Shown here: one piece after another, positions 1 through 64,000 of the stretch | Numbering within the stretch: position 1 is the stretch's first letter | Layout of the letters: the number at the start of each line of letters is the position of its first letter | From: Pirellulaceae bacterium | GTDB lineage: Bacteria > Planctomycetota > Planctomycetia > Pirellulales > Pirellulaceae | Reading direction: 5' to 3' | NCBI GenBank assembly: GCA_034408855.1 | Contig: JAWXCK010000253.1 | Location: forward strand, 12,730-76,729 | DNA: 64,000 nucleotides | The notes under the pieces: generated by a model | Told to the model about the DNA's origin: nothing | Seen by the model: only the letters and a program-made list of their open reading frames with translations | Database searches by the model: none | Position numbers and translations under genes: made by a program

Positions 1-563
1 ATCGCTATCAACGATCGGTGTTCAGCGCGGCATCCAATCCTTCCGCAATGTCAACTCCTACCGCGCCCTCGACTCCATCCGACAATGGCAGGTCCGTTCT
101 GGCTGATCCAAGCAGTGCGAACGCATCGGAGTCGATGGCTTCGGTTTCTATGGGCGGTGTTTTTTCCGAAGACAACACGCCAGGACTGGACGGCTTCTGC
201 CCAGTTGCTTTGGTCGAGAAAAAATCTTGGGTGCAAGGCAAAGGATCGTTCTCAGTTAGGCATCGCGGTCGTGTTTATCAATGCGAAAGCGAAGAAGCTC
301 GCGATCGCTTTTTACTAGCGCCCGACCGCTACAGTCCGGTCTTGAGCGGGTACGACATTGTTCACTTTCTCGAAACCAATCAATTGGTACCGGGCAAACG
401 TGAATTTGGTTGCGAGTTTCAGGGCCGCGTCTTTGTCTTTATGAACGCAACGAATAAAGCCCACTTTGACGTGCACGCAATTCAGTACGCCCAAAGCTTA
501 GGAGCAACCCACGACGCCGAGCGCGTAGCGAACGGGACTAGCGGTTCTGCAATTCAACGCTAG
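1..563 (+). CDS. hypothetical protein, 5' end probably outside window
   Basis: The frame is open from the window edge to the stop at 561-563. It has two related segments (GFCPVALVEKKSW..GRVYQCESEEARDRF and SGYDIVHF..GRVFVFMNATNKAHF). No family recognised with certainty. Confidence 0.45.
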   Translation, partial: RYQRSVFSAASNPSAMSTPTAPSTPSDNGRSVLADPSSANASESMASVSMGGVFSEDNTPGLDGFCPVALVEKKSWVQGKGSFSVRHRGRVYQCESEEARDRFLLAPDRYSPVLSGYDIVHFLETNQLVPGKREFGCEFQGRVFVFMNATNKAHFDVHAIQYAQSLGATHDAERVANGTSGSAIQR

Positions 564-574
564 TCTTTAGCAGC

Positions 575-1399
575 ATGCCAGAATCCTTGGACGACTATCT
601 AAACGCCGCCGAAACGGCTGCACGCCGCGCCGGTAAAATCCTTGTCGATATGCTTCAAACAGCTATCGTCAAGGAAAAATCACGCAAAGATCTGGTGACC
701 GATGCGGACGTAGCCGCTCAGCACATTATTCATGAAAGCTTGATCGGCCGATTTCCGAGCCACCGATTTGTCGGCGAAGAGGGAACGCCAGGTAGCGATG
801 GTACCGTTTCCGATCTTATTCCAGACGGCGAATGGTGCTGGGTGGTCGATCCGATCGACGGGACTGCCAACTATGTTCATCGCTTACCGAATTTCGCCGT
901 TTCGATCGCGCTGGTTCGCGACGGTCAAACGCATGTCGGAGTCGTCTATGACCCGATGTCGGACGAAATGTTCTCGGCGATCCTGAATCGAGGTGCGACG
1001 CTTAATGGAGAAGCTATTTCTGCCAGCGGTTGCCGCGATATCGAGCAGGCGTTGATCGCAGCCAGCTTCCCGCCCAATGTTCAACGAACGTCGATCGAGG
1101 TCCAGCAGTTTATCGAAGTGTTGGTTCAAGCACAAAGTATTCGCCGCCTTGGATCGGCCGCCTTGAATCTCTGCTTCGTCGGCTGCGGTCGATTGGACGG
1201 TTACTGGGCTGGTAAAGTCCGCTCATGGGATATCGCCGCCGGTGCATTGATCGCGACCGAAGCCGGGGCGTGCTTAACTTCTCGAGATGGCACTCCATTT
1301 TCGCTCAGTCGAGGTGATCTGACCGTTGCAGCTTCCGATTCGCTCCATCGTCAGTTGCTCGCTTGCTTGAATGTGCACGTGCAATCAGCCGAAGGCTGA
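575..1399 (+). CDS. inositol monophosphatase family protein (SuhB-like)
   Basis: 274 aa with the IMPase signature WVVDPIDGTANYVHRLPNFAVSIAL and a C-terminal SWDIAAG motif. Confidence 0.85.
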   Translation: MPESLDDYLNAAETAARRAGKILVDMLQTAIVKEKSRKDLVTDADVAAQHIIHESLIGRFPSHRFVGEEGTPGSDGTVSDLIPDGEWCWVVDPIDGTANYVHRLPNFAVSIALVRDGQTHVGVVYDPMSDEMFSAILNRGATLNGEAISASGCRDIEQALIAASFPPNVQRTSIEVQQFIEVLVQAQSIRRLGSAALNLCFVGCGRLDGYWAGKVRSWDIAAGALIATEAGACLTSRDGTPFSLSRGDLTVAASDSLHRQLLACLNVHVQSAEG

Positions 1400-1490
1400 T
1401 CAGGGATTTGCTCAAAAACAACTTCCGAATATTTCCACAATCGATGGCGAACGTAACCGTAAAGCGCTCGTGACTAGTCTGGATTGTTCA

Positions 1491-1547
1491 TAACCCGACG
1501 CGTAAGCGAGAGAGCTGAGTAAAATCCCTCGCTAATGCGTCGGGTTA
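1491..1547. repeat. 20-nt-arm inverted repeat between convergent genes (hairpin, terminator-like)
   Basis: Arms taacccgacgcgtaagcgag / ctcgctaatgcgtcgggtta match at 18 of 20 positions by hand. It lies between the 3' ends of 575-1399(+) and 1570-2727(-). Confidence 0.6.
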
Positions 1548-1569
1548 CGAAAACGAAGCGACATTCGCA

Positions 1570-2727
1570 TTACGACTGCCGATAGGCTTCACCCAGAAGC
1601 TGTGCCGCCGTTTCAATCTCTTGATCGGTCGTATTCCAACCGACACTCACTCGGACGGTCGCTGACGCAACTTCTATCGAAACACCGATCGCATGATACG
1701 GAGTCGCTTGATAGCTTCGCTCTGACGGAATGACGTGCGGGATAGCAAGTCCAAGATACAATTCCGGGACGCGGCGAAGCAATGCCAGGGCGGATCGATC
1801 CTTCATAACGATACTGACGGTATTAGGTAATCGATTCCTTGGATGACCATGAACGGCAAATGTCTCTTCAGCGACTTGTTCGAGTTGCGATACGAAACTA
1901 TTCGAAAGCATCGACAATCGCTCCGCCGAATCATCGCCAGCCGATTTGACTAACTGCGCTGCAACACCAAGTCCAACAATCGCTGGGATGTTTTCCGTAC
2001 CAGGACGAATCCCACCTTCTTGCCATTCTCCGTGCAAAATACTTTCGATAGACGTTCCATTTTTCACGAACAATGCGCCGCCCCCTTTGGGAGCATACAT
2101 CTTGTGTCCTGATAGCGACAGCAAATCGACGCCTAGCGATTCAACATCGACGGGAATTTTTCCCATTGCTTGAGTCGCATCGGTGTGAAATGCCGCTTGC
2201 TTGGGTCGTGCAAGGCGAGTCATGCTGGCGATATCTTGGATCGTCCCGATATGCTCGTTGGCCAATTGGATACTAATCAGACGTGTCCGTTTTCCGATCG
2301 CTAATTTCAATTCGTCGAGGTCGATCGAGCCGTCGGAGCGGCAAGCCAGCCTTGTGATTTCCCACCCCTGCGTCTCGAGATATTCGGCAGTACGAGCTAC
2401 AGCCGCGTGCTCGATGTTGGAAATAATCATCTGCGGCTTCGATCGACTATTCGGTTTCTTAACTACCGCTCGCGCATAGCCGAGCAATCCAAGATTGATG
2501 CTTTCTGTTCCCCCCGAAGTAAAGACAATTTCCGAGGGCATGCAGTCGAGCATGATCGAAACATTGTTTCGGGCGTCTTCGATCGCTTCTTCGCTGGCAC
2601 GACTCAACCAGTGCGGGTTTCCAGGGACCGCAAACATTTCACTCAGGAACGGCGTGATCGCTTGCCGAACGGCGCCAGCCGGCGGCGTGGAAGCATTGTA
2701 ATCGAGATAGATGGAACGCTTGGTCAA
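1570..2727 (-). CDS. cysteine desulfurase (class V aminotransferase, NifS/IscS-like)
   Basis: 385 aa with N-terminal IYLDYNASTP and the PLP-lysine motif SGHKMYAPKGGGALFV. Confidence 0.85.
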   Translation of the reverse strand: MTKRSIYLDYNASTPPAGAVRQAITPFLSEMFAVPGNPHWLSRASEEAIEDARNNVSIMLDCMPSEIVFTSGGTESINLGLLGYARAVVKKPNSRSKPQMIISNIEHAAVARTAEYLETQGWEITRLACRSDGSIDLDELKLAIGKRTRLISIQLANEHIGTIQDIASMTRLARPKQAAFHTDATQAMGKIPVDVESLGVDLLSLSGHKMYAPKGGGALFVKNGTSIESILHGEWQEGGIRPGTENIPAIVGLGVAAQLVKSAGDDSAERLSMLSNSFVSQLEQVAEETFAVHGHPRNRLPNTVSIVMKDRSALALLRRVPELYLGLAIPHVIPSERSYQATPYHAIGVSIEVASATVRVSVGWNTTDQEIETAAQLLGEAYRQS

Positions 2728-2731
2728 GGCA

Positions 2732-3529
2732 TTACGCTTTATTGCGAAGTGTGAGCGGCCAACATGCCATTTCCTGGAGCATGGCGGACTTCGTTAAGTC
2801 AAACTGGAGTGGCGTGATCGTAACGTGCCCCAATGCTAACGTACTGATATCGGTAGCATGCTCGGTGACTTTCGGAGCGACATCGTTGGCCGACCAATAA
2901 TAGTCGCGTCCCTTTGGATCCTGACGCTTGATATAGTTTTGACCGTAACGCCAAAATCCAAGCGGAACAAGATGGACTTCGGGTGCCGCTCCCGATCGAT
3001 GCTTTTCCGTCGCCGCCGTCGGGATGTTTATGTTGAATAGCCCGGAACGATCACTGGCGTTCTGTAAAATTTGCTCGATGAGCTTCGTTGCGATATCTGC
3101 TGCGGCATCAAAATGATTGTGCGGGTCGTATTCCAAGGATACCGCAATACTTGGAATACCAAAGAAGGCACCTTCAATGGCAGCCGCAACGGTTCCTGAA
3201 TAAAGGACGTTGATGCCTGCATTGAGCCCGTTGTTGATTCCGCTAACAACCAAATCGACCTTTCCACCGGCCAGCTCGCATACGCCAAGCTTGACACTAT
3301 CCGCAGGCGAACCGTCGACTGCCCAGCCACGCAGCTCGTCGTTGTCGTCGAAGATTTTTTTGCAAGTCAGCGGCGTCAAATAAGTAATCGAATGTCCAAC
3401 GCCGCTCTGCTCGGTCGCTGGTGCTACCACAATGACTTCGCCAAGTCGTCTTAGGGCCTTGGCCATCGCCGTCAGTCCGGGCGCATAGATACCGTCGTCG
3501 TTCGCTAAAAGAATTCGCATAACATTCAT
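2732..3529 (-). CDS. surE: 5'/3'-nucleotidase SurE
   Basis: MRILLANDDGIYAPGL N-terminus and GINNGLNAG motif. The ORF is open up to 3577, but homology starts at MNVMRIL (ATG at 3529). Confidence 0.85.
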   Translation of the reverse strand: MNVMRILLANDDGIYAPGLTAMAKALRRLGEVIVVAPATEQSGVGHSITYLTPLTCKKIFDDNDELRGWAVDGSPADSVKLGVCELAGGKVDLVVSGINNGLNAGINVLYSGTVAAAIEGAFFGIPSIAVSLEYDPHNHFDAAADIATKLIEQILQNASDRSGLFNINIPTAATEKHRSGAAPEVHLVPLGFWRYGQNYIKRQDPKGRDYYWSANDVAPKVTEHATDISTLALGHVTITPLQFDLTKSAMLQEMACWPLTLRNKA

Positions 3530-3624
3530 CGAAAGGGAAAATCGATCGGAACCAGTAGGAGAACTGGGTATTACCAATCGATGAATGTACTCGATTGTGC
3601 TATTTTCAAATAGTCGGCGTTTCG

Positions 3625-3650
3625 CCCGCCCGCTAGCGCCGTCGGCTCAC
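3625..3650 (-). repeat. copy of ~25-nt intergenic motif GTGAGCCGNCGGCGCTAGC(C/G)GCGGG
   Basis: The reverse complement reads gtgagccgacggcgctagcgggcggg. Located in an intergenic region. Confidence 0.6.
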
Positions 3651-3685
3651 TTTTGTGGAAAATAACGTAACTTGAGACAGTCGAA

Positions 3686-4711
3686 CTAGGCGGCGACCGA
3701 TTTCGAAGCGACATCCAGACATCGCTCGATGACGTCCGAAACTTGTATTTCTTGCATCGCGTCATTGGTCGTGTGGCGTCGATACTTGCTGTCGCCAGCA
3801 TCATAGCGGCACTGCAGCGGTCGGTGCATCGAACCGTACGGCCCGCAATATTCTGCTCGCGTCGTACCAAACATCGCAACGCATGGTGTTCCGACGGCGA
3901 CTGCCATATGCATTGGACCCGTATCCGAGCCGATGTACATTCGGCTGCGTTTGAGAAGTCCCGATAGCGTCATCAGCGACGTATCCGGCGCTAAGCACGT
4001 TGCCCGTGGCGTCGCAGAAACGATCGTCTCGGCCAGCATCCGTTCGTCCTGATTGCCCCAAACCACAAGCGAACGAAGTCCGGTTGTTTCGTAGAGTTTC
4101 TTGGCAAGCGTACTGTAGCGATCAACCGGCCAGCGCTTGCTCGCCCAACTCGCACCGGGGTTAATGATTGCAAAGCCTTGCACAAAGAGATTGAGTTCGC
4201 AAAGTATTTTTTCAACTTCTAAGCCGATCGACCGAGGCTCGTTCCACCCGAAGCGAACGTGCGGCGAAAAGATGCCTAGCGGTTGAAGCAATTCAAGTTG
4301 ACGGTCGACAAGATGGGTCGACGATGGCGAAACCGCTTCGTGATAGAGTCGCCACGCTTGTTCGCGAGCCTGCCCTTTTGCAAAGCCAATGCGATGTTTG
4401 GCACCGGAAAGCCAACCGATGACTCCGCTTTTGAACAGTCCCTGTGGATCGATACTGATATCGATTTTAAGAGATCTCAACTGTTGTCGCAGCCCGATGA
4501 TTTCGCGAGGTCGCGAAAGAAATCCTTTGCGAATTCGAATCACTTGGTCAATCGCAGGATGGTGTTTTAAAAGCGAATCGACGCCGCAGTCGACGATCCA
4601 CGTAAGTTTCGATTGTGGCCAATGTTCTTTGAGTGCTACCGCTAACGGCAACGTCTCCATGCAATCGCCAATGGCACTTAGTCTTGTAATCAATAGATTG
4701 GGTTTCATCAT
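3686..4711 (-). CDS. glycosyltransferase family 9 (ADP-heptose:LPS heptosyltransferase-like)
   Basis: 341 aa. N-terminal LLITRLSAIGDCMETLPLAVALKEHWP and C-terminal YIGSDTGPMHMAVAVGTP are typical of the GT9 RfaF/WaaC family. Confidence 0.8.
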   Translation of the reverse strand: MMKPNLLITRLSAIGDCMETLPLAVALKEHWPQSKLTWIVDCGVDSLLKHHPAIDQVIRIRKGFLSRPREIIGLRQQLRSLKIDISIDPQGLFKSGVIGWLSGAKHRIGFAKGQAREQAWRLYHEAVSPSSTHLVDRQLELLQPLGIFSPHVRFGWNEPRSIGLEVEKILCELNLFVQGFAIINPGASWASKRWPVDRYSTLAKKLYETTGLRSLVVWGNQDERMLAETIVSATPRATCLAPDTSLMTLSGLLKRSRMYIGSDTGPMHMAVAVGTPCVAMFGTTRAEYCGPYGSMHRPLQCRYDAGDSKYRRHTTNDAMQEIQVSDVIERCLDVASKSVAA

Positions 4712-4721
4712 CGGAGTCTAG

Positions 4722-5258
4722 CTACCAACGCGCTTCCATTTGATCCACGATATGACTTGCCATTCGTTGAATGGCCCGTTGTTGCGATGTAGTGATCGAT
4801 TGGCCGCCTTCAGGCACCAATTCAGAACGTTCGGAAAAATAGAACGCGGTTTCACCCGGTGGCAGGAATCGATTTTCCATCAAAACATTTCCTATCCGGT
4901 CCGTCCAATTGACTTCGGCGGCGAGCGTATTTCGCAATGCTCGAGGCTCGTCGGTTGTCGTCTCGGTAATCACGCGTTTGGTATCAAAATTGATTCGGCA
5001 GACGAGTGTCGAATCGGCAATCGACGCATCGGCAATCTTGTATGGGGTTCGATCCTCGATCTCTTTCTGAACGGCTTCTGTTAGCCGCACACCCAATTCC
5101 GGACGGAACGATTCGGACCGAATAATCGGAACGTGAATGGTTCGAATATCTTGTCGAAAAAGTGTTCGCGATCCAAACCGATAACCTGCGCACCCTGGAA
5201 CGCAAACGATCAATAGCAAAACGGTCATGCATAGATTTGTGAGTGACCTACAAATCAT
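4722..5258 (-). CDS. LptE-like LPS-assembly lipoprotein
   Basis: Signal peptide plus lipobox (LLLIVCVPGC) followed by AGYRFGSRTLF..IRTIHVP..SFRPELG, resembling LptE. The ORF is open to 5393, but the upstream part overlaps the neighbouring gene. Start at ATG 5258 or 5228. Confidence 0.5.
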   Translation of the reverse strand: MICRSLTNLCMTVLLLIVCVPGCAGYRFGSRTLFRQDIRTIHVPIIRSESFRPELGVRLTEAVQKEIEDRTPYKIADASIADSTLVCRINFDTKRVITETTTDEPRALRNTLAAEVNWTDRIGNVLMENRFLPPGETAFYFSERSELVPEGGQSITTSQQRAIQRMASHIVDQMEARW

Positions 5259-6471
5259 TTTCTGCTTTGCTTTCAAGAAGCGGTTTGGTTTTACTGTTCT
5301 CGGGGAATTGGTCGGCGAGCCACTTGAAATATGGCTTGGGTTCGCCAGGAAGCGGTTCGATGGTCGCTTGAGCATCGCGAGCTTTGTCGGCAAAGGGCGT
5401 GTCGCTAAACTCGACGAGAATCTGATCTAAGTAATGCTTCGCAGCGTTGTTCTCACCGCGGTTCATGCGAAAGCGAGCTTGGTCATAAAGTCGCTCGGAT
5501 TTCATGTATCGAACTTCCGCATAGGCACGATTCAAATACTCTCGCTGATCTGCTGCTTCATCCGGAAATTGCTTGAGGATTCGCTTGATAAGTTTTTCAG
5601 CTTCGTCCAATGGCTCGACGCCATATTGGGGCCCTTGGTAGGTTTCCAAGGAAGCTTTAAGTCCCAAGAAATGAGCTTGAAATTGATGCGGGCTGTCGGG
5701 ATAGGTAATCCGAAGATCTTCGAAGGTATCGCGAGCTTCTGGAAACTTCGCTTTGCGGAACGCTTCGGTCGCCAGCTCCATCGTCGCATCATCGGCGAGC
5801 CGACCGGTTGGGTTGTCCAGACGCATTTTCTCTAAGACGTTGACGCCCCGTCGCCCGGTATCATTCCAAGGCCGACGACGATCCGTGAGGTTCAGTTCAT
5901 AAAAGGCATGAGGATCTGCGGCGTCATATTGGAGCCAGTAGAGCGCGATCTCCATCCGACGTTGATCGGCTTTATCGAGCAGCGGCGTCCGCGGGTATTC
6001 CTTGACCAAACGCACGTAGAATTGTTCGGCGTCCGGATAGGCTTCGGCGAAGAAGTAGCTTTCTCCGGCCATGAACAGCGAATCTTGCTCGAGGGCGCTG
6101 CTTTGCCAATTCTTGGCCGCTTCTTTATAATTTTTTCCAGCCGCTTTGAAAAGCTTGACGCGCTCGTCGCCCTCGGCGTTTTTGGCTTGTTCGAACAGCG
6201 CGTCGCCTTCCGAAAATGCTTGACGCGCGGCAACTTTATCGACCGCCTGTCCTCCTAATCCTGGAATCCAGCTTAGCGACGAAGCCAGCTCGGTATTCTT
6301 CTTTTTCTCGGCTCGAACACCTTCTGGACGAACCCAATTTCCCTCGGCATCTTGGTAGCTCTCGACCGATCGTTTGGCTGCATCGTATTCAGGCAATGCG
6401 TTGGAGGACGGTCGAAAGATACTGCAACCTGGTGCCACTACCGACATCATCGCAAGAAACCAAGGCAGCAC
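5248..6471 (-). CDS. TPR-repeat lipoprotein (BamD/YfiO-like)
   Basis: Lipobox VVAPGCS, then long helical repeat regions (SYFFAEAYPDAEQFYVRLVKEYPRTP..). The ORF is open to 6687 but would then overlap recO by 136 nt. Start is uncertain: GTG at 6471 or ATG at 6450. Confidence 0.45.
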   Translation of the reverse strand: MLPWFLAMMSVVAPGCSIFRPSSNALPEYDAAKRSVESYQDAEGNWVRPEGVRAEKKKNTELASSLSWIPGLGGQAVDKVAARQAFSEGDALFEQAKNAEGDERVKLFKAAGKNYKEAAKNWQSSALEQDSLFMAGESYFFAEAYPDAEQFYVRLVKEYPRTPLLDKADQRRMEIALYWLQYDAADPHAFYELNLTDRRRPWNDTGRRGVNVLEKMRLDNPTGRLADDATMELATEAFRKAKFPEARDTFEDLRITYPDSPHQFQAHFLGLKASLETYQGPQYGVEPLDEAEKLIKRILKQFPDEAADQREYLNRAYAEVRYMKSERLYDQARFRMNRGENNAAKHYLDQILVEFSDTPFADKARDAQATIEPLPGEPKPYFKWLADQFPENSKTKPLLESKAENDL

Positions 6472-6551
6472 AGCAACGAGAGGTCTGCGAAGGGTCCTTT
6501 CGACGCTCGATTTTCGATGCTCACTATGTCCGATCGACGAGCAAAACTTTG

Positions 6552-7307
6552 TCAGTGTGCCAGTCCGTCGAGAAACGGCTGCATATCGAACTTGCGGTGC
6601 TGGAGGGCAACAAAAGTACGATTCATCAAATTGCGAATTTCGGCGCGCAATGGACGGGCAATTCTTGTCAAGGGGATCGTGTCCCATGGATTATTCAACA
6701 TCCCTGTCAAGTGTTCTATCGTTGGCTTTTTGAGGCGAATAATACTTCGCTGTCCAGGTATGCATGCTTGGCATAGCACGCCACCCGACTCGATTCCAAA
6801 AGCAACGCTTTCTAAAACCTGTACGCTCTCTCCGCATCCTACACATCCATCCAAACTCGGCATGTGCCCCAATAATCTCAATAAGTTCAACTCGAAACGC
6901 AATAAAACTTCGGCTGGTAGTTCGACAACATCCAAATCTTCGAGTGTCCGTTGGGTTAACGCAAAAAGCTCCGCTATCGGTGAACCGTCCTCGGTCGTCG
7001 CAAGCAATAGTTCAGCGACATAGTAGCCGCAATACAGGTTAAGTAAGTTACGTTGGCCAGATCTAAACCGACGCATTAATTTGGCTTCGGTTAACAGATC
7101 CAGCACATCTCCTGGCTTCGCTAGGAACACTACTGAAGAATGGGCTAGCAGATCAAGAGCAGACTCGAAGGGACTTCGAAGCCGTCGAGCTCCTTTAGCG
7201 ATCGCCGATAGCTTGCCAAAATCGCGAGTCCACAGCGTCACCACCAAAGAGGTCTCGCTCCAAGGAATTGCTCGCAAAACAATCGCTTCGGTTTTTTCGC
7301 TCGACAA
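6552..7307 (-). CDS. recO: DNA repair protein RecO
   Basis: 251 aa. N-terminal OB-fold signature TEAIVLRAIPWSETSLVVTLWTRDFGKLSAIAKGARR and a Cys cluster CVGCG..CQAC. Confidence 0.8.
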   Translation of the reverse strand: MSSEKTEAIVLRAIPWSETSLVVTLWTRDFGKLSAIAKGARRLRSPFESALDLLAHSSVVFLAKPGDVLDLLTEAKLMRRFRSGQRNLLNLYCGYYVAELLLATTEDGSPIAELFALTQRTLEDLDVVELPAEVLLRFELNLLRLLGHMPSLDGCVGCGESVQVLESVAFGIESGGVLCQACIPGQRSIIRLKKPTIEHLTGMLNNPWDTIPLTRIARPLRAEIRNLMNRTFVALQHRKFDMQPFLDGLAH

Positions 7308-7363
7308 AGTCTTTTAAGGTCCTCTCCGGAAAAAATGCCGCACCAAGTGTAATCGGAACCCAT

Positions 7364-7383
7364 GGCTAGCGCCATCGGCTCAC
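7364..7383 (-). repeat. copy of ~25-nt intergenic motif
   Basis: The reverse complement reads gtgagccgatggcgctagcc. Located in an intergenic region. Confidence 0.5.
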
Positions 7384-7416
7384 ATTCGGACATTTCCATC
7401 AGTCTAAGCACGGTAT

Positions 7417-8295
7417 TTAAGATGATTTTGGAAGTGCCGGAGTAGCGCCAGGTTGCGTGCAAACGTAGGCGGCTATTTCGGTTGCAAATCGATGGACCGA
7501 CGCGATCGGTTCCCGATTTAACAATCCAACCACCAACGCAGCCGTAAACGCATCGCCCGCGCCGACCGTATCGATCACTTTCACTTCCGGTGACCGCTGT
7601 TCATCCATGACGTCAATCGAATAAAGCACCGATCCGTTGGCTCCGCGCGTCAAGGCGATCCAATCAAACTCAAATTGCTTGCATAGGGAGTTCAATATAT
7701 CCACATCGGAGGCATTCGGTATCTCTAATAACCGAGCGACAACTGGAAGCTCGTCTTCGTTGAGCTTCAAGACAGACGCCAATTGCATGGAAGCTACGAT
7801 GGTTTCGCGACTGTAGAATTCTTGCCTTAGATTGACGTCGAAGATCCGAAGGCAATCCGGGCGGGTCGAGCCGACAAATCGGAGGACTGTTTGGCAACTC
7901 TGTGGACTACGCTGTGCCAATGTTCCAAAGCATACCGCATCGCACTGTGCGGCCATTTCTGTATAGGCTTCATCCCACCGCAAATGGTCCCAAGCAGTAT
8001 TCGAGGCAAAATGATAGCTGGCTTTACCGAGCTCATCGAGCAGTACATTGACGGTACCTGTAGCTCGGTGACGATCGATGGACAAAAATTCAGTGTGAAC
8101 ATTTCGAGCAACCAACTCTTGGGCGGCTCGCTTTCCTAATTCGTCATCTCCAACAGCACTTACCATGTAAGAATTAGCACCTAGTGCTGACGCATGGCAA
8201 GCAAAGTTAGCGGGAGCACCGCCAAAATGCGACGCGTCGGGATAAACATCCCAAAGGACTTCACCGAGCCCGAGGATGATTGGTATTTTGTTCAT
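7417..8295 (-). CDS. PfkB-family carbohydrate kinase (fructokinase-like)
   Basis: 292 aa with N-terminal GEVLWD and the C-terminal ATP-site motif DTVGAGDAFTAALVVG. Confidence 0.8.
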   Translation of the reverse strand: MNKIPIILGLGEVLWDVYPDASHFGGAPANFACHASALGANSYMVSAVGDDELGKRAAQELVARNVHTEFLSIDRHRATGTVNVLLDELGKASYHFASNTAWDHLRWDEAYTEMAAQCDAVCFGTLAQRSPQSCQTVLRFVGSTRPDCLRIFDVNLRQEFYSRETIVASMQLASVLKLNEDELPVVARLLEIPNASDVDILNSLCKQFEFDWIALTRGANGSVLYSIDVMDEQRSPEVKVIDTVGAGDAFTAALVVGLLNREPIASVHRFATEIAAYVCTQPGATPALPKSS

Positions 8296-8585
8296 GCCGT
8301 GATATGCGGATTTGCTGGATTGCAGTAGGTGCAGATGGGAACGGAAGTACTTTAGACCGCCTTGACGGTATGGAAAAGGTCATTGGTCCAGAACTTGTAA
8401 TCCAAGCTTGGCCCGACACGAACAAGTAAAACAATCGAATTTTTTTGATTTTATTGCACGGTTAGGCGTCCTGAGATGCACTAATCCTATGGCCGCCTTG
8501 CCGATTTTTAGGTTTAGCTTGGTCAAACCTTAGGCGGTTCACATTTTTAGAGCTCCTCGACAATCTCTGAGAGGACTCAGGTTTT

Positions 8586-10916
8586 ATGCGATTAACATTA
8601 CGAACACTGCTTGCTTATTTAGACAATGTCCTTGAGCCGAACGATGCGAACGCCTTGCGTGAAAAAATCACGCACGGAAAACTTTCGCGAGGGATTGTCG
8701 AGCGTATTCAGAGCGTATCCGCTCGACCAAAACTTGCTGCGCCAAAAGTCGACGCTAGGGGGACCGCTGGAGATGCCAACGTCGTTGCCGAGTATTTGGA
8801 CAACACGCTAGACGCTCAACATATTATCGATTTCGAGCAAGCGTGCCTTGGCGAAGATGCTCGTTTGGCCGAAGTAGCATGCTGCCATCAGATCTTAACG
8901 TTAGTGTTGAAGAAGCCGGCTGTTGTCGCTGCACCTCTTCGAGATCGGATTCGTAATCTCGCGAACTCCAACTCGGTTGGAGAGGCTGAGCCAAGCGAAA
9001 AGAGCATCGATGTGAATAGTTCGACGGTTTTAAGTCGTGTCGCTATGAGCGTGCAAAACGGAAAACGTTATCGAATGGATGCGGCTCATCGTGATGGCAC
9101 GCAAACCAACAGCGAACACGAACAAGACGCCGCGTCGGATGCCGTTCGTCCCTTGGCGACCCAAGGTCTGGAATTGGATGACAAGCTAATTGAGCATGTG
9201 CCCGAGTATCTCAGAAGCGGAACGTCGGGAGAATGGAAGAATGCGATTTCGATTCTGGGATTGATCGCCGCACTTTTGTTTGTTGCTTGGCTTTCCGTTG
9301 GCTCGATGGATGGCGTTCGCGACCTACTGAATCGCCGAACAGACATCAGTGCCAATCGCTCCGACGATAAAGAGATGCAGCAGGCCAACGTAGTCGCAAA
9401 CGATGTTGCGGCACCTGAACAGCCCGTCGCTGAAGCAGAACCGATTCCTTCGATAGCCCCCAGCACCTCGTCGGAGGCTCCGCCTGGATCGCCCGGTATT
9501 ATCGAAGCAAGCACTGCACCGCCTGTGCCTACTGAAGCCAGTTCGGTCGATAGTGTTGCTCCGATCGCCGTCAAGTCGGACGCACCACCGCCGCTTCCAC
9601 CAGAAAACTCGTCGACCGGCGAAATCTCGGCTGTGGTATCGGCTCCGCCAGTTCCCGATTCATCACCTGCCCCAATGGTTCCCTCGTCACCAGAAGCTCC
9701 GATTGCGGCGGATGTCGGAGACCTAGCTCGAGCTATTGAATGGTTGCCTGAAGACAAGCTCTCCGCACAAGCGACGGTTTTTACTCTTCGAAAAGGCGAT
9801 CCACAAAATCAAGGAATTCGCCGACTGACTGCCGGAGATTCGACTGCACCTGATGAAATGTTGGTTGTTCCGCCAGCGTATCGGACGGAATTTCGAATGG
9901 CGCCAGGCATTCGATGGATTGTTGCGGATGAATCGATGATGTCAAGTTCGCCGGAAAATGGCGAAGGATCGGCTGCCGTTTATCTTCAATTGGGAAGAGC
10001 GATGGTGCATGCGACGCCCGATTGCCAACGACTAACGCTTCAAAATCCGATTCGTACGATCGTCATAAACACGAGCGATCCGACTTCGATCGTTGCGATC
10101 GAGCTGCGATATAAGCGAGTCACGAGCGCATCGATATCACATTCCATCGAGATTCAAAAAGAGAATCCGTTCAGTTTCATGCACCCCGTCCTGAGTATTG
10201 TCAGCGTAGCAGGCGGAGCGAGAGTTGAAGCATCCAATGAAGAGCCGATGGATTTAGAAATCGGTCAAGGTGTCGAGTATACGATCAACGCCAAGCCAAA
10301 TCGAATTACCGTCAAAGAAATCCCTTGGTGGTATCGCGATAGTGTCCAGCGGCCAATCGATGGCGAAGCAGCGATCGATTTTTCGAACGCGTTATCGGCG
10401 GATGCAAATAAAGTTTCGATTGTCGATCAAATTCAAACAATGGCGCAAGGCCGTCGAGGCGAAACCGCCGCGCTCGCCATACGGACGTTGATGTTGATGG
10501 GAAGTTACTCGCATTTTATCGGTACCGATGGCATCTTATCGAATCCGATTGCGAGGCCTCATCGAGCTGTTATCTTGGAAACATTTTATCAGTCGCTGGG
10601 CGCGAACGCTGAAAATCTAACAGCGTTGCAGACGACGATTCAGTCCAACGACCCGCCGCGATCATTGCGTTTGCTCGAACTTCTATCGCTTCCCGATAAT
10701 CGACAACTCGAAGAGGGAGCTGACCGTCTATTAGTTGAAGCGTTAAACAGTCCATTTCTTGACGAACGAATTCTTGCAATTTACCAGTTGAATGCCATCG
10801 TCGGCAAAGAACATGGCTATCAGAGCGACCGTCCGAATTCAGAAAGTATGCAATTCTGGAAGCGACAACTCAGCACCGGAAAAATCCGCTGGTCGAAGTC
10901 AGCTCGTGAACCGTAG
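8586..10916 (+). CDS. large membrane-anchored hypothetical protein with Pro/Ser/Ala-rich linker
   Basis: 776 aa. N-terminus MRLTLRTLLAYLDNVLEP, one hydrophobic segment (ILGLIAALLFVAWLSV), a low-complexity P-rich region and a C-terminal helical domain. Confidence 0.6.
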   Translation: MRLTLRTLLAYLDNVLEPNDANALREKITHGKLSRGIVERIQSVSARPKLAAPKVDARGTAGDANVVAEYLDNTLDAQHIIDFEQACLGEDARLAEVACCHQILTLVLKKPAVVAAPLRDRIRNLANSNSVGEAEPSEKSIDVNSSTVLSRVAMSVQNGKRYRMDAAHRDGTQTNSEHEQDAASDAVRPLATQGLELDDKLIEHVPEYLRSGTSGEWKNAISILGLIAALLFVAWLSVGSMDGVRDLLNRRTDISANRSDDKEMQQANVVANDVAAPEQPVAEAEPIPSIAPSTSSEAPPGSPGIIEASTAPPVPTEASSVDSVAPIAVKSDAPPPLPPENSSTGEISAVVSAPPVPDSSPAPMVPSSPEAPIAADVGDLARAIEWLPEDKLSAQATVFTLRKGDPQNQGIRRLTAGDSTAPDEMLVVPPAYRTEFRMAPGIRWIVADESMMSSSPENGEGSAAVYLQLGRAMVHATPDCQRLTLQNPIRTIVINTSDPTSIVAIELRYKRVTSASISHSIEIQKENPFSFMHPVLSIVSVAGGARVEASNEEPMDLEIGQGVEYTINAKPNRITVKEIPWWYRDSVQRPIDGEAAIDFSNALSADANKVSIVDQIQTMAQGRRGETAALAIRTLMLMGSYSHFIGTDGILSNPIARPHRAVILETFYQSLGANAENLTALQTTIQSNDPPRSLRLLELLSLPDNRQLEEGADRLLVEALNSPFLDERILAIYQLNAIVGKEHGYQSDRPNSESMQFWKRQLSTGKIRWSKSAREP

Positions 10917-10933
10917 GTACGACGTAGAGTCAT

Positions 10934-12259
10934 CTACAGACCAACGTTTGCACACAGCAATTGCTCGTCGCTTCGAGCAAATACATGTCGGTTGGCAAAG
11001 GCCGGATGCGACCAACAGACACCTCGATCGCCTCGTCGAGATAATTGCGGCAACGTCGGATCGATCAATTTTGATCGACTGAGTTCTTCGAAACCTTCCG
11101 GAGTGAGTTTCGCGATCAGCAACTCGCCGCTTTCATTGAGCATCCACGTTTCTTCGCCGTGCTGTACAAAATGGATGGTGCTCCAGCGATCTTGAGGGGT
11201 GGCAGTTAAATTTTCCCAGAGGCGTTTTCCATTCTTGGCGTCCAAACATCGAAGCTGACCGTAGCTATCGACGCCATAGATAAATCCGTTGCGAAAAAGG
11301 GGCGTTCCTATCATGCAATGCAAGGCGTCGGTGTTTTTTTCGTCCTTCCCTCGAACTTGCCACAGCTTCTCTGCGGCAAGTCGGTCCGAAGGAATACGCA
11401 TCATCAGCGAACCGTCATAGAACGATGAAACAAACAGTCGATCACCTTCGACAACAGGTGTCGGAACGCCGATAGGCATTTTGTGAGCACGAAACGGGAT
11501 TTGCCAATGTGGTTTTCCATTGAGCGGATCCATGCCAACGACGCTATCGCCGGTCCAAACAACGACGACGTCTTGGTTGGCTTGTCGAATCAAGATCGGT
11601 GCAGAATATTGAGCACGATCGTCGAGCGAGCGCCATCGTTCCTTGCCGCTAACGCAGTCAAGGCCAAGGATACATGCCCCGTCGGATCCACCAATATGGA
11701 CAATAATCAAGTCTTGATAGACTAACGGAGACGCAGAAATCCCCCAGGTCGGCATATCGATTTTATAGTCGATATTCAAATCCCGATGCCAAACCACTTT
11801 GCCCGTTTGAGCTTCGATGGCATGCAAATCGCCCATGGCCCCAAGTGCAAACGCTGTGCCTTGGTCGATGCTTACCGATGCTCGTGGCCCAGCAGGATAT
11901 TGAATTCGATAGCGACATGGATACTCGTGCGTCCATAATGGCTCGCCATCTTTTTCGGAGAAGCAAAGAACGCGTTCAGAAGCCTCTTGTTTATCTGTCA
12001 CAAACACGCGACCATTCGCAACGGTTGGTCCGCTGTAGCCAGGTCCGATAGGAACAGTCCACACAATCGGCAGTTGACCCGCCGGGAGTTTCTTTGCGAT
12101 CCCATCTTCCAACCAACGACCTGTTCGATCGGCACCACGCCATTGCGGCCAATCGTCTGCCAACGAATGCGCGGTCGTAAGAGCCATCGAACCACCGATG
12201 CCTGATTGGATCATGTCAATAAACTTGCGCCGATTCAGCATTAAGGATTCCTTTGTCAA
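10934..12259 (-). CDS. PQQ-like beta-propeller repeat protein with Tat-type signal
   Basis: 441 aa. RRKFI twin-arginine-like signal, then ADDWPQWRGADRTGRW and repeated propeller blades. Paralog of 13024-14337. Confidence 0.75.
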   Translation of the reverse strand: MTKESLMLNRRKFIDMIQSGIGGSMALTTAHSLADDWPQWRGADRTGRWLEDGIAKKLPAGQLPIVWTVPIGPGYSGPTVANGRVFVTDKQEASERVLCFSEKDGEPLWTHEYPCRYRIQYPAGPRASVSIDQGTAFALGAMGDLHAIEAQTGKVVWHRDLNIDYKIDMPTWGISASPLVYQDLIIVHIGGSDGACILGLDCVSGKERWRSLDDRAQYSAPILIRQANQDVVVVWTGDSVVGMDPLNGKPHWQIPFRAHKMPIGVPTPVVEGDRLFVSSFYDGSLMMRIPSDRLAAEKLWQVRGKDEKNTDALHCMIGTPLFRNGFIYGVDSYGQLRCLDAKNGKRLWENLTATPQDRWSTIHFVQHGEETWMLNESGELLIAKLTPEGFEELSRSKLIDPTLPQLSRRGDRGVCWSHPAFANRHVFARSDEQLLCANVGL

Positions 12260-12264
12260 AACAT

Positions 12265-12906
12265 CTACTCGGGTTGGATGAGCTGGACTTGAACAATTTG
12301 CATTATATCAACTGCAACCAGTTCCTTGGGTCCGCTGAGCGAAGCGATCACGTTTCCAAGTCGATCGAGCACCTCGACTTCGTTGTCAAGCGAATCGATA
12401 GCCGACGGTCCGTTGGAAACCATGAGGTCACAACATTTTCGCTGCATCTTGACGATCGAACGAAAGCGACGGTCGTCGGATTCCAAAGCAAAGCCAACGA
12501 CCCATTGCCCTTTTTTCTTTGCAGATCCAAGGGTTGCGACGATGTCCGGTGTTTCGATCAGCTTGAGCATAACTTCGCTCCCTGTCTTGCTGATCTTTTG
12601 CGGTAGAACATGTGTCGGCATATAGTCGCACGGGGCAGCGGCACCGATAAGCCCATCGGCATCTTGAAAAGCCGTCGTCGTCGCGTCGAGCATCTCTTCG
12701 GTGGTGATGACAGGAATGACCAATACTTCATGCGGATAGTCGATTTGTACTGGGCCGCTCACGATAGTCACTTCGTGCCCAAGTGCGATCGCGGCTCTCG
12801 CCAACGACGCGCCCATTCGGCCGCTCGAAGCGTTCGACAAATAGCGAACCGGATCGAGATATTGTCGCGTAGGGCCTGAGGTAATTACAATCTTTGCCAT
12901 GTACAA
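12265..12906 (-). CDS. coaB: phosphopantothenate--cysteine ligase (stand-alone CoaB domain)
   Basis: 213 aa. ITSGPTRQYLDPVRYLSNASSGRMGASLA matches the CoaB signature. No CoaC flavoprotein domain is attached. Confidence 0.8.
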   Translation of the reverse strand: MYMAKIVITSGPTRQYLDPVRYLSNASSGRMGASLARAAIALGHEVTIVSGPVQIDYPHEVLVIPVITTEEMLDATTTAFQDADGLIGAAAPCDYMPTHVLPQKISKTGSEVMLKLIETPDIVATLGSAKKKGQWVVGFALESDDRRFRSIVKMQRKCCDLMVSNGPSAIDSLDNEVEVLDRLGNVIASLSGPKELVAVDIMQIVQVQLIQPE

Positions 12907-13023
12907 GCGTGTTCAAAATGGGGTTCGTCTCGACGTCCAACCGCCTACTGTTATAATGCATCGCTGCTTGAATTGTAGAATTCTCCTAGCATTGCTTTTT
13001 TAAACCTGACGAGGATCTTCCCA

Positions 13024-14337
13024 ATGAAATTTGCATTTTGCTTGTTCGTCATATCGTTTGTTGCATCGAGCGTCGTTGCGGATGACTGGCCGCAATGGAA
13101 TGGGGCGACCCGAACAGGAATTTACAGCGAGTCGGGCACGCTTCGCTCGATTCCTTCGGACGGATTAAAAAAACTTTGGTCGCAACCAGTCCATTTGGGC
13201 TATTCTGGGCCAGCGGTTTCGAAAGGGCGAGTCTTTTTAACCGACTATATCCGGACTTCGGGCGAGATAACCAATAATGCCGGTGGTCGAGATCGACTGA
13301 ATGGGACTGAACGCATTTTATGCTTCGATTCGAAGACAGGAAAAGAGCTTTGGAATCACCAATACGATCGTGAGTATTATCTTTCGTATCCGTCGGGGCC
13401 GCGCGCGACGCCGACGGTCGACGGTGATCACGTCTACACTCTCGGTGCCGAAGGCGACTTGATTTGTCTCACGGTTGCCGATGGCAAGGTCGTGTGGAAG
13501 CGACAACTGAAAGAGGACTATCGCACGGAAACGCCGATGTGGGGCTATGCGGCCCCACCGCTGGTTGTCGACGATTGGTTGTATACCTTGGCCGGCGGTG
13601 AAGGAAGTTTGCTGGTTGCGTTGGATAAACGAACGGGTGAAGAGCGTTGGCGTGCATTATCGGCATCGAGTATCGGCTATTGCCCTCCGACCATGATCCA
13701 TGCGTCGGGTCGCGATCAACTGCTGTTATGGGATCCCGCGAATTTGAATAGCCTCGATCCGAAGACGGGCACCGTGCTTTGGTCAGTCCCGCTCGCACCG
13801 AGGTATGAAATGTCGATTACGCCGCCTGTGATCAGTGGCAATCGGATGTATGTTTCCGGGATCGGCGAAGTCGCGGCGATGTTCGAATTCGAGCCGAACA
13901 AACTGGGTGTAAAGGAACTATGGCGAGGAAAAGTCAAAAACGCACTCTATTGTGCGAACAGCACCCCGTCCTTTGATGGCGACTACGTTTATGGAGCGGA
14001 TTGTGGGATTGGAAGCATGATCTGTTTTCGAGCCAGCGACGGAGAACGGCAATGGGAGACGTTTGCTCCGACTGCCGGTGGGGACCGTCGGCAAGCGCAT
14101 GGAACGGCTTTTCTGGCGAAAGTCGGCGATCTTTACTATCTCTTAAGCGAGACAGGTGATTTTATCATCGCCAAGCTTTCCCCAGAGAAATATGAGGAAA
14201 TCGGTCGATTTCACGTCTTGGACGCCACAAACACTGCTTTTGGGCGAGAAGTGGTTTGGTCATATCCGGCGTACGCCCATCGGTGCCTTTTTGCCCGCAA
14301 TGACAAGGAAATCGTCTGTTATTCGATAGCCGAATAG
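13024..14337 (+). CDS. PQQ-like beta-propeller repeat protein, secreted
   Basis: 437 aa. Signal peptide, then ADDWPQWNGATRTGIY. Collinear similarity to 10934-12259. Confidence 0.75.
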   Translation: MKFAFCLFVISFVASSVVADDWPQWNGATRTGIYSESGTLRSIPSDGLKKLWSQPVHLGYSGPAVSKGRVFLTDYIRTSGEITNNAGGRDRLNGTERILCFDSKTGKELWNHQYDREYYLSYPSGPRATPTVDGDHVYTLGAEGDLICLTVADGKVVWKRQLKEDYRTETPMWGYAAPPLVVDDWLYTLAGGEGSLLVALDKRTGEERWRALSASSIGYCPPTMIHASGRDQLLLWDPANLNSLDPKTGTVLWSVPLAPRYEMSITPPVISGNRMYVSGIGEVAAMFEFEPNKLGVKELWRGKVKNALYCANSTPSFDGDYVYGADCGIGSMICFRASDGERQWETFAPTAGGDRRQAHGTAFLAKVGDLYYLLSETGDFIIAKLSPEKYEEIGRFHVLDATNTAFGREVVWSYPAYAHRCLFARNDKEIVCYSIAE

Positions 14338-14551
14338 CGTTGGGCTTGCCGATGTGCTTCCAATTGAGGATACTTTTCGGCTTCCCAAAACCGATGTCCA
14401 ACCAATTTCGAACAAATGTCGTTCGAAATCGTTGCCTTAACTTCCGGCATTCCTACCGGGATGGCAAGTGGATTGGACGGGTCCGACCTAAACGGCGACC
14501 CAGACCCCGTTGCTCGCAAGCTAAGAACTTGCGAAAGAAAGATCGAACTAG

Positions 14552-15160
14552 ATGGCAAGATATACTGGCCCCAAGGCTCGCGTGAACCGTCGTTTCGGAG
14601 CTCTTTTGTTTGAAAGTGCGGGTGCTGCCCGTGCCTTTTCAAAGCGAGAGAACCCACCTGGAATGCATCCACGTCCTCGTCGTACGAGCAACTACGGTAC
14701 TGCGTTAGCCGAGAAGCAAAAGATCAAGTACTACTACGGTTTGGGCGAACGACAATTGCGACGGTACTTCGATGAAGCCGTTCGAAAGAAGGGCAATACC
14801 GGTGAAACGCTGCTTTTGATCTGTGAACGACGGCTTGATAATATCGTCCGACGCGTAGGTTTTACCAAGACAAGACCTCAAGCACGACAAGGCGTGGTGC
14901 ATGGTCACTTCACGGTCAATGGCGTGAAAGTCTCGTCGCCATGTTATATCTGCCGACCTGGCGATGTGATTGAAATTCGCAATCGCGATTCGATTAAAAA
15001 TGTCTACCGAGGAATCATCGCGAACAACGCTCCAATGCCGCTGGATTGGTTGACTTTCGATACTGAAAATCTACGAGTTACGGTGGCTGGCAATCCTGGT
15101 GCAAGCGATATTAGTTTGCCAGTGAACGCTAATATCGTTGTCGAATTCTTGTCGCGATAA
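14552..15160 (+). CDS. rpsD: 30S ribosomal protein S4
   Basis: 202 aa. MARYTGPKARVNRRFG N-terminus and an S4 RNA-binding domain. Confidence 0.95.
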   Translation: MARYTGPKARVNRRFGALLFESAGAARAFSKRENPPGMHPRPRRTSNYGTALAEKQKIKYYYGLGERQLRRYFDEAVRKKGNTGETLLLICERRLDNIVRRVGFTKTRPQARQGVVHGHFTVNGVKVSSPCYICRPGDVIEIRNRDSIKNVYRGIIANNAPMPLDWLTFDTENLRVTVAGNPGASDISLPVNANIVVEFLSR

Positions 15161-15170
15161 TTTTCTTCCA

Positions 15171-16619
15171 ATGCATACTCCAATAGTTGTTCTGGGCGGT
15201 GGCCCCGGCGGTTACGCGGCTGCTTTTTTAGCAGCCGACGAAGGGCTCGACGTCGTCATCGTAGAAGCGGATACGCGCTTAGGTGGCACCTGCCTGCTGC
15301 GCGGTTGTATTCCATCGAAAGCTCTCTTGCACGTCGCGCGTGTTATCGCTGAAGCTAATGAGATGAACGATGAATGGGGAGTTGCATTCGGCAAGCCAAC
15401 GATCGAAATCGATAAAGTTCGAGCTCGCAAAGAGAAGGTCATTGCGACGTTGACCGGTGGTCTCAGCGGGTTGGCCAAACGCCGAAACGTAAAAGTCATT
15501 AAGGCCCGCGGACGTTTTGAAAACAATACCACGTTGCTCTTGGAAGGTGACGATCCATCGATTCCCGAAGGCGGGCGTTTGACCTTCGATCACTGCGTCA
15601 TTGCGACGGGCAGCACGCCCGCCATGCCGCCAGCCTTTAAGATCGGTTCCGATCGAGTCATGGATAGTACCGGTGCTTTGGAACTCAAAGATATACCGGA
15701 AAAACTGCTCGTGATCGGTGGCGGCTACATCGGCCTGGAAATGGGTAGCGTCTATGCTGGGCTTGGTTCCAAAGTTTCGGTCGTGGAATGGACGCCGACC
15801 TTGCTTCCAGGAGCTGATCGCGATCTGGTCAAGCCGCTCCAGAAGCGGCTCGAACATCTCTTCGAAAATCGAATCTACCTGAGCACCAAAGTCGGTTCCG
15901 TGACTGCGGTCGATGACCAAATCGAAGTCACCTTTGAAGGACCTGGGAAGTTTGGTCATGAACGCTACGACCGTGTATTGGTGAGCGTTGGTCGACGTCC
16001 AGTTACCAATGACCTGGGACTCGAAAAGACTTCGGTAAAAGTCGATAGTAAAGGTTTCATTGTTTGCGACAAGTCACAGCGAACGGATGCATCCAACATC
16101 TTGGCGATTGGCGACGTCGCCGGCGAACCGATGTTGGCTCACAAAGCCAGCCACGAAGCCAAAGTCGCGATCGAAGTGATTTTAGGTAAATCGGTGACAT
16201 TCGATAAACGAGCCATACCGGCGGTCGTATTCACCGATCCTGAAATCGCCTGGGCCGGATTGACGGAAGAGCAAGCCAAACGCGACGGCATGACCGTCGA
16301 TGTCGAAGTCTATCCGTGGGCGGCGAGCGGTCGAGCCCAAGCCATCGGTAGGACCGAAGGTTTTACCAAGTGGCTGATCGATCCGAAATCGCATCAAGTT
16401 CTCGGTTGTGGCATCGTCGGCGCAGGGGCTGGCGAGTTGATCGCCGAAGCCGTACTTGCAATCGAGATGGGATGCGAAGTCCGAGACATTACCGAATCGA
16501 TTCACCCGCACCCGACACTCAGCGAGACTCTGATGAATGCCGGTGAAGTCCACTTCGGTACCGCCACCGAAATCTACAAACCCAAAAAGCGCAGCGAAGC
16601 AAACGAAAAGGCAATCTAA
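15171..16619 (+). CDS. lpdA: dihydrolipoyl dehydrogenase
   Basis: GGGPGGYAAAF FAD motif and redox disulfide GGTCLLRGCIPSK, plus a C-terminal HPHPTLSE interface motif. The ORF is open from 15138, but ATG 15171 (MHTPIVVLGGG) fits. Confidence 0.9.
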   Translation: MHTPIVVLGGGPGGYAAAFLAADEGLDVVIVEADTRLGGTCLLRGCIPSKALLHVARVIAEANEMNDEWGVAFGKPTIEIDKVRARKEKVIATLTGGLSGLAKRRNVKVIKARGRFENNTTLLLEGDDPSIPEGGRLTFDHCVIATGSTPAMPPAFKIGSDRVMDSTGALELKDIPEKLLVIGGGYIGLEMGSVYAGLGSKVSVVEWTPTLLPGADRDLVKPLQKRLEHLFENRIYLSTKVGSVTAVDDQIEVTFEGPGKFGHERYDRVLVSVGRRPVTNDLGLEKTSVKVDSKGFIVCDKSQRTDASNILAIGDVAGEPMLAHKASHEAKVAIEVILGKSVTFDKRAIPAVVFTDPEIAWAGLTEEQAKRDGMTVDVEVYPWAASGRAQAIGRTEGFTKWLIDPKSHQVLGCGIVGAGAGELIAEAVLAIEMGCEVRDITESIHPHPTLSETLMNAGEVHFGTATEIYKPKKRSEANEKAI

Positions 16620-16625
16620 ATCGGC

Positions 16626-20069
<3,444 letters not shown>

Positions 20070-20184
20070 ATTAAGACTAAATAGGCGAGTTATGAGCAGC
20101 CGCGAAACACGGTCTACGAAAGCATATCAAAAAACGCCATTTTCGAGATAGGGGCTGGAAGAAGCCTGATGAAAATGTCCAATC

Positions 20185-20210
20185 GCGAGCCGTCGGCACT
20201 AGCCGCGGGC
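20185..20210 (+). repeat. copy of ~25-nt intergenic motif
   Basis: Reads gcgagccgtcggcactagccgcgggc. Located in an intergenic region. Confidence 0.55.
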
Positions 20211-20326
20211 TGGCCTCATTCAGAAGTTGGCTTGACGCCGAGCATGTTTTTTCGGTAATCCCAAGCTCGATCTCCGAAAACGGGGAAAAAATAGGCCTAA
20301 ATCGCTAGCTGAGAGGACATATCGCT

Positions 20327-21670
20327 GTGCCGCTTGTGTGTAACAATCCGAAGTTTTTCGTGGTTGGTACGGTGGCCTGCTGCGCGCTGCTTGCTTCGAT
20401 TGGCTGCCAACGTCGAGCCTATACCGATATCTATGCGGAAAACATGGCTTCCGAGATCCGCGAGCTCGAAAACCGCATCTACGAATACGATGCCGAGTAC
20501 CAAGGTATCGAAAACGAACTGGCTGTTCTTCAGTCAGAAAACTCGCGGCTTCACGATCAGCTTCGATCATTGCAAACGCAATCTTCAAGGCCAAACACTG
20601 ACGATCGCTCGTTGTTCAACGGTTTTCAAAACGCTCCTAAGTCTCCACGCACCCCGAGCACACAAAGCCAACGCCCAATAAATCCTGGCTCGATGGATTC
20701 GCCGATTCAAATAGTTCCATCCCCAGACTCGCTCCCTAATAATGTTCCCAAAAATGTCCCCAAAAATCCGCCCAAGGCACCGGCGATCAACAAGACGCCG
20801 TCGGTCGATAATCTTCCAGCACCTCAAAGTAACCCACCCGAAAAAACTGGGCTCGATAAACGGAAAACAGATGTCAAAGAACTCGAACCGCCCGTCATCG
20901 AATTTGGAAAGCCCGGCAATTCAATACTACCGCCAAGCAACTCGGCGATCCCAAATCGTCCATCGATTCCGAATCCGTCCTCAATTCCGAATCCGCCAGC
21001 AAGTTCAAATCTTAACAACGACTCGTTATTGCCTCCCCCTTCGAATAATGGCATTGTTGCACCACCAAACTCCGGGGCTGCCAAGCAATCGAAAGCAACG
21101 CTAGTTTCTCAGACTGCTGCCTATGCTTTGCCATCGTCATTAGACAATGAAAACATCGACGACAATCGCATTGAATTGCCCTTTGCCGTTCAGCCGGCCG
21201 GTTTTCAAACTCCTTCGAACGAGTCTTCATCGCAGTCGGTTCAAGATACGAAAGTCATTGAAATTGCCTTCCATCCAACACTCTGCCGCGGTCAGAACAC
21301 CGATGCAAAAAATGCCGAGGATGGTCTCTATCTGGTTTTACAACCGCGGAATGCCTCGGGCGAGACGATCGATATTCCAGCCGGAGTGACCATCGTCGCT
21401 CTCGATCCGAATCGGCCAGAAGCGGAATCGAAGATTGGGCGTTGGTCGTACTCGATGGAAGAAGTCGAAGCGTCGCTCGAGCCCATCGGAGTATCACATG
21501 GATTCCACATCCTGCTGCCGTGGCAAGCCATCAAACCGCTTGACGATTCTGTTCTAATATACATTCGATACGAAATGGCTGATGGAAGGCGACTGGTCAA
21601 CGAACGCCGTATTCAGCTCCACGTTCCGTCGGCCGGGAGCGCCACCTGGACGCCTCGCGTTGCCAAGTAA
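20327..21670 (+). CDS. hypothetical lipoprotein with coiled-coil and Pro-rich repeats
   Basis: 447 aa. Signal peptide plus Cys (LLASIGC), heptad-like segment (ENELAVLQSENSRLHDQLRSLQ) and short peptide repeats NVPKNVPKNPPK and PSIPNPSSIPNPP. Confidence 0.55.
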   Translation: MPLVCNNPKFFVVGTVACCALLASIGCQRRAYTDIYAENMASEIRELENRIYEYDAEYQGIENELAVLQSENSRLHDQLRSLQTQSSRPNTDDRSLFNGFQNAPKSPRTPSTQSQRPINPGSMDSPIQIVPSPDSLPNNVPKNVPKNPPKAPAINKTPSVDNLPAPQSNPPEKTGLDKRKTDVKELEPPVIEFGKPGNSILPPSNSAIPNRPSIPNPSSIPNPPASSNLNNDSLLPPPSNNGIVAPPNSGAAKQSKATLVSQTAAYALPSSLDNENIDDNRIELPFAVQPAGFQTPSNESSSQSVQDTKVIEIAFHPTLCRGQNTDAKNAEDGLYLVLQPRNASGETIDIPAGVTIVALDPNRPEAESKIGRWSYSMEEVEASLEPIGVSHGFHILLPWQAIKPLDDSVLIYIRYEMADGRRLVNERRIQLHVPSAGSATWTPRVAK

Positions 21671-21672
21671 AC

Positions 21673-22242
21673 CTAGAGCGAATCGATCCCGAGGTCATCG
21701 GCTGGGCGATCGAGTGAGTTTTCTTGGTTCACTCCTCGTCCCTTTTGATTGGACAGATGTTCGCTCGGCATCGCTGGAATAGGCATAACAAACAACTGCC
21801 CCATCTCTTCGGCAACGACTTTGACGTTCGTTCCCTGCTCGATCAATCCGCTTCGGCTGGTCGCTTCCCAGCGTCGGCCGTCGATCTCGACTTCACCGGT
21901 TGGAACCAATTCACAAACGGTACGCCCTTTCTTCCCCACCATCGAATCGGTTTCCCAAGTGAACGGCTGGGCTTTTTGCGGTGCAATGATGATTCTTCGT
22001 CCCAACGGCGTGTTCGGCCATAGCTTGATAAACAACCACGCAAACAACGGGACGCAGGCTAACTCGGCAATCAACATCCAAAGCCCTGCATCATAACTAT
22101 GTCGAAACGCAAAGAAGATCGATCCAATACATGACAAGAGCGAAAGGGCGAGCAAGATACCGCCACTTGGAATCAACAGATCCAAAGCGAGTAGAATAGC
22201 AGCAATTCCAACAAAGACTAAAGCGATCGCAATCGGGCCCAT
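21673..22242 (-). CDS. NfeD-family membrane protein
   Basis: 189 aa. Several N-terminal transmembrane segments and a C-terminal OB-like NfeD domain (PTGEVEIDGRRWEATSRSGLIEQGTNVKVV). Confidence 0.7.
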   Translation of the reverse strand: MGPIAIALVFVGIAAILLALDLLIPSGGILLALSLLSCIGSIFFAFRHSYDAGLWMLIAELACVPLFAWLFIKLWPNTPLGRRIIIAPQKAQPFTWETDSMVGKKGRTVCELVPTGEVEIDGRRWEATSRSGLIEQGTNVKVVAEEMGQLFVMPIPAMPSEHLSNQKGRGVNQENSLDRPADDLGIDSL

Positions 22243-22280
22243 GTTACTTTACGTTGCCTGGATCATTACTAAAGAACGTT

Positions 22281-22361
22281 CGATAAATAAGTGTCCGGTA
22301 CCTTTTGTGCAAAGCACCCGAAGGGCCGTTCCGGCAAAAGGTACCGGACACTTATTTATCG
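22281..22361. repeat. ~26-nt-arm inverted repeat (hairpin) overlapping the stop codon of the upstream gene
   Basis: Arms cgataaataagtgtccggtaccttttg / caaaaggtaccggacacttatttatcg. The right arm covers the stop of 22356-24002(-). Confidence 0.65.
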
Positions 22362-24002
22362 ATCATCGCTGAGTAACCATGCGTCAAGCCATTCTACGTC
22401 ACCTCGAACGGCTTTAAAATCGTCCACCAAGCGGCGATCCATATCCTTTAAATGGGCTGCCCCGTAAAAAATCCCAAGCTTGCGTTTTCCTAGCTTCAGT
22501 TGCTTCTCTAAAACTTCCATCACCTTTCGATTTCGCTCGGTCAGCAACGTGCTTTTGCCTTGTCCATCTTCCAACCCCGACAACTGAATTTCCATGCTGT
22601 CGAATTGCTCGGCCATCACTTGGCGCAAGGCGATCGGACGGTTCTTCGACATCAAGGCAGCGATCATCCTTCCGTCCGCGCCGGCAACCTCGGGACTGCC
22701 TTGGGCCGCAATGCTCGATCCTAAGACCCTTGCGAACATCGTCAAAAAACCATCTTTGCGTTTTTTCATGTCCTCCATAAATTCGTCGGGCGTCATATCG
22801 GCATGCACAAAGTTCTTAGCCGCGTAATCGACTTCATCAAGCTGGAAGGTAAGATTCAATGCATCTTTCATCCCGACTTGCATGGCACTGAGCGGGTTGT
22901 AAACGCCTCGATCTTTCTTCCGATCGGATAATCGCACGTTGGGATCAGCGACCAGTTCGAATAAGAGCGCATCGTAACTTTTGAACCGCTGATTGAGCTC
23001 GCGATAGTAACTGCGTTCACCGACATGCACTGCGCCAATCAAATCGATCTCCGCACCAGCATAAGCGCCCGACGAGATGCGATATTTCGAAACGGAAGTC
23101 TGCATGGAAACGAAATCGTCGTTCTTGTCTTTTTTGATCTGCATGAAGACCGGAGCATCTGACGAATCAATGCTGCTCGTGGCTTTTTCATCCAACGCTT
23201 TCGCTTTTGGTTTTTCTTCCTTGAGATTTCGATACTCCCAACCGCGCACTGTTGCCACGCACTGAAAATTGCAGTAGCCCAGAGGTCTGGAAGCGCCGAC
23301 TTCGATTCGAATTGAGAACTTGTGGTCTTCTCGATCGACCGATACAACTTCACGGTCATTCACCCACGCTTGCAAACTCTCCGAATCGACGCGAACGCGA
23401 AAGCGATACCACTCGCCATTCTTAAAGTCTTCAAAGCCGGTCGTCTCGTTTTCGGATGCGTCGTCGCCATTGATGCTGCTGATGCCAATCAAACCGCCAC
23501 CCCAACCACCCGCGATAAACGAACAGAATTCGTCACCGATCGGGAAAGTCACGCCCGCGAAAAAGTCTTGTCCCTCGACACGCTTAGCCTCCCATCGCAT
23601 TTCGTATTCGCTCTTGGGGAAATCCTTTTTATCGTAGGTCACACCGGTAAGCGGATCACCGAAGCCAAGCGTCAACTCACCGTCTTTGAGTTCGACATCT
23701 CCCTCGCCACCGAAATTGGTCTTTTTCCAACCCGTCAAATCCGAACCTTTTAACAAAGGCGTCCATACTTCTTTCGAGTTGTCCTTCGTACTTTTCGAAG
23801 GTGTTTCCGTTGCTTTACTTTCGGTTGTTTGCTGCGAGTAAAGCGTACCGGTATCCAGTCGCAGAGTGCAACCAATCAACAATAGCCACCAAGAAAAAAC
23901 TCGTTCCCAGGCTCTTGCCTGGGAACGCACTGCTTCCGAGGCTCCGCCTCGTGTACACATTGTTAATTCGCTGAGAAGTGTCGATTTTCGAAACATATTC
24001 AT
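22356..24002 (-). CDS. fusion protein: DUF1080 (3-keto-disaccharide hydrolase-like) N-domain + TraB/GumN-like C-domain
   Basis: LKGSDLTGWKKTNFGGEGDVELKDGELTL is DUF1080-like. IDLIGAVHVGERSYYRELNQRF...FYGAAHL is TraB/GumN-like. The ORF is open to 24068, but ATG 24002 avoids overlap with the upstream gene. Confidence 0.55.
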   Translation of the reverse strand: MNMFRKSTLLSELTMCTRGGASEAVRSQARAWERVFSWWLLLIGCTLRLDTGTLYSQQTTESKATETPSKSTKDNSKEVWTPLLKGSDLTGWKKTNFGGEGDVELKDGELTLGFGDPLTGVTYDKKDFPKSEYEMRWEAKRVEGQDFFAGVTFPIGDEFCSFIAGGWGGGLIGISSINGDDASENETTGFEDFKNGEWYRFRVRVDSESLQAWVNDREVVSVDREDHKFSIRIEVGASRPLGYCNFQCVATVRGWEYRNLKEEKPKAKALDEKATSSIDSSDAPVFMQIKKDKNDDFVSMQTSVSKYRISSGAYAGAEIDLIGAVHVGERSYYRELNQRFKSYDALLFELVADPNVRLSDRKKDRGVYNPLSAMQVGMKDALNLTFQLDEVDYAAKNFVHADMTPDEFMEDMKKRKDGFLTMFARVLGSSIAAQGSPEVAGADGRMIAALMSKNRPIALRQVMAEQFDSMEIQLSGLEDGQGKSTLLTERNRKVMEVLEKQLKLGKRKLGIFYGAAHLKDMDRRLVDDFKAVRGDVEWLDAWLLSDDR

Positions 24003-24010
24003 AGATCCAT

Positions 24011-24820
24011 TCATTTTTTTGGATAAGATTCTTCTTGTTCTCCAGGAACTCCGATAGCATCCGTCCAATCCGCGAGCGGCTGTTCAAACGCTATCCATTT
24101 CCCTCCGATCAATCGCTCTTGCGGAGCGAAACGTGCTTTGTATCGCAAGTGCTGGTTGTCGGCAACGAACATTCCAAGATAAAGATAACGCTTGCCTTGC
24201 TTGGCCGTCCACTCGATCTGCTTGAGGATCGAATACGTTCCTGGAGAAAATCTCGCGTACGACGGATGAAAGAAAGTATAGACTGCCGAAACGGACTCAT
24301 GACCACAGTCGACAATACTGGATGCGATCAACGCATCCTGATACCAAAAACTGAGTTCATAGGAATCGCAGCATGACTCGATGAGGAACCCGTTAAAGTC
24401 TTCGAACGAATAGTTATCGTTCGTCGCTGCAAGGTTTCGTTGCTGGCGATGTAGGTTAAACAGTTCGAGCCGCATTGTGTCGCCACTGGGTCGGCGAATT
24501 CTTGTTTCTAAATGCTTGTCACCATAGTTTGCTACGCGCTTCATCGAACGGCTTGGTGTAAATCGCTGCACTTCAAGGCGAGTCGGTTCGCAGGCCGAGC
24601 ACGTTGGGCAAGCCGTGTAGTAAACAAAGGCACCCGATCGACGTCGTCCTATTGCAAGCTGTTCGTCAAGCTCTTCAGGCGTTAGACGGCGCGTTGGATA
24701 AAGCAGCGGCATTCTTGCAATATGGTTTGGCCGATAGACGCAGTTGTGCTTATGGTCCGATAATTCAAGCATCGGAGCCGATGATAAATGGATAGGAAGA
24801 GCAGAATGCGGTGTGGCCAA
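24011..24820 (-). CDS. bpt: arginyl/leucyl-tRNA--protein transferase (Ate/Bpt family)
   Basis: 269 aa. Cys cluster CPTCSACEPTR plus the C-terminal ATE_C-like region (YLYLGMFVADNQHLRYKARF). Confidence 0.75.
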   Translation of the reverse strand: MATPHSALPIHLSSAPMLELSDHKHNCVYRPNHIARMPLLYPTRRLTPEELDEQLAIGRRRSGAFVYYTACPTCSACEPTRLEVQRFTPSRSMKRVANYGDKHLETRIRRPSGDTMRLELFNLHRQQRNLAATNDNYSFEDFNGFLIESCCDSYELSFWYQDALIASSIVDCGHESVSAVYTFFHPSYARFSPGTYSILKQIEWTAKQGKRYLYLGMFVADNQHLRYKARFAPQERLIGGKWIAFEQPLADWTDAIGVPGEQEESYPKK

Positions 24821-24977
24821 TGTAGCACCTCGAAAATGAGCGAGACACTCGATTATTCTAACCGAAAAGCAACTGGCAAGTTCGTACTACCGGCTACAAC
24901 CGGAAAATGGAATGGTCGGCATCTATTAGTCGGAACGCGTTAGCGTCCGGTTTCCCCGCAATTCGCGTGAACGGGAC

Positions 24978-25104
24978 GCTAGCGGCTTGTTGATTTAATC
25001 GCCAGCAGCATGGATTTCGTTTAACAGTCAGCCGTAGGCGTACTTCAAGGCCAAGAGTACGCCTTCGGCTAACTGTTAAACGATTAAATCAGCAAGCCGC
25101 TAGC
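24978..25104. repeat. compound palindromic intergenic element, copy 1 (~127 bp, REP/MITE-like)
   Basis: Outer arms gctagcggcttgttgatttaatcg / cgattaaatcagcaagccgctagc enclose an inner hairpin tttaacagtcagccgtaggcgtac / gtacgccttcggctaactgttaaa. Confidence 0.75.
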
Positions 25105-25158
25105 GCCATCGCGCTCACAAATGAGGGACAGTCGAACTAGTTCTGGTTGCCCCACCCC

Positions 25159-25200
25159 AAATAAAAAAGGCCACCGATGCAACGAATCGCATCGGTGGCC
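25159..25200 (-). terminator. rho-independent terminator of DUF1559 gene
   Basis: On the minus strand, a 12-bp GC-rich stem (ggccaccgatgc/gcatcggtggcc) is followed by TTTTTTATTT, 50 nt after the stop at 25250. Confidence 0.7.
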
Positions 25201-25249
25201 TTGATTGATCTAGCACGTCTTGCAAAAGCAAGACGGCTGTTTCGATGAA

Positions 25250-26557
25250 CTATTGGCTACTCGCATCGGCACCTGGTTCAGCCGAATTTCGAGTTCCCAT
25301 TGCTCCCCAAACACCGAACGGTGACGGACCATTCCAGTTCGTGGAAGCGCTCCATGGATGGCCCATGGTCGTTCCGCCCCATAGATTAGTTCTGCCTGGT
25401 GCATGGTAACCCCCGGCCGCTGTTGAAGCAGCGGTACCTACTTCAGGGTTCGTCGTATCGATGGAATCGGAGACGAAACGAATCGCATTGTCAAACATAA
25501 CAACGTGCGCACCACCGATGTGATAGCTTGACGCAGACATAATCCCGTCAATATCACCCGCAACACCAGCGTTGCCAGTATCAATCGGGTCGAAGCAGCT
25601 TGGACCGTTAGGACCGTTAATGGTATTAAATCCAGACATCAACACAGATCGATCCAACCAAGCTGTTCCGCGACTTGGATATACCGTCGTCACGGCAGGT
25701 GCTGGTTTAAAGACACCTGCTTGAACCAGGGCGCGGCAAGCCAAGACATCGACTGTCCGGAACATTGAACCGATTGCCATTACGGTAGGCGCTGCAACGA
25801 CGTTTCCCTGAATTCTAGTCCTGTTTGCGACAACCGCTTGATCGATCACATTCGAAGCAGGAGTTGCAGCCTCGCCAAACATGATCGTGTTCGACGTTCC
25901 GTCAACTACGGCCGCTAATGTATATTGGAAACCACCGCCAAACATACCTCGCGTGTGCTCCTGGGCGATATTCCACTCCCAGTTACCACGATCGCTATCG
26001 CCGACGCAAAACATATAGTTAAGTCGCGCAATGCCTTGACGACTGTTCCAGTTGTTGGTCTTGCGACCTGGATCCGATGGGCAACGCATAAATCCAATTT
26101 GAGTCAAGTTAGGATGATAATTGCCGTGTTGGGAATGTCTAAACGTTGTGGTTCCTGGGGTTTGACCATAAGGACCATAAGTAATGGAAGTGTTTGCAGT
26201 GTTCGTCTTTCGACTATATCCGCCTTGGATTTCGTTATATATCTGGGTTGCCTCCATAAAGGGTAGCAATCCAATAATCCCAGACCAACGTCGATTACCG
26301 CCGATCGTGTTGCCCGTCCCGGCACTAGCATTTGCTCGGTGAATACCGCTACCTAGTGGAGGAATCAACTTAAACGAGCCTTCGTAATTCAGCACGGCAA
26401 TACCGAACTGGCGAATGTTGCTGCTGCAACTCATTCGTCGAGCTGCTTCGCGAGCTTGTTGAATCGCAGGCAATAATAGGCCCGCCAAAATGCCGATGAT
26501 CGCAATGACCACCAGCAGCTCCACTAACGTGAAGCCCTTTCTAAACATCTTCTTCAT
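25250..26557 (-). CDS. DUF1559 domain protein with prepilin-type N-terminal cleavage/methylation segment
   Basis: [41 protein letters not shown]. The ORF is open to 26722, but homology with its paralog begins at ATG 26557. Confidence 0.85.
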
Positions 26558-26921
26558 AACAAAAAACTCCATAGACAAAGATAACGCTCGCGATTGCCAA
26601 AATAGCAACGCGAAAACAATACAAAAACTACCGATAGCAATTGTACCAAAGCGACCGATTCCGTCAATCGATGGTTTTAACGGCGTCGCAAACCACCTTG
26701 AAACAAAAGCCGCGAATTTCATCAGCAGATGTTGTTCCAGACCGCAGGAAAATTACCAGTTTTGAATTAAAGTTCCGCGTTCGTGGTTGCAGTTCCGCCC
26801 GGTTTCGACGCTTTATCGGACGGCTCGCGCCGTTCCGCTTACCTTAGCCATGCGACATTCGGGGCTTGCCACCGTCGATCGCATCTTTGGGTACTATAAG
26901 GGCGACCACCTGAATTCCGGT

Positions 26922-26948
26922 AAAAGAAAGATAGCCCGCGAAGCGGGC
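26922..26948 (-). terminator. probable rho-independent terminator
   Basis: On the minus strand, the hairpin gcccgcttcgcgggc is followed by a T-rich tract (tatctttctttt), 43 nt after the stop at 26991. Confidence 0.5.
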
Positions 26949-26990
26949 AGTCTCGCGTTTACCGAAGGGACGACAAGGGTCCAACAAAAA

Positions 26991-28280
26991 TTACTGGCTA
27001 CTGGCATCGGCACCTGGTTCTGCCGAATTTCGAGTTCCCATGGCTCCCCAAACACCGAACGTTGACGGTCCGTTCCAGTTATTAGACTGCCGCCATGTCT
27101 GACTATTCGCACCACCGTATCGATCGGTTCGACCGGGTGCGGTGTATCCGCCGGCACTGGTTTGTGCGGTTGCACCCGGTTCCGGATTGGTCGTGTCGAT
27201 CGAATCCGAAATAAATCGAACCGCATTGTCGAACATTACCACGTGCGCACCACCAGTGTGGTAGCTCGAGGCTGGCAATATCCCGTCGATAATACCATTG
27301 GCGTTTCCCGTATCTACTGGATCGTAACAGTTAGAGCTGTTGGGCCCGCTGATCGTATTAAACCCGGAATAGCATGGAGGGCGATGCAACCATCTTGTTC
27401 CGCGTCGCGCTTGAGCATTCGTGATCGTTGGCAAATACACGCCAGCTCGGGCTAGATTGCGGCAAGCTATTACGTCGATCGATCGGAAAGGGGCACCGGC
27501 AACGGCTGTCGTCGGAGCAATCACTAAATTGCCTTGAACCTTGATTCTATTGCCAGTAATCGCGTTGAGTGCATTGGATGCAGGCGTAGCTGCTTCGCCA
27601 AACATGATCGTGTTCGACGTTCCATCGACTGCGGCGGCCAATGTGTATTGGAATCCGGCTAGGAACAAGCCCCGCGTATGCTCCTGGTTAAGACTGGATT
27701 CGTAGTGCCCGCGATCGCTATCGCCGAGACAGAACATATAGTTCAACCTCGCAATAGACGATTCCACGTTCCAATTGTTAGTTTTTCGGCCAGGATCGGA
27801 TGGGCAGCGCATGAAGCCAATCTGAGTCAAGTTCGGGTGATAATTGCCATTTTGGGGAGATCTAAACGTTGTGGTTCCTGGGATTTGACCATACGGACCA
27901 TAGGTGATCGACGCGTTTGCAGTGTTAGTCTTTCGTGTATAACCACCGACAATCTCATTATAAACGGCGGTTGCTTCCATGAACGGAAGCAACCCGATGA
28001 TCCCGCTCCAATATTGGCTGCCGGTAAGCGGTGTTTGATAACCGTACTGTGGAGACGCATGGTGAATACCGGCTCCCAGCGGCGGTAAAAGCTTATACGA
28101 ACCTTCATAATTCAGCACGGCTATGCCGAACTGGCGAATGTTGCTGCTGCAGCTCATGCGTCGAGCTGCTTCGCGAGCTTGTTGGATGGCTGGCAATAAT
28201 AGCCCAGCCAGAATGCCAATGATAGCGATGACCACAAGCAGCTCCACTAACGTGAAGCCTTTCCGAAACAATTTTTTCAT
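26991..28280 (-). CDS. DUF1559 domain protein with prepilin-type N-terminus (tandem paralog)
   Basis: 429 aa starting [41 protein letters not shown]. The C-terminus [22 protein letters not shown] is identical to that of the neighbour. Confidence 0.88.
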
Positions 28281-28470
28281 AGATAAAGATCCCTTAGAAA
28301 AAAGAAAATATCAAACGTCAAAACGAACGTTCGAAAAAAACCGAGAACAATTACGAATACTTAATTTATCGTAGGGGAAGTATCCCGTCAATTATTATCC
28401 CGCACAGTGAAAATAAAAGCCGTTGGCTTTAGAGGCTGGGTGGCAGCGGGGAAAGTCCTCGACGCTAAAA

Positions 28471-28528
28471 GTGGGGTAAGCTTCCAGCTTGCCGACTCGA
28501 TTCCTCGCAAGCTGGAAGCTTACGCCAC
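28471..28528. repeat. 22-nt-arm inverted repeat downstream of rdgB
   Basis: Arms gtggggtaagcttccagcttgc / gcaagctggaagcttacgccac, with one mismatch. Confidence 0.6.
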
Positions 28529-28536
28529 TTAGCCAC

Positions 28537-29172
28537 TTATTGAATTGACTCAAAATGCGACAGGGCATGAGACAGTTTGGCTTTGAATTGCAGGATAGCT
28601 TGGCCGCGATGGCTGATCGCACTTTTTTCCGCAACGTCCAGCTCGGCAAAGGTTTTCTGCGTTTCGACGATTTCGAAGAGCGGATCGTAGCCGAAACCGC
28701 CGGAGCCACGGCGCTGGTGAAGCATACGCCCCCAGCATTGCCCTTCGGATTCGACGATTATTTTCCCGTCCGGGGAAGCGAGACACATTGTCGAAACGTA
28801 GTACGCAGCCCTCTTTTCGCCTTCGAGGCCGACCATTTCCTTGAGCAATTTATCGTTATTCGCTTCGTCGCCAACTCCAAGACCGGCATAGCGGGCCGAG
28901 AAGACACCGGGCTCTCCATTTAAGGCTGGCACGCAGAGTCCGCTATCTTCTCCAATGGCCCAATGGCCATAATGCATCGCTTGGGCCGTCGCCTTGATAC
29001 GTGCATTTTCGATGAAGGTCGCTCCCGTCTCTTCGACGTCGATACGATCGGGCATCTCGGAAAGATCGACCAGCCTAAATCCGAGCGGCTCGAGGGCAGG
29101 ACGAAGTTCGACAATCTTCTTCCGATTGGTGGTTCCAAGCAAAAGCGTTTTTGGGAATGCGTACTTCATCAT
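28537..29172 (-). CDS. rdgB: non-canonical purine NTP pyrophosphatase (RdgB/HAM1 family)
   Basis: LLLGTTNRKKIVEL..., FGYDPLF and SHRGQA motifs. The ORF is open to 29223. ATG 29172 (MMKYAF) is the probable start. Confidence 0.85.
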   Translation of the reverse strand: MMKYAFPKTLLLGTTNRKKIVELRPALEPLGFRLVDLSEMPDRIDVEETGATFIENARIKATAQAMHYGHWAIGEDSGLCVPALNGEPGVFSARYAGLGVGDEANNDKLLKEMVGLEGEKRAAYYVSTMCLASPDGKIIVESEGQCWGRMLHQRRGSGGFGYDPLFEIVETQKTFAELDVAEKSAISHRGQAILQFKAKLSHALSHFESIQ

Positions 29173-29250
29173 CACTCGACGGTTTTGTAGCGGAGCGGCG
29201 CAATCCGCCCGGTGTATATCCAATAATTCTTCGCATCCACCGGACGGCTC

Positions 29251-29370
29251 GCGGGCTGTTGGTTTAATCGTTAAAAAGTCAGCCGTAGGCGTACTCGTTG
29301 CCTTTCACGTACGCCTACGGCTGAAGGTTAAACGAAATCCTTGCTGCTAGCGATTAAACCAACAACCCGC
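29251..29370. repeat. compound palindromic intergenic element, copy 2 (inverted relative to copy 1)
   Basis: Outer arms gcgggctgttggtttaatcg / cgattaaaccaacaacccgc and inner hairpin agtcagccgtaggcgtac / gtacgcctacggctga. The internal segment ttaaacgaaatccttgctgctagcgattaaa matches the reverse complement of copy 1. Confidence 0.75.
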
Positions 29371-29424
29371 TCGCGCCGTACCGCTACGAAAGTGAGCGAT
29401 CCGTGCCGCTCACCGTCTTCGCCG

Positions 29425-32400
29425 CTAGGCGGCTTTAATTCGGCTCGTCGATTGCTCTCGACTGGCTAGCCAAAGAAGAATCGGAGCTGCGACAAAGATC
29501 GAACTGTAGGTACCGACGACAATTCCGATTCCCATGGCGAACGCGAAACCATGTACACCTTCGCCACCGAAAACATAAAGCAAAAAGATGGCAACGATCG
29601 TTGTGGAAGACGTCAGCAAAGTTCGACCCAACGTCTGATTCACGCTCAGATTGATCATCTGCGAAGTCAATCGTGGACTCTTCCCTTTGACTTCGCGAAT
29701 TCGGTCGAATACCACGATCGTATCGTTCAACGAATAACCCATGATGGTCAAGAACGCAGCCACGATAGTTAAGCTGATCTTGAAGTCTTCGATCATGAGC
29801 ACCTTGAGCGGTTCGTAAAGCCAATGGCTCAGCGCAATGCAACCGAGCGTAATAAAGACGTCGTGAACTAATGCCACAACAGCCGCCAGGCCGTAGGAAA
29901 TCTTCTGAAATCGGAACCAAATATAGGCGACAATGAAGAGCATACTGACGACCAACGCCAAGATCGCATCGCGCTGCATCTGACCGGCGATTCGTGACTC
30001 AATACGGTTCTTGGTTTGCCAAAGCGGTTCTTTTTTGAGTTCCGTAGATAGCTGAGCGGTAATCTTATCGTTGGTTGCAACATCGAACGGAATCTCAACA
30101 TTCCATTCCGCGTAACCCACTTGAGATTCTGGCGTCCAATCCGTCGCGTCGACCGGACTAGCATTGACTTGCTCCGGTACTAAATTGCTTCCGGCATTCG
30201 TGGCGGCCGCTACAATTTTATCTTGCAATTCTCTGGCATCCATCTTCGCGGAATTCTTGGCATTTCCCGTCGAAAACGTCAACGTTCGTTTGCTCCTGGC
30301 CGCATCGGTTGCGGCCGCACCGACCGGTGAATCCAAAGCGACTGCCGGAGTTGCGTTGACGGCATATGTTTCGAGACTTGCCCCGGCGTTTTCTTCGGTG
30401 AATCCGTCGGTCAATCGCGAGGTCAAATCGGCGACGCTTTTGATCGACGTATCGAGCTTGAATACGGCGTTCTCTTCAAAGCCACTTAGCTTGACGCTGG
30501 TTAAACTGGTCTGAATCGGTAACCCTGCTTCGTCTTTTCCAAAGACTTTGGCGATCACTTCACGAACCTTATCGACTTCTAATGGCTTCGTGATCGAAAA
30601 GATAACCGATGTTCCACCGTTGAAATCGATATCGAGAATATTCCTGCCGCGAAAGGCAGTAGCAACAATCCCGATGAGGATGAGGATCGCTGAAATGGTG
30701 TAGCAGGCAAATCGCATACTCATAAAATCGATGTCTTTGTCGCCGAGGAATCTCTTTCGAACGAAAGCGATTGCGTCGGTCATTGAATAGCTCACGAACT
30801 TGCAACGCTCGGCAATGTCGAACAAGACGCGCGAGCAGAATACGGCAGTGAACATACTGATCACCAACCCGATAATCAGCGTAATCGCGAAGCCTTTTAC
30901 CTGGTCGGTACCCAACCAATACAAGACCAAGGCGGTGATCAACGTTGTAAAGTTCGAGTCGAAAATCGTCGTCCAAGCGCGTTCGAACCCGTTGCGAATC
31001 GCCAGTCGCCCGGTCGACTTCTTCGCAATCTCTTCGCGAATACGTTCGAAGACGAGTACGTTTGCATCGACCGACATACCTACCGTGAGAACCAAACCTG
31101 CCAGACCAGGCAACGTGATCGGTTGCTGGATGATGATCATGCCTGCCAAGATCAATAGCAAGTTGATCAACAGCGCCATCGAGGCGACCACGCCGGAGAA
31201 GCGATAGTAAATGAGGATGAATCCGATCGTAAAGGCGAGCGAATACATACAAGCTTCGAAAGCTCGTCTAATTGCATCTTGACCCATCGCCGCCCCAACT
31301 TGATTCTCACTGATGGGGGTCTTGTTCAGGGCGGCTGGTAACGAGCCAGACTCGAGAATATTGACTAAGAAATCGACTTCAGCGCGTGTGAAATTGCCTT
31401 GAATCACACCGGAGCTGCTAATCGGCTGGTTAAGATTCGGAGCGGAAAGTACTTTTTCATCGAGTACGATTGCGAGTCTTCGTTTGAAACCGGATGGGTC
31501 AGGACGGTTTGCGTACGTTAAGTCCGAAAGGCGCTTGGCGCCCGCGCTTTTCATCGCGAATTCGACTTCGGGGAAGCCGCTTTTGCTCATCGCGCGACGG
31601 GCGGTTTGAAGGTCGTCGCCGGTTACTTCGACGAATCGTTTGCCGCCGCGTTCGAGCGCGAGCAACATATCGACATCGTTGACACCCTTCGCGAGCAGCC
31701 ATTTCTCGAATTCAAGCGGTCGTTCGAAAGAAGGGATGTTCTCGATAATTTGACCGGTTTTATGGTCGCGGAGAATGTCTCGAGTATCGGCAGATTTGTA
31801 AGGAAAAATCCCTTCCTTGGCTTTTTCGTCGCGTCCGACAGCTTGCCAGAGTCCGACTACCGGCCGCTCGTTTCCTTCTCCGTCGTAAACCTCTTTGGTA
31901 AGTCGAAGGTAGCCATCTTCGCTGGCAGCTTGCTTTCTCGCCAACTGAATAATGCTCTGATGGTCAGTTTGATTGGCAACAATTCGAAAATTGAGGATCC
32001 CTGCTTCCTGAATAATTCGCTTGATCGCATTGACTTCCATCTGATCGACGTTGGGAACGACGATTTCGATCTGATCGTCACCGCTGGGGCGGATCATGAT
32101 TTCCTTGGTGCCCGACGGATTGAGACGTTGGGCTAGCCTTGGAACCAGCGTCGCGGCTTTGATCGGAGCTCGACCAGCTTCGACAACGGCTGCCTTCTTA
32201 TCGAGTTCATAGATGAGGTTCGTCCCCCCTATGATGTCTGGGCCATAACGAAGCGGCGTTGTCCAGATAATCAGCACGCTGGCGACGATCGGTGCTAGAA
32301 CCAAGCCGATTTTTCCGCCGTAGTCCGACATCTTCAAGGCGCGCGCAACCATTCGGCCAAAAACAAACGGAAGTACGAAAACTGCGGCAAGAATCGCCAG

Positions 32401-32502
32401 CATGGAGCCAAAACTTTGCAAGTTTTCCATCCAAGTCGGGGCAATCGGCGTAGTGTTTTGAGCTTGCTGAGCAAGCATCCAAGCGATGGATAGACCGTCC
32501 AT
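29425..32502 (-). CDS. secDF: protein translocase subunit SecDF (fused)
   Basis: 1025 aa with two 6-TM RND-like modules (SecD then SecF). Typical motifs include SVDANVLVFERIREE and NDTIVVFDRIRE. Confidence 0.88.
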   Translation of the reverse strand: MDGLSIAWMLAQQAQNTTPIAPTWMENLQSFGSMLAILAAVFVLPFVFGRMVARALKMSDYGGKIGLVLAPIVASVLIIWTTPLRYGPDIIGGTNLIYELDKKAAVVEAGRAPIKAATLVPRLAQRLNPSGTKEIMIRPSGDDQIEIVVPNVDQMEVNAIKRIIQEAGILNFRIVANQTDHQSIIQLARKQAASEDGYLRLTKEVYDGEGNERPVVGLWQAVGRDEKAKEGIFPYKSADTRDILRDHKTGQIIENIPSFERPLEFEKWLLAKGVNDVDMLLALERGGKRFVEVTGDDLQTARRAMSKSGFPEVEFAMKSAGAKRLSDLTYANRPDPSGFKRRLAIVLDEKVLSAPNLNQPISSSGVIQGNFTRAEVDFLVNILESGSLPAALNKTPISENQVGAAMGQDAIRRAFEACMYSLAFTIGFILIYYRFSGVVASMALLINLLLILAGMIIIQQPITLPGLAGLVLTVGMSVDANVLVFERIREEIAKKSTGRLAIRNGFERAWTTIFDSNFTTLITALVLYWLGTDQVKGFAITLIIGLVISMFTAVFCSRVLFDIAERCKFVSYSMTDAIAFVRKRFLGDKDIDFMSMRFACYTISAILILIGIVATAFRGRNILDIDFNGGTSVIFSITKPLEVDKVREVIAKVFGKDEAGLPIQTSLTSVKLSGFEENAVFKLDTSIKSVADLTSRLTDGFTEENAGASLETYAVNATPAVALDSPVGAAATDAARSKRTLTFSTGNAKNSAKMDARELQDKIVAAATNAGSNLVPEQVNASPVDATDWTPESQVGYAEWNVEIPFDVATNDKITAQLSTELKKEPLWQTKNRIESRIAGQMQRDAILALVVSMLFIVAYIWFRFQKISYGLAAVVALVHDVFITLGCIALSHWLYEPLKVLMIEDFKISLTIVAAFLTIMGYSLNDTIVVFDRIREVKGKSPRLTSQMINLSVNQTLGRTLLTSSTTIVAIFLLYVFGGEGVHGFAFAMGIGIVVGTYSSIFVAAPILLWLASREQSTSRIKAA

Positions 32503-32693
32503 ACGTGTGAAAAATCCAAGTTACGAAAGAATTTCAAGCATTTTTTTCATACAGTTTCGGCGCGGCAATTGCTTCCGAAATCGCCGCCCAGTGCAAAAAA
32601 CCGAACCGCAGAGTGTACGTCTGCAACTCGCTAGTCACAAGTCCACAATAAGAAAGCCAGTCGTTTTCCGCATCGAATAACGCATTCTATGTT

Positions 32694-32721
32694 GAGGGAC
32701 GAGGGATGAGGGATGAGGGAT
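32694..32721 (+). repeat. four tandem heptamers GAGGGA(C/T); G3N4G3N4G3N4G3 G-quadruplex-type motif
   Basis: Reads gagggac gagggat gagggat gagggat, directly abutting palindromic element copy 3 in the secDF/lpxD divergent intergenic region. Confidence 0.7.
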
Positions 32722-32806
32722 GATTTCGTTTAACTGTCAGCCGAAGGCGTACGTCAAAGGCCGCGAGTACGCCTTCGGAGGACTGTTAAACGTTTAAATC
32801 AACAAG
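32722..32806. repeat. compound palindromic intergenic element, copy 3 (left outer arm missing)
   Basis: gatttcgtttaactgtcagccgaaggcgtac...gtacgccttcggaggactgttaaacgtttaaatcaacaag is collinear with copy 1. Confidence 0.7.
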
Positions 32807-32944
32807 AAAACGATCAATCAACAAGCCATTGGCAAGTTCCGCTACCCCGAAATCATTGAAAGTTCTGACTCATCTTGCCATCATGCGACGAAAACCGCTA
32901 GAAGGAGGCTGAAAAGGATTTAGATTGCCGCACGGAGCGTAACA

Positions 32945-34021
32945 ATGCAGATTAGTTTGGAAGAATTGGCAAATAAGGTTTCGGGCGAATGCCGTGGCGA
33001 TGGACGCCAAGTCGTCTCGAATGCGCTTCCGCTTCACGATGCGTCGGAAGGGCATTTGACGTTGCTCGAATCGGTCAAGCACATCCCACGTTTCATCGCA
33101 TCGAAAGCCGTCGCGGCAATCGTGCCGCTTCAAGATATCGACACCATTTTCGAACAGACCGGTAAGCCCGTTATCGGCGTTCACGATCTCCACGCTGCAT
33201 TTATCGATGCGATCCGTAGTCTGAGAACCATCTCGACCCCCAAGCAGCAGGGCATTGATCCGCGAGCGATCGTCGATCCTTCGGCTACGATCGGAATGGA
33301 TGTCTACGTCGGACCCAACGCAACGATCGGTCGCGGTTGTGAAATTGCAAGCGGCTGCCGAATCCATGCTGGCGTTCACATCATGGAGCAGTGCCGCATC
33401 GATGAAGACTGCGAAATATTTCCTGGTTCGGTGCTCTACCCCGGTACCATTCTCGGTCAGCGAGTCGTGCTGCACGCCTGTGCGGTCCTAGGTGCGTACG
33501 GTTTTGGATATCGACTTCGCAATGGTCAGCATGAAAGGACCGCTCAACTCGGCTGGGTCGAAATCGAAAACGATGTCGAGATTGGCGCGAACACGACCGT
33601 CGATCGAGGTACCTACGGTCCAACGCGGATCGGCGAGGGAACGAAGCTAGACAATCAAATTCAAATTGGACACAACGCGCACATCGGTCGACACAATTTG
33701 TTGTGCGCTCATGTAGGCATCGCCGGAAGCGCATCGACTGGCGACTATGTGGTGCTAGCTGGTCAAGTCGGTGTGCGCGATCATATTCATGTTGGCGATC
33801 GAGTTTCCGCAGCCGCCCAATCGGGAATCCTGAAGAGTCTCGATGCAGATGCCAAAGTGATGGGTGCCCCTGCGCTCCCCTTCCGCGAGGCGACTCAGAT
33901 TTGGATCGCGACCCAACGTTTGCCCGAAATGATAAAAGAATTTCGAAAATTAGCCGCATCCGTCGCCGCGATTCAAGCCACGATGCCCGAATCGAAGCTT
34001 CCCCATTCAAAAGCCGCATAG
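32945..34021 (+). CDS. lpxD: UDP-3-O-acylglucosamine N-acyltransferase
   Basis: 358 aa. LpxD-type N-terminal domain followed by left-handed beta-helix hexapeptide repeats (IGPNATIGRGCEIASGCRIHAGVHI...). Confidence 0.85.
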   Translation: MQISLEELANKVSGECRGDGRQVVSNALPLHDASEGHLTLLESVKHIPRFIASKAVAAIVPLQDIDTIFEQTGKPVIGVHDLHAAFIDAIRSLRTISTPKQQGIDPRAIVDPSATIGMDVYVGPNATIGRGCEIASGCRIHAGVHIMEQCRIDEDCEIFPGSVLYPGTILGQRVVLHACAVLGAYGFGYRLRNGQHERTAQLGWVEIENDVEIGANTTVDRGTYGPTRIGEGTKLDNQIQIGHNAHIGRHNLLCAHVGIAGSASTGDYVVLAGQVGVRDHIHVGDRVSAAAQSGILKSLDADAKVMGAPALPFREATQIWIATQRLPEMIKEFRKLAASVAAIQATMPESKLPHSKAA

Positions 34022-34026
34022 AAATC

Positions 34027-34908
34027 ATGAACCAAAAAATTATGTCAGAACCGATTGGAATCGTTGCCGGTTGGGGGAACTACCCGCTATCAGTAGCTCG
34101 AGCATTAAAGTCGGCTAACCAATCGGTGGTTGTCGCTGCGCTGGATCGACACGCTGATCCATCGATCACAAAGTGGGCTGATACGATTCGATGGATGGGG
34201 GTCGCAAAGCTCGGGGCTCATCAAAAACTTTTTCGGCAGCATGGTGTCAAGAAAGTTGTGTTGGCCGGAAAGCTCTTCAAAGATAAAATGCTCTTTCACG
34301 GGCGCGGTTGGATCGATCTGATGCCCGACCTTGAATGCTTGCGGGCTTTTTTTCATATCATCATTACGCGACGCGATGATTCTCGCGACGACTCGTTGTT
34401 GATGGCAATTGTCAATTCGTATCAACGTCGAGGAATCGAAATCGTGGCCGGAACCGAATACGCTCCCGAGTTACTGGCTGAACCTGGAATCCTTACTCGA
34501 ACGCGACCGAATCGGTCGACGCAAAAGGATATCGACTTCGGCTGGAAAATCGCCAAACAGATGGGGAGCTTGGATATCGGCCAGAGTATTACCGTACGCG
34601 ATCAAGCGGTTCTGGCGGTCGAAGCTGTCGAGGGCACCGACGCTTGCATTACTCGAACGGCCATGCTCTGTCCTCGCGGCGGATTCACACTGATCAAAGT
34701 TTCAAAGCCTCAGCAAGATCGTCGCTTTGATCAACCGACGGTCGGCACGCAAACTATCGATAGGCTCAAGCGCAGCGGTGGTCGAGCCATCGCTATCGAA
34801 GCGGGCGAAACCATCATCGTCGATCGTGAAGAAGTCATTCGTCGGGCCGACGAAGCAGGGATCGCGATCGTGTCCTTATCGTCGAGCGAAATAGCCAATG
34901 GTCGTTGA
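34027..34908 (+). CDS. lpxI: LpxI-family UDP-2,3-diacylglucosamine diphosphatase (DUF1009)
   Basis: IGIVAGWGNYPLSVARAL N-terminus and DIGQSITVRDQAVLAVEAVEGTDACITR. The upstream part of ORF 33703-34908 overlaps lpxD and is not coding. Confidence 0.7.
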   Translation: MNQKIMSEPIGIVAGWGNYPLSVARALKSANQSVVVAALDRHADPSITKWADTIRWMGVAKLGAHQKLFRQHGVKKVVLAGKLFKDKMLFHGRGWIDLMPDLECLRAFFHIIITRRDDSRDDSLLMAIVNSYQRRGIEIVAGTEYAPELLAEPGILTRTRPNRSTQKDIDFGWKIAKQMGSLDIGQSITVRDQAVLAVEAVEGTDACITRTAMLCPRGGFTLIKVSKPQQDRRFDQPTVGTQTIDRLKRSGGRAIAIEAGETIIVDREEVIRRADEAGIAIVSLSSSEIANGR

Positions 34909-36034
34909 CGGAATTTCAAGCATCGCCAATCGTCGTTTCCATCTCCGCTTCGCTTTCGCAGTTGCGATGGTTGGAGCATTCTCTGTTTGCGGCTGTAGCA
35001 TGACCGCACCGATGACGGTCTGGCAGCCAGCTTTGAATCAACCTCGGGCAGTGAAAACCATTGCCATGACACCGATCTATGGCCCCGAAGAGCTGGCAGC
35101 AAAATTAAATCAAGCCATGATCGAAGCGATGCAGCAATCCGGTAGTCCGATCACTTTGTTGCATCCGCAGTTGCTCGAAGAGATGACCAGTATTCAACTG
35201 GCGTCGTTTGATGGTCAGCCAAGCGATGTCGCAGGCATGAACGCCGCGCGTCGCGCTAAGGCGGACGTACTTCTCCAAGGCCAAATCGTGCAATCGCAAT
35301 TGCAACCACAAGAACCTAAAAATGGACGCTTCGATACGCGCAAACGACCATCTGAACAGATCACCGTGGCCTGGACGGTAACCGATGTAGAATCAGGAGC
35401 TCGATTGAGCAGCAATACCATCACCGTCGATCGCGAGCAAGCTGAACGAAACTATCCGGAGCTTGCGATAAGTGGTGGAGAAAATGTTGATCGCGTCATC
35501 GCAGGCCTCTCGCGCGAGAGCTGGAAAATGTTCAGTCCCATGACGACAAAAGAAGATGCGGTTCTCGCCTTGCCTTGGTTCCTACCTGGAGCGAGCAAAA
35601 TCCGGCAGGGTAACGGTTTTGCTCGACAAGGTCGTTGGGACGCCGCCGAAAAGAGTTGGCAGGATGCCGTTTCAAAGCATCCTTCCAACAACGCCGCTTG
35701 GAATAACTTGGCGTTGGCAGCAGTTGCCCACGAAGACTTTGAGCTTGGCCGAAGTCGCGTTGAACACGCTAAGTCGATGGTGCCCTGGGATCGAGCTCGC
35801 AAAACCGAACGCTGGATCGACGAACACCAGCATAACTATCACCGCGCGCAGAGTTTGCCTGACCGCGAAGGCGGTTGGCTTGTTCCCGACCCGCCGCCGC
35901 CCGTTGCTCTGGAAGACGTACCGCCGGTACGAGCCATCGACATCGATGAACTACCGTGGTGGACTGCCATCCCCGGCACCAAGCCACCCGGCTGGACTTG
36001 GAAACAATGGCTCAGCCAACCGCGGGCTCTCTAA
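34898..36034 (+). CDS. hypothetical lipoprotein
   Basis: 378 aa. Lipobox AFSVCGCS and a TPR-like segment (GRWDAAEKSWQDAVSKHPSNNAAWNNLALAA). Alternative start at ATG 34967. Confidence 0.55.
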   Translation: MVVDGISSIANRRFHLRFAFAVAMVGAFSVCGCSMTAPMTVWQPALNQPRAVKTIAMTPIYGPEELAAKLNQAMIEAMQQSGSPITLLHPQLLEEMTSIQLASFDGQPSDVAGMNAARRAKADVLLQGQIVQSQLQPQEPKNGRFDTRKRPSEQITVAWTVTDVESGARLSSNTITVDREQAERNYPELAISGGENVDRVIAGLSRESWKMFSPMTTKEDAVLALPWFLPGASKIRQGNGFARQGRWDAAEKSWQDAVSKHPSNNAAWNNLALAAVAHEDFELGRSRVEHAKSMVPWDRARKTERWIDEHQHNYHRAQSLPDREGGWLVPDPPPPVALEDVPPVRAIDIDELPWWTAIPGTKPPGWTWKQWLSQPRAL

Positions 36035-36135
36035 GCCATGACCGTAGGCGGCAATACTTGTTACCATTTTATGTCTGCTGCCCGAGTGCCCCGCAACGGC
36101 TGACTTCCAACTCAAGACTCCAGAGGAACCTTCTC

Positions 36136-37155
36136 ATGCTGCAATCCAGACCCTGCATTTTTTCGTTTTCATTCATGCTGCTCATTGCGACTGCGAACCA
36201 TTCCATGCTTGCCCAATCGAATAGTTTAGGACAAATCGATGTCTACGATCCTGCCATGGAACAATTGATCGATCGAGAAGCCAAGATCGAAATCTTAGCA
36301 GACGGATTTACGTGGACAGAAGGACCTGTTTGGATCGGTTCGGCTACCGACGGACACCTGCTCTTTTCCGACATACCACGAAACACTATTTTTCAATGGA
36401 AGCAAGGCGAGGGCGTCTCGCTATTCATGAATCCGTCGGGCTATACCGGTGTTACCTATTACGGACATGAACCAGGGAGCAACGGCTTGCTGCTCGATGC
36501 CGATGGAAATTTGGTAATGTGCGAGCATGGGGATCGACGCGTGAGCGTCTTAACTCCTAAAGGCGGCAAACGGACGCTGGCTGACAACTATCAAGGCAAA
36601 CGACTTAATAGCCCGAACGATGCCGTTTTAAAATCCAATGGCGATCTCTACTTCACCGACCCACCCTACGGATTGCCGATGCGTGAAAACGATCCGCGAC
36701 GTGAACTGGATCACTTTGGCGTCTATCGGATAAGTCGCAAATCGGGTGACGTCACGCTGATCACCAAACAGTTACAGCGACCCAATGGAATTGCCTTTTC
36801 GCCTGACGAGAAGACGTTGTATGTGGCTCAAAGCGATCCCAAGCAAGCGATATGGATGGCCTTCGATATCCAAGCAGACGGATCCGTTGGGGAAGGTCGT
36901 GTTCTTCACGACGTTACCAGTCTTGTCGGTAAAGAACCGGGGCTGCCGGACGGTATGAGTGTCGATCAAAAAGGGAATCTTTGGGCGAGCGGTCCTGGCG
37001 GAATCTTCGTCATTTCTCCGCAAGGAAAACCGCTTGGACGAATTACGACCGGTCAAAGAACAAGCAATTGCTGCTTCGGTGAAGATGGCACGACGCTGTT
37101 TTTAACAGTCGACATGTACTTATGCCGCGTGAAGACCAAATCCAAAGGACTCTGA
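36136..37155 (+). CDS. SMP-30/gluconolactonase/LRE-family protein, secreted
   Basis: Signal peptide MLQSRPCIFSFSFMLLIATA, then TEGPVW, NSPNDAVLKSNGDLYFTDPPYG and PNGIAFSPDEKTLYV. The upstream part of ORF 35956 overlaps the previous gene. Confidence 0.8.
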   Translation: MLQSRPCIFSFSFMLLIATANHSMLAQSNSLGQIDVYDPAMEQLIDREAKIEILADGFTWTEGPVWIGSATDGHLLFSDIPRNTIFQWKQGEGVSLFMNPSGYTGVTYYGHEPGSNGLLLDADGNLVMCEHGDRRVSVLTPKGGKRTLADNYQGKRLNSPNDAVLKSNGDLYFTDPPYGLPMRENDPRRELDHFGVYRISRKSGDVTLITKQLQRPNGIAFSPDEKTLYVAQSDPKQAIWMAFDIQADGSVGEGRVLHDVTSLVGKEPGLPDGMSVDQKGNLWASGPGGIFVISPQGKPLGRITTGQRTSNCCFGEDGTTLFLTVDMYLCRVKTKSKGL

Positions 37156-37160
37156 TAGCT

Positions 37161-38054
37161 TTATTGAGTCGCTTCGAGAATTTCGTTGCGGATCGTCTTG
37201 CAGAGAAACCATGCGTTCTTTGAGTAGCGAGGCAGCAATCGGCGAGGATCGCGTAGAGTTCGATAGAGCCATTCCAGTCCAAATTTTTGCATCCAAACCG
37301 GAGCTCGCTTCGCTTTTCCCGTGATGAAATCGAACGAAGCCCCGAGCTGGATGCTCAACGGAACTCCGAGGTCCTGGTAGTTTTCGTCAATCCAAAACTC
37401 GCCCTTGGGTTGCCCGAAAGCAACCAAGAGAATGTCTGGCTTCGCATCGCGAATTCTTTGGCATAGTCGCTCGTGCTCGGCAACCGTTGTTCGTCGGAAA
37501 GGTGGGCATTCAGCGCCAACAATTTTGACGTTCGGATAAATTTCTTTTAATCGCGAAGCGGCTTCCAACGCGACTCCTTCCGAGCCACCCATGAGGAAAA
37601 TGCGATGTCCGCGAGCAGCACTTCGTTCAGCCAATGAGAAAATGAGATCGGCACCCGCCACGCGTTCGGGCAAGGCTTGTTCATTCAGCCGACTACGCCA
37701 CAGAATCGGCATCCCGTCGCAAAGAACAAGTTTGCTTCGGTGGGTAAAATCGGCTAGTCGAGAACTATCTTCGCAGAGCATGGCATAGTTCGCGTTTGCG
37801 GTAATCGCGTACTGCGGCTCACGACGTTGAATAATCGCGTCGATGTAGTCGAGTGCCTGCGCCATATTTACGATCGAGAAATCGATGCCCCATACTCGAG
37901 ACGATGCGAGTGTCGGCAGCGATGGAAGCTGGCGAACGGTCGGCTTCTGTTTCGGCGCAACGACAACGGGAATCACTTGTGGAACGGCTGAGAAACCGAT
38001 CGGGAAATCGCTCGAATTCGAACTGAATTCCGTTTGAATCGTCGAGAATGTCAT
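37161..38054 (-). CDS. WecG/TagA/CpsF-family glycosyltransferase
   Basis: 297 aa. CDGMPILW, GQPKGEFWI and GLEWLYRTLRDPRRLLPRY are typical of the family. Confidence 0.8.
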   Translation of the reverse strand: MTFSTIQTEFSSNSSDFPIGFSAVPQVIPVVVAPKQKPTVRQLPSLPTLASSRVWGIDFSIVNMAQALDYIDAIIQRREPQYAITANANYAMLCEDSSRLADFTHRSKLVLCDGMPILWRSRLNEQALPERVAGADLIFSLAERSAARGHRIFLMGGSEGVALEAASRLKEIYPNVKIVGAECPPFRRTTVAEHERLCQRIRDAKPDILLVAFGQPKGEFWIDENYQDLGVPLSIQLGASFDFITGKAKRAPVWMQKFGLEWLYRTLRDPRRLLPRYSKNAWFLCKTIRNEILEATQ

Positions 38055-38282
38055 AGCGGTAACGAACGTTGGGGGTATAAAGGGATATTAACAGTAAACC
38101 CTAGCTCACAGTAGCATGTCGTCGATCGAAGTGGACCATTCAACGACCTTCGAAAACTTATGGCAGGGTTGGAATTAACGACTATGACGAATATAGGAGC
38201 TTGATCCGGTCTTCCGAAATGATTAAGCCGCCTGATTCGTTAAAGGTCTTGGTATCAACTTCGATTTTGAAAGTACGACAGT

Positions 38283-39632
38283 TTGCGAATTGCGATATTG
38301 GTAACGATTGACGGATGGGGGACCAATCTGGTCGGAACCTACGGTAACTCGCTATGTGAAACTCCGAACCTTGATCATTTCGCAGCCAAGAGTCTCGTCT
38401 TTGATCGCGCCTTTTCGAGTTCAGTTTCGCTCGTTTCGATTCTTGAATCGATCGCGTCGGGAATGCATCCGTGCGAACGTCCCATCGACGAGCCTCGCAG
38501 TCTTGCGGAATTGCTCCAGACGATCGGCAAGCAAGCGGTATTCATGACCGATGATCCAGAGATCGCCCAGCTTGATTTCATGCAAGGCTTCAACGAAGTC
38601 TTTTGCTTTGATCCGACCGATGAACGCGCGCCATTAGAGATTGAAGACAGCGAGGGGGACAGCGAGGAACTTTCCGCCGCGAAAGAGACCGCAGAATGGA
38701 CTGAAACGAGATTGGCTTCTTTCGTCGAAGCGGCGCTTGGCGAGCTTTCTCGATACGCCGAACATGAGAATGGTTTTCCGGAATTGACGTGGCTTCATTT
38801 ATCCGGACTAGCTCGAACTTGGGATGCACCTTACGAATATCGAACTCAATTGTGCGATGACGAAGACGATCCGGAACCGCCACGAGGCGATAATCCAGCA
38901 AGTTTCGACGTCGATAGTAAAACCGATCCCGACGCAATTTTCGGAGCTGCGTGTGGTGCAGCCGCGCAAGGGATGATCGTAGATCAAATATGGAATTGGA
39001 TCGATACATTTCTCGACGAGTTCGTCAATCGCGAAGATTGCATGGTCGTGCTCGCTGGTTTGCGAGGCTTCCCATTGGGCGAGCATCATTGTGTCGGCTT
39101 GCATCGAGAAGACCTATACTCGGAGCTGGTCCATGTTCCGCTCATGATCCAACCTGGAATCATTGCTATCGGTTCAAGAAGCGATTCCATTGTCCAGTCG
39201 ATGTCGATCTGGACGACGCTATTGCACTGGTTAATTACCGAGTCAAAGTTTCAAGAGTTTGTTAGCCAAGAAGTAGCCGAGCGTCCGCTTGCGGCGAATC
39301 TATTGACGATGGCTCAGAGCGAATTGTTGCTTTCGGATTTACAAACACAAGCCTGTCTCATCGCGACGGACACGTCGGCATATCTTCAAGTGCGTCGATG
39401 GACGGCGCTATGGAATTCGTCGGTTGACTCAAAGACGAACGAGCACGCCTTTGCAACACGGTTGTTTCTCTCGCCAGATGATCGATGGGAGCAGAATGAC
39501 GTGACGTCGCGCGCCAAAGAAATCGCCGAGGCGATGGAGGAGTTGCGTGACGCCTGGCAATCGTGGCTATCGGTCGGCTGCCCAAGCTCATCGCGACCGG
39601 CATTGCCCGATTGTCTCAAACGCCCTGTTTGA
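38283..39632 (+). CDS. hypothetical protein (N-terminus faintly alkaline-phosphatase/sulfatase-superfamily-like)
   Basis: 449 aa ORF with a TTG start. IAILVTIDGWGTNLVG..ETPNLDHFA resembles the metal-binding N-terminus of that superfamily. No sulfatase Cys motif seen. Confidence 0.4.
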   Translation: MRIAILVTIDGWGTNLVGTYGNSLCETPNLDHFAAKSLVFDRAFSSSVSLVSILESIASGMHPCERPIDEPRSLAELLQTIGKQAVFMTDDPEIAQLDFMQGFNEVFCFDPTDERAPLEIEDSEGDSEELSAAKETAEWTETRLASFVEAALGELSRYAEHENGFPELTWLHLSGLARTWDAPYEYRTQLCDDEDDPEPPRGDNPASFDVDSKTDPDAIFGAACGAAAQGMIVDQIWNWIDTFLDEFVNREDCMVVLAGLRGFPLGEHHCVGLHREDLYSELVHVPLMIQPGIIAIGSRSDSIVQSMSIWTTLLHWLITESKFQEFVSQEVAERPLAANLLTMAQSELLLSDLQTQACLIATDTSAYLQVRRWTALWNSSVDSKTNEHAFATRLFLSPDDRWEQNDVTSRAKEIAEAMEELRDAWQSWLSVGCPSSSRPALPDCLKRPV

Positions 39633-39635
39633 TTT

Positions 39636-40271
39636 TCATTCAATGCGAAACGTGAGTCGCGAAAGCTGGCTCTTTGTTCGTGCGATAAAATCGGACTTAT
39701 AATTAGCCACTTTTTGCTCGCTGATTTTTAACAGCGATGCCACTTCTCGATTTGGCTTTCCGGCCACAATAATCAATTCCAAGCAAGCTAACTTCTGCCA
39801 ATCATCCTGCGATTTCCATTTTGCGATCTGCTCATTCAGCACTTCGATAATCGCTTTTTCCTCTAACTCGCGTTGCTCACCCGAACGAGCGATACTGCTT
39901 GCTACTCGCAATTTACCAGCCAAGCGTTCACCCGATGATTCTCGACTATCCGAACCTGAATCTAACGATCGGATTTGTCGACGCCCAGTTCGCCGAAGTT
40001 GATCAGTCAGTTTGTATGCGCAAATCGAGAACAGATAACTTTCCAATGGACGCTGGCCATCAAAATTCGGTAGGCTATTTAGAAAGCCGATGAATGTTTC
40101 CTGGACAATGTCGTCGACGTGGCTCCGATTCGACAATCGATGCTCGACAAAGGCGGTTAACCTTCCCTCGTAACGAGCAATAAATAACTCCCAAGCTCGA
40201 GGATCACCTTTGCGAATCTGCTCGACCAGCAGGCTTTCTGCATCAGGAGTATTGGGAGGTATCGGAGCCAT
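39636..40271 (-). CDS. ECF-type RNA polymerase sigma factor
   Basis: Region 2 DIVQETFIGFLNSL and a region 4 HTH (REVASLLKISEQKVANY). The ATG lies 3 nt after the stop of the upstream gene. Confidence 0.8.
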   Translation of the reverse strand: MAPIPPNTPDAESLLVEQIRKGDPRAWELFIARYEGRLTAFVEHRLSNRSHVDDIVQETFIGFLNSLPNFDGQRPLESYLFSICAYKLTDQLRRTGRRQIRSLDSGSDSRESSGERLAGKLRVASSIARSGEQRELEEKAIIEVLNEQIAKWKSQDDWQKLACLELIIVAGKPNREVASLLKISEQKVANYKSDFIARTKSQLSRLTFRIE

Positions 40272-40274
40272 CAA

Positions 40275-41558
40275 TCAGAGTTTATGGTTTGCTTCTTGAA
40301 TTCTTGAAGTATATCGATCTGGCGCGAGCAAGTCGATCGGCGTTGCGATTTTCTCGTCGGCGATGATCGACGCAACGATCTGTCCGCTGATCGGCCCGAG
40401 ACTCATGCCCATCATCGCGTGTCCCGTCGAGATCACTAGGTTTTTAAACTTAGCGGTTCTTCCAAGGTACGGTAAACCGTCAGGCGAACAGGGGCGTAGA
40501 CCACTCCAAGGTTTAATGTTCTCGAAATCGGTCAATTGAAATTCCGGAAAATATTTCGGCACCGAGCGAATGATCCCTCGCACACGACGTGAATCGATCC
40601 GCGTATCGAGTCCCGCGAACTCCATCGTGCCGCCTAATCGAAGCATGTTTCCCATCGGCGTTACCGCTACGCGAGCTTCAGTAAGGATCGAACAGATGTT
40701 TGGCAATTGTCGAGGAGTTGGTAGCGTTAGACTGTATCCCTTGCCAGCTTGCATCGGTAATTTTATGCCGATTTGTTTGGTCAGATTGGGCGACCACGAG
40801 CCTCCGCAAATTACGAATTCGTCGGCTTCTAATTCACCAGCCGGTATTCGAATCGCTGCAATGCGGTTCCCTTCTCGAATCAATTTTTCGACCTCAGCCT
40901 GCCAATAAAACCGAACGCCTAACCCATAGCATTTCTTTTTAAGCTCGGCCATGAATCGATTCGGCGAGAAATGGCAATCCTTTGGAAAGTAGACCGAACC
41001 CGCGACATCCATTTTAATCGATGGATCGCGAAGCGCGGTTTGAGCAGAGTCCAATACTTCGGCTGGCACTCCCAGTTGAATCACCTTCTGAGCAGCCTTG
41101 GCTTCCTCATCAAAAACATGCGGAGTCTTGCACAGCATGAGCAAACCATGTTGCGTGAAACCAAAGTCATCCTCGAAGCTCTCGCTCAACTCTTCAAAGC
41201 ATGCCCGGCTAGCGAAATGCAAATCGCGAAGCAATGGTGCGGCTTTGGCAACGCGATCATCCGTCGACGCTCGCCAGAACTTCACTCCCCAATCTAAAAG
41301 CCCCCAATCGAGTCGCGGTCGAATATAAAAAGGCGATTCCGGATTCCACGTCCACTTGAGGCCCCGAGCAAGCATGCCTGGAGCCGCCAACGGCACAATA
41401 TGGCTCGGGACAATCATTCCGGCATTTCCGTACGAACACCCGTTGCCATTCTCGACGTCACGATCGACCACCGTCACTCGATTGCCTCGACGAGCACAAT
41501 AATAAGCGGCACAAAGCCCGACAACTCCACCGCCAACAATGAGAACATGTTTGCTCAT
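40275..41558 (-). CDS. FAD-dependent oxidoreductase (D-amino-acid / D-hydroxyproline dehydrogenase-like)
   Basis: 427 aa. Rossmann motif VLIVGGGVVGLCAAYYCARRGNRVTVVDR. Its context next to a proline-racemase-family gene supports the call. Confidence 0.7.
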   Translation of the reverse strand: MSKHVLIVGGGVVGLCAAYYCARRGNRVTVVDRDVENGNGCSYGNAGMIVPSHIVPLAAPGMLARGLKWTWNPESPFYIRPRLDWGLLDWGVKFWRASTDDRVAKAAPLLRDLHFASRACFEELSESFEDDFGFTQHGLLMLCKTPHVFDEEAKAAQKVIQLGVPAEVLDSAQTALRDPSIKMDVAGSVYFPKDCHFSPNRFMAELKKKCYGLGVRFYWQAEVEKLIREGNRIAAIRIPAGELEADEFVICGGSWSPNLTKQIGIKLPMQAGKGYSLTLPTPRQLPNICSILTEARVAVTPMGNMLRLGGTMEFAGLDTRIDSRRVRGIIRSVPKYFPEFQLTDFENIKPWSGLRPCSPDGLPYLGRTAKFKNLVISTGHAMMGMSLGPISGQIVASIIADEKIATPIDLLAPDRYTSRIQEANHKL

Positions 41559-41561
41559 GCC

Positions 41562-42503
41562 TTAGCGAATCCCATAACAGAACGGGTCGCGTTCATCGAG
41601 TATCAAAATTGCATGGCCAGTGACAAACGCTTGGCCGGTGATGGTCGGCAGGATCGTTCCAGCGTTGCGATCCAGCCATCGAAATCGCCCGACGAATTTG
41701 CTACCAACAATACTCTCTTGAATCATCGACTGGTTTTCGGCCAATCGCCCGTCGGCGGCAAGACACGACAATCTCGCACTGGTCCCCGTCCCACAAGGGG
41801 ACCGATCATAGGCTTTCCCCGGGCAGAGCACAAAGTTTTTCGAAAGCGATTTATTCGAGTCAACTTGTTGCAATAGAACAATATGATCGACCTCGGGAAA
41901 CCCTTGCGCGTTGACAGACTGACGGATTTTCCAAGCAAATTGGGTAAGCTCCTCGACGTTCTCCAATAGAAGGTCGTGCGAATGCTGTTCGACTAGAAAA
42001 AACCAATTGCCACCCCATGCGACGTCACCGACGATCATTCCATAGCCAGTGATCTCGATAGCGGCCGCTTTGACTTTTCGATGCGCCGCAACATTGGTTA
42101 CGGATACGGTTCCATCAACATGCAATTCAACCGTGACGACTCCGACCGACGTTTCGATACGATACTCGCCGTAGTCCATTCGACCGAGATATTGGAGCGT
42201 TGCGACCAAGCCGATCGTACCGTGCCCGCACATTCCGATGCACTGGACGTTGTCGAAAAAAATCACTCCAAATGCGCATGAACTGTCGGAGGGCGTCACT
42301 AACAGGGCGCCGACGAGAACGTCCGAGCCTCGCGGTTCGTTGACGACCGCCCGCCGGAAATCATCGTGACATTTGCGAAACACCGACAATTGATCCGCCA
42401 CGCTTCCGGCACCGAGATCGGGACCACCTTCGATCACGACTCGCGTTGGTTCACCTCCAGTATGGGAATCGACGACTTTAATTTGCTTCATAATATCTCC
42501 CAT
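41562..42503 (-). CDS. proline racemase superfamily enzyme, Cys/Cys type (4-hydroxyproline 2-epimerase-like)
   Basis: 313 aa. VVDSHTGGEPTRVV, GMCGHGTIG and DRSPCGTGTSA, so both catalytic positions are Cys. Confidence 0.8.
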   Translation of the reverse strand: MGDIMKQIKVVDSHTGGEPTRVVIEGGPDLGAGSVADQLSVFRKCHDDFRRAVVNEPRGSDVLVGALLVTPSDSSCAFGVIFFDNVQCIGMCGHGTIGLVATLQYLGRMDYGEYRIETSVGVVTVELHVDGTVSVTNVAAHRKVKAAAIEITGYGMIVGDVAWGGNWFFLVEQHSHDLLLENVEELTQFAWKIRQSVNAQGFPEVDHIVLLQQVDSNKSLSKNFVLCPGKAYDRSPCGTGTSARLSCLAADGRLAENQSMIQESIVGSKFVGRFRWLDRNAGTILPTITGQAFVTGHAILILDERDPFCYGIR

Positions 42504-42522
42504 CGCTACGGCTACGGATTTA

Positions 42523-44388
42523 CTAGCGAGGCAGCTTCAATCTCTCTCGTACAAGTTCGGGGAGGAATTTCACAGGCACCGACCCATGATCGAGGACCGC
42601 TTCGTGATAGCGTCCAAGATCAAATGCTTCAGTTTGCTCGCGTTGGATCTGCTGGCGGAGACGATAGTGAGCCATGCGTCCGGCGAAATAGGTACTCAGT
42701 TGTACCGAACTCTGTTTAGCGCGAATAATTTTCAATCGCGCTTCACCTTCGGATTGATAAGCTTCTTGCGTCAAGAAAGCCAAGGCCTCTTGGTCGCTCA
42801 TTTCCGTGCAATGCATTTTGTAATCGAGAATCGTATTCGCGACGGCGCGAAGGTAGAACTTCAGTTGATTCAACCGCAATGGCAGCGACCCTTCGCCATA
42901 GCCTTGATCCAGCATCATCTGTTCGGTGTAAACCGCCCAGCCTTCGACGAAAACGCCGGACTGCAGTACGCGTCGAATCAACGAAGGTGAGCGATTGGAA
43001 TATTCCAATTGCACATAGTGCCCGGGATAAGCTTCGTGGATTGTCAAAATCTGCAACATGTGTCGGTTATATTCTTCCAGAAAACTTTTGACTCGCGAAG
43101 CATCCCATACCGATGGCGGTGGGCTGACAGCGTAGAAACTGTCGCCATTGGGGTCCAGCGGCAATGCCGATTCGAGATAAGCCAACGAGTTGCCGCGTCG
43201 GAACTCAGGCATCTCGATGACTTGGCAACGATCGCTGGCGGGCAGCCGAAGTATATCTTGCTGGCGAATGAACGCCTGAATACCTTTGACAGTAGCGCGT
43301 GCGTCACCGATCAAGGCCGCCGGTTGTCCATGCTCTTGACTGACGGCCTTGGTAACCATCGCAATCGTCTCGCGGCGTCCTCGTTCATCATCCGGAGGTA
43401 AAATGAGCTTTGGGAAATAGCGACTCCATAGTTGCCTTGCAATCACGTAGAGTTCACCTTGAACCCGAACGAATTCACCTTCGGCGTCGTTCAGCAGTTG
43501 ATCGGCAGTTCGGTTAAGATCGAGTACTAGCTCAAGTTTTGCCGCAAACTTGCTTTTGCCCAGTCGCCAATCGCCATTGGCTCGCGGCAACAAATCGCTT
43601 TCAAGAAACGTTTGATAATCTTTTAACGTTTCGATGACCGGCAAAGTTGCCTGCCGAAGTTTTTCATGTTGTGGCGTATCGCCGACGAGTTCAAAGACCC
43701 CTTTTTCATAAAAACCGATCGATCCTTTGTTTTGTCCGATGGCCGTTTCGAGCACCGATCGCGGTGGATTGTCGAGCGTTATCTTGGCCGTCGCAACGAT
43801 CCTTGGAATCTCCGCCATGCGCGAGATCGCATTCTTGATATTCTCTTCACGCGGCAACGTCGATTGTGTCAGCAAAGAATAGATGCTGTCGTTGATGTAG
43901 CCGCCGTAAACACGAGGATCTTCCTCAAAAGGACGTGTATGTTCGGTGAGCCAAACACGGCGAACAAGTTCATCGCGAAAGATTTCAAAATCGATTTGTC
44001 CCGACCGTGAAAGTTTGCCCGAGTCGATCGATTGCTCTAGCGCCACCAATTGCTGTCGCGAATTTTCCAACCAACCTCGGCGAGCAACCTCGGAAATGTC
44101 GTCGAGCAAATGATCGAATCGATGATCACCAAGCATGGTGGCGTCCAACGGACGAAGCTGAAATGTTTCGTCGAGATGTGCCTTGAAGAACGACGCCAGT
44201 CGCTCATCTTCGGTTTGTCCGAAACTCGATGTGGCAAATAGAGAAAATAGAAGGAAGCAGACACACATTGATTTCAGCACGCTCGCAACCTTTTTATCGT
44301 CTAGCCCACTGAGCGAACGGGCGCTAGCACTCGGTGTTTTATTCGTACTCGTACTCATGACAACAACACTCGACAAAAGTTGAATCAT
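42523..44388 (-). CDS. DUF885-family protein (metallopeptidase-like HExxPGH motif), secreted
   Basis: HEAYPGHYVQ motif. The start ATG overlaps the upstream stop as ATGA at 44385-44388. The longer ORF to 44520 would overlap the upstream gene. Confidence 0.7.
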   Translation of the reverse strand: MIQLLSSVVVMSTSTNKTPSASARSLSGLDDKKVASVLKSMCVCFLLFSLFATSSFGQTEDERLASFFKAHLDETFQLRPLDATMLGDHRFDHLLDDISEVARRGWLENSRQQLVALEQSIDSGKLSRSGQIDFEIFRDELVRRVWLTEHTRPFEEDPRVYGGYINDSIYSLLTQSTLPREENIKNAISRMAEIPRIVATAKITLDNPPRSVLETAIGQNKGSIGFYEKGVFELVGDTPQHEKLRQATLPVIETLKDYQTFLESDLLPRANGDWRLGKSKFAAKLELVLDLNRTADQLLNDAEGEFVRVQGELYVIARQLWSRYFPKLILPPDDERGRRETIAMVTKAVSQEHGQPAALIGDARATVKGIQAFIRQQDILRLPASDRCQVIEMPEFRRGNSLAYLESALPLDPNGDSFYAVSPPPSVWDASRVKSFLEEYNRHMLQILTIHEAYPGHYVQLEYSNRSPSLIRRVLQSGVFVEGWAVYTEQMMLDQGYGEGSLPLRLNQLKFYLRAVANTILDYKMHCTEMSDQEALAFLTQEAYQSEGEARLKIIRAKQSSVQLSTYFAGRMAHYRLRQQIQREQTEAFDLGRYHEAVLDHGSVPVKFLPELVRERLKLPR

Positions 44389-45302
44389 TTTTTCGAACTT
44401 CGATTTGGAATTTTGGGGCGAGACTCGATGCCATCGCGAATAATTTTGAGGACTCGCTTGCGTTCGTCGCCTTTTAAAATCAGACGTGGTGCCCGCACCC
44501 ATTCGGCGCCCAGCCCGCATTCTTGAACCATCAATTTAATGTACTGAATAAATTTTGGATGGACATCTAAATGCAAAAGCGGAGTAAACCAGCGATAGAA
44601 CTCGCGAGCTTTCTCCCATTCGCCGCGGCGCGTCAATTCCCAGAAATATTGATTTTCCGCCGGAAAGGCAATTCCACTACCAGCAACCCAGCCATCAATG
44701 CCAAGTATCGATGCCTCTAATGCCAAATTATCAACGCCGGTGAAGATCGCATAGCGATTTCCGACAGCGTTTCGAAGATCGGTAATGCGTCTTGTATCGC
44801 CCGAGCTCTCTTTGATTGCGACAAGATTCTTTTGATCGGCTAGTTTTGCAAACATCTCTGGCGTAATGTCGTTTGCGTAGCTGATGGGGTTGTTGTAGAC
44901 CATGATCGGAAGTCCAGTCGACTTAGCGACTGCTCGAAAATACGCCATCGTTTCGTCAGCATCGGCACGATAAAGCATGGCGGGTAAAACCATCGCTCCA
45001 TTGGCTCCCAGCTTCTCGATGTCTCGGACATATCGGATTGCTTCGGCAGTGCTGGTCTCGGCAACGCCGCTGACGACCGGAACGCGACCTGCGACCGCTT
45101 TGATCATCGCTTCGAGAACTAGTCGCTTTTCCGAGGGTAACATCGGCTGGTTCTCACCCAACGACCCCAGAAAGATCAACCCGTTGATTCCGGACTTAAT
45201 CAATACCTCGGCATGCGCCGCAGTTGCACCGAGATTGATCGAGCCATCTTTGTGCATCTGCGTAGTGATTGCCGGATAAACGCCTTGCCAGACTTTTTTC
45301 AT
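44385..45302 (-). CDS. dihydrodipicolinate synthase/N-acetylneuraminate lyase family protein (possible pyrroline-4-hydroxy-2-carboxylate deaminase)
   Basis: 305 aa. GLIFLGSLGENQPM, VVSGVAETST and the catalytic-Lys region VAIKESSGD. The function is inferred from operon context. Confidence 0.7.
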   Translation of the reverse strand: MKKVWQGVYPAITTQMHKDGSINLGATAAHAEVLIKSGINGLIFLGSLGENQPMLPSEKRLVLEAMIKAVAGRVPVVSGVAETSTAEAIRYVRDIEKLGANGAMVLPAMLYRADADETMAYFRAVAKSTGLPIMVYNNPISYANDITPEMFAKLADQKNLVAIKESSGDTRRITDLRNAVGNRYAIFTGVDNLALEASILGIDGWVAGSGIAFPAENQYFWELTRRGEWEKAREFYRWFTPLLHLDVHPKFIQYIKLMVQECGLGAEWVRAPRLILKGDERKRVLKIIRDGIESRPKIPNRSSKK

Positions 45303-45396
45303 AAAGGACTCGATTGCAGTGGAATGAAATGTTCTTAAGTGCTTTAGGGAAGTGGGTCTTGATAAAGATCTAACGCTGCAGGGAGGAATGTACCTG

Positions 45397-46446
45397 TTAC
45401 TTGTTTCGCCACCACTGGTGAGACAAATATCCTAGCCGATCAGCCGTCGTTTCAATTGCTTGACGGAAACGCTTGGCATCCATTGGATAGCCAGCCGTCT
45501 GTTTGAGCCCCGGCAAATGAGTTCTCCAAAATTGATTCAGGCGATGCATAAGTCCTTCTCGAAGCCACTTGGCGACCATCGATGAAAGTGCGGATGCGAT
45601 GAGCCGATCCCCTTTGGCGAGAAAACTCCAACGCAACGTCCGTTCCTGCCATCGAGCAACATAGTCACTTCTCAACGCCGACTCGCGGAGCACGTCAAAC
45701 CAGAGATCTGGCATTGCGTCCATTAGTATCGATTGATACCGATTGCGTCCTCCGTGCTTGTCGCAATAGACGTGTATCGAGATGTCGTCGTCAGCCAACA
45801 AATCAGAATGCAATTCAAGAGCTGCGGCTGCTAGGCGCAACGATGTATTGCTCAAGAAAGTTGCTTTGTTGCCCAAGCGAGCGATCGCGGAATTAAATTC
45901 GCCTTCGTCGATAATCCTGGCCGTCAATCCGAGGAATCGAACGCCCGCGCGCTGGCAACATAGGTCTGCTTCGTCGATGAGCATTGTCGGCAAGCATTGG
46001 TCCAACGGCTTGAATCGCTCGATCGAGGAATCGGAATACCCGATCGGACGATACCAGGGAATCGAAGCGAGTCTCGTAACGTCGTCGATCGCGACAGAGG
46101 CGAAAAAGTTTTGAAAATTAACTGCGTCACATGCAATACTGTTCAACCAGTACCGTACACCGACGGCCAGCGAATCTAGCGAATCGCCAGACGAGTAGAG
46201 GGCTTTCGAATCGCCTAACGGTATATGTTTAAACATGCCTCGGTCGGCTCGTGGACGAAAGATCGGCGCAAGTTGTTCAAGTAGCCTTTCCACCGCCGTC
46301 GTCGAATCCGAGACTTCCGGCTGGCGATCCTCAATTAGCCATGAAGAGCACCCGATAACTAAGGGCCCAAGATTGGGACCGTAGCCAGCTTCGTCGATTC
46401 CGATAACAAGCTGGCGGCGATCGTGGCTACTTGGTTTTTTGATCAT
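45397..46446 (-). CDS. divergent RNase HII-like (type 2 RNase H fold) protein
   Basis: GIDEAGYGPNLGPLVIG, GDSK, CDKHGG, SSMVAKWLRE and TAGYPMDA parallel the RNase HII motifs, but the protein is ~350 aa with large insertions. The ORF is open to 46482. Confidence 0.45.
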   Translation of the reverse strand: MIKKPSSHDRRQLVIGIDEAGYGPNLGPLVIGCSSWLIEDRQPEVSDSTTAVERLLEQLAPIFRPRADRGMFKHIPLGDSKALYSSGDSLDSLAVGVRYWLNSIACDAVNFQNFFASVAIDDVTRLASIPWYRPIGYSDSSIERFKPLDQCLPTMLIDEADLCCQRAGVRFLGLTARIIDEGEFNSAIARLGNKATFLSNTSLRLAAAALELHSDLLADDDISIHVYCDKHGGRNRYQSILMDAMPDLWFDVLRESALRSDYVARWQERTLRWSFLAKGDRLIASALSSMVAKWLREGLMHRLNQFWRTHLPGLKQTAGYPMDAKRFRQAIETTADRLGYLSHQWWRNK

Positions 46447-46536
46447 AGGGAATCCGTTGCCTTGGAGAACGCCGCGGCGCAAGTCACCGGCTACTTTTAA
46501 AGCTTTCTACCGGCCCGTTCAAGGGCCGTCGATATA

Positions 46537-46564
46537 GTGAGCCGTCGGCGCTGGCCGCGGGTGG
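46537..46564 (+). repeat. copy of ~25-nt intergenic motif
   Basis: Reads gtgagccgtcggcgctggccgcgggtgg. Located in an intergenic region. Confidence 0.6.
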
Positions 46565-46712
46565 TCACTTCTTAACTAACCCAATCGTCGTTACAATGCG
46601 CTTCCGGTTCCGGAACGAAGCTTCAGCTCCGTAATGATAGTTTTCTATTTTGTTTAGAATGTTTGCAAACCCCCATCCCAAATATTTGTCATCCTAATTT
46701 GAAAGATCGAGA

Positions 46713-47558
46713 ATGAAATACGGCATGAACTTGTTGCTTTGGTCCGGTGAAGTCACGGATGCGATGCTGCCGACGATTGAAAAACTCAATAAGATGGGGT
46801 ACGACGGAGTCGAGTTGCCGATTTTCAATCTCGACCTCGATTACGCTCGCCTGGGGAAACAGCTCGATGATTTGGGACTGGAACGCACGGCGGTCACCGT
46901 CCGCAACGAAGCTGACAATCCCATTAGCCCCGACGCGGCTGTTCGAAAAAAAGGCGTCGAACTCAACAAGCGGACGCTCGATTGTTGCGCGGCCGCAGGT
47001 GTGCAGACTCTGGTCGGCCCATACCATTCTGCGCTGGGCTTTTTTCCAGGACATAGTCGTACTAAGGACGAATGGAGTTGGGGCGTCGAGAGTATGCGCG
47101 CGACTGCCGAGCACGCCGGGAAAGTCGGTGTCATGCTCGGCGTCGAACCGCTCAATCGATTCGAAGTTTATTTTCTTAACGCACATGCCGATGCGGCGCA
47201 GTTTTGTCGAGAAGTCAATCATCCCAATTGTAGGATGATGTACGATACCTTTCATTGCAACATTGAAGAAAAGAGCATTCCGGCTGCGCTGCACGCCATC
47301 GAAGACATGGTATGCCACATTCATATCAGCGAGAACGATCGGAGTACGCCAGGACACGGAAACGTTCGATGGAAAGAAAACTTTGATGGCATTCGAGACA
47401 TTGGCTACGACGGATGGTTGGTGATCGAGGCTTTCGGACTAGCCCTACCTGAACTTGCCGCCGCCACCCGCATCTGGCGAAAGATGTTCGACACCGAGCT
47501 AAAATTAGCCGAGCAAGGTTTAGCCTTCATGAAGCAACAAGTAGAAATGCGTGTGTAG
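46713..47558 (+). CDS. sugar phosphate isomerase/epimerase (xylose isomerase-like TIM barrel)
   Basis: 281 aa. MKYGMNLLLWSGEV...GYDGVELPIF, GVEPLNRFE and HISENDRSTPGHG motifs. Confidence 0.75.
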   Translation: MKYGMNLLLWSGEVTDAMLPTIEKLNKMGYDGVELPIFNLDLDYARLGKQLDDLGLERTAVTVRNEADNPISPDAAVRKKGVELNKRTLDCCAAAGVQTLVGPYHSALGFFPGHSRTKDEWSWGVESMRATAEHAGKVGVMLGVEPLNRFEVYFLNAHADAAQFCREVNHPNCRMMYDTFHCNIEEKSIPAALHAIEDMVCHIHISENDRSTPGHGNVRWKENFDGIRDIGYDGWLVIEAFGLALPELAAATRIWRKMFDTELKLAEQGLAFMKQQVEMRV

Positions 47559-47806
47559 TCCCGCCTTCAGGCACTCGTTCGTAGCTCCGCCTTTAGTAGG
47601 CTGCCGCTATTCGCCCCGCTTTTGGGCGACTGCTCGAAACCCCGCCGTCCGGCGGGCATCCCGTCCCCGCATCTATCCTCACAATCCGAAGCTCCGTCAT
47701 AATCGCGAAATGCTTCCGAGAAGGATAAGTTTCTTCAACCCACTCGTTTTGCTATCGAGTCAAATTCGAGCAAGACTTAGGTGTCTCTTGGGTTGCAAGG
47801 TAAAAC

Positions 47807-48757
47807 ATGTCCATCTTTCGCAATATTGCCATTCCATGCTACCGTTGGTGGACTCGATCAAAGCGAGCGGCAATGGCACGTCAATTCGAAGCGTCACAGC
47901 AGTGGCCAGCCGCGATTCTTTTCTACCATCGCGTAGCAAACTCGGAACCCAACGGATGGTCGATCGGTTGCAAAGATTTTTCCGATCAGTTGGACTTCGT
48001 CGCTTCGATTGCGAAGTTTGCTTCGCTGGATGAGATTCGTCAATCGCAACATGCATCGGTGCGGCAACAACGAATGATCGCAATTACCTTTGACGACGGC
48101 TATGGTGAGAACATCGAGTGGGCTATTCCAGAGTTGGTTCGACGCAATATTCCCTGCACTTATTTCGTTACCACCGACAATGTTGAACATGAACGTCCTT
48201 TTCCGCACGATGTCCAACGCAATCGCCCATTGCGTCCCAACACGATCAGCGAAATCCAGGCGATTGCGGACGCCGGAATTCAAATCGGCGGTCATACACA
48301 AACCCATCTCGATCTCGGAAGAGAGTGGCCCGTCGAGCGACTTCGCGCAGAGCTATGCGACTCACGCAAGAAGCTGCAAGATTGGACCGGTCAGCCCATC
48401 GACTTCTTTGCAATTCCCTTTGGCCTGCAATGCAATATTACCCAAGCCGCAATCGATATGATCGCTGAGGCCGGATATCGAAGTTTTGTAAGCGCGTTCG
48501 GCGAGTGGAATTTTCTCGGTGGCGATGATTTTCATCTATGCCGATTCCATGGCGATGCTTGCACCGAAGCGGTTCGCAATTGGTTGACCTTCGATCCTCG
48601 TCGTATGAAGCAACGTAAGATACTCAATTATCGATTCCCCACAATCGCAAGCAATGCGTCGGACTCTTCGGCTTCTTGCGACTCTTCACCAACCGCCTTT
48701 CCGACAGTCAGCTTCCCGATCAACTCGGTTTATCCGACGTGCTCAAACTATGAATAG
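47807..48757 (+). CDS. polysaccharide deacetylase family protein
   Basis: 316 aa. ITFDDGYGENIEWAIPELVRRNIPCTYFV and GGHTQTHLDL, the NodB-type motifs. Confidence 0.8.
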   Translation: MSIFRNIAIPCYRWWTRSKRAAMARQFEASQQWPAAILFYHRVANSEPNGWSIGCKDFSDQLDFVASIAKFASLDEIRQSQHASVRQQRMIAITFDDGYGENIEWAIPELVRRNIPCTYFVTTDNVEHERPFPHDVQRNRPLRPNTISEIQAIADAGIQIGGHTQTHLDLGREWPVERLRAELCDSRKKLQDWTGQPIDFFAIPFGLQCNITQAAIDMIAEAGYRSFVSAFGEWNFLGGDDFHLCRFHGDACTEAVRNWLTFDPRRMKQRKILNYRFPTIASNASDSSASCDSSPTAFPTVSFPINSVYPTCSNYE

Positions 48758-49979
48758 TCCCGTTACCGAAAAATCGAGTGAGAATCTTTCGACAGCATCG
48801 ATACCTTCAATCGCAACGAACATTTCGAGCAATCGCGATGAGCGACGATTGCGAGTCGCTTTCGTGATTACCAGCATGCCAGTCGGTGGCGCAGAAACGC
48901 TCTTATTGAATCTCATTCGCGGTCTAGTCCAGTCTCGCTTCTTGCCAGAACTGATTTGTTTGAAGGAGCTTGGACCGCTCGGCGAGATATTGGCTGATGA
49001 GATTCCAACCAAGCATTCGGTGCTTCGCAGCAAGTATGACGTCACGATTCTCTATCGGCTTGTCCAGTACTTTCGGCGAAACAAGATCGACGCCGTTATC
49101 ACGGTTGGGGCCGGTGATAAGATGTTTTGGGGAAGGCTCGCAGCAAAACTAGCCAGGGTGCCCGTCATTTGTTCGGCGCTTCATTCGACAGGTTGGCCTG
49201 ATGGCGTAGGTCGACTCAATCGACTGCTGACGCGAATCACCGATCGGTTTATCGCCGTAGCTGATTCGCATGGAAAATTCCTCGTTGAATTCGAGCGTTT
49301 TCCGGAATCGAAAGTCGCGATTATACGCAATGGAATCGACGCCGATCGATTTGTCCCGAACCCTTCGGCCCGAGCGACCGTCAGAACAACGTTAGGATTG
49401 ACGCCGGACGCGCCATTAGTCGGGATTGTTGCCGCCCTGCGACCGGAAAAGAATCATGAGCTCTTTTTGGAAGTCGCCAGCCGAACCTGTCAGGTCGTAC
49501 CCGACGCACAATTCATCATTGTCGGTGAGGGGCCCGAGCGAGCAAAGATCGAGTCGATCATTGCTGACTTAGGACTGAAATCAAATGTCCGCATGTTAGG
49601 CAACCGGAGCGACACGCCACAATGGCTCGCAGCATTGGATGTCTTTCTGCTAACCAGCCACAACGAAGCCAACCCAGTCTCGATACTTGAAGCATTGGCA
49701 TGTGGCGTTCCGGTGGTGAGTACCAATGTCGGATCGATAGCTGAAACGGTTCAAGACGGCCAGACGGGCTATACCGTAGAAGCGGGAAACGCCGAGCAAG
49801 CCAGTCGCTGCGTCCTGCAGTTACTATTGGATTCAAAGAAAGCCAAGGAACTCGGGGTTCGCGGCCGCGAACTCGTACTAAGAACCGGCTCACTCAAAGC
49901 CATGGTACAAGGCTATGAAAAGTTAATTGAAAAAGTCTATACTACGAAGCGACGTTGTCCTCGTAGCTCAATTGGATAG
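48750..49979 (+). CDS. glycosyltransferase family 4 (GT-B, GT1-type)
   Basis: VAFVITSMPVGGAETLLLNL N-terminus and the C-terminal EANPVSILEALACGVPVVSTNVGSIAETV (E-x7-E region). Start ATG 48750 overlaps the previous gene by 8 nt. The 3' end overlaps the tRNA by 23 nt. Confidence 0.8.
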   Translation: MNSPVTEKSSENLSTASIPSIATNISSNRDERRLRVAFVITSMPVGGAETLLLNLIRGLVQSRFLPELICLKELGPLGEILADEIPTKHSVLRSKYDVTILYRLVQYFRRNKIDAVITVGAGDKMFWGRLAAKLARVPVICSALHSTGWPDGVGRLNRLLTRITDRFIAVADSHGKFLVEFERFPESKVAIIRNGIDADRFVPNPSARATVRTTLGLTPDAPLVGIVAALRPEKNHELFLEVASRTCQVVPDAQFIIVGEGPERAKIESIIADLGLKSNVRMLGNRSDTPQWLAALDVFLLTSHNEANPVSILEALACGVPVVSTNVGSIAETVQDGQTGYTVEAGNAEQASRCVLQLLLDSKKAKELGVRGRELVLRTGSLKAMVQGYEKLIEKVYTTKRRCPRSSIG

Positions 49980-50030
49980 AGCGTCGGCCTCCGAAGCCGA
50001 AGGTTCCGCGTTCGAATCGCGGCGAGGATA
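49957..50030 (+). tRNA. tRNA-Arg (anticodon CCG)
   Basis: Hand-folded cloverleaf. Acceptor GTCCTCG/CGAGGAT (G1-U72), D stem GCTC/GAGC with loop AATTGGATA, and anticodon stem TCGGC/GCCGA with loop CTCCGAA. T stem CCGCG/CGCGG with loop TTCGAAT, and discriminator A. No CCA is encoded. Confidence 0.9.
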
Positions 50031-50176
50031 CTTCTGAATGCCTCACGATTTGCAAGACATACTGCAAATATCTTAGCCTGAGCTTAGTTGTTTTCTAAGT
50101 CAGAGTTTCGGTAGTTACCGTTTTACCGTCGTAAACCCGGTATTTCCGAAGCTCGCAACAGGACAGGACTAAGTCA

Positions 50177-51418
50177 ATGCGAGTATCAGCGTACCGGCTT
50201 CACAAAGCATCCGGGCAAGCTATCGTCTCTCTCAATGGGACGGATCACTATCTAGGCAAGCATGATTCCCCCGAAAGCCGCTCCAAGTATGAATCGCTCA
50301 TCGCGGATCATTTGAAGACGAGAGCCAAGGAGAAGGCCAAGAAGGCCAGGATCGACAACGATGGGCCGGGCTACCGGCTACATGCAAGGAGTGGCCAGGC
50401 GGTCGTTACGATTTCCGGCCACGACTATTACCTTGGGGTGTTCAACTCGAAAGAGTCGAAGGCCAAGTACCATCGCCTGAAGGCTGAATGGATCGCTTCA
50501 GGTAAATCTCCGTCGTTTGGCGTGAAGCCAGAGGAACTAACCGTCATCGAAATGATGGCAGCCTGGGTTCGGTTTGCGAAGGAATACTACGGAGAGGGGC
50601 CAAGTTCCGAGCTTCACCGGGCAGTTCCAGTGCTGAAAGTCCTCAAGACGCTCTACGGATCGGAACCGGCCGTGAACTTCGGGCCGCTGCAATACGAGGC
50701 CGTCCGGGTTACTTTGCTCGAACCCTATCTCGTGAAGCGGAAAGGCGGGACGTCGGAAAAGAAGCGTCGGAGCCGAACCTACATCAACTCATTGATGAAA
50801 CGGTTGCGGGCAGTATTCCGATGGGCAGCGTCAAAGTCGCTGATTCCTGTTTCCGTTCACGACACGCTTAAAACCGTTGAGCCGCTCAAGCATGGCAGAA
50901 CGACTGCGCCGGAGCTCGACCCGGTGGCACCAGTTCCAGACGAAATCGTCGATGCGACTCTTCCAAAACTTAACCACGTGATGAAAGCGATGGTCGAGTT
51001 CCAACGGCTTACTGGCTGTCGACCGGGCGAAGTATGCAAGATAAAGCCATCGATGGTCGATCGGACAGCCGACGTATGGGAAGTCCAGCTTGCCAAGCAC
51101 AAGACAGCCTATCGCGGGAGAAAGCGAACAGTCTATGCGGGAACAAGGGCACAAGCGATTCTTGCTCCATTCCTGCTTCGCGGTGAAGACGAATTCTGCT
51201 TCAGTCCGATCGAGGCCGAAAAGCGGAGGCGTAAAGAGAAGCATATCGCCCGTAAAACCCCGCTTTCGTGCGGGAATAAGCCGGGCTCGAAGATCGCAAA
51301 GGCACCGCTCAAACAGCCTGGGCCATGCTACACCAGGCCATTCGAAGCCCTGATGCGACCATCGGGGCTTTTTTGTCGGCAATGTTCGCCGCAAATCATC
51401 GGTTTTGCGGCCTATTGA
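50177..51418 (+). CDS. tyrosine-type site-specific integrase, C-terminal catalytic region degenerate (probable pseudogene)
   Basis: Duplicated N-terminal motif (YRLHKASGQAIVSLNGTDHYLGKHDSPESRSKY / YRLHARSGQAVVTISGHDYYLGVFNSKESKAKY). Box I region LTGCRPGE and KHKT are present. No in-frame HxxR...Y is found, and the tail CSPQIIGFAAY looks like a decayed W-x-P-x-Q-L-R-H segment. Confidence 0.6.
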   Translation: MRVSAYRLHKASGQAIVSLNGTDHYLGKHDSPESRSKYESLIADHLKTRAKEKAKKARIDNDGPGYRLHARSGQAVVTISGHDYYLGVFNSKESKAKYHRLKAEWIASGKSPSFGVKPEELTVIEMMAAWVRFAKEYYGEGPSSELHRAVPVLKVLKTLYGSEPAVNFGPLQYEAVRVTLLEPYLVKRKGGTSEKKRRSRTYINSLMKRLRAVFRWAASKSLIPVSVHDTLKTVEPLKHGRTTAPELDPVAPVPDEIVDATLPKLNHVMKAMVEFQRLTGCRPGEVCKIKPSMVDRTADVWEVQLAKHKTAYRGRKRTVYAGTRAQAILAPFLLRGEDEFCFSPIEAEKRRRKEKHIARKTPLSCGNKPGSKIAKAPLKQPGPCYTRPFEALMRPSGLFCRQCSPQIIGFAAY

Positions 51419-51506
51419 TTGTGGTGGCAACGATGTCGAGCAATCTCATTGTGGGGATCGCTCCGTTGCTCAACACAATTGTTTGCCTTACGAGGAGTGA
51501 GAATCG

Positions 51507-51965
51507 ATGCGAATTTTTGAAGTAGTACTAAGGCCCAGTGATACGGAAGCCGTTAAAATGCCATCCAATGTCGAGCTCTTGCGGGCAAGCTTTGACAAGG
51601 ACAAAGTGAGATTGACTTTTGAAAGTCCTCGCCAAGTAGAGCTAGAGGAATTTCGGTTCTTCGTCTTAAAACCTCATGAGCCAAGAGTCGACGGCGTGTT
51701 GAAGCGTGTCGCCGTTGGTGAATGCGAAGAACATGCTATCGTCGTCTACAGGGACGAGAGCCCTCTCGCAAAGTGTAAAAAATGTACTCGAGTACCATTG
51801 TCGGAAGGCGAATATTGCTGCAAAGGATGCGAGACATCGGGTGAGCATGATCTCGATTGCAATGGTCTTTACGACAAGGCTCGCGAGAGAATAAACGAGG
51901 AAGATGAAGCCGTTAATATGCTAATGAAACAAAACGGACAGAGACTAAAAGCTCCTACGTCCTAG
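51507..51965 (+). CDS. hypothetical Cys-rich protein
   Basis: 152 aa. AGGAG-like RBS 9 nt upstream. C-terminal CKKCTRVPLSEGEYCCKGCETSGEHDLDC is a possible zinc ribbon. Confidence 0.5.
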   Translation: MRIFEVVLRPSDTEAVKMPSNVELLRASFDKDKVRLTFESPRQVELEEFRFFVLKPHEPRVDGVLKRVAVGECEEHAIVVYRDESPLAKCKKCTRVPLSEGEYCCKGCETSGEHDLDCNGLYDKARERINEEDEAVNMLMKQNGQRLKAPTS

Positions 51966-52142
51966 GAATCTTCCGAGACTAGAACCCTCGTTGAACTGCA
52001 TCCCAGTCGGAAAATTGGAACCCGTGTGATTCGCAGAGTCGAAAGGCTGCGGATCGCTGGGATATTCCTTCAGTTGCCGCGAGCTCGATTACCGTATCGT
52101 AGAAGCCGGAAAGTTGAGCGTAGAATTCGACTGGTTCTTGAG

Positions 52143-53153
52143 CTACTCAATCATCCCCTCGTCAGACTCAGAATTGTCATCACTACTGAATACCTCCAAC
52201 GCTTTTTTATGGACTTCGATCCATCTTTGATCGTTTCGAGAAAGCTTTGGAAGAGGTACTGAGATCACCTTGCCGTCCGATTTTTGAATCGAAACATCGT
52301 TGTTGCTCGACTTCAGGTAACTCGCGTCAACACTGAACTTTCCATCTGCTGAGTTCCACGACCTTGGGCGTAGGTTGGGGGCGGACAAATTCAAGTCGCC
52401 TGGAGGAATCAAAGGCAGCAACTGCTTCTTATAGTCATTGTCGTCGAACTTGTAGTAGTCCAAGACATACGCCGTTGAACTTGCTCCGATGGCGGTTTCA
52501 TACGTGTAGGTTCCAGAAGCGTGAAGCAATCCATATATTTGAATCTTCTTTCCGTCGGCTATTCCTTTCGTAGGGTAACCTCGAACGACAAAACGTCCGT
52601 ACTTGATATTGTCGTGAAGGTAGCCATGAAATTCATCGTCGCCGGTTATTTGCGACACTTTGATAAGTGTTTGTCGGTAAATCCAATCGGGGATGACATC
52701 GGGATGGATGTTGCGGTGGCTATCAACCCAGCCTATTCTCCGAGTCTTTTCCGATTCGATCACGTCTAATAGTTCGGTCCACAATGCCATCTTCTCAAGC
52801 TTAGTTTTTGCGCTCTTGAACGCGACGAAAACCCCCTTGTTCGACTTGAGCTTACGAAACTTCTTTTTCTTTTCTTCACTCAAACTACTTTCCGCGAGTA
52901 CGTCGAAGTCGCCATCGATCGTACTGTCGATAACAAAGTGGTTGTTCGCAAGAAGTAAAAGCTTTTGGTAATCAACCTTCCTTTTGCTTGCGGCATTTTG
53001 AATCTCCAAATTCACGGATTCAGCATCCAAATACCCCTGTTTGACGTACTTCTTAAGTACTGCGTCAGGAATTGGGTCTCCTGCCATCGAGGAAACGGAA
53101 ATTGCAGCCAACAAAATGCACGACCCCGAAAACCATGCGAAGGAATTATTCAT
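52143..53153 (-). CDS. secreted hypothetical protein with C-terminal SHD1-like domain
   Basis: Signal peptide MNNSFAWFSGSCILLAAISVSSMA. The C-terminus RSWNSADGKFSVDASYLKSSNNDVSIQKSDGKVISVPLPKLSRNDQRWI matches the SHD1 pattern. The gene is AT-rich. The ORF is open to 53213. Confidence 0.6.
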   Translation of the reverse strand: MNNSFAWFSGSCILLAAISVSSMAGDPIPDAVLKKYVKQGYLDAESVNLEIQNAASKRKVDYQKLLLLANNHFVIDSTIDGDFDVLAESSLSEEKKKKFRKLKSNKGVFVAFKSAKTKLEKMALWTELLDVIESEKTRRIGWVDSHRNIHPDVIPDWIYRQTLIKVSQITGDDEFHGYLHDNIKYGRFVVRGYPTKGIADGKKIQIYGLLHASGTYTYETAIGASSTAYVLDYYKFDDNDYKKQLLPLIPPGDLNLSAPNLRPRSWNSADGKFSVDASYLKSSNNDVSIQKSDGKVISVPLPKLSRNDQRWIEVHKKALEVFSSDDNSESDEGMIE

Positions 53154-53497
53154 CAAGACGCCCTTTATTTTGCCTGGGATGGAAAAAAATCTTGCAAAAA
53201 CAATCGCAACCACTATCGCACATCCACAATGGAATGCAATAATGACCGCAAGACATTAGAGCATCGCGAAGTTTAGCCAGGGAACTGGCTAAGCCGATGA
53301 ATGTGGATGCTCTAGGAAGCGGCAACATACTCACCAAATGATTGCGGCCCATTGCTCGGGAACGTCCTGCGACCCCCGGACAGTCTGCGTAGAGAGCGTT
53401 AAGCGCGTATAGGCGTTTCGACTGCTTCTCTTCTTTTGCGCCCTTTTTATGTCCCGACCGATCGCTTCTAAGCTTTCGTTTTCAAAAGGAGAATCCC

Positions 53498-53797
53498 ATG
53501 AGCAATTCATCGAATGCCCAGCCAAAATACATGCCAGAGGAGGAGGCCTATATGGCCGCTTTCCAACAATCGCCAACAAGGCAGACCATACGGAGGAAGC
53601 GAAACCTCGGTCTCAAGTCCATCTGGATGAGCGGGCAGTGGCTCACGACGGTTCAGAACGTCATCGAGTTCGAAGAGTCCTATGCTGCGAATAGATGCGG
53701 TCGGGCGAACACTCCGAAACAAGCAACTCGATCAACGAAGTCTCGCGAAAAGTCACAACAGCGCGACGACGCGTTTCTGTCAGAGAACGGCGTGTAG
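53498..53797 (+). CDS. hypothetical protein
   Basis: 99 aa ORF with an AAGGAG RBS about 7 nt upstream of the ATG. Basic C-terminus. Confidence 0.45.
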   Translation: MSNSSNAQPKYMPEEEAYMAAFQQSPTRQTIRRKRNLGLKSIWMSGQWLTTVQNVIEFEESYAANRCGRANTPKQATRSTKSREKSQQRDDAFLSENGV

Positions 53798-53904
53798 CTC
53801 TCAGTCTCAAAAACCAAGGTCTTTCACGGCATTGGACGCATTTGAACCCTGTTGAAGCTATTCGTATCAATGTCGTTCATTGGACTTACTTGAGGGAAAT
53901 TGAA

Positions 53905-54126
53905 ATGCAAAAACTTGAAAATCCCAAGGACATAGCGGAGCGACTCTACGGATGGAGGCCGTCGACTGGTACCGTCTGCCGATGGGCTATCGTTCCAGGC
54001 AAGAACGGCGAGGTAATGCGGCGGACAAAAGTAGGGAAGCGAGTCCTAGTCACTGAGCATGATTTTCGGGCTTACCACGAAGATGCCTACGCGACGCCAC
54101 CGAAAATCGAAATGCTGAAAGCCTAA
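53905..54126 (+). CDS. excisionase/MerR-like helix-turn-helix DNA-binding protein
   Basis: 73 aa. MQKLENPKDIAERLYGWRPSTGTVCRWAI...VLVTEHDFRAY resembles Xis/AlpA-type HTH proteins. GAGGGA RBS upstream. The longer ORF from 53695 is unlikely. Confidence 0.55.
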   Translation: MQKLENPKDIAERLYGWRPSTGTVCRWAIVPGKNGEVMRRTKVGKRVLVTEHDFRAYHEDAYATPPKIEMLKA

Positions 54127-54198
54127 CCATAAATGCATCAAGCCCGTAACGAGCGGGCTTGATGCGAGACTCTGACGGAAACAAGGAGGTCAGACAAA

Positions 54199-55143
54199 AT
54201 GGATCATACGAAATCGACGGATCGCGAGCAAGCAAAAGCGAACGGTCAAAAAGATGATGCGGCAAATAAAAGAGGCAAAGTCCGAGGCGAGCAACTCTCG
54301 TTATTGCGACTCTTGCGATTACCAGACGTTCTAAAGACCAAGCATGGGCAATCTGTATCTCCAGGGATCGTCAAAGCTGTCTTGCGTGCGATCGATGATT
54401 ACGACGGTGTCAAGGGATGTTGGGCGAGCGTCGAGACGTTATCAGACGACACCTGTTTTTCTGAATCTGTAGTTGGTCGCGCGATTGAAGTCCTGAAGTC
54501 ACTCGACTTGATAATCTCCACACCACGCTACCGAGACACCAACATTCACTCAATTAATTGGGGAGTTGTTTCCAGTAGTCGTTTTGCCCCACGGGCAAAA
54601 TCACTACCTGTTAACGAGAAAAGTCATTCTGCCCCTGGGGTAAGTGGTTTTGCCCCTGGGGTAAGTGGTTCTGCCCCTGGGGTAAAGTCGAGTTGCCCCA
54701 CGGGCAAAGGAAACGCAATTGAAACGCAATTGAAACGCAAAAGAAACGCAAAGCATGAGATAGATGAATCTCTTTTGTCTCTCATTCGATGGTGGAATTC
54801 CCTCAAGGAGCGAAAGCTAGTACTGGCAGGCGTAGAAACAGAACCATCCAAAGGAGTACTAGCCGGATGGAAGCGATTCAAGAAGTCTCCAGAGTTGCGC
54901 ACACTCTTAGCCGACCGTACCAAGATCGAAACGGCGCTCCAGCAATCCTACCTGCCGCAGAAGGGAGCTTGGTTCACATTGCCAAAGCTCTTGGGGGGTA
55001 CGGTTCCGGATGGCGAATACGCAGTTCGGAAACTGCTGGACGGCAGCTATGCAGATATCGCAGGCTCAAAGCCAAAGACGGCCAACGACGGACCCGGTGT
55101 TAACTACGACCCGAACAGGAGTATTTCCGATGACAAATTCTAA
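54199..55143 (+). CDS. replication-initiator-like winged-helix protein
   Basis: 314 aa with an AAGGAGG RBS. N-terminal wHTH-like segment VKAVLRAIDDYDGVKGCWASVETLSDDTCFSESVVGRAIEVLKSLDLI. The repeat-encoded linker is SAPGVSGFAPGVSGSAPGV. Confidence 0.5.
   Translation: MDHTKSTDREQAKANGQKDDAANKRGKVRGEQLSLLRLLRLPDVLKTKHGQSVSPGIVKAVLRAIDDYDGVKGCWASVETLSDDTCFSESVVGRAIEVLKSLDLIISTPRYRDTNIHSINWGVVSSSRFAPRAKSLPVNEKSHSAPGVSGFAPGVSGSAPGVKSSCPTGKGNAIETQLKRKRNAKHEIDESLLSLIRWWNSLKERKLVLAGVETEPSKGVLAGWKRFKKSPELRTLLADRTKIETALQQSYLPQKGAWFTLPKLLGGTVPDGEYAVRKLLDGSYADIAGSKPKTANDGPGVNYDPNRSISDDKF
54584..54753. promoter_or_regulatory. iteron-like repeat cluster inside the Rep-like gene (candidate origin or protein-binding array)
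   Basis: Two copies of the palindrome ttgccccacgggcaa (54584-54598 and 54693-54707) flank three 21-bp tandem repeats of (t/c)tgcccctggggtaagtggt. Four 11-bp tandem repeats of gaaacgcaa(tt/aa/ag) follow at 54710-54753. Confidence 0.55.
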
Positions 55144-55188
55144 CGAAGCTGATTATGTGAGGTGCTTTTCGTATGGCGTTGGCGGAGT

Positions 55189-55893
55189 CTACCAGTGCGA
55201 CCGGTTGAGTTCAGTAACGACGTGCTCGCAGATCGGGAATGTCGGACAGTGGTCGACGTCGGCGGGTCCAAGTCGCTTTCCAGCAATCGCGTTTTCGATT
55301 CCACGCTGATGAGAGAAATCGACTAACTCCCACATCAAAACAGTAGGGGCCTGTACGGTCTTGACCCATGTTTTTAGGAGCTCGATAAAATTATGACGCT
55401 CGATCGAAGCCCCGTTGCTAGCCAAAATAGAGAGTTCGGTAATCAATGCACGAACCATCAGCTCACGATGATTCGGGGATTGCGAGCCGACGTTCTCATA
55501 GCTTAAAAATCTGTCTAGCAAATGGGCAGCAAGTCCCATCAAACCCTCAAAATCAAGATTCTTCGGACAAGGCACAATCACTTTCCCATGGTGACCCATT
55601 CTCGCGACAGCCGATGAGCACGGGCCCACGAGTATGAGCGTAAGCTCATCTGCCTTTGATTGCCCTTCCAACTCTGCTGCCCATTGTTTCGCGTCGGGTT
55701 GGTTTATCTGATTAAATGATGATTTGACCTGACATGCCCTTGTCACGGTCATCCCGTACCATGCGATGTCGATTTTGTCAGACGCATGAGTGGGCTCCAG
55801 CGTAAGCCGGTCCCAATCCAAGCGACGCAGTGATTCGAGCAACGCGATTACGGTTTGAATGAGATAGCCACGGTTTCCGTCTTGCCCACTCAT
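55189..55893 (-). CDS. PD-(D/E)xK nuclease-like protein (Cap4/DUF4297-like N-terminal domain)
   Basis: 234 aa. GYLIQTVIALLESL ... LTLEP ... DKIDIAW ... CQVKSS fits the G(F/Y)xYQ ... E ... D ... QVK pattern of DUF4297-type dsDNA nucleases. Confidence 0.5.
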   Translation of the reverse strand: MSGQDGNRGYLIQTVIALLESLRRLDWDRLTLEPTHASDKIDIAWYGMTVTRACQVKSSFNQINQPDAKQWAAELEGQSKADELTLILVGPCSSAVARMGHHGKVIVPCPKNLDFEGLMGLAAHLLDRFLSYENVGSQSPNHRELMVRALITELSILASNGASIERHNFIELLKTWVKTVQAPTVLMWELVDFSHQRGIENAIAGKRLGPADVDHCPTFPICEHVVTELNRSHW

Positions 55894-56083
55894 AGAGCCT
55901 TCTCTCCTGAATGCTAGTGCAATTGTCTACATTTGCCGAAAGTGAAACTGTGTCATACGGAGCAAGGGAATTCCTCAGCTGCGAGGCCGGCGCAAGGTAG
56001 TATCGCGTTTGCGGCAACGTTGACTTTCCCGATCGTTGCTTCGTTCAAATTGTAAATTCTAACGCAAAAGAGGAACGCCCGCC

Positions 56084-56434
56084 TTAGGCTATAATCGTTC
56101 TGCGCGCATCGGTCAGTCTCGAACATGATCGACCGAACGCGTTTGGCATCGCGGCGATAGAGACGACCCCCATTCCTTTTTGGACCATGATTTCCAGATT
56201 ATCATCCACAAAGCGCTCCGGATCGACCACCAATCGACTTACCGGATAAGCAACGGTGCGAGCGAGTGTTTCTGGGATCTCGAAGAGCTCATCGGTGTAG
56301 GCGTCCGTCATGAGTCGAAGTTCGTCAGCTAAATCTTGATCATTCAAGACGAATTGTTCACTAACCTCTTCCGGAACCACTTTTGACGCATGCGGAATGT
56401 GAATAATCGTAAACGGGGAATGCAAGCCGGACAT
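56084..56434 (-). pseudogene. N-formylglutamate amidohydrolase family gene, 3'-truncated
   Basis: The 116 aa HIPHASKVVPEE...TDAYTDELF...VSRLVVDPERFVDDNLEIMVQKGMGVV match only the N-terminal part of this family. The tail is unrelated and the ORF stops early. Confidence 0.55.
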
Positions 56435-56791
56435 TTTTTAATCTCTTTGGTATTCTTCGTAACTTCTTGGAATTACCGTTAGCGTACGCGAAGACAGTCC
56501 GAGCTGACGTCCAGTTCGCCAGGATTTCCGTTGGTTAGACCGACCCCTCATGTCGCGTGCTCTGAGCTTTGCTAAACTACGGAGGCATTTTGCGGGAATA
56601 TCATGCTTTCTGACGCGCGACGGCTGGACGGAATTCGTTTTGACTTTCCTATGTAGAAACGATCGATGACATAAGCGGCCGGGGCAGCAAGATTTAATTT
56701 GTTCAGTATCGGGCTCGAAGTCGACCATCGGCTTGCGGCTGATGTCCTGCGGTGTGAAGTACCCTTATTTTCCGTTACGCACGTCTAGCTT

Positions 56792-59269
56792 ATGGCCATC
56801 AAGAAATCCGATCTATACTCGTCCCTCTGGGCCTCGTGCGATGAACTTCGCGGCGGGATGGATGCCAGCCAGTACAAGGACTACGTCCTGTTCATGCTGT
56901 TCATCAAATACATCTCCGACAAGTACGCAGACTACGACGGATTCGAGCCGCCGGTCGTCATCCCGCCAGGAGCAAGCTTCATGGATATGATCGCCCTCAA
57001 GGGAAAGGATGGCATCGGCGACAAAATCAACACGCAAGTCATTCAAAAACTTGTCGATGCGAATGATCGCCTCTCCCGTCACGACTTCCCTGACTTCAAC
57101 GATCCGAACAAGCTCGGCGAGGGGCAGGCGATGGTGGAGCGCCTGACCAACCTCATTGGCATCTTCCAAAAGCCGGAACTGGATTTCTCCCAGAACCGCG
57201 CCGAACACGACGACATTCTCGGCGACGCCTACGAGTATCTGATGCGGCACTTCGCCACCGAGAGCGGCAAGAGCAAGGGGCAATTCTATACCCCGTCCGA
57301 GGTCAGCCGCGTCATGGCCAAGGTCATCGGCATTTCTCCAAAGAATACCGTTGCCTCGACGACCGCCCACGACCCCTTCTGTGGCTCCGGCTCTCTGCTG
57401 CTGAAGGTCGCTGCCGAGGCCGGAAAACACATCACGCTCGAAGGGCAGGAGAAGGACGTGACCACCGCAGGTCTCGCCCGCATGAACATGATCCTGCACG
57501 ACTTCCCCACGGCGAATATCATCTCCGGCAACACTCTAGCCGCCCCCAAGTTCAAGGACGGTGAACAGCTTCGCACTTACGACTACGTCGTCGCCAATCA
57601 ACCATTTTCCGACAAGACCTGGAGCACCGGCCTCATCCCGGAGAACGATCTCTACCAGCGTTTTCAGTGGGGGGTGCCGCCGAAGAAGCAAGGCGACTAC
57701 GCCTATCTCCTGCACATCATCCGCTCGATGAAGAGCACGGGCAAGGCCGCCTGCATTCTCCCGCATGGCGTGCTTTTTCGCGGCGGTGCTGAAGGCGTCA
57801 TCCGCCAGCAGCTTATCCGCTCCGGTTATCTCAAGGCCATCATCGGCCTGCCTGCCAATCTTTTTTACGGCACGGGCATCCCCGCCTGCATCCTAGTGCT
57901 CGACAAGGAAAACGCCAAAGCCCGCAAAGGCATCTTCATGATCGACGCCTCCAAGAGCTTTATCAAGGATGGCAACAAGAATCGTCTCCGCGAGCAGGAC
58001 ATTCACCGCATCGTGGACACCTTCAAAAAACTGTCCGAAGTCCCACGCTACGCGCGCATGGTGCCAGTCGAGGAAATCGCCGACCTGAAGAACGACTTCA
58101 ACCTCAACCTTCCGCGCTACATCGACAGCAGCGAGCCCGAGGATCTCCAAGACATCAACGGTCACCTGCGCGGCGGCATCCCGAAGCGTGACATCGACGG
58201 ACTGGAGCGCTACTGGCAAGTCATTCCAGCGGTGCGGGAGGAGTTGTTCAAGAAGTCCAAGCATGCGGGCTATTTCGATCTAACCACCTCCGATGTCAAG
58301 TTGGCGATCTTCGGTCATTCTGAGTTTACGGCGTTCAAGAGCGGCGTCGACAAGCTGTTTACAAAGTGGAAAAAAACCAACTCACCGCTATTAAAGAGCT
58401 TTGGCAAGGATGATCACCCCAAGGCACTCATCGAGACGCTGTCCGAAGATTTATTAGCCACCTTTGCCAAAGCGCCGCTTCTAGATTACTACGACATCTA
58501 CCAGCACCTCATGGACTACTGGGCGATGACCATGCAGGACGACTGCTACCTTATCGCCGCCTTCGGGTGGCAGGCTGGCGTACTGCCACGCGAAATCATC
58601 CAGGTGAAGAACAAAGAGAACAAACTCGTCTGGCCCGAGCCGCACGACTTCAAGCGCGGCAAGCGCCGATTTAAGTCCGACCTCATCCCCGCCACACTCG
58701 TAATCGACCGCTACTTCGCCGCCGAGTGCGATGCCGTCGCCGCCATCGAGGGCGAACTGGCCGCCATCGAGCAGCAGCTTGATGAAAAGCGCGAGGAGCA
58801 AAACGATGAGGGTGAATTGCTGCTCGCTGAAGTCATCGAAGGCGAAGGCGACAAGCAGAAGATCACCGCCAAGGCCGTGAAGGCCCGAATCAAGGACATC
58901 GGCAAAGACCCCGATTATGCCGAGGAACGCGAGGCGTTGCAGGGATACGCCGCTCTGCTCGACCAGCAAACGGACGCCAAGACCCGGCTTAAGACCGCGC
59001 AGGACGACCTGGAGGCCAAGCTCGACGCCCAATACCCCAAGCTCAGCGAGGACGAGATCCAGACCCTTGTGGTGGACGACAAATGGCTGGCCACCGTCGC
59101 CGTCGCCGTGCAGGGCGAACTCGACCGCGTCTCGCAGACCCTCACCGGCCGCATCCGCGAGTTCGCTCTGCGCTACGCCACCCCGCTGCCACAGCTCACC
59201 GACGAAGTCGCCACGCTCGCCAGCCGCGTTGACGAACACCTCAAAAGGATGGGAGCGGTATGGAAGTGA
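56792..59269 (+). CDS. hsdM: type I restriction-modification system methyltransferase subunit HsdM (long form)
   Basis: 825 aa. HsdM N-domain (SSLWASCDELRGGMDASQYKDYVLFMLFIKYISDK), AdoMet motif DPFCGSGSLLL and catalytic motif VANQPFS. A long acidic coiled-coil C-terminal extension is present. Confidence 0.9.
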   Translation: MAIKKSDLYSSLWASCDELRGGMDASQYKDYVLFMLFIKYISDKYADYDGFEPPVVIPPGASFMDMIALKGKDGIGDKINTQVIQKLVDANDRLSRHDFPDFNDPNKLGEGQAMVERLTNLIGIFQKPELDFSQNRAEHDDILGDAYEYLMRHFATESGKSKGQFYTPSEVSRVMAKVIGISPKNTVASTTAHDPFCGSGSLLLKVAAEAGKHITLEGQEKDVTTAGLARMNMILHDFPTANIISGNTLAAPKFKDGEQLRTYDYVVANQPFSDKTWSTGLIPENDLYQRFQWGVPPKKQGDYAYLLHIIRSMKSTGKAACILPHGVLFRGGAEGVIRQQLIRSGYLKAIIGLPANLFYGTGIPACILVLDKENAKARKGIFMIDASKSFIKDGNKNRLREQDIHRIVDTFKKLSEVPRYARMVPVEEIADLKNDFNLNLPRYIDSSEPEDLQDINGHLRGGIPKRDIDGLERYWQVIPAVREELFKKSKHAGYFDLTTSDVKLAIFGHSEFTAFKSGVDKLFTKWKKTNSPLLKSFGKDDHPKALIETLSEDLLATFAKAPLLDYYDIYQHLMDYWAMTMQDDCYLIAAFGWQAGVLPREIIQVKNKENKLVWPEPHDFKRGKRRFKSDLIPATLVIDRYFAAECDAVAAIEGELAAIEQQLDEKREEQNDEGELLLAEVIEGEGDKQKITAKAVKARIKDIGKDPDYAEEREALQGYAALLDQQTDAKTRLKTAQDDLEAKLDAQYPKLSEDEIQTLVVDDKWLATVAVAVQGELDRVSQTLTGRIREFALRYATPLPQLTDEVATLASRVDEHLKRMGAVWK

Positions 59270-60527
59270 AGCCCGGCTACAAGCAGACGGAGGTGGGCGT
59301 CATCCCGGAGGAGTGGGAGGTTTGCCGCCTGTCGAGCCTCGTCGTGTCTGGTCCAAAGAACGGTTACTCAGGGCGGAGTGGAAAAGATGCCCGAGGAACT
59401 CCGACGCTAGCTCTCACCGCAACAACATCGGGGCGAATGATTCTCGATGAGGAAACACTGAAGCATCTCGAAGAAACGCTCGAACAAAACTCGGACGTTT
59501 TTCTCAAGGCGGGTGATGTGCTCGTTCAACGGTCAAACACGCCCGACCTTGTTGGCACGACGGCGATTTTTGATGGCCCCAGCGGCGTGTTTGCGTACCC
59601 CGACTTAATGATGCGATTGCGCTTCAAGGCACAGGAGACCGCTCGCTGGTTTTGGCGCTATGCGAACAGTTCAAGCGGCAGGCGTTATTTCGTCAGCGTG
59701 GCCGCCGGTTCGACCGGAACTATGCCCAAGATAAGCGGAGACAAGCTCCGCAACATGCCGCTTCCGCTGCCAAAGCCTCCCGAACAACGCGCGATCGCGA
59801 CGGCGTTGAGCGATGTGGATGCGCTGCTGGGCGCACTGGACCGGCTCATCGCCAAGAAGCGCGACCTCAAACGGCCGCCATGCAGCAACTCCTCACCGGC
59901 CAAACCCGCCTCCCCGGCTTCCACGGCGCGTGGGAGGTGACAACACTGGGTGAAGTCGCGACGTTTCTTTCTGGGGGAACGCCTTCACGCAGTAATGATG
60001 AATATTGGAATGGAGAAATTCCCTGGATCAGCGCAATGAGCCTCCGGTGCTTTGACGTATGGCGCTCTGATAGTAACGTCACCGAAGAAGCTGTTGCTTC
60101 GGGTAGCAAAATTGCTCCGATAGATTCCACCCTGCTGCTTGTTCGTGGGAGCGCTTTACACAAAGAGATTCTCTGTGGATTGGTAACGAAACGAGTCTGT
60201 TTCAATCAGGATGTAAAAGCGATGATCCCTTACTCGAACGTGTTCCCTCGATTCTTGACTTGGTTAATACGGGGAAGGGCTGACGATTTTCTTAAATTGG
60301 TTTCTTCAGCCGGGAACACTGCGGGAGTTCTCGATACGAAGCTGTTGAAAGCATTCCAGTTTCTCCTGCCTGAACGGCTCGAACAAATCGCCATCGCCGC
60401 CGTGCTGACGGAGATGGACGCGGAGCTGGCGGTGCTGGAGCACCGGCAGGCCAAGACCCGCGCCCTCAAGCAAGGCATGATGCAGGAACTGTTAACCGGG
60501 AAAACCAGGCTGCCTGTTCAATTATGA
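59260..60527 (+). pseudogene. hsdS: type I R-M specificity subunit HsdS, interrupted by a -1 frameshift in the central conserved region
   Basis: TRD1 plus central region lie in frame 1 (ORF 59260-59940). ...AAMQQLLTGQTRLPGF, TRD2 and the C-terminal conserved region lie in another frame (ORF 59652-60527). The junction ctcaaac-ggccgccatgcag lacks one base relative to the expected LKQAAMQ. The start overlaps the hsdM stop. Confidence 0.8.
60405..60527 (+). repeat. hsdS 3' conserved-region segment, copy 1 (functional end of hsdS)
   Basis: Encodes LTEMDAELAVLEHRQAKTRALKQGMMQELLTGKTRLPVQL*. Confidence 0.85.
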
Positions 60528-61003
60528 AATCAAAACCCCCAGAAAGCGGACTTCTAGAGGCCAAAGGAAAAAACGGCCAAAGGATATTCTACCAGTATTC
60601 CTGTGATCAACAGATTGAAGATTATGATGAAAAGACAATGTGGTGTTTCCAAATAGCCAATGATGATGGAGTCTTTGATTTCCATCTGGTTGACGAAGAC
60701 AGCCTCATGCGTGTCGAAATGATGACACGCAACGACTGCGAACTTTTCAAGGCTCGAGGCATTGCCGAGGCCTTCATTAGGCTAAGCAGCCAAATCTTTA
60801 AGATTGACATCTGTTCTTCTTCCCGAGCAAGACCTCAACCTAGTACCTCGCGAATTGAATCTGTGGCTGAACAGCATTCCGACGGCGCTAGAAAAGTCTG
60901 GCAAGGGCTCGTCGACAGCAAAGAGTCCCACTACGACAATTGTACGCAACGTTTCGTCTATCCATATAAAAATCGCGAAGAAGTTGACGGAGATGGACGC
61001 TGA
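60524..61003 (+). CDS. hypothetical protein (ORF A), possibly GNAT-like
   Basis: 159 aa. The ATG overlaps the hsdS stop (ATGA). The segment FKARGIAEAFIRL...ARKVWQGLV is vaguely GNAT motif-A-like. The 3' end runs 20 nt into hsdS-end copy 2. Confidence 0.45.
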   Translation: MKSKPPESGLLEAKGKNGQRIFYQYSCDQQIEDYDEKTMWCFQIANDDGVFDFHLVDEDSLMRVEMMTRNDCELFKARGIAEAFIRLSSQIFKIDICSSSRARPQPSTSRIESVAEQHSDGARKVWQGLVDSKESHYDNCTQRFVYPYKNREEVDGDGR

Positions 61004-61109
61004 GCTGGCGGTGCTGGAGCAGCGGCTGGTCAAGACCCGCGCCCTTAAGCAAGGCATGAAGCAGGAACTCCTCACCGGCAAAACTCGGCTGGTGCAACGA
61101 AATACATAA
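60984..61109 (+). repeat. hsdS 3' conserved-region segment, copy 2 (remnant)
   Basis: Encodes LTEMDAELAVLEQRLVKTRALKQGMKQELLTGKTRLVQRNT*. By hand alignment 95 of 108 nt are identical to copy 1. It is not in frame with ORF A. Confidence 0.85.
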
Positions 61110-61111
61110 CC

Positions 61112-61744
61112 ATGCCCAAGCTGAATACCACAACTAGTCCGTTGTCTCCTACGATTGAATTGACGCAGTCATACATGCGTAAATGGGGGACGTTGGAAAA
61201 ATACAAGTTCCAGGAGGATTCGCTAAGTTTGCTGTTCCAGGAATTCTGCCCAAATAATTCCGACATCGTCCATGTGTTGCTGAAGGTGAGCGCTTTGAAC
61301 GACTTCTACACCACCAACATTTACGATACGCATTCCGTGGCGAAACATATCATCGCGAGTGATGTCGATAGTCGAATAGCTGACGGCGACTGTTCGTTGG
61401 TGAATCAAATGGCCTCTGTCGTCGTGGGCGGCAAAATCCGTAATTTTTACTCGTTCGCCTCAAAGTATTGCAACCATCACAACCCCGAAGCGTTTCCCAT
61501 CTACGACTCTTACGTCGAGAAGATGCTGCTGCATTTTAGGGACGCGCACAATTTCGCTCAATTCAGCAAGGCCGAGTTAAAGCAATACAGCCGGTTCGTG
61601 GCGATTATCCACTCTTTTAGGCAACACTACTCGCTTGAGCAATTTTCTCTTCGGCAGATTGCCATCTATCTCTGGCTGGCTGGAAAAGATTCATTTGGAA
61701 GATTCCTCCAGAAGCAAACGAAAGAAATAAAGGATCGACCTTGA
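61112..61744 (+). CDS. hypothetical protein (ORF B)
   Basis: 210 aa. The ATG lies 2 nt after the stop of hsdS-end copy 2. Probably helical (LLKVSALNDFYTTNIYDTHSVAKHI...SFASKYCNHHNPEAFPIYDSYV). Family not recognised. Confidence 0.5.
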   Translation: MPKLNTTTSPLSPTIELTQSYMRKWGTLEKYKFQEDSLSLLFQEFCPNNSDIVHVLLKVSALNDFYTTNIYDTHSVAKHIIASDVDSRIADGDCSLVNQMASVVVGGKIRNFYSFASKYCNHHNPEAFPIYDSYVEKMLLHFRDAHNFAQFSKAELKQYSRFVAIIHSFRQHYSLEQFSLRQIAIYLWLAGKDSFGRFLQKQTKEIKDRP

Positions 61745-61749
61745 ACACG

Positions 61750-61863
61750 CTGACAGATATCGTCGTGGAGCTGGCGGTGCTGGAGCAGAGGCAGACCAAG
61801 ACCAGCACGCTGAAGCAGCGCATGATGCGAGAACTTTTAGCCGGAAGGACGCGATTGGTATGA
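61750..61863 (+). repeat. hsdS 3' conserved-region segment, copy 3 (more diverged remnant)
   Basis: Encodes LTDIVVELAVLEQRQTKTSTLKQRMMRELLAGRTRLV*. By hand alignment about 83 of 108 nt are identical to copy 1. Its stop overlaps the next ATG (ATGA at 61860-61863). Confidence 0.8.
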
Positions 61864-62699
61864 CGGATAATAATAAGGTCGAACCTCCATCGATAGCGAC
61901 GTTCTACGTCGATGAAGCCGGAGATGGCATTCTCTTTGGGCCAATGGGACGCAACCGGTTGGATGATCCTGACGCACCAAAATTCTTCATGCTTGGCATG
62001 GTTCGTTGTACGGTCGACGCCGAAGCGGAGGCGGCGCTGAGTGCGCTTCGGGCGTCATTGCTCGCCAATCCATTGTATGCGACGATTCATACTATGCGAC
62101 CATCCGTCCAGAAAACCGCTCGTTCGTTTCATGCCAAGGATGATCACGCTGAAGTGCGCGCCAAGGTCTTTGAAGCGCTGCTGGGGCTAGACTTCAAGTT
62201 CTTTGCGGTGATCAAGGATATGCGTTCCGTGTTACGTTATGTTGAAGGGCGTAATCAAATGCACGCGAACTATCGATATCATCCAAACGAGCTTTATGAC
62301 CTTACGGTAAGGATGCTTTTCAAGAATCAACTTCACAAGCACGACCAATATGAAATTACGTTTGCTCGTCGCGGTGCGTCCGATCGCACTAAAGCCCTCG
62401 TTACACAACTCGATTTAGCGAGGCAGGCTTTCATAGCCCAGCATGGGAGAGCTTCGAATTCGTCTCTGGGCATTCATCCAGCGTATCCATGGCAACGCCC
62501 CTGTTTGCAAATAGCTGATTATTGCCTATGGGCATTGCAGAGATGCTACGAACGGCACGAGTGTCGCTTCTTGCAAGCCATTTGGAACAAAGTGTCGTTC
62601 ATTCACGATGTCGACGATCCGAGAAAAACCTACGGTTCGTTTCTAACGCGGAATTCGCCTCCGCCAGACCCAGAGCAAATAAAAAACCGGTGGATATAG
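61860..62699 (+). CDS. DUF3800-like protein
   Basis: 279 aa. N-terminal FYVDEAGDG and C-terminal CLQIADYCLWALQR fit the DUF3800 pattern (DExG ... QxAD). Confidence 0.55.
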   Translation: MTDNNKVEPPSIATFYVDEAGDGILFGPMGRNRLDDPDAPKFFMLGMVRCTVDAEAEAALSALRASLLANPLYATIHTMRPSVQKTARSFHAKDDHAEVRAKVFEALLGLDFKFFAVIKDMRSVLRYVEGRNQMHANYRYHPNELYDLTVRMLFKNQLHKHDQYEITFARRGASDRTKALVTQLDLARQAFIAQHGRASNSSLGIHPAYPWQRPCLQIADYCLWALQRCYERHECRFLQAIWNKVSFIHDVDDPRKTYGSFLTRNSPPPDPEQIKNRWI

Positions 62700-62817
62700 G
62701 TTTCACTGGTCGTTGACCCGAAACACACGGCATGAAGCCGAATTTTGTCCACCGGTTCGACTACAACTATACACACCATTATCGAAGAATTCAAATACCA
62801 TCAAGGAAAAAACGGGA

Positions 62818-62946
62818 ATGTCACCGAGAGCTGAAAAGTTGCTCAAAAGGCTCATTAAACGGGCACAATATCTAGCTTATTGCACACGACGAGAAGACCC
62901 ATCACCGAAAAACTCTAATGAACAATTGATCCATGGAGACTCCTAA
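62818..62946 (+). CDS. possible 42-aa micro-ORF directly abutting the GIY-YIG gene
   Basis: ATG 62818 is preceded by AAGGA about 12 nt upstream. The stop TAA at 62944-62946 is immediately followed by ATG 62947. The product MSPRAEKLLKRLIKRAQYLAYCTRREDPSPKNSNEQLIHGDS is basic and helical. Confidence 0.25.
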   Translation: MSPRAEKLLKRLIKRAQYLAYCTRREDPSPKNSNEQLIHGDS

Positions 62947-63753
62947 ATGCTCGGACTGGTTCCCTATTTGACCGCAAGCGGCGTCAAATTTGACCCCGGC
63001 AACACCAAAATCCACCTCGCTTGTTGGAATGGGATCGAGCACCCACTCGATGTTTTCTACGCTGGAGGATGGCAGGCATGGCAAGATGGTCAGACCAAAC
63101 GAAACTTTGAATGTTCAAATGTTTTAAGCTTGATTGATCTCGGGCGGAGCCACTGGCTGTTTGTCGGCGTTTATGAAGTTCTCAGATGTCAACCGAGCCC
63201 GAAGGGAAATGGACATTTTTTGTACACCACAAAACTGCTTGCAAATCAATCGGAACTCATCGGACGGGTGATTGTCCACCATCAGCGGACGCGGCAGTCG
63301 TATGTTTGGTTTAAACCCGCAATGGAACTGCCGATTGTCGAGATCCGTCGCGAAAAGATGACGATCGCTGATTTTCCTGGCTACAACGCCGTTGTGATCA
63401 ACCACAGTAGTTTGCAGATTATTACACGGCAAAAAATCGCCTCGTGGCACGCTGCCTTGGCCAACATCAAAGGTGTTTATCTTATTGTCGATACCACGAC
63501 CGGAAAGCCTTACGTCGGCAAGGCGTCAGGATCGGTCGGAGTCTGGCAGCGCTGGTGTGCCTATGCCGACAACGGTCACGGTGGCAATGTAGAGTTGAAG
63601 AACGTTTTAAAGGAGAAAGGTTCTGAACACATGCGTAACTTCCAGTATTCCATTTTGGAGATTGCGGATACGCACGCGTCGAACGAAGATATTTTGGAAC
63701 GTGAGTCGTACTGGATGAACGTATTGCGATCGAGGGAGTTTGGATTGAATTGA
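62947..63753 (+). CDS. GIY-YIG nuclease domain protein with unknown N-terminal domain
   Basis: 268 aa. The C-terminal KGVYLIVDTTTGKPYVGKASGSVGVWQRWCAY...GGNVEL...FQYSILEI...ERESYWMNVLRSREFGLN carries the GIY ... YVG ... R ... E ... N elements. Confidence 0.7.
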   Translation: MLGLVPYLTASGVKFDPGNTKIHLACWNGIEHPLDVFYAGGWQAWQDGQTKRNFECSNVLSLIDLGRSHWLFVGVYEVLRCQPSPKGNGHFLYTTKLLANQSELIGRVIVHHQRTRQSYVWFKPAMELPIVEIRREKMTIADFPGYNAVVINHSSLQIITRQKIASWHAALANIKGVYLIVDTTTGKPYVGKASGSVGVWQRWCAYADNGHGGNVELKNVLKEKGSEHMRNFQYSILEIADTHASNEDILERESYWMNVLRSREFGLN

Positions 63754-63821
63754 TTGAACAGCTTTGACACTGAACGATGGCAACCTGGAAATGACTTCGA
63801 AATAGACCGGAACGACTTAGA

Positions 63822-64000
63822 ATGCCTGAACAACCCCGCTCTGAGCGCAAAACACAGAACCGCGTGATTGCTCTGTTCACTGACAAATCGCGTCCAGATT
63901 GCCTCGGCTATCGGCACCTCGGCGATTGGAGCAAGCGCGAGATCAATCGTTGCGTCGAAGTAGAAATACTTCGAGCGAATTTAAAGCAGCGGGGCTATTC
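63822..64000 (+). CDS. hsdR: type I restriction enzyme R subunit HsdR, N-terminal fragment (continues beyond window)
   Basis: My own translation: [59 protein letters not shown]. This resembles the conserved HsdR N-terminus. It is co-directional with hsdMS. Confidence 0.6.

Follow-up and report, generated by a model that had tools for sequence, protein, structure and literature searches.

Defence genes lying inside type I restriction-modification (R-M) operons are already known, from prrC in EcoprrI, rloF in Campylobacter and tgvAB in Vibrio cholerae VPI-2 to the 'guilt-by-embedding' catalogue of Payne et al. (PMC12707154, PMC11411939, bioRxiv 10.1101/2024.01.29.577857). These published reports give the content of such operons and not the route by which the genes entered them; in the preprint of Payne et al. 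(bioRxiv 10.1101/2024.01.29.577857) the words 'recombination' and 'hsdS' are absent, and a passage of PMC12829572 describes the mobilisation mechanism of chromosomal defence genes as 'poorly understood'. The conserved regions of hsdS are for their part known as sites at which target-recognition domains (TRDs) are shuffled by homologous recombination, and phase-variable hsdS shufflons are known from the pneumococcal ivr/tvr loci (PMC6265443, PMC7394358, PMC7672463). The locus described here shares with the first group co-oriented non-hsd genes of known or suspected anti-phage role between hsdS and hsdR, but relics of the hsdS 3' end between them, the footprint of the joining events, are mentioned in none of the reports retrieved. 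A literature search in which subscription journals were thinly covered returned no earlier description of direct hsdS-end relics between embedded genes, in keeping with a first inspection of the DNA (the sequence-only reading), which had known of none; an earlier mention is possible.

The window, by which we mean the whole analysed stretch of 64,000 nucleotides, belongs to a metagenome-assembled genome (MAG) of the Pirellulaceae. The order of the locus is hsdM, hsdS (frameshifted), ORF A, relic, ORF B, relic, DUF3800, UzuA and hsdR (Table 1). It was assigned to type I R-M on an HsdM subunit and the N-terminus of HsdR encoded in the same operon. HsdM of the window is 62-80% identical to HsdM of the related loci L002, L084 and L090. 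The N-terminus of HsdR (21 residues) is the same as in HsdR of L101, the hsdR reading frame is lengthened to 428 aa by the overlapping contig L001, and the orthologs in L084, L090 and L174 bear HSDR_N, ResIII and SWI2_SNF2. In hsdS both Methylase_S domains can be recognised, as can the central and distal regions, but the frame of the gene is broken by a 1-nt frameshift near 59875 that splits the gene into ORFs 59260-59940 and 59877-60527 and spreads the central conserved region over two frames (59782-59874 and 59874-59921). This frameshift, which the sequence-only reading had left out, could be an assembly error; if genuine, it would make the gene a pseudogene or leave it encoding two half-HsdS proteins.

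Four non-hsd genes, all on the + strand, lie between hsdS and hsdR, and three of the junctions are an ATGA overlap or a 2-nt gap. The whole hsd locus may sit on a tRNA-Arg island whose far end is beyond the window. The sole integrase-like ORF (50177-51418; a weak match, E 0.003) is found beside tRNA-Arg, approximately 9 kb upstream of the array, while ORF and Pfam searches found no recombinase between 56792 and 64000. A scan for promoters and terminators gave nothing exceeding the shuffled expectation.

Table 1. Positions and supporting matches of the genes and hsdS-end copies of the hsd locus in the window.
Feature	Coordinates	Strand	Matches and remarks
hsdM, type I methyltransferase subunit, 825 aa	56792..59269	+	Pfam N6_Mtase 2.2e-96, HsdM_N 4.7e-14
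hsdS, specificity subunit	59260..60527	+	Methylase_S matches in both halves
Copy 1, functional distal conserved region (DCR) of hsdS	60381..60527, core 60406-60512	+	HMM 87 bits
ORF A, 159 aa	60524..61003	+	Last ~8 codons run into copy 2
Copy 2, hsdS 3'-end relic	60972..61109, core 60985-61091	+	HMM 69.4 bits, E 4.4e-19
ORF B, 210 aa, HI_0787_N family (PF27257)	61112..61744	+	2,503 homologs
Copy 3, hsdS 3'-end relic	61741..61863, core 61751-61857	+	HMM 53.1 bits, E 5.5e-14
DUF3800 protein, 279 aa, candidate defence gene	61860..62699	+	Pfam DUF3800 1.7e-06; PADLOC DUF3800_VII 1.5e-10
uzuA-like, 268 aa, GIY-YIG C-terminal domain, Uzume anti-phage system	62947..63753	+	PADLOC UzuA 4.8e-63
hsdR 5' part, runs past window end	63822..64000	+	tblastn with HsdR of L002, L084, L090

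A repeat search returned one family, made up of three direct 107-nt copies starting at 60406, 60985 and 61751, and so bore out the sequence-only reading, according to which the 3' end of hsdS is present three times in direct orientation. With the first copy as reference, the second is 89% (95/107) and the third 77% (82/107) identical, values that agree with the hand counts of 95/108 and about 83/108 made beforehand. The repeated hsdS end spans some 107-125 nt, the longest exact runs between copies in local alignments are 20-21 nt, and the repeat search found no inverted repeat within or beside the three copies. Since a simple peptide regular expression for the HsdS end catches copy 1 only, tblastn and then a profile HMM were used instead. 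The profile was built from 59 independent HsdS C-terminal regions and was run on the six-frame translations of the window and the related loci at a cut-off of 8 bits. Copy 2 covers model positions 5-45 and copy 3 positions 8-45, and at the E values of Table 1 both segments are HsdS C-termini, a point that had been set for testing. Among the matches listed, only one of 10.7 bits and, in a later set, one of 9.6 bits fell outside the central and distal regions of hsdS and the relics downstream of it. The translations are LTEMDAELAVLEHRQAKTRALKQGMMQELLTGKTRL for copy 1, LTEMDAELAVLEQRLVKTRALKQGMKQELLTGKTRL for copy 2 and LTDIVVELAVLEQRQTKTSTLKQRMMRELLAGRTRL for copy 3.

Each copy ends against the start of a gene, exactly as had been read by eye: the hsdS stop overlaps the ORF A start (ATGA, 60524-60527), the TAA of copy 2 (61107-61109) stands 2 nt ahead of the ORF B start (TAA-cc-ATG, 61107-61114), and the stop of copy 3 overlaps the DUF3800 start (ATGA, 61860-61863). 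Copy 3 is a 40-codon open frame whose TTG start overlaps the ORF B stop as TTGA. The common starting codon that had been claimed for the copies needs a small correction, since the similarity of copy 2 may reach back another four codons, where IAKK aligns with IAAV.

The source being a MAG, in which repeats can produce mis-joins, one may ask whether the copies are an assembly artefact or a chance similarity. We give this next to no weight. The profile E values are 4e-19 and 5e-14; the copies differ by 11-23%, which is too much for read collapse or a mis-join; and the same layout is present on contigs from unrelated samples. Moreover, run SRR6448213 was assembled independently in Logan, and the resulting contig (L001) matches 60462-64000, copies 2 and 3 included, at 100% identity; the array is therefore not the product of one assembler.

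Comparison with known systems places the array apart from each of them. The shuffling of hsdS uses the same conserved hsdS segments as recombination substrates and likewise keeps partial hsdS copies in the locus. Shufflons, however, consist of inverted repeats and silent TRD-bearing copies, usually with a site-specific recombinase, and change specificity, whereas the window array has direct repeats, no TRD and no recombinase alongside and brackets unrelated genes; its relics comprise the distal conserved region only (model positions 5-45). Mycoplasma also has phase-variable hsdS shufflons. Integrons resemble the array in that promoterless, co-oriented genes are stacked, each bounded by a common short sequence, and in that growth would take place at the end beside the anchor gene. 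They differ in IntI, attI and the attC hairpin, since neither IntI nor attI was found beside the array, nor attC-like inverted repeats in it; the repeat is here the coding sequence of a neighbouring gene, and exchange would proceed via general homologous recombination. Islands at tRNA 3' ends likewise carry, beyond the insert, a second copy of part of a conserved gene end, but theirs are a site-specific integrase and an exact att core, while the array has no integrase and its copies share exact runs of at most 21 nt. The likeness to integrons and tRNA islands that had been drawn from the DNA alone holds as an analogy and does not extend to an integrase or an att-like site. In the minimal mobile elements of Neisseria, cargo is replaced between two different flanking genes and no internal repeats are left. 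These elements and integrase-free defence hotspots share with the hsd array an exchange of cargo by flanking homology and the lack of mobility genes in the cargo; in the hsd array, by contrast, the homology lies inside the array and permits stacking.

ORF A ends 19 nt inside copy 2 and ORF B 5-6 nt ahead of copy 3, both in a frame different from that of the relic, as had been stated. Just two homologs of ORF A were found among 5.8 billion proteins (55-57% identity), both followed by an hsdS-end relic. It gave no match in Pfam, PADLOC or NCBIfam, and its structure model is poor (pLDDT 53, too low for a structure search). For ORF B the AF2 model is all-alpha (pLDDT 90.9), there is a weak Pfam match to DUF6308, and no significant match of the fold to PDB was obtained, the best being an HhH-GPD 8-oxoguanine glycosylase at E 0.37; like ORF A, it matched no defence family in PADLOC or NCBIfam. 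An obligate partnership of ORF B with hsd genes was ruled out, because 78 of the 80 genome loci with homologs lie away from the present hsdS family and only the closest relatives adjoin hsdS.

These properties bear on the proposal that three tandem hsdS paralogs have decayed, ORF A and ORF B standing in place of the former target-recognition domains. Type I loci with several full or partial hsdS genes are common (e.g. PMC7394358), yet we consider such a decay very improbable. Neither ORF shows similarity to Methylase_S, which upholds the earlier statement that both lack HsdS target-recognition features; ORF B has its own large family, mostly found away from hsd genes, and the confident model of its predicted all-alpha domain is unlike a TRD. 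Intact tandem hsdS paralogs in related genomes, the case that had been named as refuting a cassette array, did not occur: no related locus compared carries a full-length hsdS paralog at a relic position.

Elsewhere, each of the genes that follow copies 1, 2 and 3 in the window can be found directly behind a full-length hsdS and overlapping its stop as ATGA. This holds for ORF A at L083, for ORF B at L002, L005, L090 and L174, and for a DUF3800 homolog of 71% identity at L234-L239. The expectation that homologs of the intervening genes start at an hsdS stop in other genomes was thus correct for all three. L234 and L235 differ in the length of hsdS but have the same distal region and DUF3800 gene, as domain swapping predicts. 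A UzuA homolog of 63% identity is also situated directly upstream of hsdR in L090. Judged by homology, the cargo of such intervals would be known or candidate anti-phage genes, namely UzuA and DUF3800 and, elsewhere, PLD, GmrSD, Mrr, HNH and RhuM-like genes.

In 24 of the 44 sampled loci hsdR abuts hsdS, while the other 20 hold 0.5-4.2 kb of other genes between the two, so that both the empty and the differently filled sites proposed for inspection at the outset exist, about half of the 44 being empty. Stacked hsdS-end remnants, also anticipated, were found in L083, L082, L084, L090, L174, L101 and L149. In L090, hsdS is followed by ORF B, a relic, a REase-ARP/PDDEXK gene, a UzuA-like gene and hsdR, and in L174 by ORF B, a relic, a 192-aa gene, PLD, Mrr and hsdR. 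L084 has the longest series, with hsdS, a HATPase gene, a short relic, ORF B, a relic, five genes of which the last is PLD, a further relic, GmrSD and hsdR; its 274-aa gene has no homology to DUF3800 of the window. A relic follows ORF A in L083 and L082, and in L083 the intact hsdS end also precedes ORF A. L101 and L149 carry short relics. Besides ORF A and ORF B, the genes followed by a relic include HATPase, PLD and HNH genes as well as an uncharacterised ORF of 186 aa. There are at least six joint types (after ORF A, ORF B, the HATPase gene and the PLD gene, plus those of L101 and L149). The relics are nonetheless a minority state of the hsd family: the 20 randomly sampled filled loci contained no long relic and two short ones, and among the roughly 24 complete hsdS genes that an HsdM search of IMG/VR brought up, none was accompanied by a further relic. 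Because relics are rare in the sampled loci, either most embedding leaves no scar or the scars vanish fast.

Alignment of the joints revealed that the ORF B-copy 3 joint of the window is homologous to joints in L090 and L084. Such alignment of gene-relic joints across loci indicates single origins. Copy 3 is also collinear with the full hsdS end and DUF3800 of L234. A relic that travels with its downstream gene alone was excluded, since the ORF B joint is conserved while the gene 3' of the ORF B relic is different in all four loci (window, L084, L090 and L174); a hybrid joint is the better description of the relic. HsdM identity is 80% between the window and L084 and 62% between L084 and L090, whereas ORF B identity is 67% for the first pair and 86% for the second; from this incongruence it follows that the ORF B cassette has had a movement of its own, separate from that of hsdM. 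Copy 2 shares 88% identity with copy 1 and 80% with its positional ortholog, the relic in L083, and the latter has 86% identity to the DCR of L083 itself.

The joints could also descend vertically from a single ancient rearrangement, that is from one or two old illegitimate events followed by indels, the relics having no continuing role in recombination. Joints that are homologous across loci do imply few founding events, relics are rare in the random family sample, and decay is seen in the relics of L082 and L083. What makes this history unlikely is the strong incongruence of HsdM and ORF B identities, together with the different genes after the ORF B relic in 4/4 loci, each at a native hsdS stop/start overlap, the relics that are closer to the hsdS end of their own locus than to positional orthologs, and the number of different joint types. 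The sequence-only reading had proposed a stepwise addition of modules composed of an hsdS end and a tightly coupled gene, and had taken the divergence of the copies as a record of serial events. The addition of modules is supported, but the stacking perhaps did not occur within the present genome, because the gene-relic joints are common to several loci and hence old. Copy 3 is indeed the more diverged of the two relics, yet homogenisation within the locus blurs the clock.

The relics may instead be translated mini-ORFs of 37-45 codons, each running from the stop of the gene before it to the start of the gene after it, that serve as a ribosome relay against Rho-dependent polarity over a spacer that would otherwise go untranslated. 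In a bolder form, they would encode a free HsdS-helix peptide that, by binding HsdM, ties the embedded defence genes to the state of the R-M complex. The frame is open in 6 of 8 relics, gene callers marked relics as 37-, 40- and 45-aa genes in L084 and L174, at three of four loci a start codon shares letters with the stop of ORF B (as TTGA in the window, as TGATG in L084 and as ATGA in L174), all relics end in ATGA or in close coupling to the next gene, and the relic-relic dN/dS of 0.14-0.65 is below 1. However, the L083 relic has an in-frame TAG, that of L082 is degenerate with a stop, that of L090 is without a canonical start codon, the 5' thirds of the relics are highly divergent, and a 9-nt deletion occurs in L084. 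Simulated frames remained open in approximately 40-46% of cases at 23-30% neutral divergence, and 6/8 is not significant. Conversion by functional hsdS ends predicts low dN/dS equally well, and the values fit repeated replacement by functional hsdS sequence. Taken together, we hold selected mini-ORFs to be improbable.

We favour, with a probability of roughly 0.6, the reading that copies 2 and 3 are joints from recombination between type I R-M loci of the same family, which later acted as portable homology. The pathway of recombination, the direction in which it runs and its dependence on RecA we infer as follows. Copy 1 would be the working hsdS 3' end, encoding the distal conserved helix, which in HsdS is the partner of the central one, and gene blocks of other same-family loci would have recombined into the hsdS-hsdR interval, with copies 2 and 3 marking the joints. 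The 3' edge of a relic would be the native hsdS stop with the overlapping start codon of the next gene, and stacked genes would consequently retain the translation-initiation context that they once held behind an intact hsdS; the 5' edge would stem from a single non-homologous event that joined it to the end of the cassette gene upstream. The composite of gene and trailing relic would then bear, at the end away from hsdS, a stretch homologous to the hsdS end (identity 77-90%, with exact runs of 17-38 nt). There RecA-type homologous recombination could pair the relic with an intact hsdS end from a different locus, a second crossover taking place upstream in hsdS/hsdM or a circular intermediate being used. 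The incoming hsdS and its cassette would land ahead of the resident cassette, the resident hsdS end becoming the next relic, and the array would grow at the hsdS-proximal side without an integrase; neither an integrase nor an inverted repeat was found within the array. The repeats would also permit downstream exchange, gene conversion between copies and deletion.

Several points count against recombination of this kind, beside the scarcity of relics in the sampled loci. The first joint of each cassette type is not explicable by homologous recombination, and all long relics begin at model positions 5-10, at the stop of the upstream gene, which random illegitimate joints would not predict. For RecA to recombine efficiently, exact runs of about 20 nt are barely long enough. 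No empty and filled pair from one population was found and no recombination intermediate was seen, and the low dN/dS and open frames could equally mean that the relics are translated and selected. A more far-reaching version, which we put forward tentatively and at clearly less than even odds, is that the hsdS 3' end would be an integrase-free attachment site at which relic-trailing cassettes are inserted, stacked, swapped or deleted at any hsdS of the family by host homologous recombination. On this view a type I R-M operon would be a defence array that assembles itself, the counterpart of an integron but driven by recombination of the host, and its relics might also be translated as relay mini-ORFs or as HsdS-helix peptides coupling cargo to the R-M complex.

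The question addressed by these findings is how defence genes come to nest in other defence operons without the machinery of mobile elements. Relics are physical footprints of the joining; they reveal the sequence used, the conserved distal helix of hsdS, and show that each embedded gene formerly stood directly behind an intact hsdS. The cassettes travel among loci whose hsdM and hsdR are a mere ~60% identical. A cheap search rule results, in which matches to the HsdS distal region outside full-length hsdS denote cassette boundaries and candidate defence genes like ORF A and ORF B, and so does a warning for annotation, as 'genes' of 37-45 codons in such operons are hsdS relics. The model yielded, RecA-dependent insertion and stacking at the hsdS end, is testable. 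Because the same relics occur in unrelated metagenomic loci, they point to recombination at the conserved hsdS end as a way in which such genes become embedded.

A repeat search of the window revealed one repeat family of three direct 107-nt copies. Copy 1 is the working 3' end of the hsdS gene of a type I R-M operon, while copies 2 and 3 (89% and 77% identity to copy 1) are relics, that is, leftover hsdS distal conserved regions (DCR) downstream of hsdS. A profile built from 59 HsdS DCRs of independent loci matched copy 2 with 69.4 bits (E 4.4e-19) and copy 3 with 53.1 bits (E 5.5e-14). The three copies and their similarity to HsdS C-termini, proposed in the sequence-only reading, are thus borne out, and the stop/start junctions at the copy ends are exactly as given there. 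Six-frame translations of the window and related loci were scanned with this profile at a cut-off of 8 bits; the matches listed fell in the central or distal region of hsdS or in relics behind it, apart from one at 10.7 bits, and a later locus set gave one extra match of 9.6 bits. Copies 2 and 3 were 100% identical in an independent assembly of run SRR6448213. Decay of tandem hsdS genes, the alternative raised in the sequence-only reading, chance similarity and assembly artefact were all excluded.

Features of the hsd locus and its surroundings (window positions)
Feature	Position	Strand	Remarks
tRNA-Arg(CCG)	49957-50031		413-aa ORF follows, up to 51418
Five iteron-like direct repeats	54577-54708		~22 nt, spacing 21-45 nt; consensus AGTNGTTNTGCCCCNNGGGNAAN
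Truncated N-formylglutamate amidohydrolase gene	56084-56434	-	116 aa, profile positions 4-84 of 219
hsdM	56792-59269	+	Pfam N6_Mtase 2.2e-96
hsdS	59260-60527	+	two Methylase_S domains; 1-nt frameshift near 59875
Copy 1	60406-60512
ORF A (159 aa)	60524-61003	+	no family match; homologs: 2 in 5.8 billion proteins
Copy 2	60985-61091
ORF B (210 aa)	61112-61744	+	PF27257/HI_0787_N family, ~2,500 homologs
Copy 3	61751-61857
DUF3800 protein	61860-62699	+	Pfam 1.7e-06; PADLOC DUF3800_VII 1.5e-10
UzuA (Uzume anti-phage system)	62947-63753	+	268 aa, GIY-YIG; PADLOC 4.8e-63
hsdR start	63822	+	operon's last gene in window

The operon lies within 56.8-64 kb of the window, whose source genome is a Pirellulaceae MAG, and carries four genes between hsdS and the hsdR start. 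The inserted genes have a G+C content of 0.45-0.5, against ~0.6 in hsdM and hsdS, and every repeat copy shows a renewed rise.

The 3' edge of a relic was always the native hsdS end, where the stop codon overlaps or touches the start of the next gene, usually as ATGA. All three genes behind a window copy, which the sequence-only reading took as coupled to an hsdS end, do occur elsewhere as the first gene after a full-length hsdS with the same overlap: ORF A in the related contig L083, ORF B in L002, L005, L090 and L174, and DUF3800 in L234-L239, whose distal region, ATGA and DUF3800 are collinear with copy 3, ATGA and DUF3800 of the window. Long relics have their 5' edge at profile positions 5-10 and short relics at 26-35, and this edge coincided with the stop codon of the upstream gene in each inspected locus (window, L083, L084, L090 and L174). 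The joint between ORF B and its relic is alignable among the window, L090 and L084, and that between ORF A and its relic among the window, L083 and L082; each joint type therefore has a single origin, followed by inheritance or spread. The original stop of ORF A is lost in the window, where the frame runs ~8 codons into copy 2.

Contigs traced through homologs of the intervening genes revealed differently filled sites, the hsdS-hsdR contents varying among related loci. In L083 the hsdS end is followed by ATGA, ORF A and a relic with an in-frame TAG, and in L082 ORF A precedes a heavily decayed relic. Close ORF B homologs (67-69% identity to window ORF B) were found in four loci. The gene order is hsdS, ORF B, relic, REase-ARP/PDDEXK gene, UzuA-like gene and hsdR in L090; hsdS, HATPase gene, 18-codon relic, ORF B, relic, 274-aa gene, three genes, PLD gene, relic, GmrSD and hsdR in L084; hsdS, ORF B, relic, 192-aa gene, PLD, Mrr and hsdR in L174; and hsdS, ORF B and hsdR, ATGA-coupled throughout and free of relics, in L002. 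Several relics are carried as 37-, 40- and 45-aa genes in gene-caller annotation.

Other variation was observed in these loci. HsdS of L082 (2-1324) has no stop after the distal helix (…QELLTGRIRLV) and continues in frame for ~220 residues ahead of the ORF A homolog, so that hsdS appears fused to an embedded gene. L234 (hsdS 5029-6327, 432 aa) and L235 (4915-6171, 418 aa) are identical in the distal hsdS region and the DUF3800 protein, their difference probably reflecting swapping of target-recognition domains (TRDs) within one population. The hsdM-hsdS interval is also filled in L084 (6214-6717), L174 (8446-8772), L185 (5801-6337) and L234 (3097-4985), inserts in this hsd family comprising 167-aa and 108-aa ORFs and DUF1016/YhcG.

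Vertical descent alone from an old rearrangement is contradicted by incongruent identities: HsdM identity is 80% for the window and L084 but 62% for L084 and L090, while ORF B identity is 86% for L084 and L090 but 67% for the window and L084. The downstream partners of the relic also change, the gene behind the ORF B relic being different in all four loci that carry it (window, L084, L090 and L174). Copies within a locus are more alike than positional orthologs; copy 2 matches copy 1 at 88% identity and the L083 relic at 80%, and the L083 relic and the hsdS end of that locus are 86% identical. These identities, partner changes and within-locus likeness speak for moving cassettes and recombining repeats. 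The copies of a locus share 77-90% identity, and the exact runs between them measure 17-38 nt. For the final 28 codons, dN/dS was 0.14-0.65 between relics versus 0.03-0.37 between functional ends. Such values, relaxed yet far from neutral, would be expected if functional hsdS sequence had repeatedly replaced the 3' part. Values below 1, mostly open relic frames and a start codon overlapping the ORF B stop in 3/4 loci would also suit relics acting as relay mini-ORFs or encoding HsdS-helix peptides; this is unlikely, since two relics contain stops, the L090 relic has no start codon and an open frame survived by chance in ~40-46% of simulations.

Relic-mediated homologous recombination at the hsdS end is the most likely mechanism. 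A rare non-homologous event would have joined the end of a gene behind one hsdS to the distal-region start of another, yielding a composite of gene and trailing relic with hsdS-end homology on its far side. This relic would then recombine with a recipient's intact hsdS end; through a further crossover upstream, or by way of a circular intermediate, the incoming hsdS and cassette (embedded gene) would come to lie before the resident first gene. The next relic would form from the hsdS end of the recipient, and the downstream gene would retain its native translation-initiation context. The window order would correspond to two steps onto an L234-like ancestor (hsdS, DUF3800 onward), ORF B first and ORF A second. 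The stepwise stacking put forward earlier fits this order, the recombination itself being what we infer. Copy 3, the older in the proposed order, is more diverged than copy 2, as serial events would predict, but dating by divergence is no more than approximate, since copies of one locus become homogenised and the joints are older than this lineage. Neither an empty/filled pair from one population nor a recombination intermediate was seen among the compared loci.

Defence genes embedded in type I R-M operons are well documented (prrC, rloF, tgvAB), Payne et al. having catalogued thousands of them. Also known are recombination within conserved parts of hsdS and the presence of incomplete hsdS copies at phase-variable loci. 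A full-text literature search, with most subscription-journal papers outside its scope, found neither direct-repeat hsdS 3'-end relics between embedded genes nor the hsdS end as a joining site described, in agreement with the sequence-only reading, which knew of no earlier description; the words 'recombination' and 'hsdS' are absent from the Payne et al. preprint text. The comparison with integrons and tRNA-type islands holds only as analogy, since the array has no integrase and lacks the attC-like hairpin of the former and the exact core of the latter. The likeness to hsdS shufflons is likewise an analogy, the window relics having no TRDs.

The hsdS frameshift falls within the central conserved region (59782-59921), the product reading ...KKRDLKR and then AAMQQLLTGQTRL in another reading frame. 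Translation of the downstream half might begin at the ATG in AAMQQ, in which case two half-HsdS proteins would be made; alternatively, the frameshift could mark a pseudogene or a MAG consensus error. The AlphaFold model of ORF B is all-alpha and confident (pLDDT 90.9); comparison with the PDB gave no significant match, the best being HhH-GPD DNA glycosylases (3knt, E 0.37; 1pu7). ORF B has a weak Pfam match to DUF6308, and in Firmicutes another conserved domain usually precedes its family or is fused to it. The DUF3800-uzuA spacer (62700-62946, 247 nt, non-coding) is the array's only long one; it contains no hsdS relic, and a promoter/terminator scan of it gave nothing above chance. A UzuA homolog (63% identity) holds the same hsdR-adjacent position in L090 (11797-12597), therefore UzuA and hsdR may form a pair conserved within this hsd family.

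The hsd locus is probably on an island integrated at tRNA-Arg(CCG), with its far end beyond the window; the ORF behind this tRNA has a weak Phage_integrase match (E 0.003). The iteron-like repeats, within or beside an HTH_36 (DnaD-like) ORF (54199-55143), suggest a replication or regulatory origin of the island. The truncated amidohydrolase gene directly upstream of hsdM may be a scar left when the hsd locus was inserted.

The comparative evidence covers one hsd family, mostly from uncultured PVC-group and other environmental bacteria. In an unbiased sample of 80 metagenomic loci retrieved by HsdM alone, the hsdS stop and hsdR start were both visible in 44; the two genes abut or overlap in 24/44 and are separated by 0.5-4.2 kb of other genes in 20/44. 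Only two of the 20 filled loci had an extra distal-region match, both short: an 11-codon relic between a 186-aa ORF and a 352-aa ORF in L101, the latter read from its sequence, with no family-library run, as RhuM-like, and an 18-codon relic after an HNH gene in L149. A set of ~24 IMG/VR loci whose hsdS is complete gave no extra distal-region match. Long relics have a low prevalence and represent the minority state, tied to particular cassettes, while the split between filled and empty sampled loci indicates that the hsdS-hsdR interval is a common variable site.

What the first reader, a model, noticed from the sequence alone, without database searches (positions are those of the whole stretch)
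60524..63753. 3.2-kb block of five uncharacterised ORFs wedged between hsdS and hsdR: candidate R-M-embedded defence or accessory system
hsdM, hsdS, ORF A, ORF B, a DUF3800-like gene, a possible micro-ORF, a GIY-YIG nuclease gene and hsdR are all co-directional. Their junctions are overlapping or nearly abutting, with the largest gaps being 118 nt before the micro-ORF and 68 nt before hsdR. The whole unit looks like one transcription unit. Type I R-M operons are known hot spots for embedded immunity genes, for example anticodon nucleases and Abi-type genes. None of the inserted proteins has an assigned function. Two have nuclease-type folds (DUF3800, which is RNase H-like, and GIY-YIG). The block is visibly less GC-rich than hsdM/hsdS, indicating a separate origin.
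Basis: partly seen in the sequence, partly recalled or inferred. Interest (0 to 1): 0.82.

Follow-up and report, generated by a model that had tools for sequence, protein, structure and literature searches.

The report
Stacked defence genes inside restriction operon
The block is not one five-gene system: four independent mobile genes, one a known anti-phage nuclease and one paired with an undescribed small antisense RNA, have piled up at a recombination hot spot between two genes of a restriction-modification operon.

Summary
The ORFs exist and are co-directional between hsdS and hsdR of a type I R-M operon (Pirellulaceae MAG).

1. The GIY-YIG gene is UzuA, the known single-gene Uzume defence (PADLOC E 4.8e-63, full length).
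2. The "micro-ORF" is not conserved. The DUF3800-UzuA gap instead holds a convergent ~80-nt structured antisense sRNA (62681-62760, minus strand) with its own promoter. The sRNA accompanies 80 of 83 DUF3800 loci, shows strong covariation and matches no Rfam family.
3. Two remnants of the hsdS 3' end (60966-61109 and 61747-63) separate ORF A, ORF B and DUF3800. Each of these genes starts at the stop codon of an hsdS 3' end.
4. In related loci ORF B or DUF3800 is the only insert and ORF A is the first gene after hsdS. The genes co-occur in 2 of about 170 loci.

The block is therefore a stack of independent cassettes: a GNAT-fold protein, an HI_0787_N protein, DUF3800 plus sRNA, and Uzume. Embedding of defence genes in R-M operons is a known theme. 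The remnant-delimited stacking and the sRNA are new. All functions are inferred, and hsdS carries a frameshift.

The parts
56792..59269 (+). hsdM (825 aa), type I methyltransferase; host operon
   Evidence: Pfam N6_Mtase 2.2e-96 and HsdM_N. TIGR00497 scores 259.6, above its cut-off of 242.75. PADLOC MTase_I matches full length.
59260..60527 (+). hsdS with two TRDs, split by a 1-nt deletion near 59873 in the central conserved region. TRD1 is 59.6% GC and TRD2 is 49.8% GC.
   Evidence: Two ORFs in different frames, each with Methylase_S. Deletion seen against the L092/L002 central region.
60381..60527 (+). CR1: the functional 3' conserved (coiled-coil) region of hsdS. It is the reference copy of the direct repeat, and its stop codon overlaps the ORF A start (ATGA).
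60524..61003 (+). ORF A (159 aa): a rare GNAT-fold protein family linked to type I R-M loci. Its last ~12 codons run into remnant CR2 in another frame.
   Evidence: 3 relatives among 5.8e9 proteins and 17 among 1.84e9 representatives. Conserved alignment A6. Model pLDDT 88. Foldseek hits to GNAT-type acetyl-CoA domains (ICL2 E 1.6e-3, prob 1.0; AcrVA5; GCN5). Sits directly after hsdS in L082, L083 and L092/L093, and after hsdR in L177.
60966..61109 (+). CR2: remnant of an hsdS 3' end (IKIAKKLTEMDAELAVLEQRLVKTRALKQGMKQELLTGKTRL..). Its stop codon lies 2 nt before the ORF B start.
   Evidence: Direct repeat D1, 89%. tblastn to the CR peptide 83%, E 5e-17. Alignments.
61112..61744 (+). ORF B (210 aa): PF27257 (HI_0787_N) family, a widespread stand-alone gene of unknown function.
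   Evidence: More than 2500 relatives, all carrying PF27257. Invariant motifs in A2. Model pLDDT 91.7, with only weak Ogg/HhH-GPD-like matches (TM 0.33-0.42). No PDB, PHROG or BFVD match. It is the sole insert between hsdS and hsdR in L002 and follows hsdS at the contig end in L005. Neighbours elsewhere are heterogeneous.
61747..61863 (+). CR3: an older, 5'-truncated remnant of an hsdS 3' end. Its stop codon overlaps the DUF3800 start (ATGA).
   Evidence: Direct repeat D1, 77%. tblastn to CR 67%, E 6e-11. Sequence.
61860..62699 (+). DUF3800 protein (279 aa), RNase H-like, with the DE (D18, E19) and QxxD (Q217, D220) motifs intact.
   Evidence: Pfam DUF3800 1.7e-6. PADLOC DUF3800_VII 1.5e-10. 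597 relatives. Invariant columns in A9. Motif definition from PMC7736814.
62681..62760 (-). Structured antisense sRNA, convergent with DUF3800 and overlapping its stop codon by 19 nt. It has a closing stem P1, an invariant hairpin CGGC-UYCAU-GCCG, a variable hairpin P2 and the motif CCUAUAUC. P1 is followed by a U-run.
   Evidence: Covariance model R1 gives 79.5 bits, E 1.7e-20, the only hit in the window. 80 of 83 DUF3800 loci are hit at the same place and strand. Covariation: 91% of cells paired against 78% in shuffles; 152 double-change cells against 50; 0 of 500 shuffles as high. MFE -30.2 kcal/mol, z -3.1. No Rfam match at E<=10.
62766..62794 (-). Sigma-70-like promoter of the sRNA (TTGAAT, 17 nt, TATAGT). 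The predicted start lies at about 62759.
   Evidence: A promoter scoring >=9/12 sits at the same offset in 38 of 66 loci, and three loci score 12/12.
62947..63753 (+). UzuA (268 aa): the Uzume single-gene defence protein, with an N-terminal domain plus a C-terminal GIY-YIG nuclease domain (residues 175-267).
   Evidence: PADLOC UzuA PDLC03973 4.8e-63, residues 42-268 against profile 43-276 of 278. I-TevI catalytic domain 1LN0, E 3.5e-5, with GVY..YVG..R..E aligned. PHROG 26160 full length. Stand-alone on 433 plasmids.
63822..64000 (+). 5' end of hsdR, which runs off the window.
   Evidence: The L001 extension gives 428 aa with HSDR_N 4.1e-34 and SWI2_SNF2 3.2e-38.

Best explanation
The 3.2-kb block is a stack of four independent, horizontally exchanged one-gene modules. 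They accumulated at the hsdS-hsdR junction of a type I R-M operon, which is a cargo hot spot in this R-M family of Planctomycetota/Verrucomicrobiota-type genomes.

Order of modules:
1. ORF A, a small GNAT-fold protein.
2. ORF B, an HI_0787_N family protein.
3. A DUF3800 RNase H-like nuclease with a convergent ~80-nt structured antisense sRNA.
4. UzuA, the Uzume GIY-YIG nuclease.

Shown:
- Modules 1, 2 and 3 each begin at the stop codon of an hsdS 3' end (functional, remnant, remnant). Each was therefore once the first gene behind an intact hsdS.
- The same modules occur singly in that position in related loci.

Inferred:
- Stacking happened by recombination that used the highly conserved hsdS coiled-coil coding segment as portable homology, leaving a remnant each time. 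For example, a donor 'hsdS-CR-ORF A-CR' could cross over in hsdM/hsdS on the left and in the resident CR on the right.
- The cargo is read through from the R-M promoter and acts as layered anti-phage defence beside R-M.
- UzuA attacks nucleic acid through its GIY-YIG domain.
- DUF3800 is a toxic nuclease held in check by its sRNA. The sRNA could act as an antisense regulator of the mRNA 3' end, as a bound inhibitor, or both, and would be released when infection disturbs the RNA.
- ORF A (acyl-CoA-dependent modifier) and ORF B remain candidates by embedding only.
For: Repeats and junctions:
- Three direct copies of the hsdS 3' end.
- Junctions read from the sequence: ATGA overlap for hsdS/ORF A, a 2-nt spacer for CR2/ORF B, ATGA overlap for CR3/DUF3800.
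- The remnants keep hsdS-like GC content (54.9-57.1%) inside a 46-50% GC block.

Each module alone in the same slot:
- hsdS-ORF B-hsdR in L002; hsdS-ORF B to the contig end in L005.
- hsdS-DUF3800-hsdR in L096, L100, L105 and L117, plus at least 8 partial loci.
- hsdS-ORF A-remnant in L083 and L092/L093.
- Remnant-UzuA-DUF3800 in L095, and DUF3800-remnant in L107.
- Other cargo in the same slot: PDC-S02 and DUF4062/HATPase_c_4 genes in L103.

Independence: no conserved partner for ORF B, for DUF3800 or for UzuA.

Portable homology: CR DNA is 78-93% identical between most loci (one outlier, L105, is 60-70%), although their HsdM proteins are only 57-64% identical.

UzuA assignment.

sRNA.

Independent assembly with the same gene order.

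Embedding as a defence signature is established in the literature: PrrC and TgvAB (PMC12707154, PMC11411939) and Payne et al., 10.1101/2024.01.29.577857.
Against: - No experiment or transcript data exists for any part.
- hsdS carries a frameshift, so the host R-M may be impaired, or the frameshift may be an assembly error that could not be checked.
- The ORF B/CR3 junction has no homology on the ORF B side, and CR3 is truncated at a different point than CR2. At least one stacking step was therefore illegitimate rather than homologous.
- Remnants are no more similar to the resident CR than to CRs of other loci, so recurrent local exchange is not demonstrated.
- ORF A and ORF B have no defence-family hit (PADLOC v2.0.0).
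- The ORF A GNAT assignment rests on a fold match with TM of only 0.42-0.46 and no Pfam hit.
- The sRNA family also occurs without DUF3800 in 24 of 26 distinct IMG/VR loci (31 of 33 covariance-model hits), so its role need not be tied to DUF3800.
Confidence: 0.72

Rival explanations
1. This is the first reader's reading: the five ORFs form one co-functional multi-gene defence or accessory system inserted as a unit into the R-M operon.
For: The genes are co-directional and tightly packed between hsdS and hsdR. UzuA and DUF3800 are also adjacent in one other locus, L095.
Against: - hsdS remnants separate the genes.
- Each gene is found alone in the same slot elsewhere.
- Co-occurrence is seen in 2 of about 170 loci, and in L095 the order is reversed.
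- The micro-ORF is not conserved.
- UzuA is described as a single-gene system (10.1101/2024.10.26.620412).
Confidence: 0.05
2. The cargo is selfish rather than protective. The GIY-YIG gene would be a free-standing homing endonuclease that invades the conserved hsdS-hsdR junction, and DUF3800 plus sRNA would be an addiction (toxin-antitoxin) module. The other genes would be hitch-hikers, and the hot spot would reflect homing and repair rather than selection for defence.
For: - The GIY-YIG domain is closest to I-TevI and to homing-endonuclease models (TIGR01453 6.7e-7, PADLOC HEase, PHROG 314).
- Relatives are frequent on plasmids and phage-plasmids.
- The insertion site lies between conserved genes.
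- A convergent antisense RNA over a nuclease gene resembles an addiction module.
Against: - The full-length match is to UzuA (E 4.8e-63), far better than to homing-endonuclease models (E about 1e-5 to 1e-7, nuclease domain only).
- UzuA relatives sit in unrelated contexts with no common target site.
- ORF B and DUF3800 occupy the slot without any GIY-YIG gene in most loci.
Confidence: 0.13
3. The hsdS 3' copies are parts of a specificity-switching (phase-variable) hsdS array, with ORF A and ORF B sitting where alternative target-recognition domains (TRDs) used to be.
For: CR-to-CR spacing across ORF A (579 nt in the window, 594 in L083, 600 in L092) equals the spacing across TRD2 (600 nt). The repeats are long and conserved.
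Against: - The repeats are direct, not inverted, and no recombinase lies nearby.
- ORF A is read in a different frame from the CR and has a GNAT-like fold, not a TRD fold.
- ORF A and ORF B have no Methylase_S signal.
- The remnants carry a stop codon or frameshifts in L083 and L092.
Confidence: 0.03
4. This is an alternative mechanism for module 3. The sRNA would not be an antidote but a cofactor, guide or substrate of DUF3800, as crRNA-like or msDNA-like nucleic acids are for other effectors. Alternatively, it could be an independent mobile RNA element that merely lands next to DUF3800.
For: - An invariant core and a junction typical of protein- or ligand-binding RNAs.
- 24 of 26 distinct viral-contig copies (31 of 33 model hits) lack DUF3800.
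- Weinberg et al. found 11 unrelated RNA structures next to DUF3800 genes, in either orientation (PMC5737381).
Against: - In this subfamily the position, strand and overlap with the stop codon are fixed in 80 of 83 loci. That pattern is what antisense control predicts.
- No experiment discriminates between the models.
Confidence: 0.3

Closest known systems
Defence genes embedded in type I R-M operons: PrrC in EcoprrI, TgvAB in Vibrio cholerae VPI-2, and the 'guilt-by-embedding' candidates of Payne et al. 2024
   Same: Cargo genes lie between the hsd genes on the same strand. The cargo includes a validated defence family (UzuA). The same slot holds different cargo in related loci.
   Different: Four unrelated modules are stacked here. 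They are delimited by remnants of the hsdS 3' end, a feature not mentioned in the main text of Payne et al. (term search). No PrrC- or GmrSD-like protein is present.
Uzume (UzuA), a single-gene GIY-YIG defence system (Millman et al. 2022, as cited)
   Same: Full-length match to the UzuA profile and a conserved GIY-YIG core.
   Different: This copy is embedded in an R-M operon in a planctomycete. Its mechanism is listed as unknown in the literature read here.
DUF3800-associated RNA motifs DUF3800-I to -XI (Weinberg et al. 2017, PMC5737381)
   Same: A conserved structured RNA sits next to a DUF3800 gene. Terminator-like 3' ends are present and the function is unknown.
   Different: The RNA matches none of the Rfam 15 families at E<=10. 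Its orientation is fixed as convergent antisense over the stop codon, with its own sigma-70 promoter. It also occurs alone in viral contigs.
Retron type VII (RT + msr/msd + DUF3800 effector; Mestre et al. 2020, PMC7736814)
   Same: A DUF3800 protein with the DE motif matches the PADLOC DUF3800_VII model. A structured nucleic acid is encoded next to the effector.
   Different: There is no reverse transcriptase. The partner is a plain sRNA, and the QxxD motif is intact here (Q217, D220), whereas the retron clade lacks the Q.
Toxin-antitoxin systems with RNA antitoxins: type I with 3'-overlapping antisense RNA, and type III such as ToxIN, whose antitoxin is mimicked by phages (from my own knowledge)
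   Same: A convergent antisense RNA overlaps the 3' end of a putative nuclease gene. Stand-alone RNA copies occur in viral contigs.
   Different: The protein is a 279-aa RNase H-like enzyme, not a small membrane peptide. The RNA is single-copy, not a processed tandem array. Toxicity and neutralisation are untested.

Membership tests
Uzume (UzuA) | Full-length match to the UzuA profile | tested here: met
   PADLOC PDLC03973 E 4.8e-63, residues 42-268 against profile 43-276 of 278. The L095 relative gives 6.9e-65.
Uzume (UzuA) | GIY-YIG nuclease domain with its catalytic residues | tested here: met
   Aligns to the I-TevI catalytic domain 1LN0 (E 3.5e-5), with GVY, YVG, the Arg (QRW) and the Glu (ERE) aligned. 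Pfam GIY-YIG is below its cut-off (19.1 against 22.6 bits).
Uzume (UzuA) | Acts alone as a single gene, with no conserved partner | tested here: met
   Stand-alone in plasmid contexts. Adjacent to DUF3800 in only 1 of 80 DUF3800 loci.
Uzume (UzuA) | Protects against phage | not testable with these tools
   Requires phage challenge of the cloned gene.
Type I R-M operon (host of the block) | HsdM, HsdS with two TRDs and two conserved regions, and HsdR | tested here: inconclusive
   HsdM and the HsdR N-terminus are clear. HsdS has both TRDs but is split by a 1-nt deletion. The frameshift could not be checked in a second assembly.
Retron type VII | Reverse transcriptase gene next to the DUF3800 effector | tested here: not met
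   No RT domain in any ORF of the block. No RT domain was found among the genes flanking DUF3800 relatives in the annotated loci.
Retron type VII | DUF3800 effector protein | tested here: met
   PADLOC DUF3800_VII 1.5e-10 and Pfam DUF3800 1.7e-6.
DUF3800-I to -XI RNA motifs (Rfam) | Match to one of the curated covariance models | tested here: not met
   No hit at E<=10 on window 62640-62810. None at the gathering threshold at this site in 14 loci; the only hit was DUF3800-IX elsewhere in L154.
DUF3800-I to -XI RNA motifs (Rfam) | Conserved structured RNA associated with DUF3800 genes | tested here: met
   80 of 83 loci are hit by model R1. Covariation.
Type I toxin-antitoxin | Antisense RNA overlapping the toxin mRNA | tested here: met
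   The sRNA overlaps the last 19 nt of the DUF3800 ORF and its 3' UTR on the opposite strand, with its own promoter.
Type I toxin-antitoxin | Small hydrophobic toxin peptide, with toxicity neutralised by the RNA | tested here: not met
   The protein is 279 aa and RNase H-like. Toxicity cannot be tested here.
Type III toxin-antitoxin (ToxIN-like) | Tandem array of RNA repeats upstream of, and processed by, the toxin | tested here: not met
   The RNA is single-copy, downstream and convergent. No tandem array was found in the region.
GNAT acetyltransferases (ORF A) | GNAT fold with the acyl-CoA-binding motif A (Q/R-x-x-G-x-G/A) | tested here: inconclusive
   Foldseek hits to the ICL2 acetyl-CoA domain (E 1.6e-3, prob 1.0, TM 0.42-0.46), AcrVA5 and GCN5. 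K76-x-x-G79-x-A81 is present, with G79 nearly invariant. No Pfam GNAT hit.
HhH-GPD / Ogg DNA glycosylases (ORF B) | Fold match and catalytic HhH-GPD motif | tested here: inconclusive
   The best meaningful matches are 3KNT and 3N0U (prob 0.63, TM 0.33-0.42, E > 0.1). DUF6308 scores 18 bits, below its cut-off.
PrrC/RloC anticodon nucleases (R-M guardians) | ABC-ATPase plus anticodon nuclease protein between hsd genes | tested here: not met
   No PADLOC, Pfam or NCBIfam hit of that kind for any ORF.
Phase-variable hsdS shufflon | Inverted hsdS repeats, spare TRDs and a site-specific recombinase | tested here: not met
   The repeats are direct. The remnants hold no TRD. There is no recombinase in the operon.

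The most novel reading that the evidence does not exclude
Two linked claims make up the most novel reading that the evidence does not exclude.

1. DUF3800 nucleases would be generally restrained by a dedicated structured nucleic acid: this sRNA here, other RNA motifs elsewhere, and msDNA in retron type VII. They would then form a protein-RNA toxin-antitoxin-like abortive-infection module. The stand-alone copies of the same sRNA in viral contigs would be phage-encoded antidote mimics, analogous to pseudo-ToxI.

2. The conserved hsdS coiled-coil coding segment would work as a recombinase-free 'attachment site' that lets defence cassettes hop and stack between type I R-M operons.
Probability: 0.25. 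Interest if true: 0.85.

Novelty: new variant of a known kind. Interest (0 to 1): 0.58.

Why it matters
Embedding of defence genes in R-M operons is already used to find new immune systems. This locus adds two things.

First, the hsdS 3' remnants give a physical record of how cargo is stacked. They offer a simple sequence signature (extra copies of the hsdS 3' end) that could be used to mine cassettes and to reconstruct their order of arrival.

Second, the locus offers a concrete handle on an open puzzle. DUF3800 proteins appear as retron type VII effectors and as CRISPR-associated genes. Since 2017 they have been known to sit next to many unrelated structured RNAs whose function is unknown. 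Here one subfamily has an obligate RNA partner with a fixed geometry, a recognisable promoter and clear covariation. Apparent solo copies occur in viral contigs. This turns 'what do DUF3800 RNAs do?' into a short list of experiments.

The two remaining genes are a rare R-M-linked GNAT-fold family and the large HI_0787_N family. Both are reasonable candidates for new single-gene defences.

Tried and rejected
1. ORF A as a detached TRD. It fills a TRD-sized slot, but the model is GNAT-like and gives no HsdS match.
2. Local homogenisation of remnants with the resident hsdS. The identity matrix shows the remnants are no closer to their own hsdS than to CRs of other loci.
3. A conserved neighbour for ORF B. 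Pfam profiling of 70 upstream and 73 downstream neighbours found none.
4. ORF B function. No hit from the PDB sequence profile, only weak hits from the PDB fold search, none from the viral fold search, none from PHROGs, and no literature on HI_0787, DUF6308 or PF27257.
5. The micro-ORF as a gene. No family hit and no conservation in L095.
6. The sRNA on the plus strand (first fold). Replaced by the minus strand because of G-U pairs (for example 25 G-U at one P1 pair and 34 U-G at another), the fixed-offset promoter and the U-run after P1.
7. Rfam identity of the sRNA. None found.
8. The frameshift in a second assembly. The exact product is not on record.
9. A convergent DUF3800 gene next to the viral sRNA copies. 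Found in only 2 of 36 loci, with no other conserved neighbour.
10. The retron reading. No RT is present.

Full report
**Source and layout.** The window comes from a Pirellulaceae MAG (locus tags SGI77_23560/23570). All features lie on the + strand:
- hsdM 56792-59269
- hsdS 59260-60527
- ORF A 60524-61003
- ORF B 61112-61744
- DUF3800 61860-62699
- a GIY-YIG gene 62947-63753
- hsdR from 63822

A Logan contig from run SRR6448213 (L001) carries the same genes in the same order from ORF A into hsdR. It extends hsdR to 428 aa with HSDR_N and SWI2_SNF2 domains. The core observation is therefore real.

- hsdS is split between two frames by a 1-nt deletion in its central conserved region (AAACAGGCC in L092/L002 against AAACGGCC here).
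- The gaps ORF A-ORF B (108 nt), ORF B-DUF3800 (115 nt) and DUF3800-GIY-YIG (247 nt) are not small.
- The window averages 51.7% GC. The R-M core (hsdM 58.2%, GC3 78%; hsdR 57.6%) is the compositional outlier, not the 46-50% GC insert.

**What the genes are.**
- *GIY-YIG protein.* It matches the PADLOC UzuA profile over its whole length (E 4.8e-63). Its C-terminal domain aligns to the I-TevI catalytic domain with the GIY, YIG, Arg and Glu positions conserved. Uzume is a published single-gene defence system whose mechanism is listed as unknown. Relatives are stand-alone genes on 433 plasmids and a few phage-plasmids.
- *DUF3800 protein.* It matches Pfam DUF3800 and the PADLOC model for the retron type VII effector. 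It keeps the DE and QxxD motifs.
- *ORF B.* It belongs to PF27257 (HI_0787_N), with more than 2500 relatives and strongly conserved motifs. A confident model (pLDDT 91.7) gives only weak Ogg/HhH-GPD-like matches. Nothing was found in the PDB by sequence, in PHROGs, in BFVD or in the literature.
- *ORF A.* It is a genuine but very rare family (3 relatives among 5.8e9 proteins, 17 among 1.84e9 representatives). Its model (pLDDT 88) resembles GNAT-type acetyl-CoA-binding domains (ICL2, AcrVA5, GCN5) and it carries a KxxGxA motif.
- *Micro-ORF (62818-62946).* It has no family hit and is not conserved upstream of the only other neighbouring UzuA.

The last ~107-125 nt of hsdS encode the C-terminal coiled-coil conserved region (CR). 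This segment is present three times in direct orientation: the functional copy (ending at 60527), a copy after ORF A (60966-61109, 82-89% identical) and a 5'-truncated copy after ORF B (61747-61863, 74-77%). Each copy ends with a stop codon that overlaps or abuts the start of the next gene: ATGA for ORF A, a 2-nt spacer for ORF B, and ATGA for DUF3800. The remnants keep hsdS-like GC content. ORF A, ORF B and DUF3800 were therefore each once the first gene behind an intact hsdS. The present order records successive additions.

**Comparative evidence.** Three sets of loci were examined: 80 genome loci with ORF B relatives, 80 metagenome loci with DUF3800 relatives, and the few ORF A loci.

In loci with the same R-M family (HsdM 57-64% identical), the hsdS-hsdR slot holds:
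- ORF B alone (L002; L005, where the contig ends in ORF B).
- DUF3800 alone (L096, L100, L105, L117, and at least eight partial contigs).
- ORF A followed by an hsdS remnant (L083, L092/L093). The remnant carries a stop codon in L083 and frameshifts in L092.
- A remnant followed by UzuA then DUF3800 (L095).
- DUF3800 followed by a remnant (L107).
- DUF3800 plus a PDC-S02 candidate and DUF4062/HATPase_c_4 genes (L103).

Outside this R-M family:
- ORF B relatives have heterogeneous neighbours.
- DUF3800 relatives are solitary or embedded in another methylase/helicase cluster.
- More distant ORF A relatives follow hsdR (L177, probably L174) or sit in a mobile element (L175/L176).

None of the 80 ORF B loci has ORF A, DUF3800 or UzuA. 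Among the 80 DUF3800 loci, UzuA is adjacent once and an ORF B-like gene once. The block is therefore a stack of independent modules in a hot spot, not a conserved system.

CR DNA is 78-93% identical between most loci, although HsdM proteins are only about 60% identical. This makes the CR a plausible portable homology for recombination. However, the remnants are not closer to their own hsdS than to others, and the ORF B/CR3 junction lacks homology on one side. At least one step was therefore illegitimate.

**The DUF3800-UzuA gap holds an antisense sRNA.** A stretch spanning the DUF3800 stop codon and the next ~60 nt is much more conserved than the protein.

Evidence for a structured RNA on the minus strand:
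- Across 63 sequences, a structure with a closing stem (P1), an invariant hairpin (CGGC-UYCAU-GCCG) and a variable hairpin (P2) is 91% paired, against 78.2 +/- 0.7% in shuffles.
- That structure has 152 double-change cells against 49.8 +/- 6.6. No shuffle or slid register comes close.
- Many G-U pairs exist only on the minus strand (25 at one P1 pair, 34 at another).
- A sigma-70-like promoter on the minus strand sits at a fixed offset in 38 of 66 loci, and three loci score 12/12. In the window it is TTGAAT-17-TATAGT at 62794-62766.
- P1 is followed by a U-run. The MFE fold reproduces the consensus (-30.2 kcal/mol, z -3.1).

Evidence for a specific association with DUF3800:
- Covariance model R1 finds one hit in the window (62681-62760, minus strand, 79.5 bits).
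- It finds no significant hit in 1.04 Mb of control loci.
- It hits 80 of 83 DUF3800 loci, always at the gene's 3' end on the opposite strand.

No Rfam 15 family matches. Weinberg et al. (PMC5737381) described 11 different RNA motifs next to DUF3800 genes, of unknown function. Later papers still list DUF3800 as uncharacterised. This RNA is a further, well-defined member of that phenomenon.

A pattern scan of IMG/VR found 36 loci with the RNA core. Of these, 33 are full model hits with clear compensatory changes. Only 2 of the 36 have a DUF3800 gene, and no other neighbour is conserved. Several have good promoters.

**Most likely mechanism.**
- *Shown:* the architecture, the junctions, the independence of the modules, the family assignments of UzuA and DUF3800, and the RNA structure with its linkage to DUF3800.
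- *Inferred (the steps I commit to):* the modules are co-transcribed with the R-M genes and act as additional, independent anti-phage layers.
  - UzuA acts through its GIY-YIG nuclease.
  - DUF3800 is a toxic RNase H-like nuclease. Its synthesis or activity is restrained by the convergent sRNA, either by antisense pairing with the mRNA 3' end or by direct binding, and it is released on infection.
  - The solo viral copies could be antidote mimics.
  - ORF A (a likely acyl-CoA-dependent modifier) and ORF B are candidates by embedding only.
- *Rival readings:* a single multi-gene system (contradicted), selfish homing/addiction elements, a phase-variable hsdS array (contradicted), and an RNA cofactor or guide role.

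**Comparison with known systems and novelty.** The general kind is known: defence genes embedded in type I R-M operons (PrrC, TgvAB, and the guilt-by-embedding survey). The locus contains one already-known system (Uzume).

New here:
- Stacking delimited by hsdS 3' remnants.
- An sRNA class not in Rfam with fixed antisense geometry.
- A rare R-M-linked GNAT-fold family.

Membership tests show it is not a retron (no RT), not a ToxIN-type or classical type I TA, not PrrC-like, and not an hsdS shufflon.

**Caveats.**
- This is a MAG, with no expression or phenotype data.
- The hsdS frameshift may be real or an assembly error.
- The PADLOC copy dates from 2023, so newer PDC families were not tested.
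- Fold-based assignments for ORF A and ORF B are weak.
- The viral status of the IMG/VR contigs was not verified.

Noticed in passing
window 59865-59880: hsdS is frameshifted by a 1-nt deletion in the central conserved region (AAACAGGCC to AAACGGCC, compared with L092 and L002). This yields a TRD1 half (226 aa) and a possible TRD2 half starting at an internal ATG. It may be real (split or inactive S subunit) or an assembly error.
   Followed up: partly
L180-L215 (IMG/VR contigs), e.g. L193:236-304, L203:7707-7776, L209:2954-3022: The same sRNA family (33 of 36 loci hit by model R1, with strongly covarying P1 and P2) occurs in viral contigs. Only 2 of the 36 have a DUF3800 gene, and there is no other conserved neighbour. 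These could be phage-borne decoys or an independent role for the RNA.
   Followed up: partly
window 59921-60380 versus 59260-59920: The two TRDs of hsdS differ sharply in composition (TRD2 49.8% GC, GC3 46%; TRD1 59.6% GC, GC3 68%). TRD2 is 76% identical to the L105 TRD2. This suggests TRD2 was swapped in separately.
   Followed up: no
hsdS 3' conserved region, window 60381-60527 and the equivalents in L002-L117: The CR DNA is 78-93% identical between most loci, although their HsdM proteins are only 57-64% identical. This is unusually high nucleotide conservation for a coding segment.
   Followed up: partly
window 55189-55893 (- strand): A 234-aa ORF just upstream of the R-M operon matches a PADLOC 'Effector, endonuclease' model at E 5.7e-18 over its first 96 residues. 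It may be another defence-related gene in the same island.
   Followed up: no
window 50177-55143: A weak tyrosine-integrase-like ORF (50177-51418, E 0.003), a DUF1580 protein (53695-54126) and an HTH_36 protein (54199-55143) precede the operon. The R-M locus may lie on an integrated mobile element.
   Followed up: no
window 56084-56434 (- strand): A 116-aa ORF covers only positions 4-84 of the 219-position N-formylglutamate amidohydrolase profile. This truncated gene abuts the hsdM upstream region and may be an insertion scar.
   Followed up: no
L103:1023-4210: In a related operon the hsdS-hsdR slot holds DUF3800 plus a PDC-S02 candidate (E 1.3e-144), a DUF4062/HATPase_c_4/HTH protein and a further HATPase_c_4/HTH protein. 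The hot spot carries diverse cargo.
   Followed up: partly
L154:1891-1974 (- strand): An Rfam DUF3800-IX RNA (42.3 bits, above the gathering threshold) lies about 3 kb upstream of a DUF3800 gene that also carries the new sRNA. Two different DUF3800-type RNAs therefore sit in one locus.
   Followed up: no
ORF B relatives L036-L081: Many Firmicutes relatives of ORF B are ~330 aa, with a ~130-aa N-terminal extension (PF24706 in P0102). They recur next to DUF6508 (8 of 70 upstream neighbours) and nucleotidyltransferase (7 of 73 downstream neighbours) genes. This may be a distinct sub-architecture.
   Followed up: no
L119-L172, about 15-45 nt upstream of the DUF3800 stop codon: In the distant DUF3800 group the last codons contain a conserved perfect hairpin (AGCCGCTnnnnnAGCGGCT). 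On the minus strand it follows the sRNA and may be its terminator.
   Followed up: no

Follow-up and report, generated by a model that had tools for sequence, protein, structure and literature searches.

Defence genes embedded in Type I restriction-modification (R-M) operons have already been published, under the principle of 'guilt-by-embedding' (Payne et al., bioRxiv 10.1101/2024.01.29.577857). Examples are PrrC in EcoprrI, the rlo genes of Campylobacter and TgvAB, which is embedded in the Type I operon of V. cholerae VPI-2 (PMC11411939). Furuta et al. (PMC3077401) report that a specific amino-acid sequence of the Type I specificity subunit moves from one position to another within the gene (DoMo). 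Integron cassettes form directional stacks of promoter-less single-gene units with a recurring separator element. In DoMo, flanking conserved repeats reportedly mediate the shuffling of target-recognition domains (TRDs) in hsdS.

The locus described here was found in a window of 64 000 nt, this being the whole stretch of DNA that was analysed. The gene order is hsdM, hsdS, ORF A, hsdS-tail relic, ORF B, hsdS-tail relic, DUF3800 gene, UzuA and hsdR (Table 1). As in the embedded systems, the interval from hsdS to hsdR is occupied by co-oriented extra genes whose junctions are tight or overlapping, and the cargo is diverse and differs among related operons. In the window, hsdS-tail relics are also kept between the cargo genes; such relics are mentioned neither in PMC11411939 nor by Payne et al. 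(10.1101/2024.01.29.577857; no 'hsdS' or 'recombination' in a term search). As in DoMo, copies of a conserved hsdS region flank the segments. In the window, however, what the copies enclose are complete foreign genes, each with start and stop codons of its own, instead of TRDs, and every copy behind the functional hsdS is a relic that does not code for protein. The directional stacking of promoter-less single-gene units and the recurring separator are shared with integron cassettes. Unlike in integrons, no integrase gene adjoins the stack, and it is the coding 3' end of hsdS that recurs between the units. No recombinase gene was found within the stack. The cassette junctions of the window were searched for hairpins, REP-like elements, inverted repeats and attC-like imperfect palindromes and none was found; promoter- or terminator-like sites inside the stack did not exceed chance.

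ORF A and ORF B are very probably two unrelated functional passengers, stacked with the DUF3800 gene and UzuA in the slot between hsdS and hsdR and without any role in target recognition. Genes embedded in Type I R-M operons are a known kind, of which ORF A and ORF B are new members. Two uncharacterised families join the genes riding inside these operons, and the attractive idea of a new kind of specificity module falls away.

Table 1. Features of the Type I operon and its cargo stack (positions in the window).
Feature	Position	Strand	Evidence
hsdM, Type I methyltransferase, 825 aa	56792..59269	+	Pfam N6_Mtase 2.2e-96, HsdM_N 4.7e-14
hsdS (TRD1, central conserved region, TRD2, C-terminal conserved region CR2)	59260..60527	+	Methylase_S, sequence reading
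hsdS tail (CR2), reference copy of the 107-nt direct repeat, encodes LTEMDAELAVLEHRQAKTRALKQGMMQELLTGKTRLPVQL and stop	60406..60527	+	repeat search, tblastn
ORF A, 159 aa, predicted GNAT-fold protein, rare hsdS-linked family	60524..61003	+	homologues, dN/dS, AF2, Foldseek
hsdS-tail relic 2 (ending in LTEMDAELAVLEQRLVKTRALKQGMKQELLTGKTRLVQRNT and stop), 89% identical to hsdS tail	60985..61109	+	repeat search, tblastn
ORF B, 210 aa, Pfam PF27257 (HI_0787_N), distantly DUF6308-like, nearly all-helical	61112..61744	+	homologues, AF2, dN/dS
hsdS-tail relic 3 (LTDIVVELAVLEQRQTKTSTLKQRMMRELLAGRTRLV and stop), 77% identical to hsdS tail	61751..61863	+	repeat search, tblastn
ORF C, DUF3800 protein, next cargo gene in the stack	61860..62699	+	Pfam DUF3800 1.7e-06; PADLOC DUF3800_VII 1.5e-10
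UzuA (Uzume) GIY-YIG nuclease, last cargo gene before hsdR	62947..63753	+	PADLOC UzuA 4.8e-63
Probable hsdR 5' end, leaves the window as an open-ended ORF	63822..64000	+	position; hsdR after cargo in related operons

ORF A and ORF B are both co-oriented with the core hsd genes and lie between them. On reading the sequence, hsdS was found to be split into two reading frames by a 1-nt frameshift near 59866-59882. Both of the resulting ORFs matched Methylase_S (59260-59940, 2.5e-08; 59652-60527, 1.8e-09). Because of this frameshift the operon may be less than fully functional. The open-ended ORF at the end of the window gave no Pfam match; we take its start to be a typical HsdR N-terminus.

The last 107 nt of hsdS (60406-60512) are repeated directly at 60985-61091 (89%) and 61751-61857 (77%). 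Relic 2 has no TRD ahead of it and closes with an in-frame TAA (61107-61109), ORF B starting 2 nt downstream. Its frame (60804-61109) differs from that of ORF A (60524). In ORF A the final ~11 codons (KNREEVDGDGR) result from reading on into relic 2 in the other frame, the end of the family lying at ~60970. Relic 3 is covered by a 40-codon TTG ORF (61741-61863), its frame (61741) differs from that of ORF B (61112) and its stop codon overlaps the ATG of the DUF3800 gene as ATGA. A relic right behind an ORF A homologue was also found in two other loci, L002 and L085/L086. An in-frame stop interrupts the relic of L002 and a frameshift that of L085; these relics are therefore decaying.

Each relic would be the surviving end of an older hsdS that once stood directly ahead of the gene now behind the relic, its TRDs lost and its last ~110 nt retained. 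New segments made of hsdS plus cargo would have been added from the upstream side, by recombination with the conserved hsdS 3' end as homology arm. The relics would then preserve, at the level of the sequence, the stacking order of the cargo genes, and they hint at how Type I operons gather genes. Four relics, those behind ORF A and ORF B and those of L002 and L085, start within ~5 nt of a common point (GCTGACGGAGATGG), and those of L095 and L205 start elsewhere. The recombination model leaves this common start point unexplained.

The slot was compared in same-family operons from other genomes of the phylum. It was filled by other cargo in five of the seven, and the cargo types were Schlafen/AlbA_2, YhcG/DUF1016, DUF3800, DUF4062...Fic-like_C, NB-ARC and RAYT. 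The hsdS-hsdR slot is a cargo hot spot. The order in L095 is hsdS, cargo, hsdS-tail relic, cargo and hsdR. A DUF4062 gene is found directly behind an intact hsdS in L097 and behind a relic in L205. ORF B and a DUF3800 gene are each found directly behind an intact hsdS elsewhere, and the hsdS tail and the gene that follows it can thus be regarded as a unit. ORF A and ORF B may be accessory genes directed against phages or MGEs and expressed together with the operon. As neither matched a PADLOC model, it is their position that suggests a role in defence.

The tail copies could also be working recombination sites and not passive scars. The stack would then be an integron-like cassette system without a recombinase, from which circles made of cargo and one tail excise and re-insert by homologous recombination. 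The shared start point of four relics counts for this reading, and the other start points of the L095 and L205 relics count against it. ORF A and its relic precede different genes according to the locus (ORF B in the window, a HATPase_c_3 gene in L085), which also counts for it. The relic in L095 shares 81% identity with the tail of its own hsdS, and 70% or less with every other tail compared. No such closeness was seen in the window, L002 and L085, where within-locus tail pairs (81-84%) were no closer than between-locus pairs; this too was counted for exchange. Working sites are nevertheless unlikely, considering that several relics are decaying and that a TRD-less tail copy was present in only two of the 80 metagenome loci listed (L155 and L205).

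The ATG of ORF A overlaps the hsdS stop codon as ATGA, and the overlap suggests that the two are translationally coupled. The family is small, with two close homologues among 5.8 billion proteins and 17 cluster representatives among 1.84 billion. ORF A itself gave no match in Pfam, NCBIfam, PHROGs or PADLOC. dN/dS was 0.22-0.26 between ORF A and its L001 and L002 homologues and 0.10 between the latter two. From these substitution patterns, ORF A is judged to be a genuine gene under purifying selection. All relatives with at least 38% identity and with upstream sequence adjoin the 3' side of hsdS (L001, L002, L085/L086, L087/L088). The start overlaps the hsdS stop codon in three of these four loci, or four of five when the window is counted; in the exception, L001, the hsdS frame first continues through an extra domain of ~200 aa. 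A relic lies behind the gene in three of the five loci (window, L002, L085/L086). Distant members (33% identity or less) are not beside hsdS. Because it is found almost only directly behind hsdS, this rare family of predicted GNAT fold can be put forward as a concrete candidate for an accessory function coupled to restriction.

The weak GNAT-like motif that the sequence-only reading had pointed out in ORF A was borne out by the predicted fold. The AF2 model (pLDDT 88.1, pTM 0.82) was compared with known structures using Foldseek. GNAT-type domains were matched: the acetyl-CoA-binding C-terminal domain of M. tuberculosis ICL2 (E 1.3e-3, probability 1.0), AcrVA5 (E 0.019), GCN5, RimI and other GNATs (TM 0.42-0.46). 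The GNAT core beta4-alpha3-beta5-alpha4 is present in the model and the beta4-alpha3 motif region aligns, whereas the N-terminal half forms a beta-meander that lacks the GNAT-typical alpha1-alpha2. In profile-profile comparison (hhalign) with 15 local GNATs, 21 columns around motif A were aligned (P = 0.008, probability 5%). The GNAT models of Pfam gave no match, no Pfam family being hit at E <= 0.1. Motif A reads K-A-R-G-I-A in ORF A and x-A-K-G-I-P in the family consensus, the last position being usually Pro; the consensus AKGIP departs from the GNAT pyrophosphate-binding motif A, Q/R-x-x-G-x-G/A. On the model, ORF A is predicted to be a small GNAT-fold, acetyltransferase-like protein.

GNAT toxins of toxin-antitoxin modules acetylate charged tRNA, and ORF A is of matching size. 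ORF A might be a 'guard' of the Type I enzyme in the manner of PrrC. The R-M complex would keep it inactive until a phage blocks restriction; once set free, it would acetylate a cellular target, for example charged tRNA, leading to abortive infection. The GNAT fold and the position beside hsdS in all five loci considered above, with the overlap in four, agree with such a role, for which PrrC provides a precedent as regards position (bioRxiv 10.1101/2024.01.29.577857). PrrC is made of an ABC-ATPase-like N-terminal domain and an anticodon nuclease domain. ORF A and ORF B gave no Pfam or PADLOC match to either, and their sizes (159 and 210 aa) and folds are unlike those of PrrC. In the TacAT and AtaRT GNAT toxin-antitoxin modules a small antitoxin gene adjoins the toxin gene, whereas ORF A has hsdS upstream and the non-coding relic downstream. 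No small, antitoxin-like partner ORF was conserved next to the family in L001, L002, L085 and L087. The atypical motif A, the lack of a PADLOC match and the distant family members found away from hsdS also make a guard function doubtful.

ORF B belongs to a much larger family. Both ORFs had been called orphans from sequence alone; this holds roughly for ORF A and has to be abandoned for ORF B, which has 2,503 homologues at E <= 0.01 in many phyla. PF27257.1 (HI_0787_N) is annotated on a protein identical to ORF B and on all 120 homologues listed, the membership being a precomputed annotation in the protein collection. By scanning one genome per GTDB species, 112 relatives from many phyla were confirmed. 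NCBIfam, PHROGs, PADLOC and local Pfam scans of ORF B yielded only a sub-threshold DUF6308 (PF19827) signal; in 30 of 33 family members this model matched the C-terminal half below the cut-off. PF27257 and DUF6308 are both uncharacterised families, and membership brings no function to ORF B. A literature search for HI_0787, DUF6308 and PF27257 retrieved no papers. Between ORF B and its L005, L007 and L008 homologues, pN was 0.21-0.27 against a pS of 0.77-0.87, from which ORF B is likewise judged to be a genuine gene under purifying selection.

The neighbourhoods of the ORF B family were then tabulated. HsdS was upstream in 2 of 65 cases and HsdR downstream in 1 of 57. In L004/L005 and L008 the ORF B homologue lies right behind hsdS with overlapping stop and start codons. 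In L004/L005 it is followed by hsdR, also with an overlap; the L008 contig ends inside the homologue. The restriction-operon setting is limited to these closest relatives. Elsewhere most family members are flanked by housekeeping or unrelated genes, and the gene usually stands alone in variable genome regions. No constant partner gene was found, the neighbours being diverse and few of them matching defence models. Relic 2 was compared with the hsdS tails that precede ORF B elsewhere; tails of ~110 nt are too conserved for this comparison to decide whether it travelled with ORF B.

The AF2 model of ORF B (pLDDT 92.7) is nearly all helical, in agreement with what had been proposed from its sequence, and the family shows an enzyme-like pattern of invariant Lys, Asp, His, Cys and Asn residues. 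This is a large family with a confidently predicted fold and no significant structural match: Foldseek gave only a weak resemblance of glycosylase type, and a BFVD fold search gave nothing. A PDB sequence search with the ORF A and ORF B family profiles returned nothing meaningful. The five best plausible Foldseek matches were M. jannaschii Ogg (E 0.22, probability 0.77), the DUF2419 queuine salvage enzyme, the human MutY homologue, MagIII and MutY.

As these five all belong to the HhH-GPD superfamily, ORF B might be a divergent glycosylase of the HhH-GPD type whose substrates are modified phage DNA or modified nucleosides. Such an enzyme would complement restriction as embedded Type IV systems do, and TgvAB is a precedent for a modification-dependent system inside a Type I operon (PMC11411939). 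Lys118 is invariant in the family and Asp132 caps the helix after a Pro-rich loop. This arrangement presumably recalls the Lys/Asp pair of HhH enzymes. The matches themselves are weak (E 0.22-3.2, TM 0.29-0.35), and hhalign against Nth and MutY alignments built from the genomes of the relatives gave a probability of 0.2%. No Pfam HhH-GPD signal was detected in 33 family members, even at E <= 10. With BFVD empty and the neighbours of the family mostly non-defence genes, a glycosylase activity is at best a tentative proposal and probably incorrect.

The most elaborate scheme would make the hsdS 3' end a portable adaptor of a recombinase-free cassette system. It would serve both as homology arm for insertion, excision and re-assortment between Type I operons and as coupling signal for the next gene, and the ORF A family would be an hsdS-specialised GNAT effector, a guard like PrrC. 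This combination is considered quite improbable.

The sequence-only reading had left two explanations for ORF A and ORF B, captured cargo or a novel class of modules replacing a TRD. The topology on which it was based was confirmed by the coordinates and by the search for the 107-nt repeat: each ORF comes after an hsdS-type stop codon and is followed by an hsdS-end remnant. As degenerate TRDs or new TRD-replacing modules, they would plug into the HsdS scaffold via the flanking conserved helices. In its favour are the location of each ORF, with a copy of the hsdS C-terminal conserved region on either side, and lengths near that of a TRD. Both ORFs start and stop at codons of their own, in a frame that differs from that of the relic behind them, and are thus not joined to the conserved hsdS helix as a TRD would be. 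The pattern carried by the genuine TRD2, LGEVATFLSGGTPS, was indeed absent from ORF A and ORF B. Neither ORF matched Pfam Methylase_S at E <= 0.1, a model matched by both hsdS halves, and BLASTP against TRD2 gave E > 1. The predicted folds are GNAT-like and all-helical, and no HsdS chain was among the 50 Foldseek PDB matches listed for each model. ORF B relatives are overwhelmingly outside R-M loci, and the relics of other loci carry stops and frameshifts. The possibility of degenerate TRDs is contradicted by the profile, fold and frame tests, and the TRD-replacing module was rejected on profile, fold, frame and neighbourhood evidence; either is extremely unlikely. Captured cargo fits conserved and selected stand-alone genes with non-TRD predicted folds, with relatives outside hsdS contexts and with different cargo in the same slot elsewhere.

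The location among gene fragments, the frameshifted hsdS and the very few ORF A relatives might suggest that the two ORFs are open frames arisen by chance, or dead pseudogenes, amid recombination debris. This is hardly credible in view of dN/dS values well below 1, full-length homologues at 38-74% identity, confident AF2 models and an overlapping stop/start with hsdS kept in independent loci. The GC content of the operon is a mosaic, with 55-66% in hsdM/hsdS and 45-54% in the insert (60.45-63.9 kb).

At its end the window carries a + strand Type I R-M operon, in which a 3.3 kb block of four genes (ORF A, ORF B, a DUF3800 gene and UzuA) lies between hsdS and hsdR. The hsdR gene is probably represented by its first 59 codons, judging from position. 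The final 107 nt of hsdS, part of its C-terminal conserved region (the tail), are repeated behind ORF A and behind ORF B, giving the order hsdS, ORF A, relic 2, ORF B, relic 3, DUF3800, UzuA, hsdR. The ORF A start and the hsdS stop overlap as ATGA, the in-frame stop of relic 2 is followed after 2 nt by the ORF B start, and the DUF3800 gene begins with an ATG that shares bases with the relic 3 stop. The topology described by the sequence-only reading, with each ORF placed behind an hsdS-type stop and followed by an hsdS-tail relic, was thus recovered. GC content was 45–54% in the insert versus 55–66% in hsdM and hsdS. Promoter-like and terminator-like sites in the stack showed no excess over shuffled sequence. 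A 40-codon ORF spans relic 3; it begins with a TTG that overlaps the stop of ORF B and ends in a stop that overlaps the DUF3800 start. It could be a coupling bridge or even the source of a free HsdS C-terminal helix peptide.

Features at the end of the window
Feature	Position	Strand	Basis or remark
Partial effector match	55189-55893	-	234 aa; PADLOC 'Effector endonuclease' 5.7e-18
hsdM	56792-59269	+	N6_Mtase 2.2e-96
hsdS	59260-60527	+	two Methylase_S-positive reading frames, 1-nt frameshift between them in the central conserved region
hsdS tail, final 107 nt	60406-60512		
ORF A	60524-61003	+	159 aa; between hsdS and hsdR
Tail repeat (relic 2)	60985-61091		89% identity
ORF B	61112-61744	+	210 aa; between hsdS and hsdR
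40-codon ORF	61741-61863		spans relic 3
Tail repeat (relic 3)	61751-61857		77% identity
DUF3800 gene	61860-62699	+	PADLOC DUF3800_VII 1.5e-10
UzuA	62947-63753	+	PADLOC 4.8e-63
Probable hsdR start	63822-window end	+	59 codons; position, without Pfam match

Judging from sequence conservation, both ORFs are real genes. Two close homologues of ORF A (57% and 55% identity) were found among 5.8 billion proteins, and its family has 17 cluster representatives among 1.84 billion. ORF B has 2503 homologues at E <= 0.01, and all those listed are annotated as PF27257 (HI_0787_N in a separate annotation output). The term 'orphan' therefore does not apply to ORF B, and it fits ORF A, which is rare and does have relatives, only loosely. 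Both carry coding signatures: dN/dS of ORF A was 0.22–0.26 against its homologues at loci L001 and L002 (0.10 between these two), and ORF B differs at 0.21–0.27 per non-synonymous site versus 0.77–0.87 per synonymous site. At the end of ORF A, ~11 codons (KNREEVDGDGR) correspond to the hsdS tail read in another frame; its family ends at about ...RFxYP.

The proposal that the ORFs are modules replacing a target-recognition domain (TRD) was refuted, as was their being degenerate TRDs. Methylase_S matched both hsdS halves and gave no match in ORF A or ORF B at E <= 0.1, and BLASTP against TRD2, the second genuine TRD, stayed at noise level. Each ORF has its own stop codon and is out of frame with the relic that follows. 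No HsdS chain was present among the 50 Foldseek matches listed for each AF2 model. The alternative of captured cargo proved right: these are stand-alone conserved genes with predicted non-TRD folds.

The ORF A model (pLDDT 88.1, pTM 0.82) consists of a five-stranded meander followed by helix-strand-helix-strand elements, and its top PDB matches were GNAT-type domains. ICL2 of M. tuberculosis matched through its acetyl-CoA-binding C-terminal domain with E 1.3e-3, probability 1.0 and TM 0.42–0.46; AcrVA5, a tandem GNAT, GCN5 and RimI were also matched. Pfam GNAT models did not match ORF A. Comparison with 15 GNATs from the relatives' genomes using hhalign aligned 21 columns in the motif A region only (P = 0.008, probability 5%; controls, P 0.47–0.58). 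At this site, ORF A reads K-A-R-G-I-A and the family consensus A-K-G-I-P, for Q/R-x-x-G-x-G/A in GNATs. The GNAT hint of the sequence-only reading thus holds for the predicted fold, with thin support from sequence.

In every ORF A cluster of at least 38% identity for which upstream DNA is available, the gene lies just downstream of hsdS, and its start overlaps the hsdS stop in L002, L085/L086 and L087/L088. Relatives of at most 33% identity have other surroundings, such as an integrase with an AAA_22 gene or, in another case, a PAPS-reductase gene; contig L252 is too short for its context to be seen. In L001 (2–1324), hsdS has no stop after …LLTGRIRLV and continues in frame into an additional C-terminal domain of ~200 aa, which looks like a cargo gene that HsdS has captured as an extension; the ORF A homologue follows. 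A relic lies directly behind ORF A in three of the five hsdS-linked loci (the window, L002 and L085/L086). These relics are decaying and are not translated as such, given an in-frame stop in that of L002 and a frameshift in that of L085.

The ORF B model (pLDDT 92.7, pTM 0.87) is built of thirteen helices and a single hairpin, with no significant match in PDB or BFVD. Its plausible top Foldseek matches (M. jannaschii Ogg, a DUF2419 queuine-salvage enzyme, the human MutY homologue, MagIII and MutY) were all HhH-GPD-type, with E 0.22–3.2 and TM about 0.3; hhalign of the family against Nth and MutY alignments gave a probability of 0.2%. 'Glycosylase-like' is a weak lead and not a classification. 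DUF6308 gave sub-threshold matches to 30 of 33 family members, which hints at distant kinship, and the invariant polar residues of the alignment (K58, N63, Y66, T68, K118, Y119, C120, H122, H123, D132) suggest an enzyme. The family is widespread (Verrucomicrobiota, Pseudomonadota, Planctomycetota, Bacillota, Bacteroidota and others) and mostly outside R-M systems. Among neighbours at 80 loci, HsdS was found in 2/65 co-directional upstream positions and HsdR in 1/57 downstream positions; the others ranged from GmrSD, AbiJ and Mrr to housekeeping enzymes, with few PADLOC matches and no constant partner gene. The Type I context is confined to the closest relatives: L004/L005 have hsdM, hsdS, B and hsdR with overlapping junctions, and L008 has the same overlap after hsdS before its contig ends inside the gene. 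L003 and L004, from one metagenome sample, are two versions of one integrase-linked island; hsdM-hsdS-ORF B-hsdR is intact in L004, and in L003 hsdM, hsdS and hsdR are fragmented and the ORF B homologue is intact. Many relatives reach 290–395 aa through additional regions at the N- or C-terminus (L015 6587–7594, L039, L042, L057, L060, L084); that of L015 is an N-terminal DUF7669, and most others have no Pfam match.

The hsdS tail was found by DNA search in 26 of 401 genomes of the phylum. In seven loci of the same operon family, the hsdS-hsdR slot contained 1.5–2.9 kb of cargo in five, was decayed in one, and was absent in one, where hsdS abuts hsdR. Slot cargo comprised Schlafen/AlbA_2-HATPase_c_4 regulators, a YhcG/DUF1016 nuclease, a DUF3800 protein different from that of the window, a DUF4062...Fic-like_C protein, an NB-ARC NTPase and, presumably, a REP-associated tyrosine transposase (RAYT), recognized from sequence motifs without Pfam match. 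The window's pattern recurs in L095 (hsdS, AlbA_2 gene, relic, DUF1016 gene, hsdR). Eighty metagenome loci listed for a 23-mer of the tail were scanned with a strict tail-peptide motif, which brought out L205, with hsdS, AlbA_2 gene, relic and DUF4062 gene, and L155, described below.

The DUF4062 gene lies behind a relic in L205 and behind an intact hsdS in L097, and ORF B and a DUF3800 gene also follow intact hsdS genes in other loci. This fits each relic being the end of the hsdS that first preceded the gene now behind it. The stack probably arose by successive recombinations, each importing a new hsdS allele and the cargo behind it; the right-hand homology arm would be the conserved hsdS 3' end, and the left one hsdM or the conserved regions of hsdS. 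Alternatively, a circle of cargo and one tail might integrate by single crossover in the tail; either route would leave direct tail repeats. Tail identities were too uniform to assign donors, except for L095, whose relic is closest to its own hsdS tail (81% versus at most 70% to the other tails compared). The relics behind ORF A, behind ORF B, in L002 and in L085 start within about 5 nt of one point (…GCTGACGGAGATGG…), which the recombination model leaves unexplained; that of L095 starts 27 nt earlier and that of L205 about 50 nt later.

One way in which tails may become duplicated is through RAYT/REP elements. On metagenome contig L155 (3–708, 812–1372), 3.6 tandem 196-nt units, each consisting of the hsdS 3' end and a perfect REP-like palindrome (GTAGAGACGCAAAATTTTGCGTCTCTAC), lie directly upstream of hsdR and of a gene that we take from its sequence to be a RAYT. 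The palindrome is seemingly also inserted in frame inside hsdR. In L096, from another genome of the phylum, a presumed RAYT gene (5059–5640; no Pfam match) is flanked by a short hsdS-tail relic on one side and hsdR on the other. Upstream of hsdS, the contig with P0126 carries a Y1_Tnp gene.

Accessory and defence genes inside Type I operons are an established arrangement. Payne et al. (bioRxiv 10.1101/2024.01.29.577857) counted 17 432 non-redundant genes lying inside BREX, DISARM and Type I R-M systems; PrrC is almost exclusively embedded in the last (same source), and TgvAB of V. cholerae has been demonstrated experimentally (PMC11411939). Domain movement is reported for H. pylori hsdS, where a specific sequence shifts from one position in the gene to another (PMC3077401). 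With ORF A and ORF B, the arrangement of genes embedded in Type I operons gains two new, uncharacterized members, and the original observation is partly confirmed. Two points of interest are left: how tightly the rare GNAT-fold ORF A family is linked to hsdS, and the start point that several relics have in common.

The single-base frameshift in the window's hsdS lies at 59866–59882 (…KKRDLKRPPCSN… in place of …KKRDLKQAAMQQLLTG…), and an in-frame ATG at 59880 is a possible start of a half-size HsdS; it may reflect a sequencing error, a pseudogene or two half-subunits. An 11-nt inverted repeat in the tail (60426–60449; CTGGCGGTGCT / AGCACCGGCAG, 2 nt apart), weaker in both relics, is probably due to chance. 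The protein encoded beside the operon on the - strand matches only the first ~100 of the 462 positions of the effector endonuclease model and represents a truncated effector or else a nuclease domain that stands alone.
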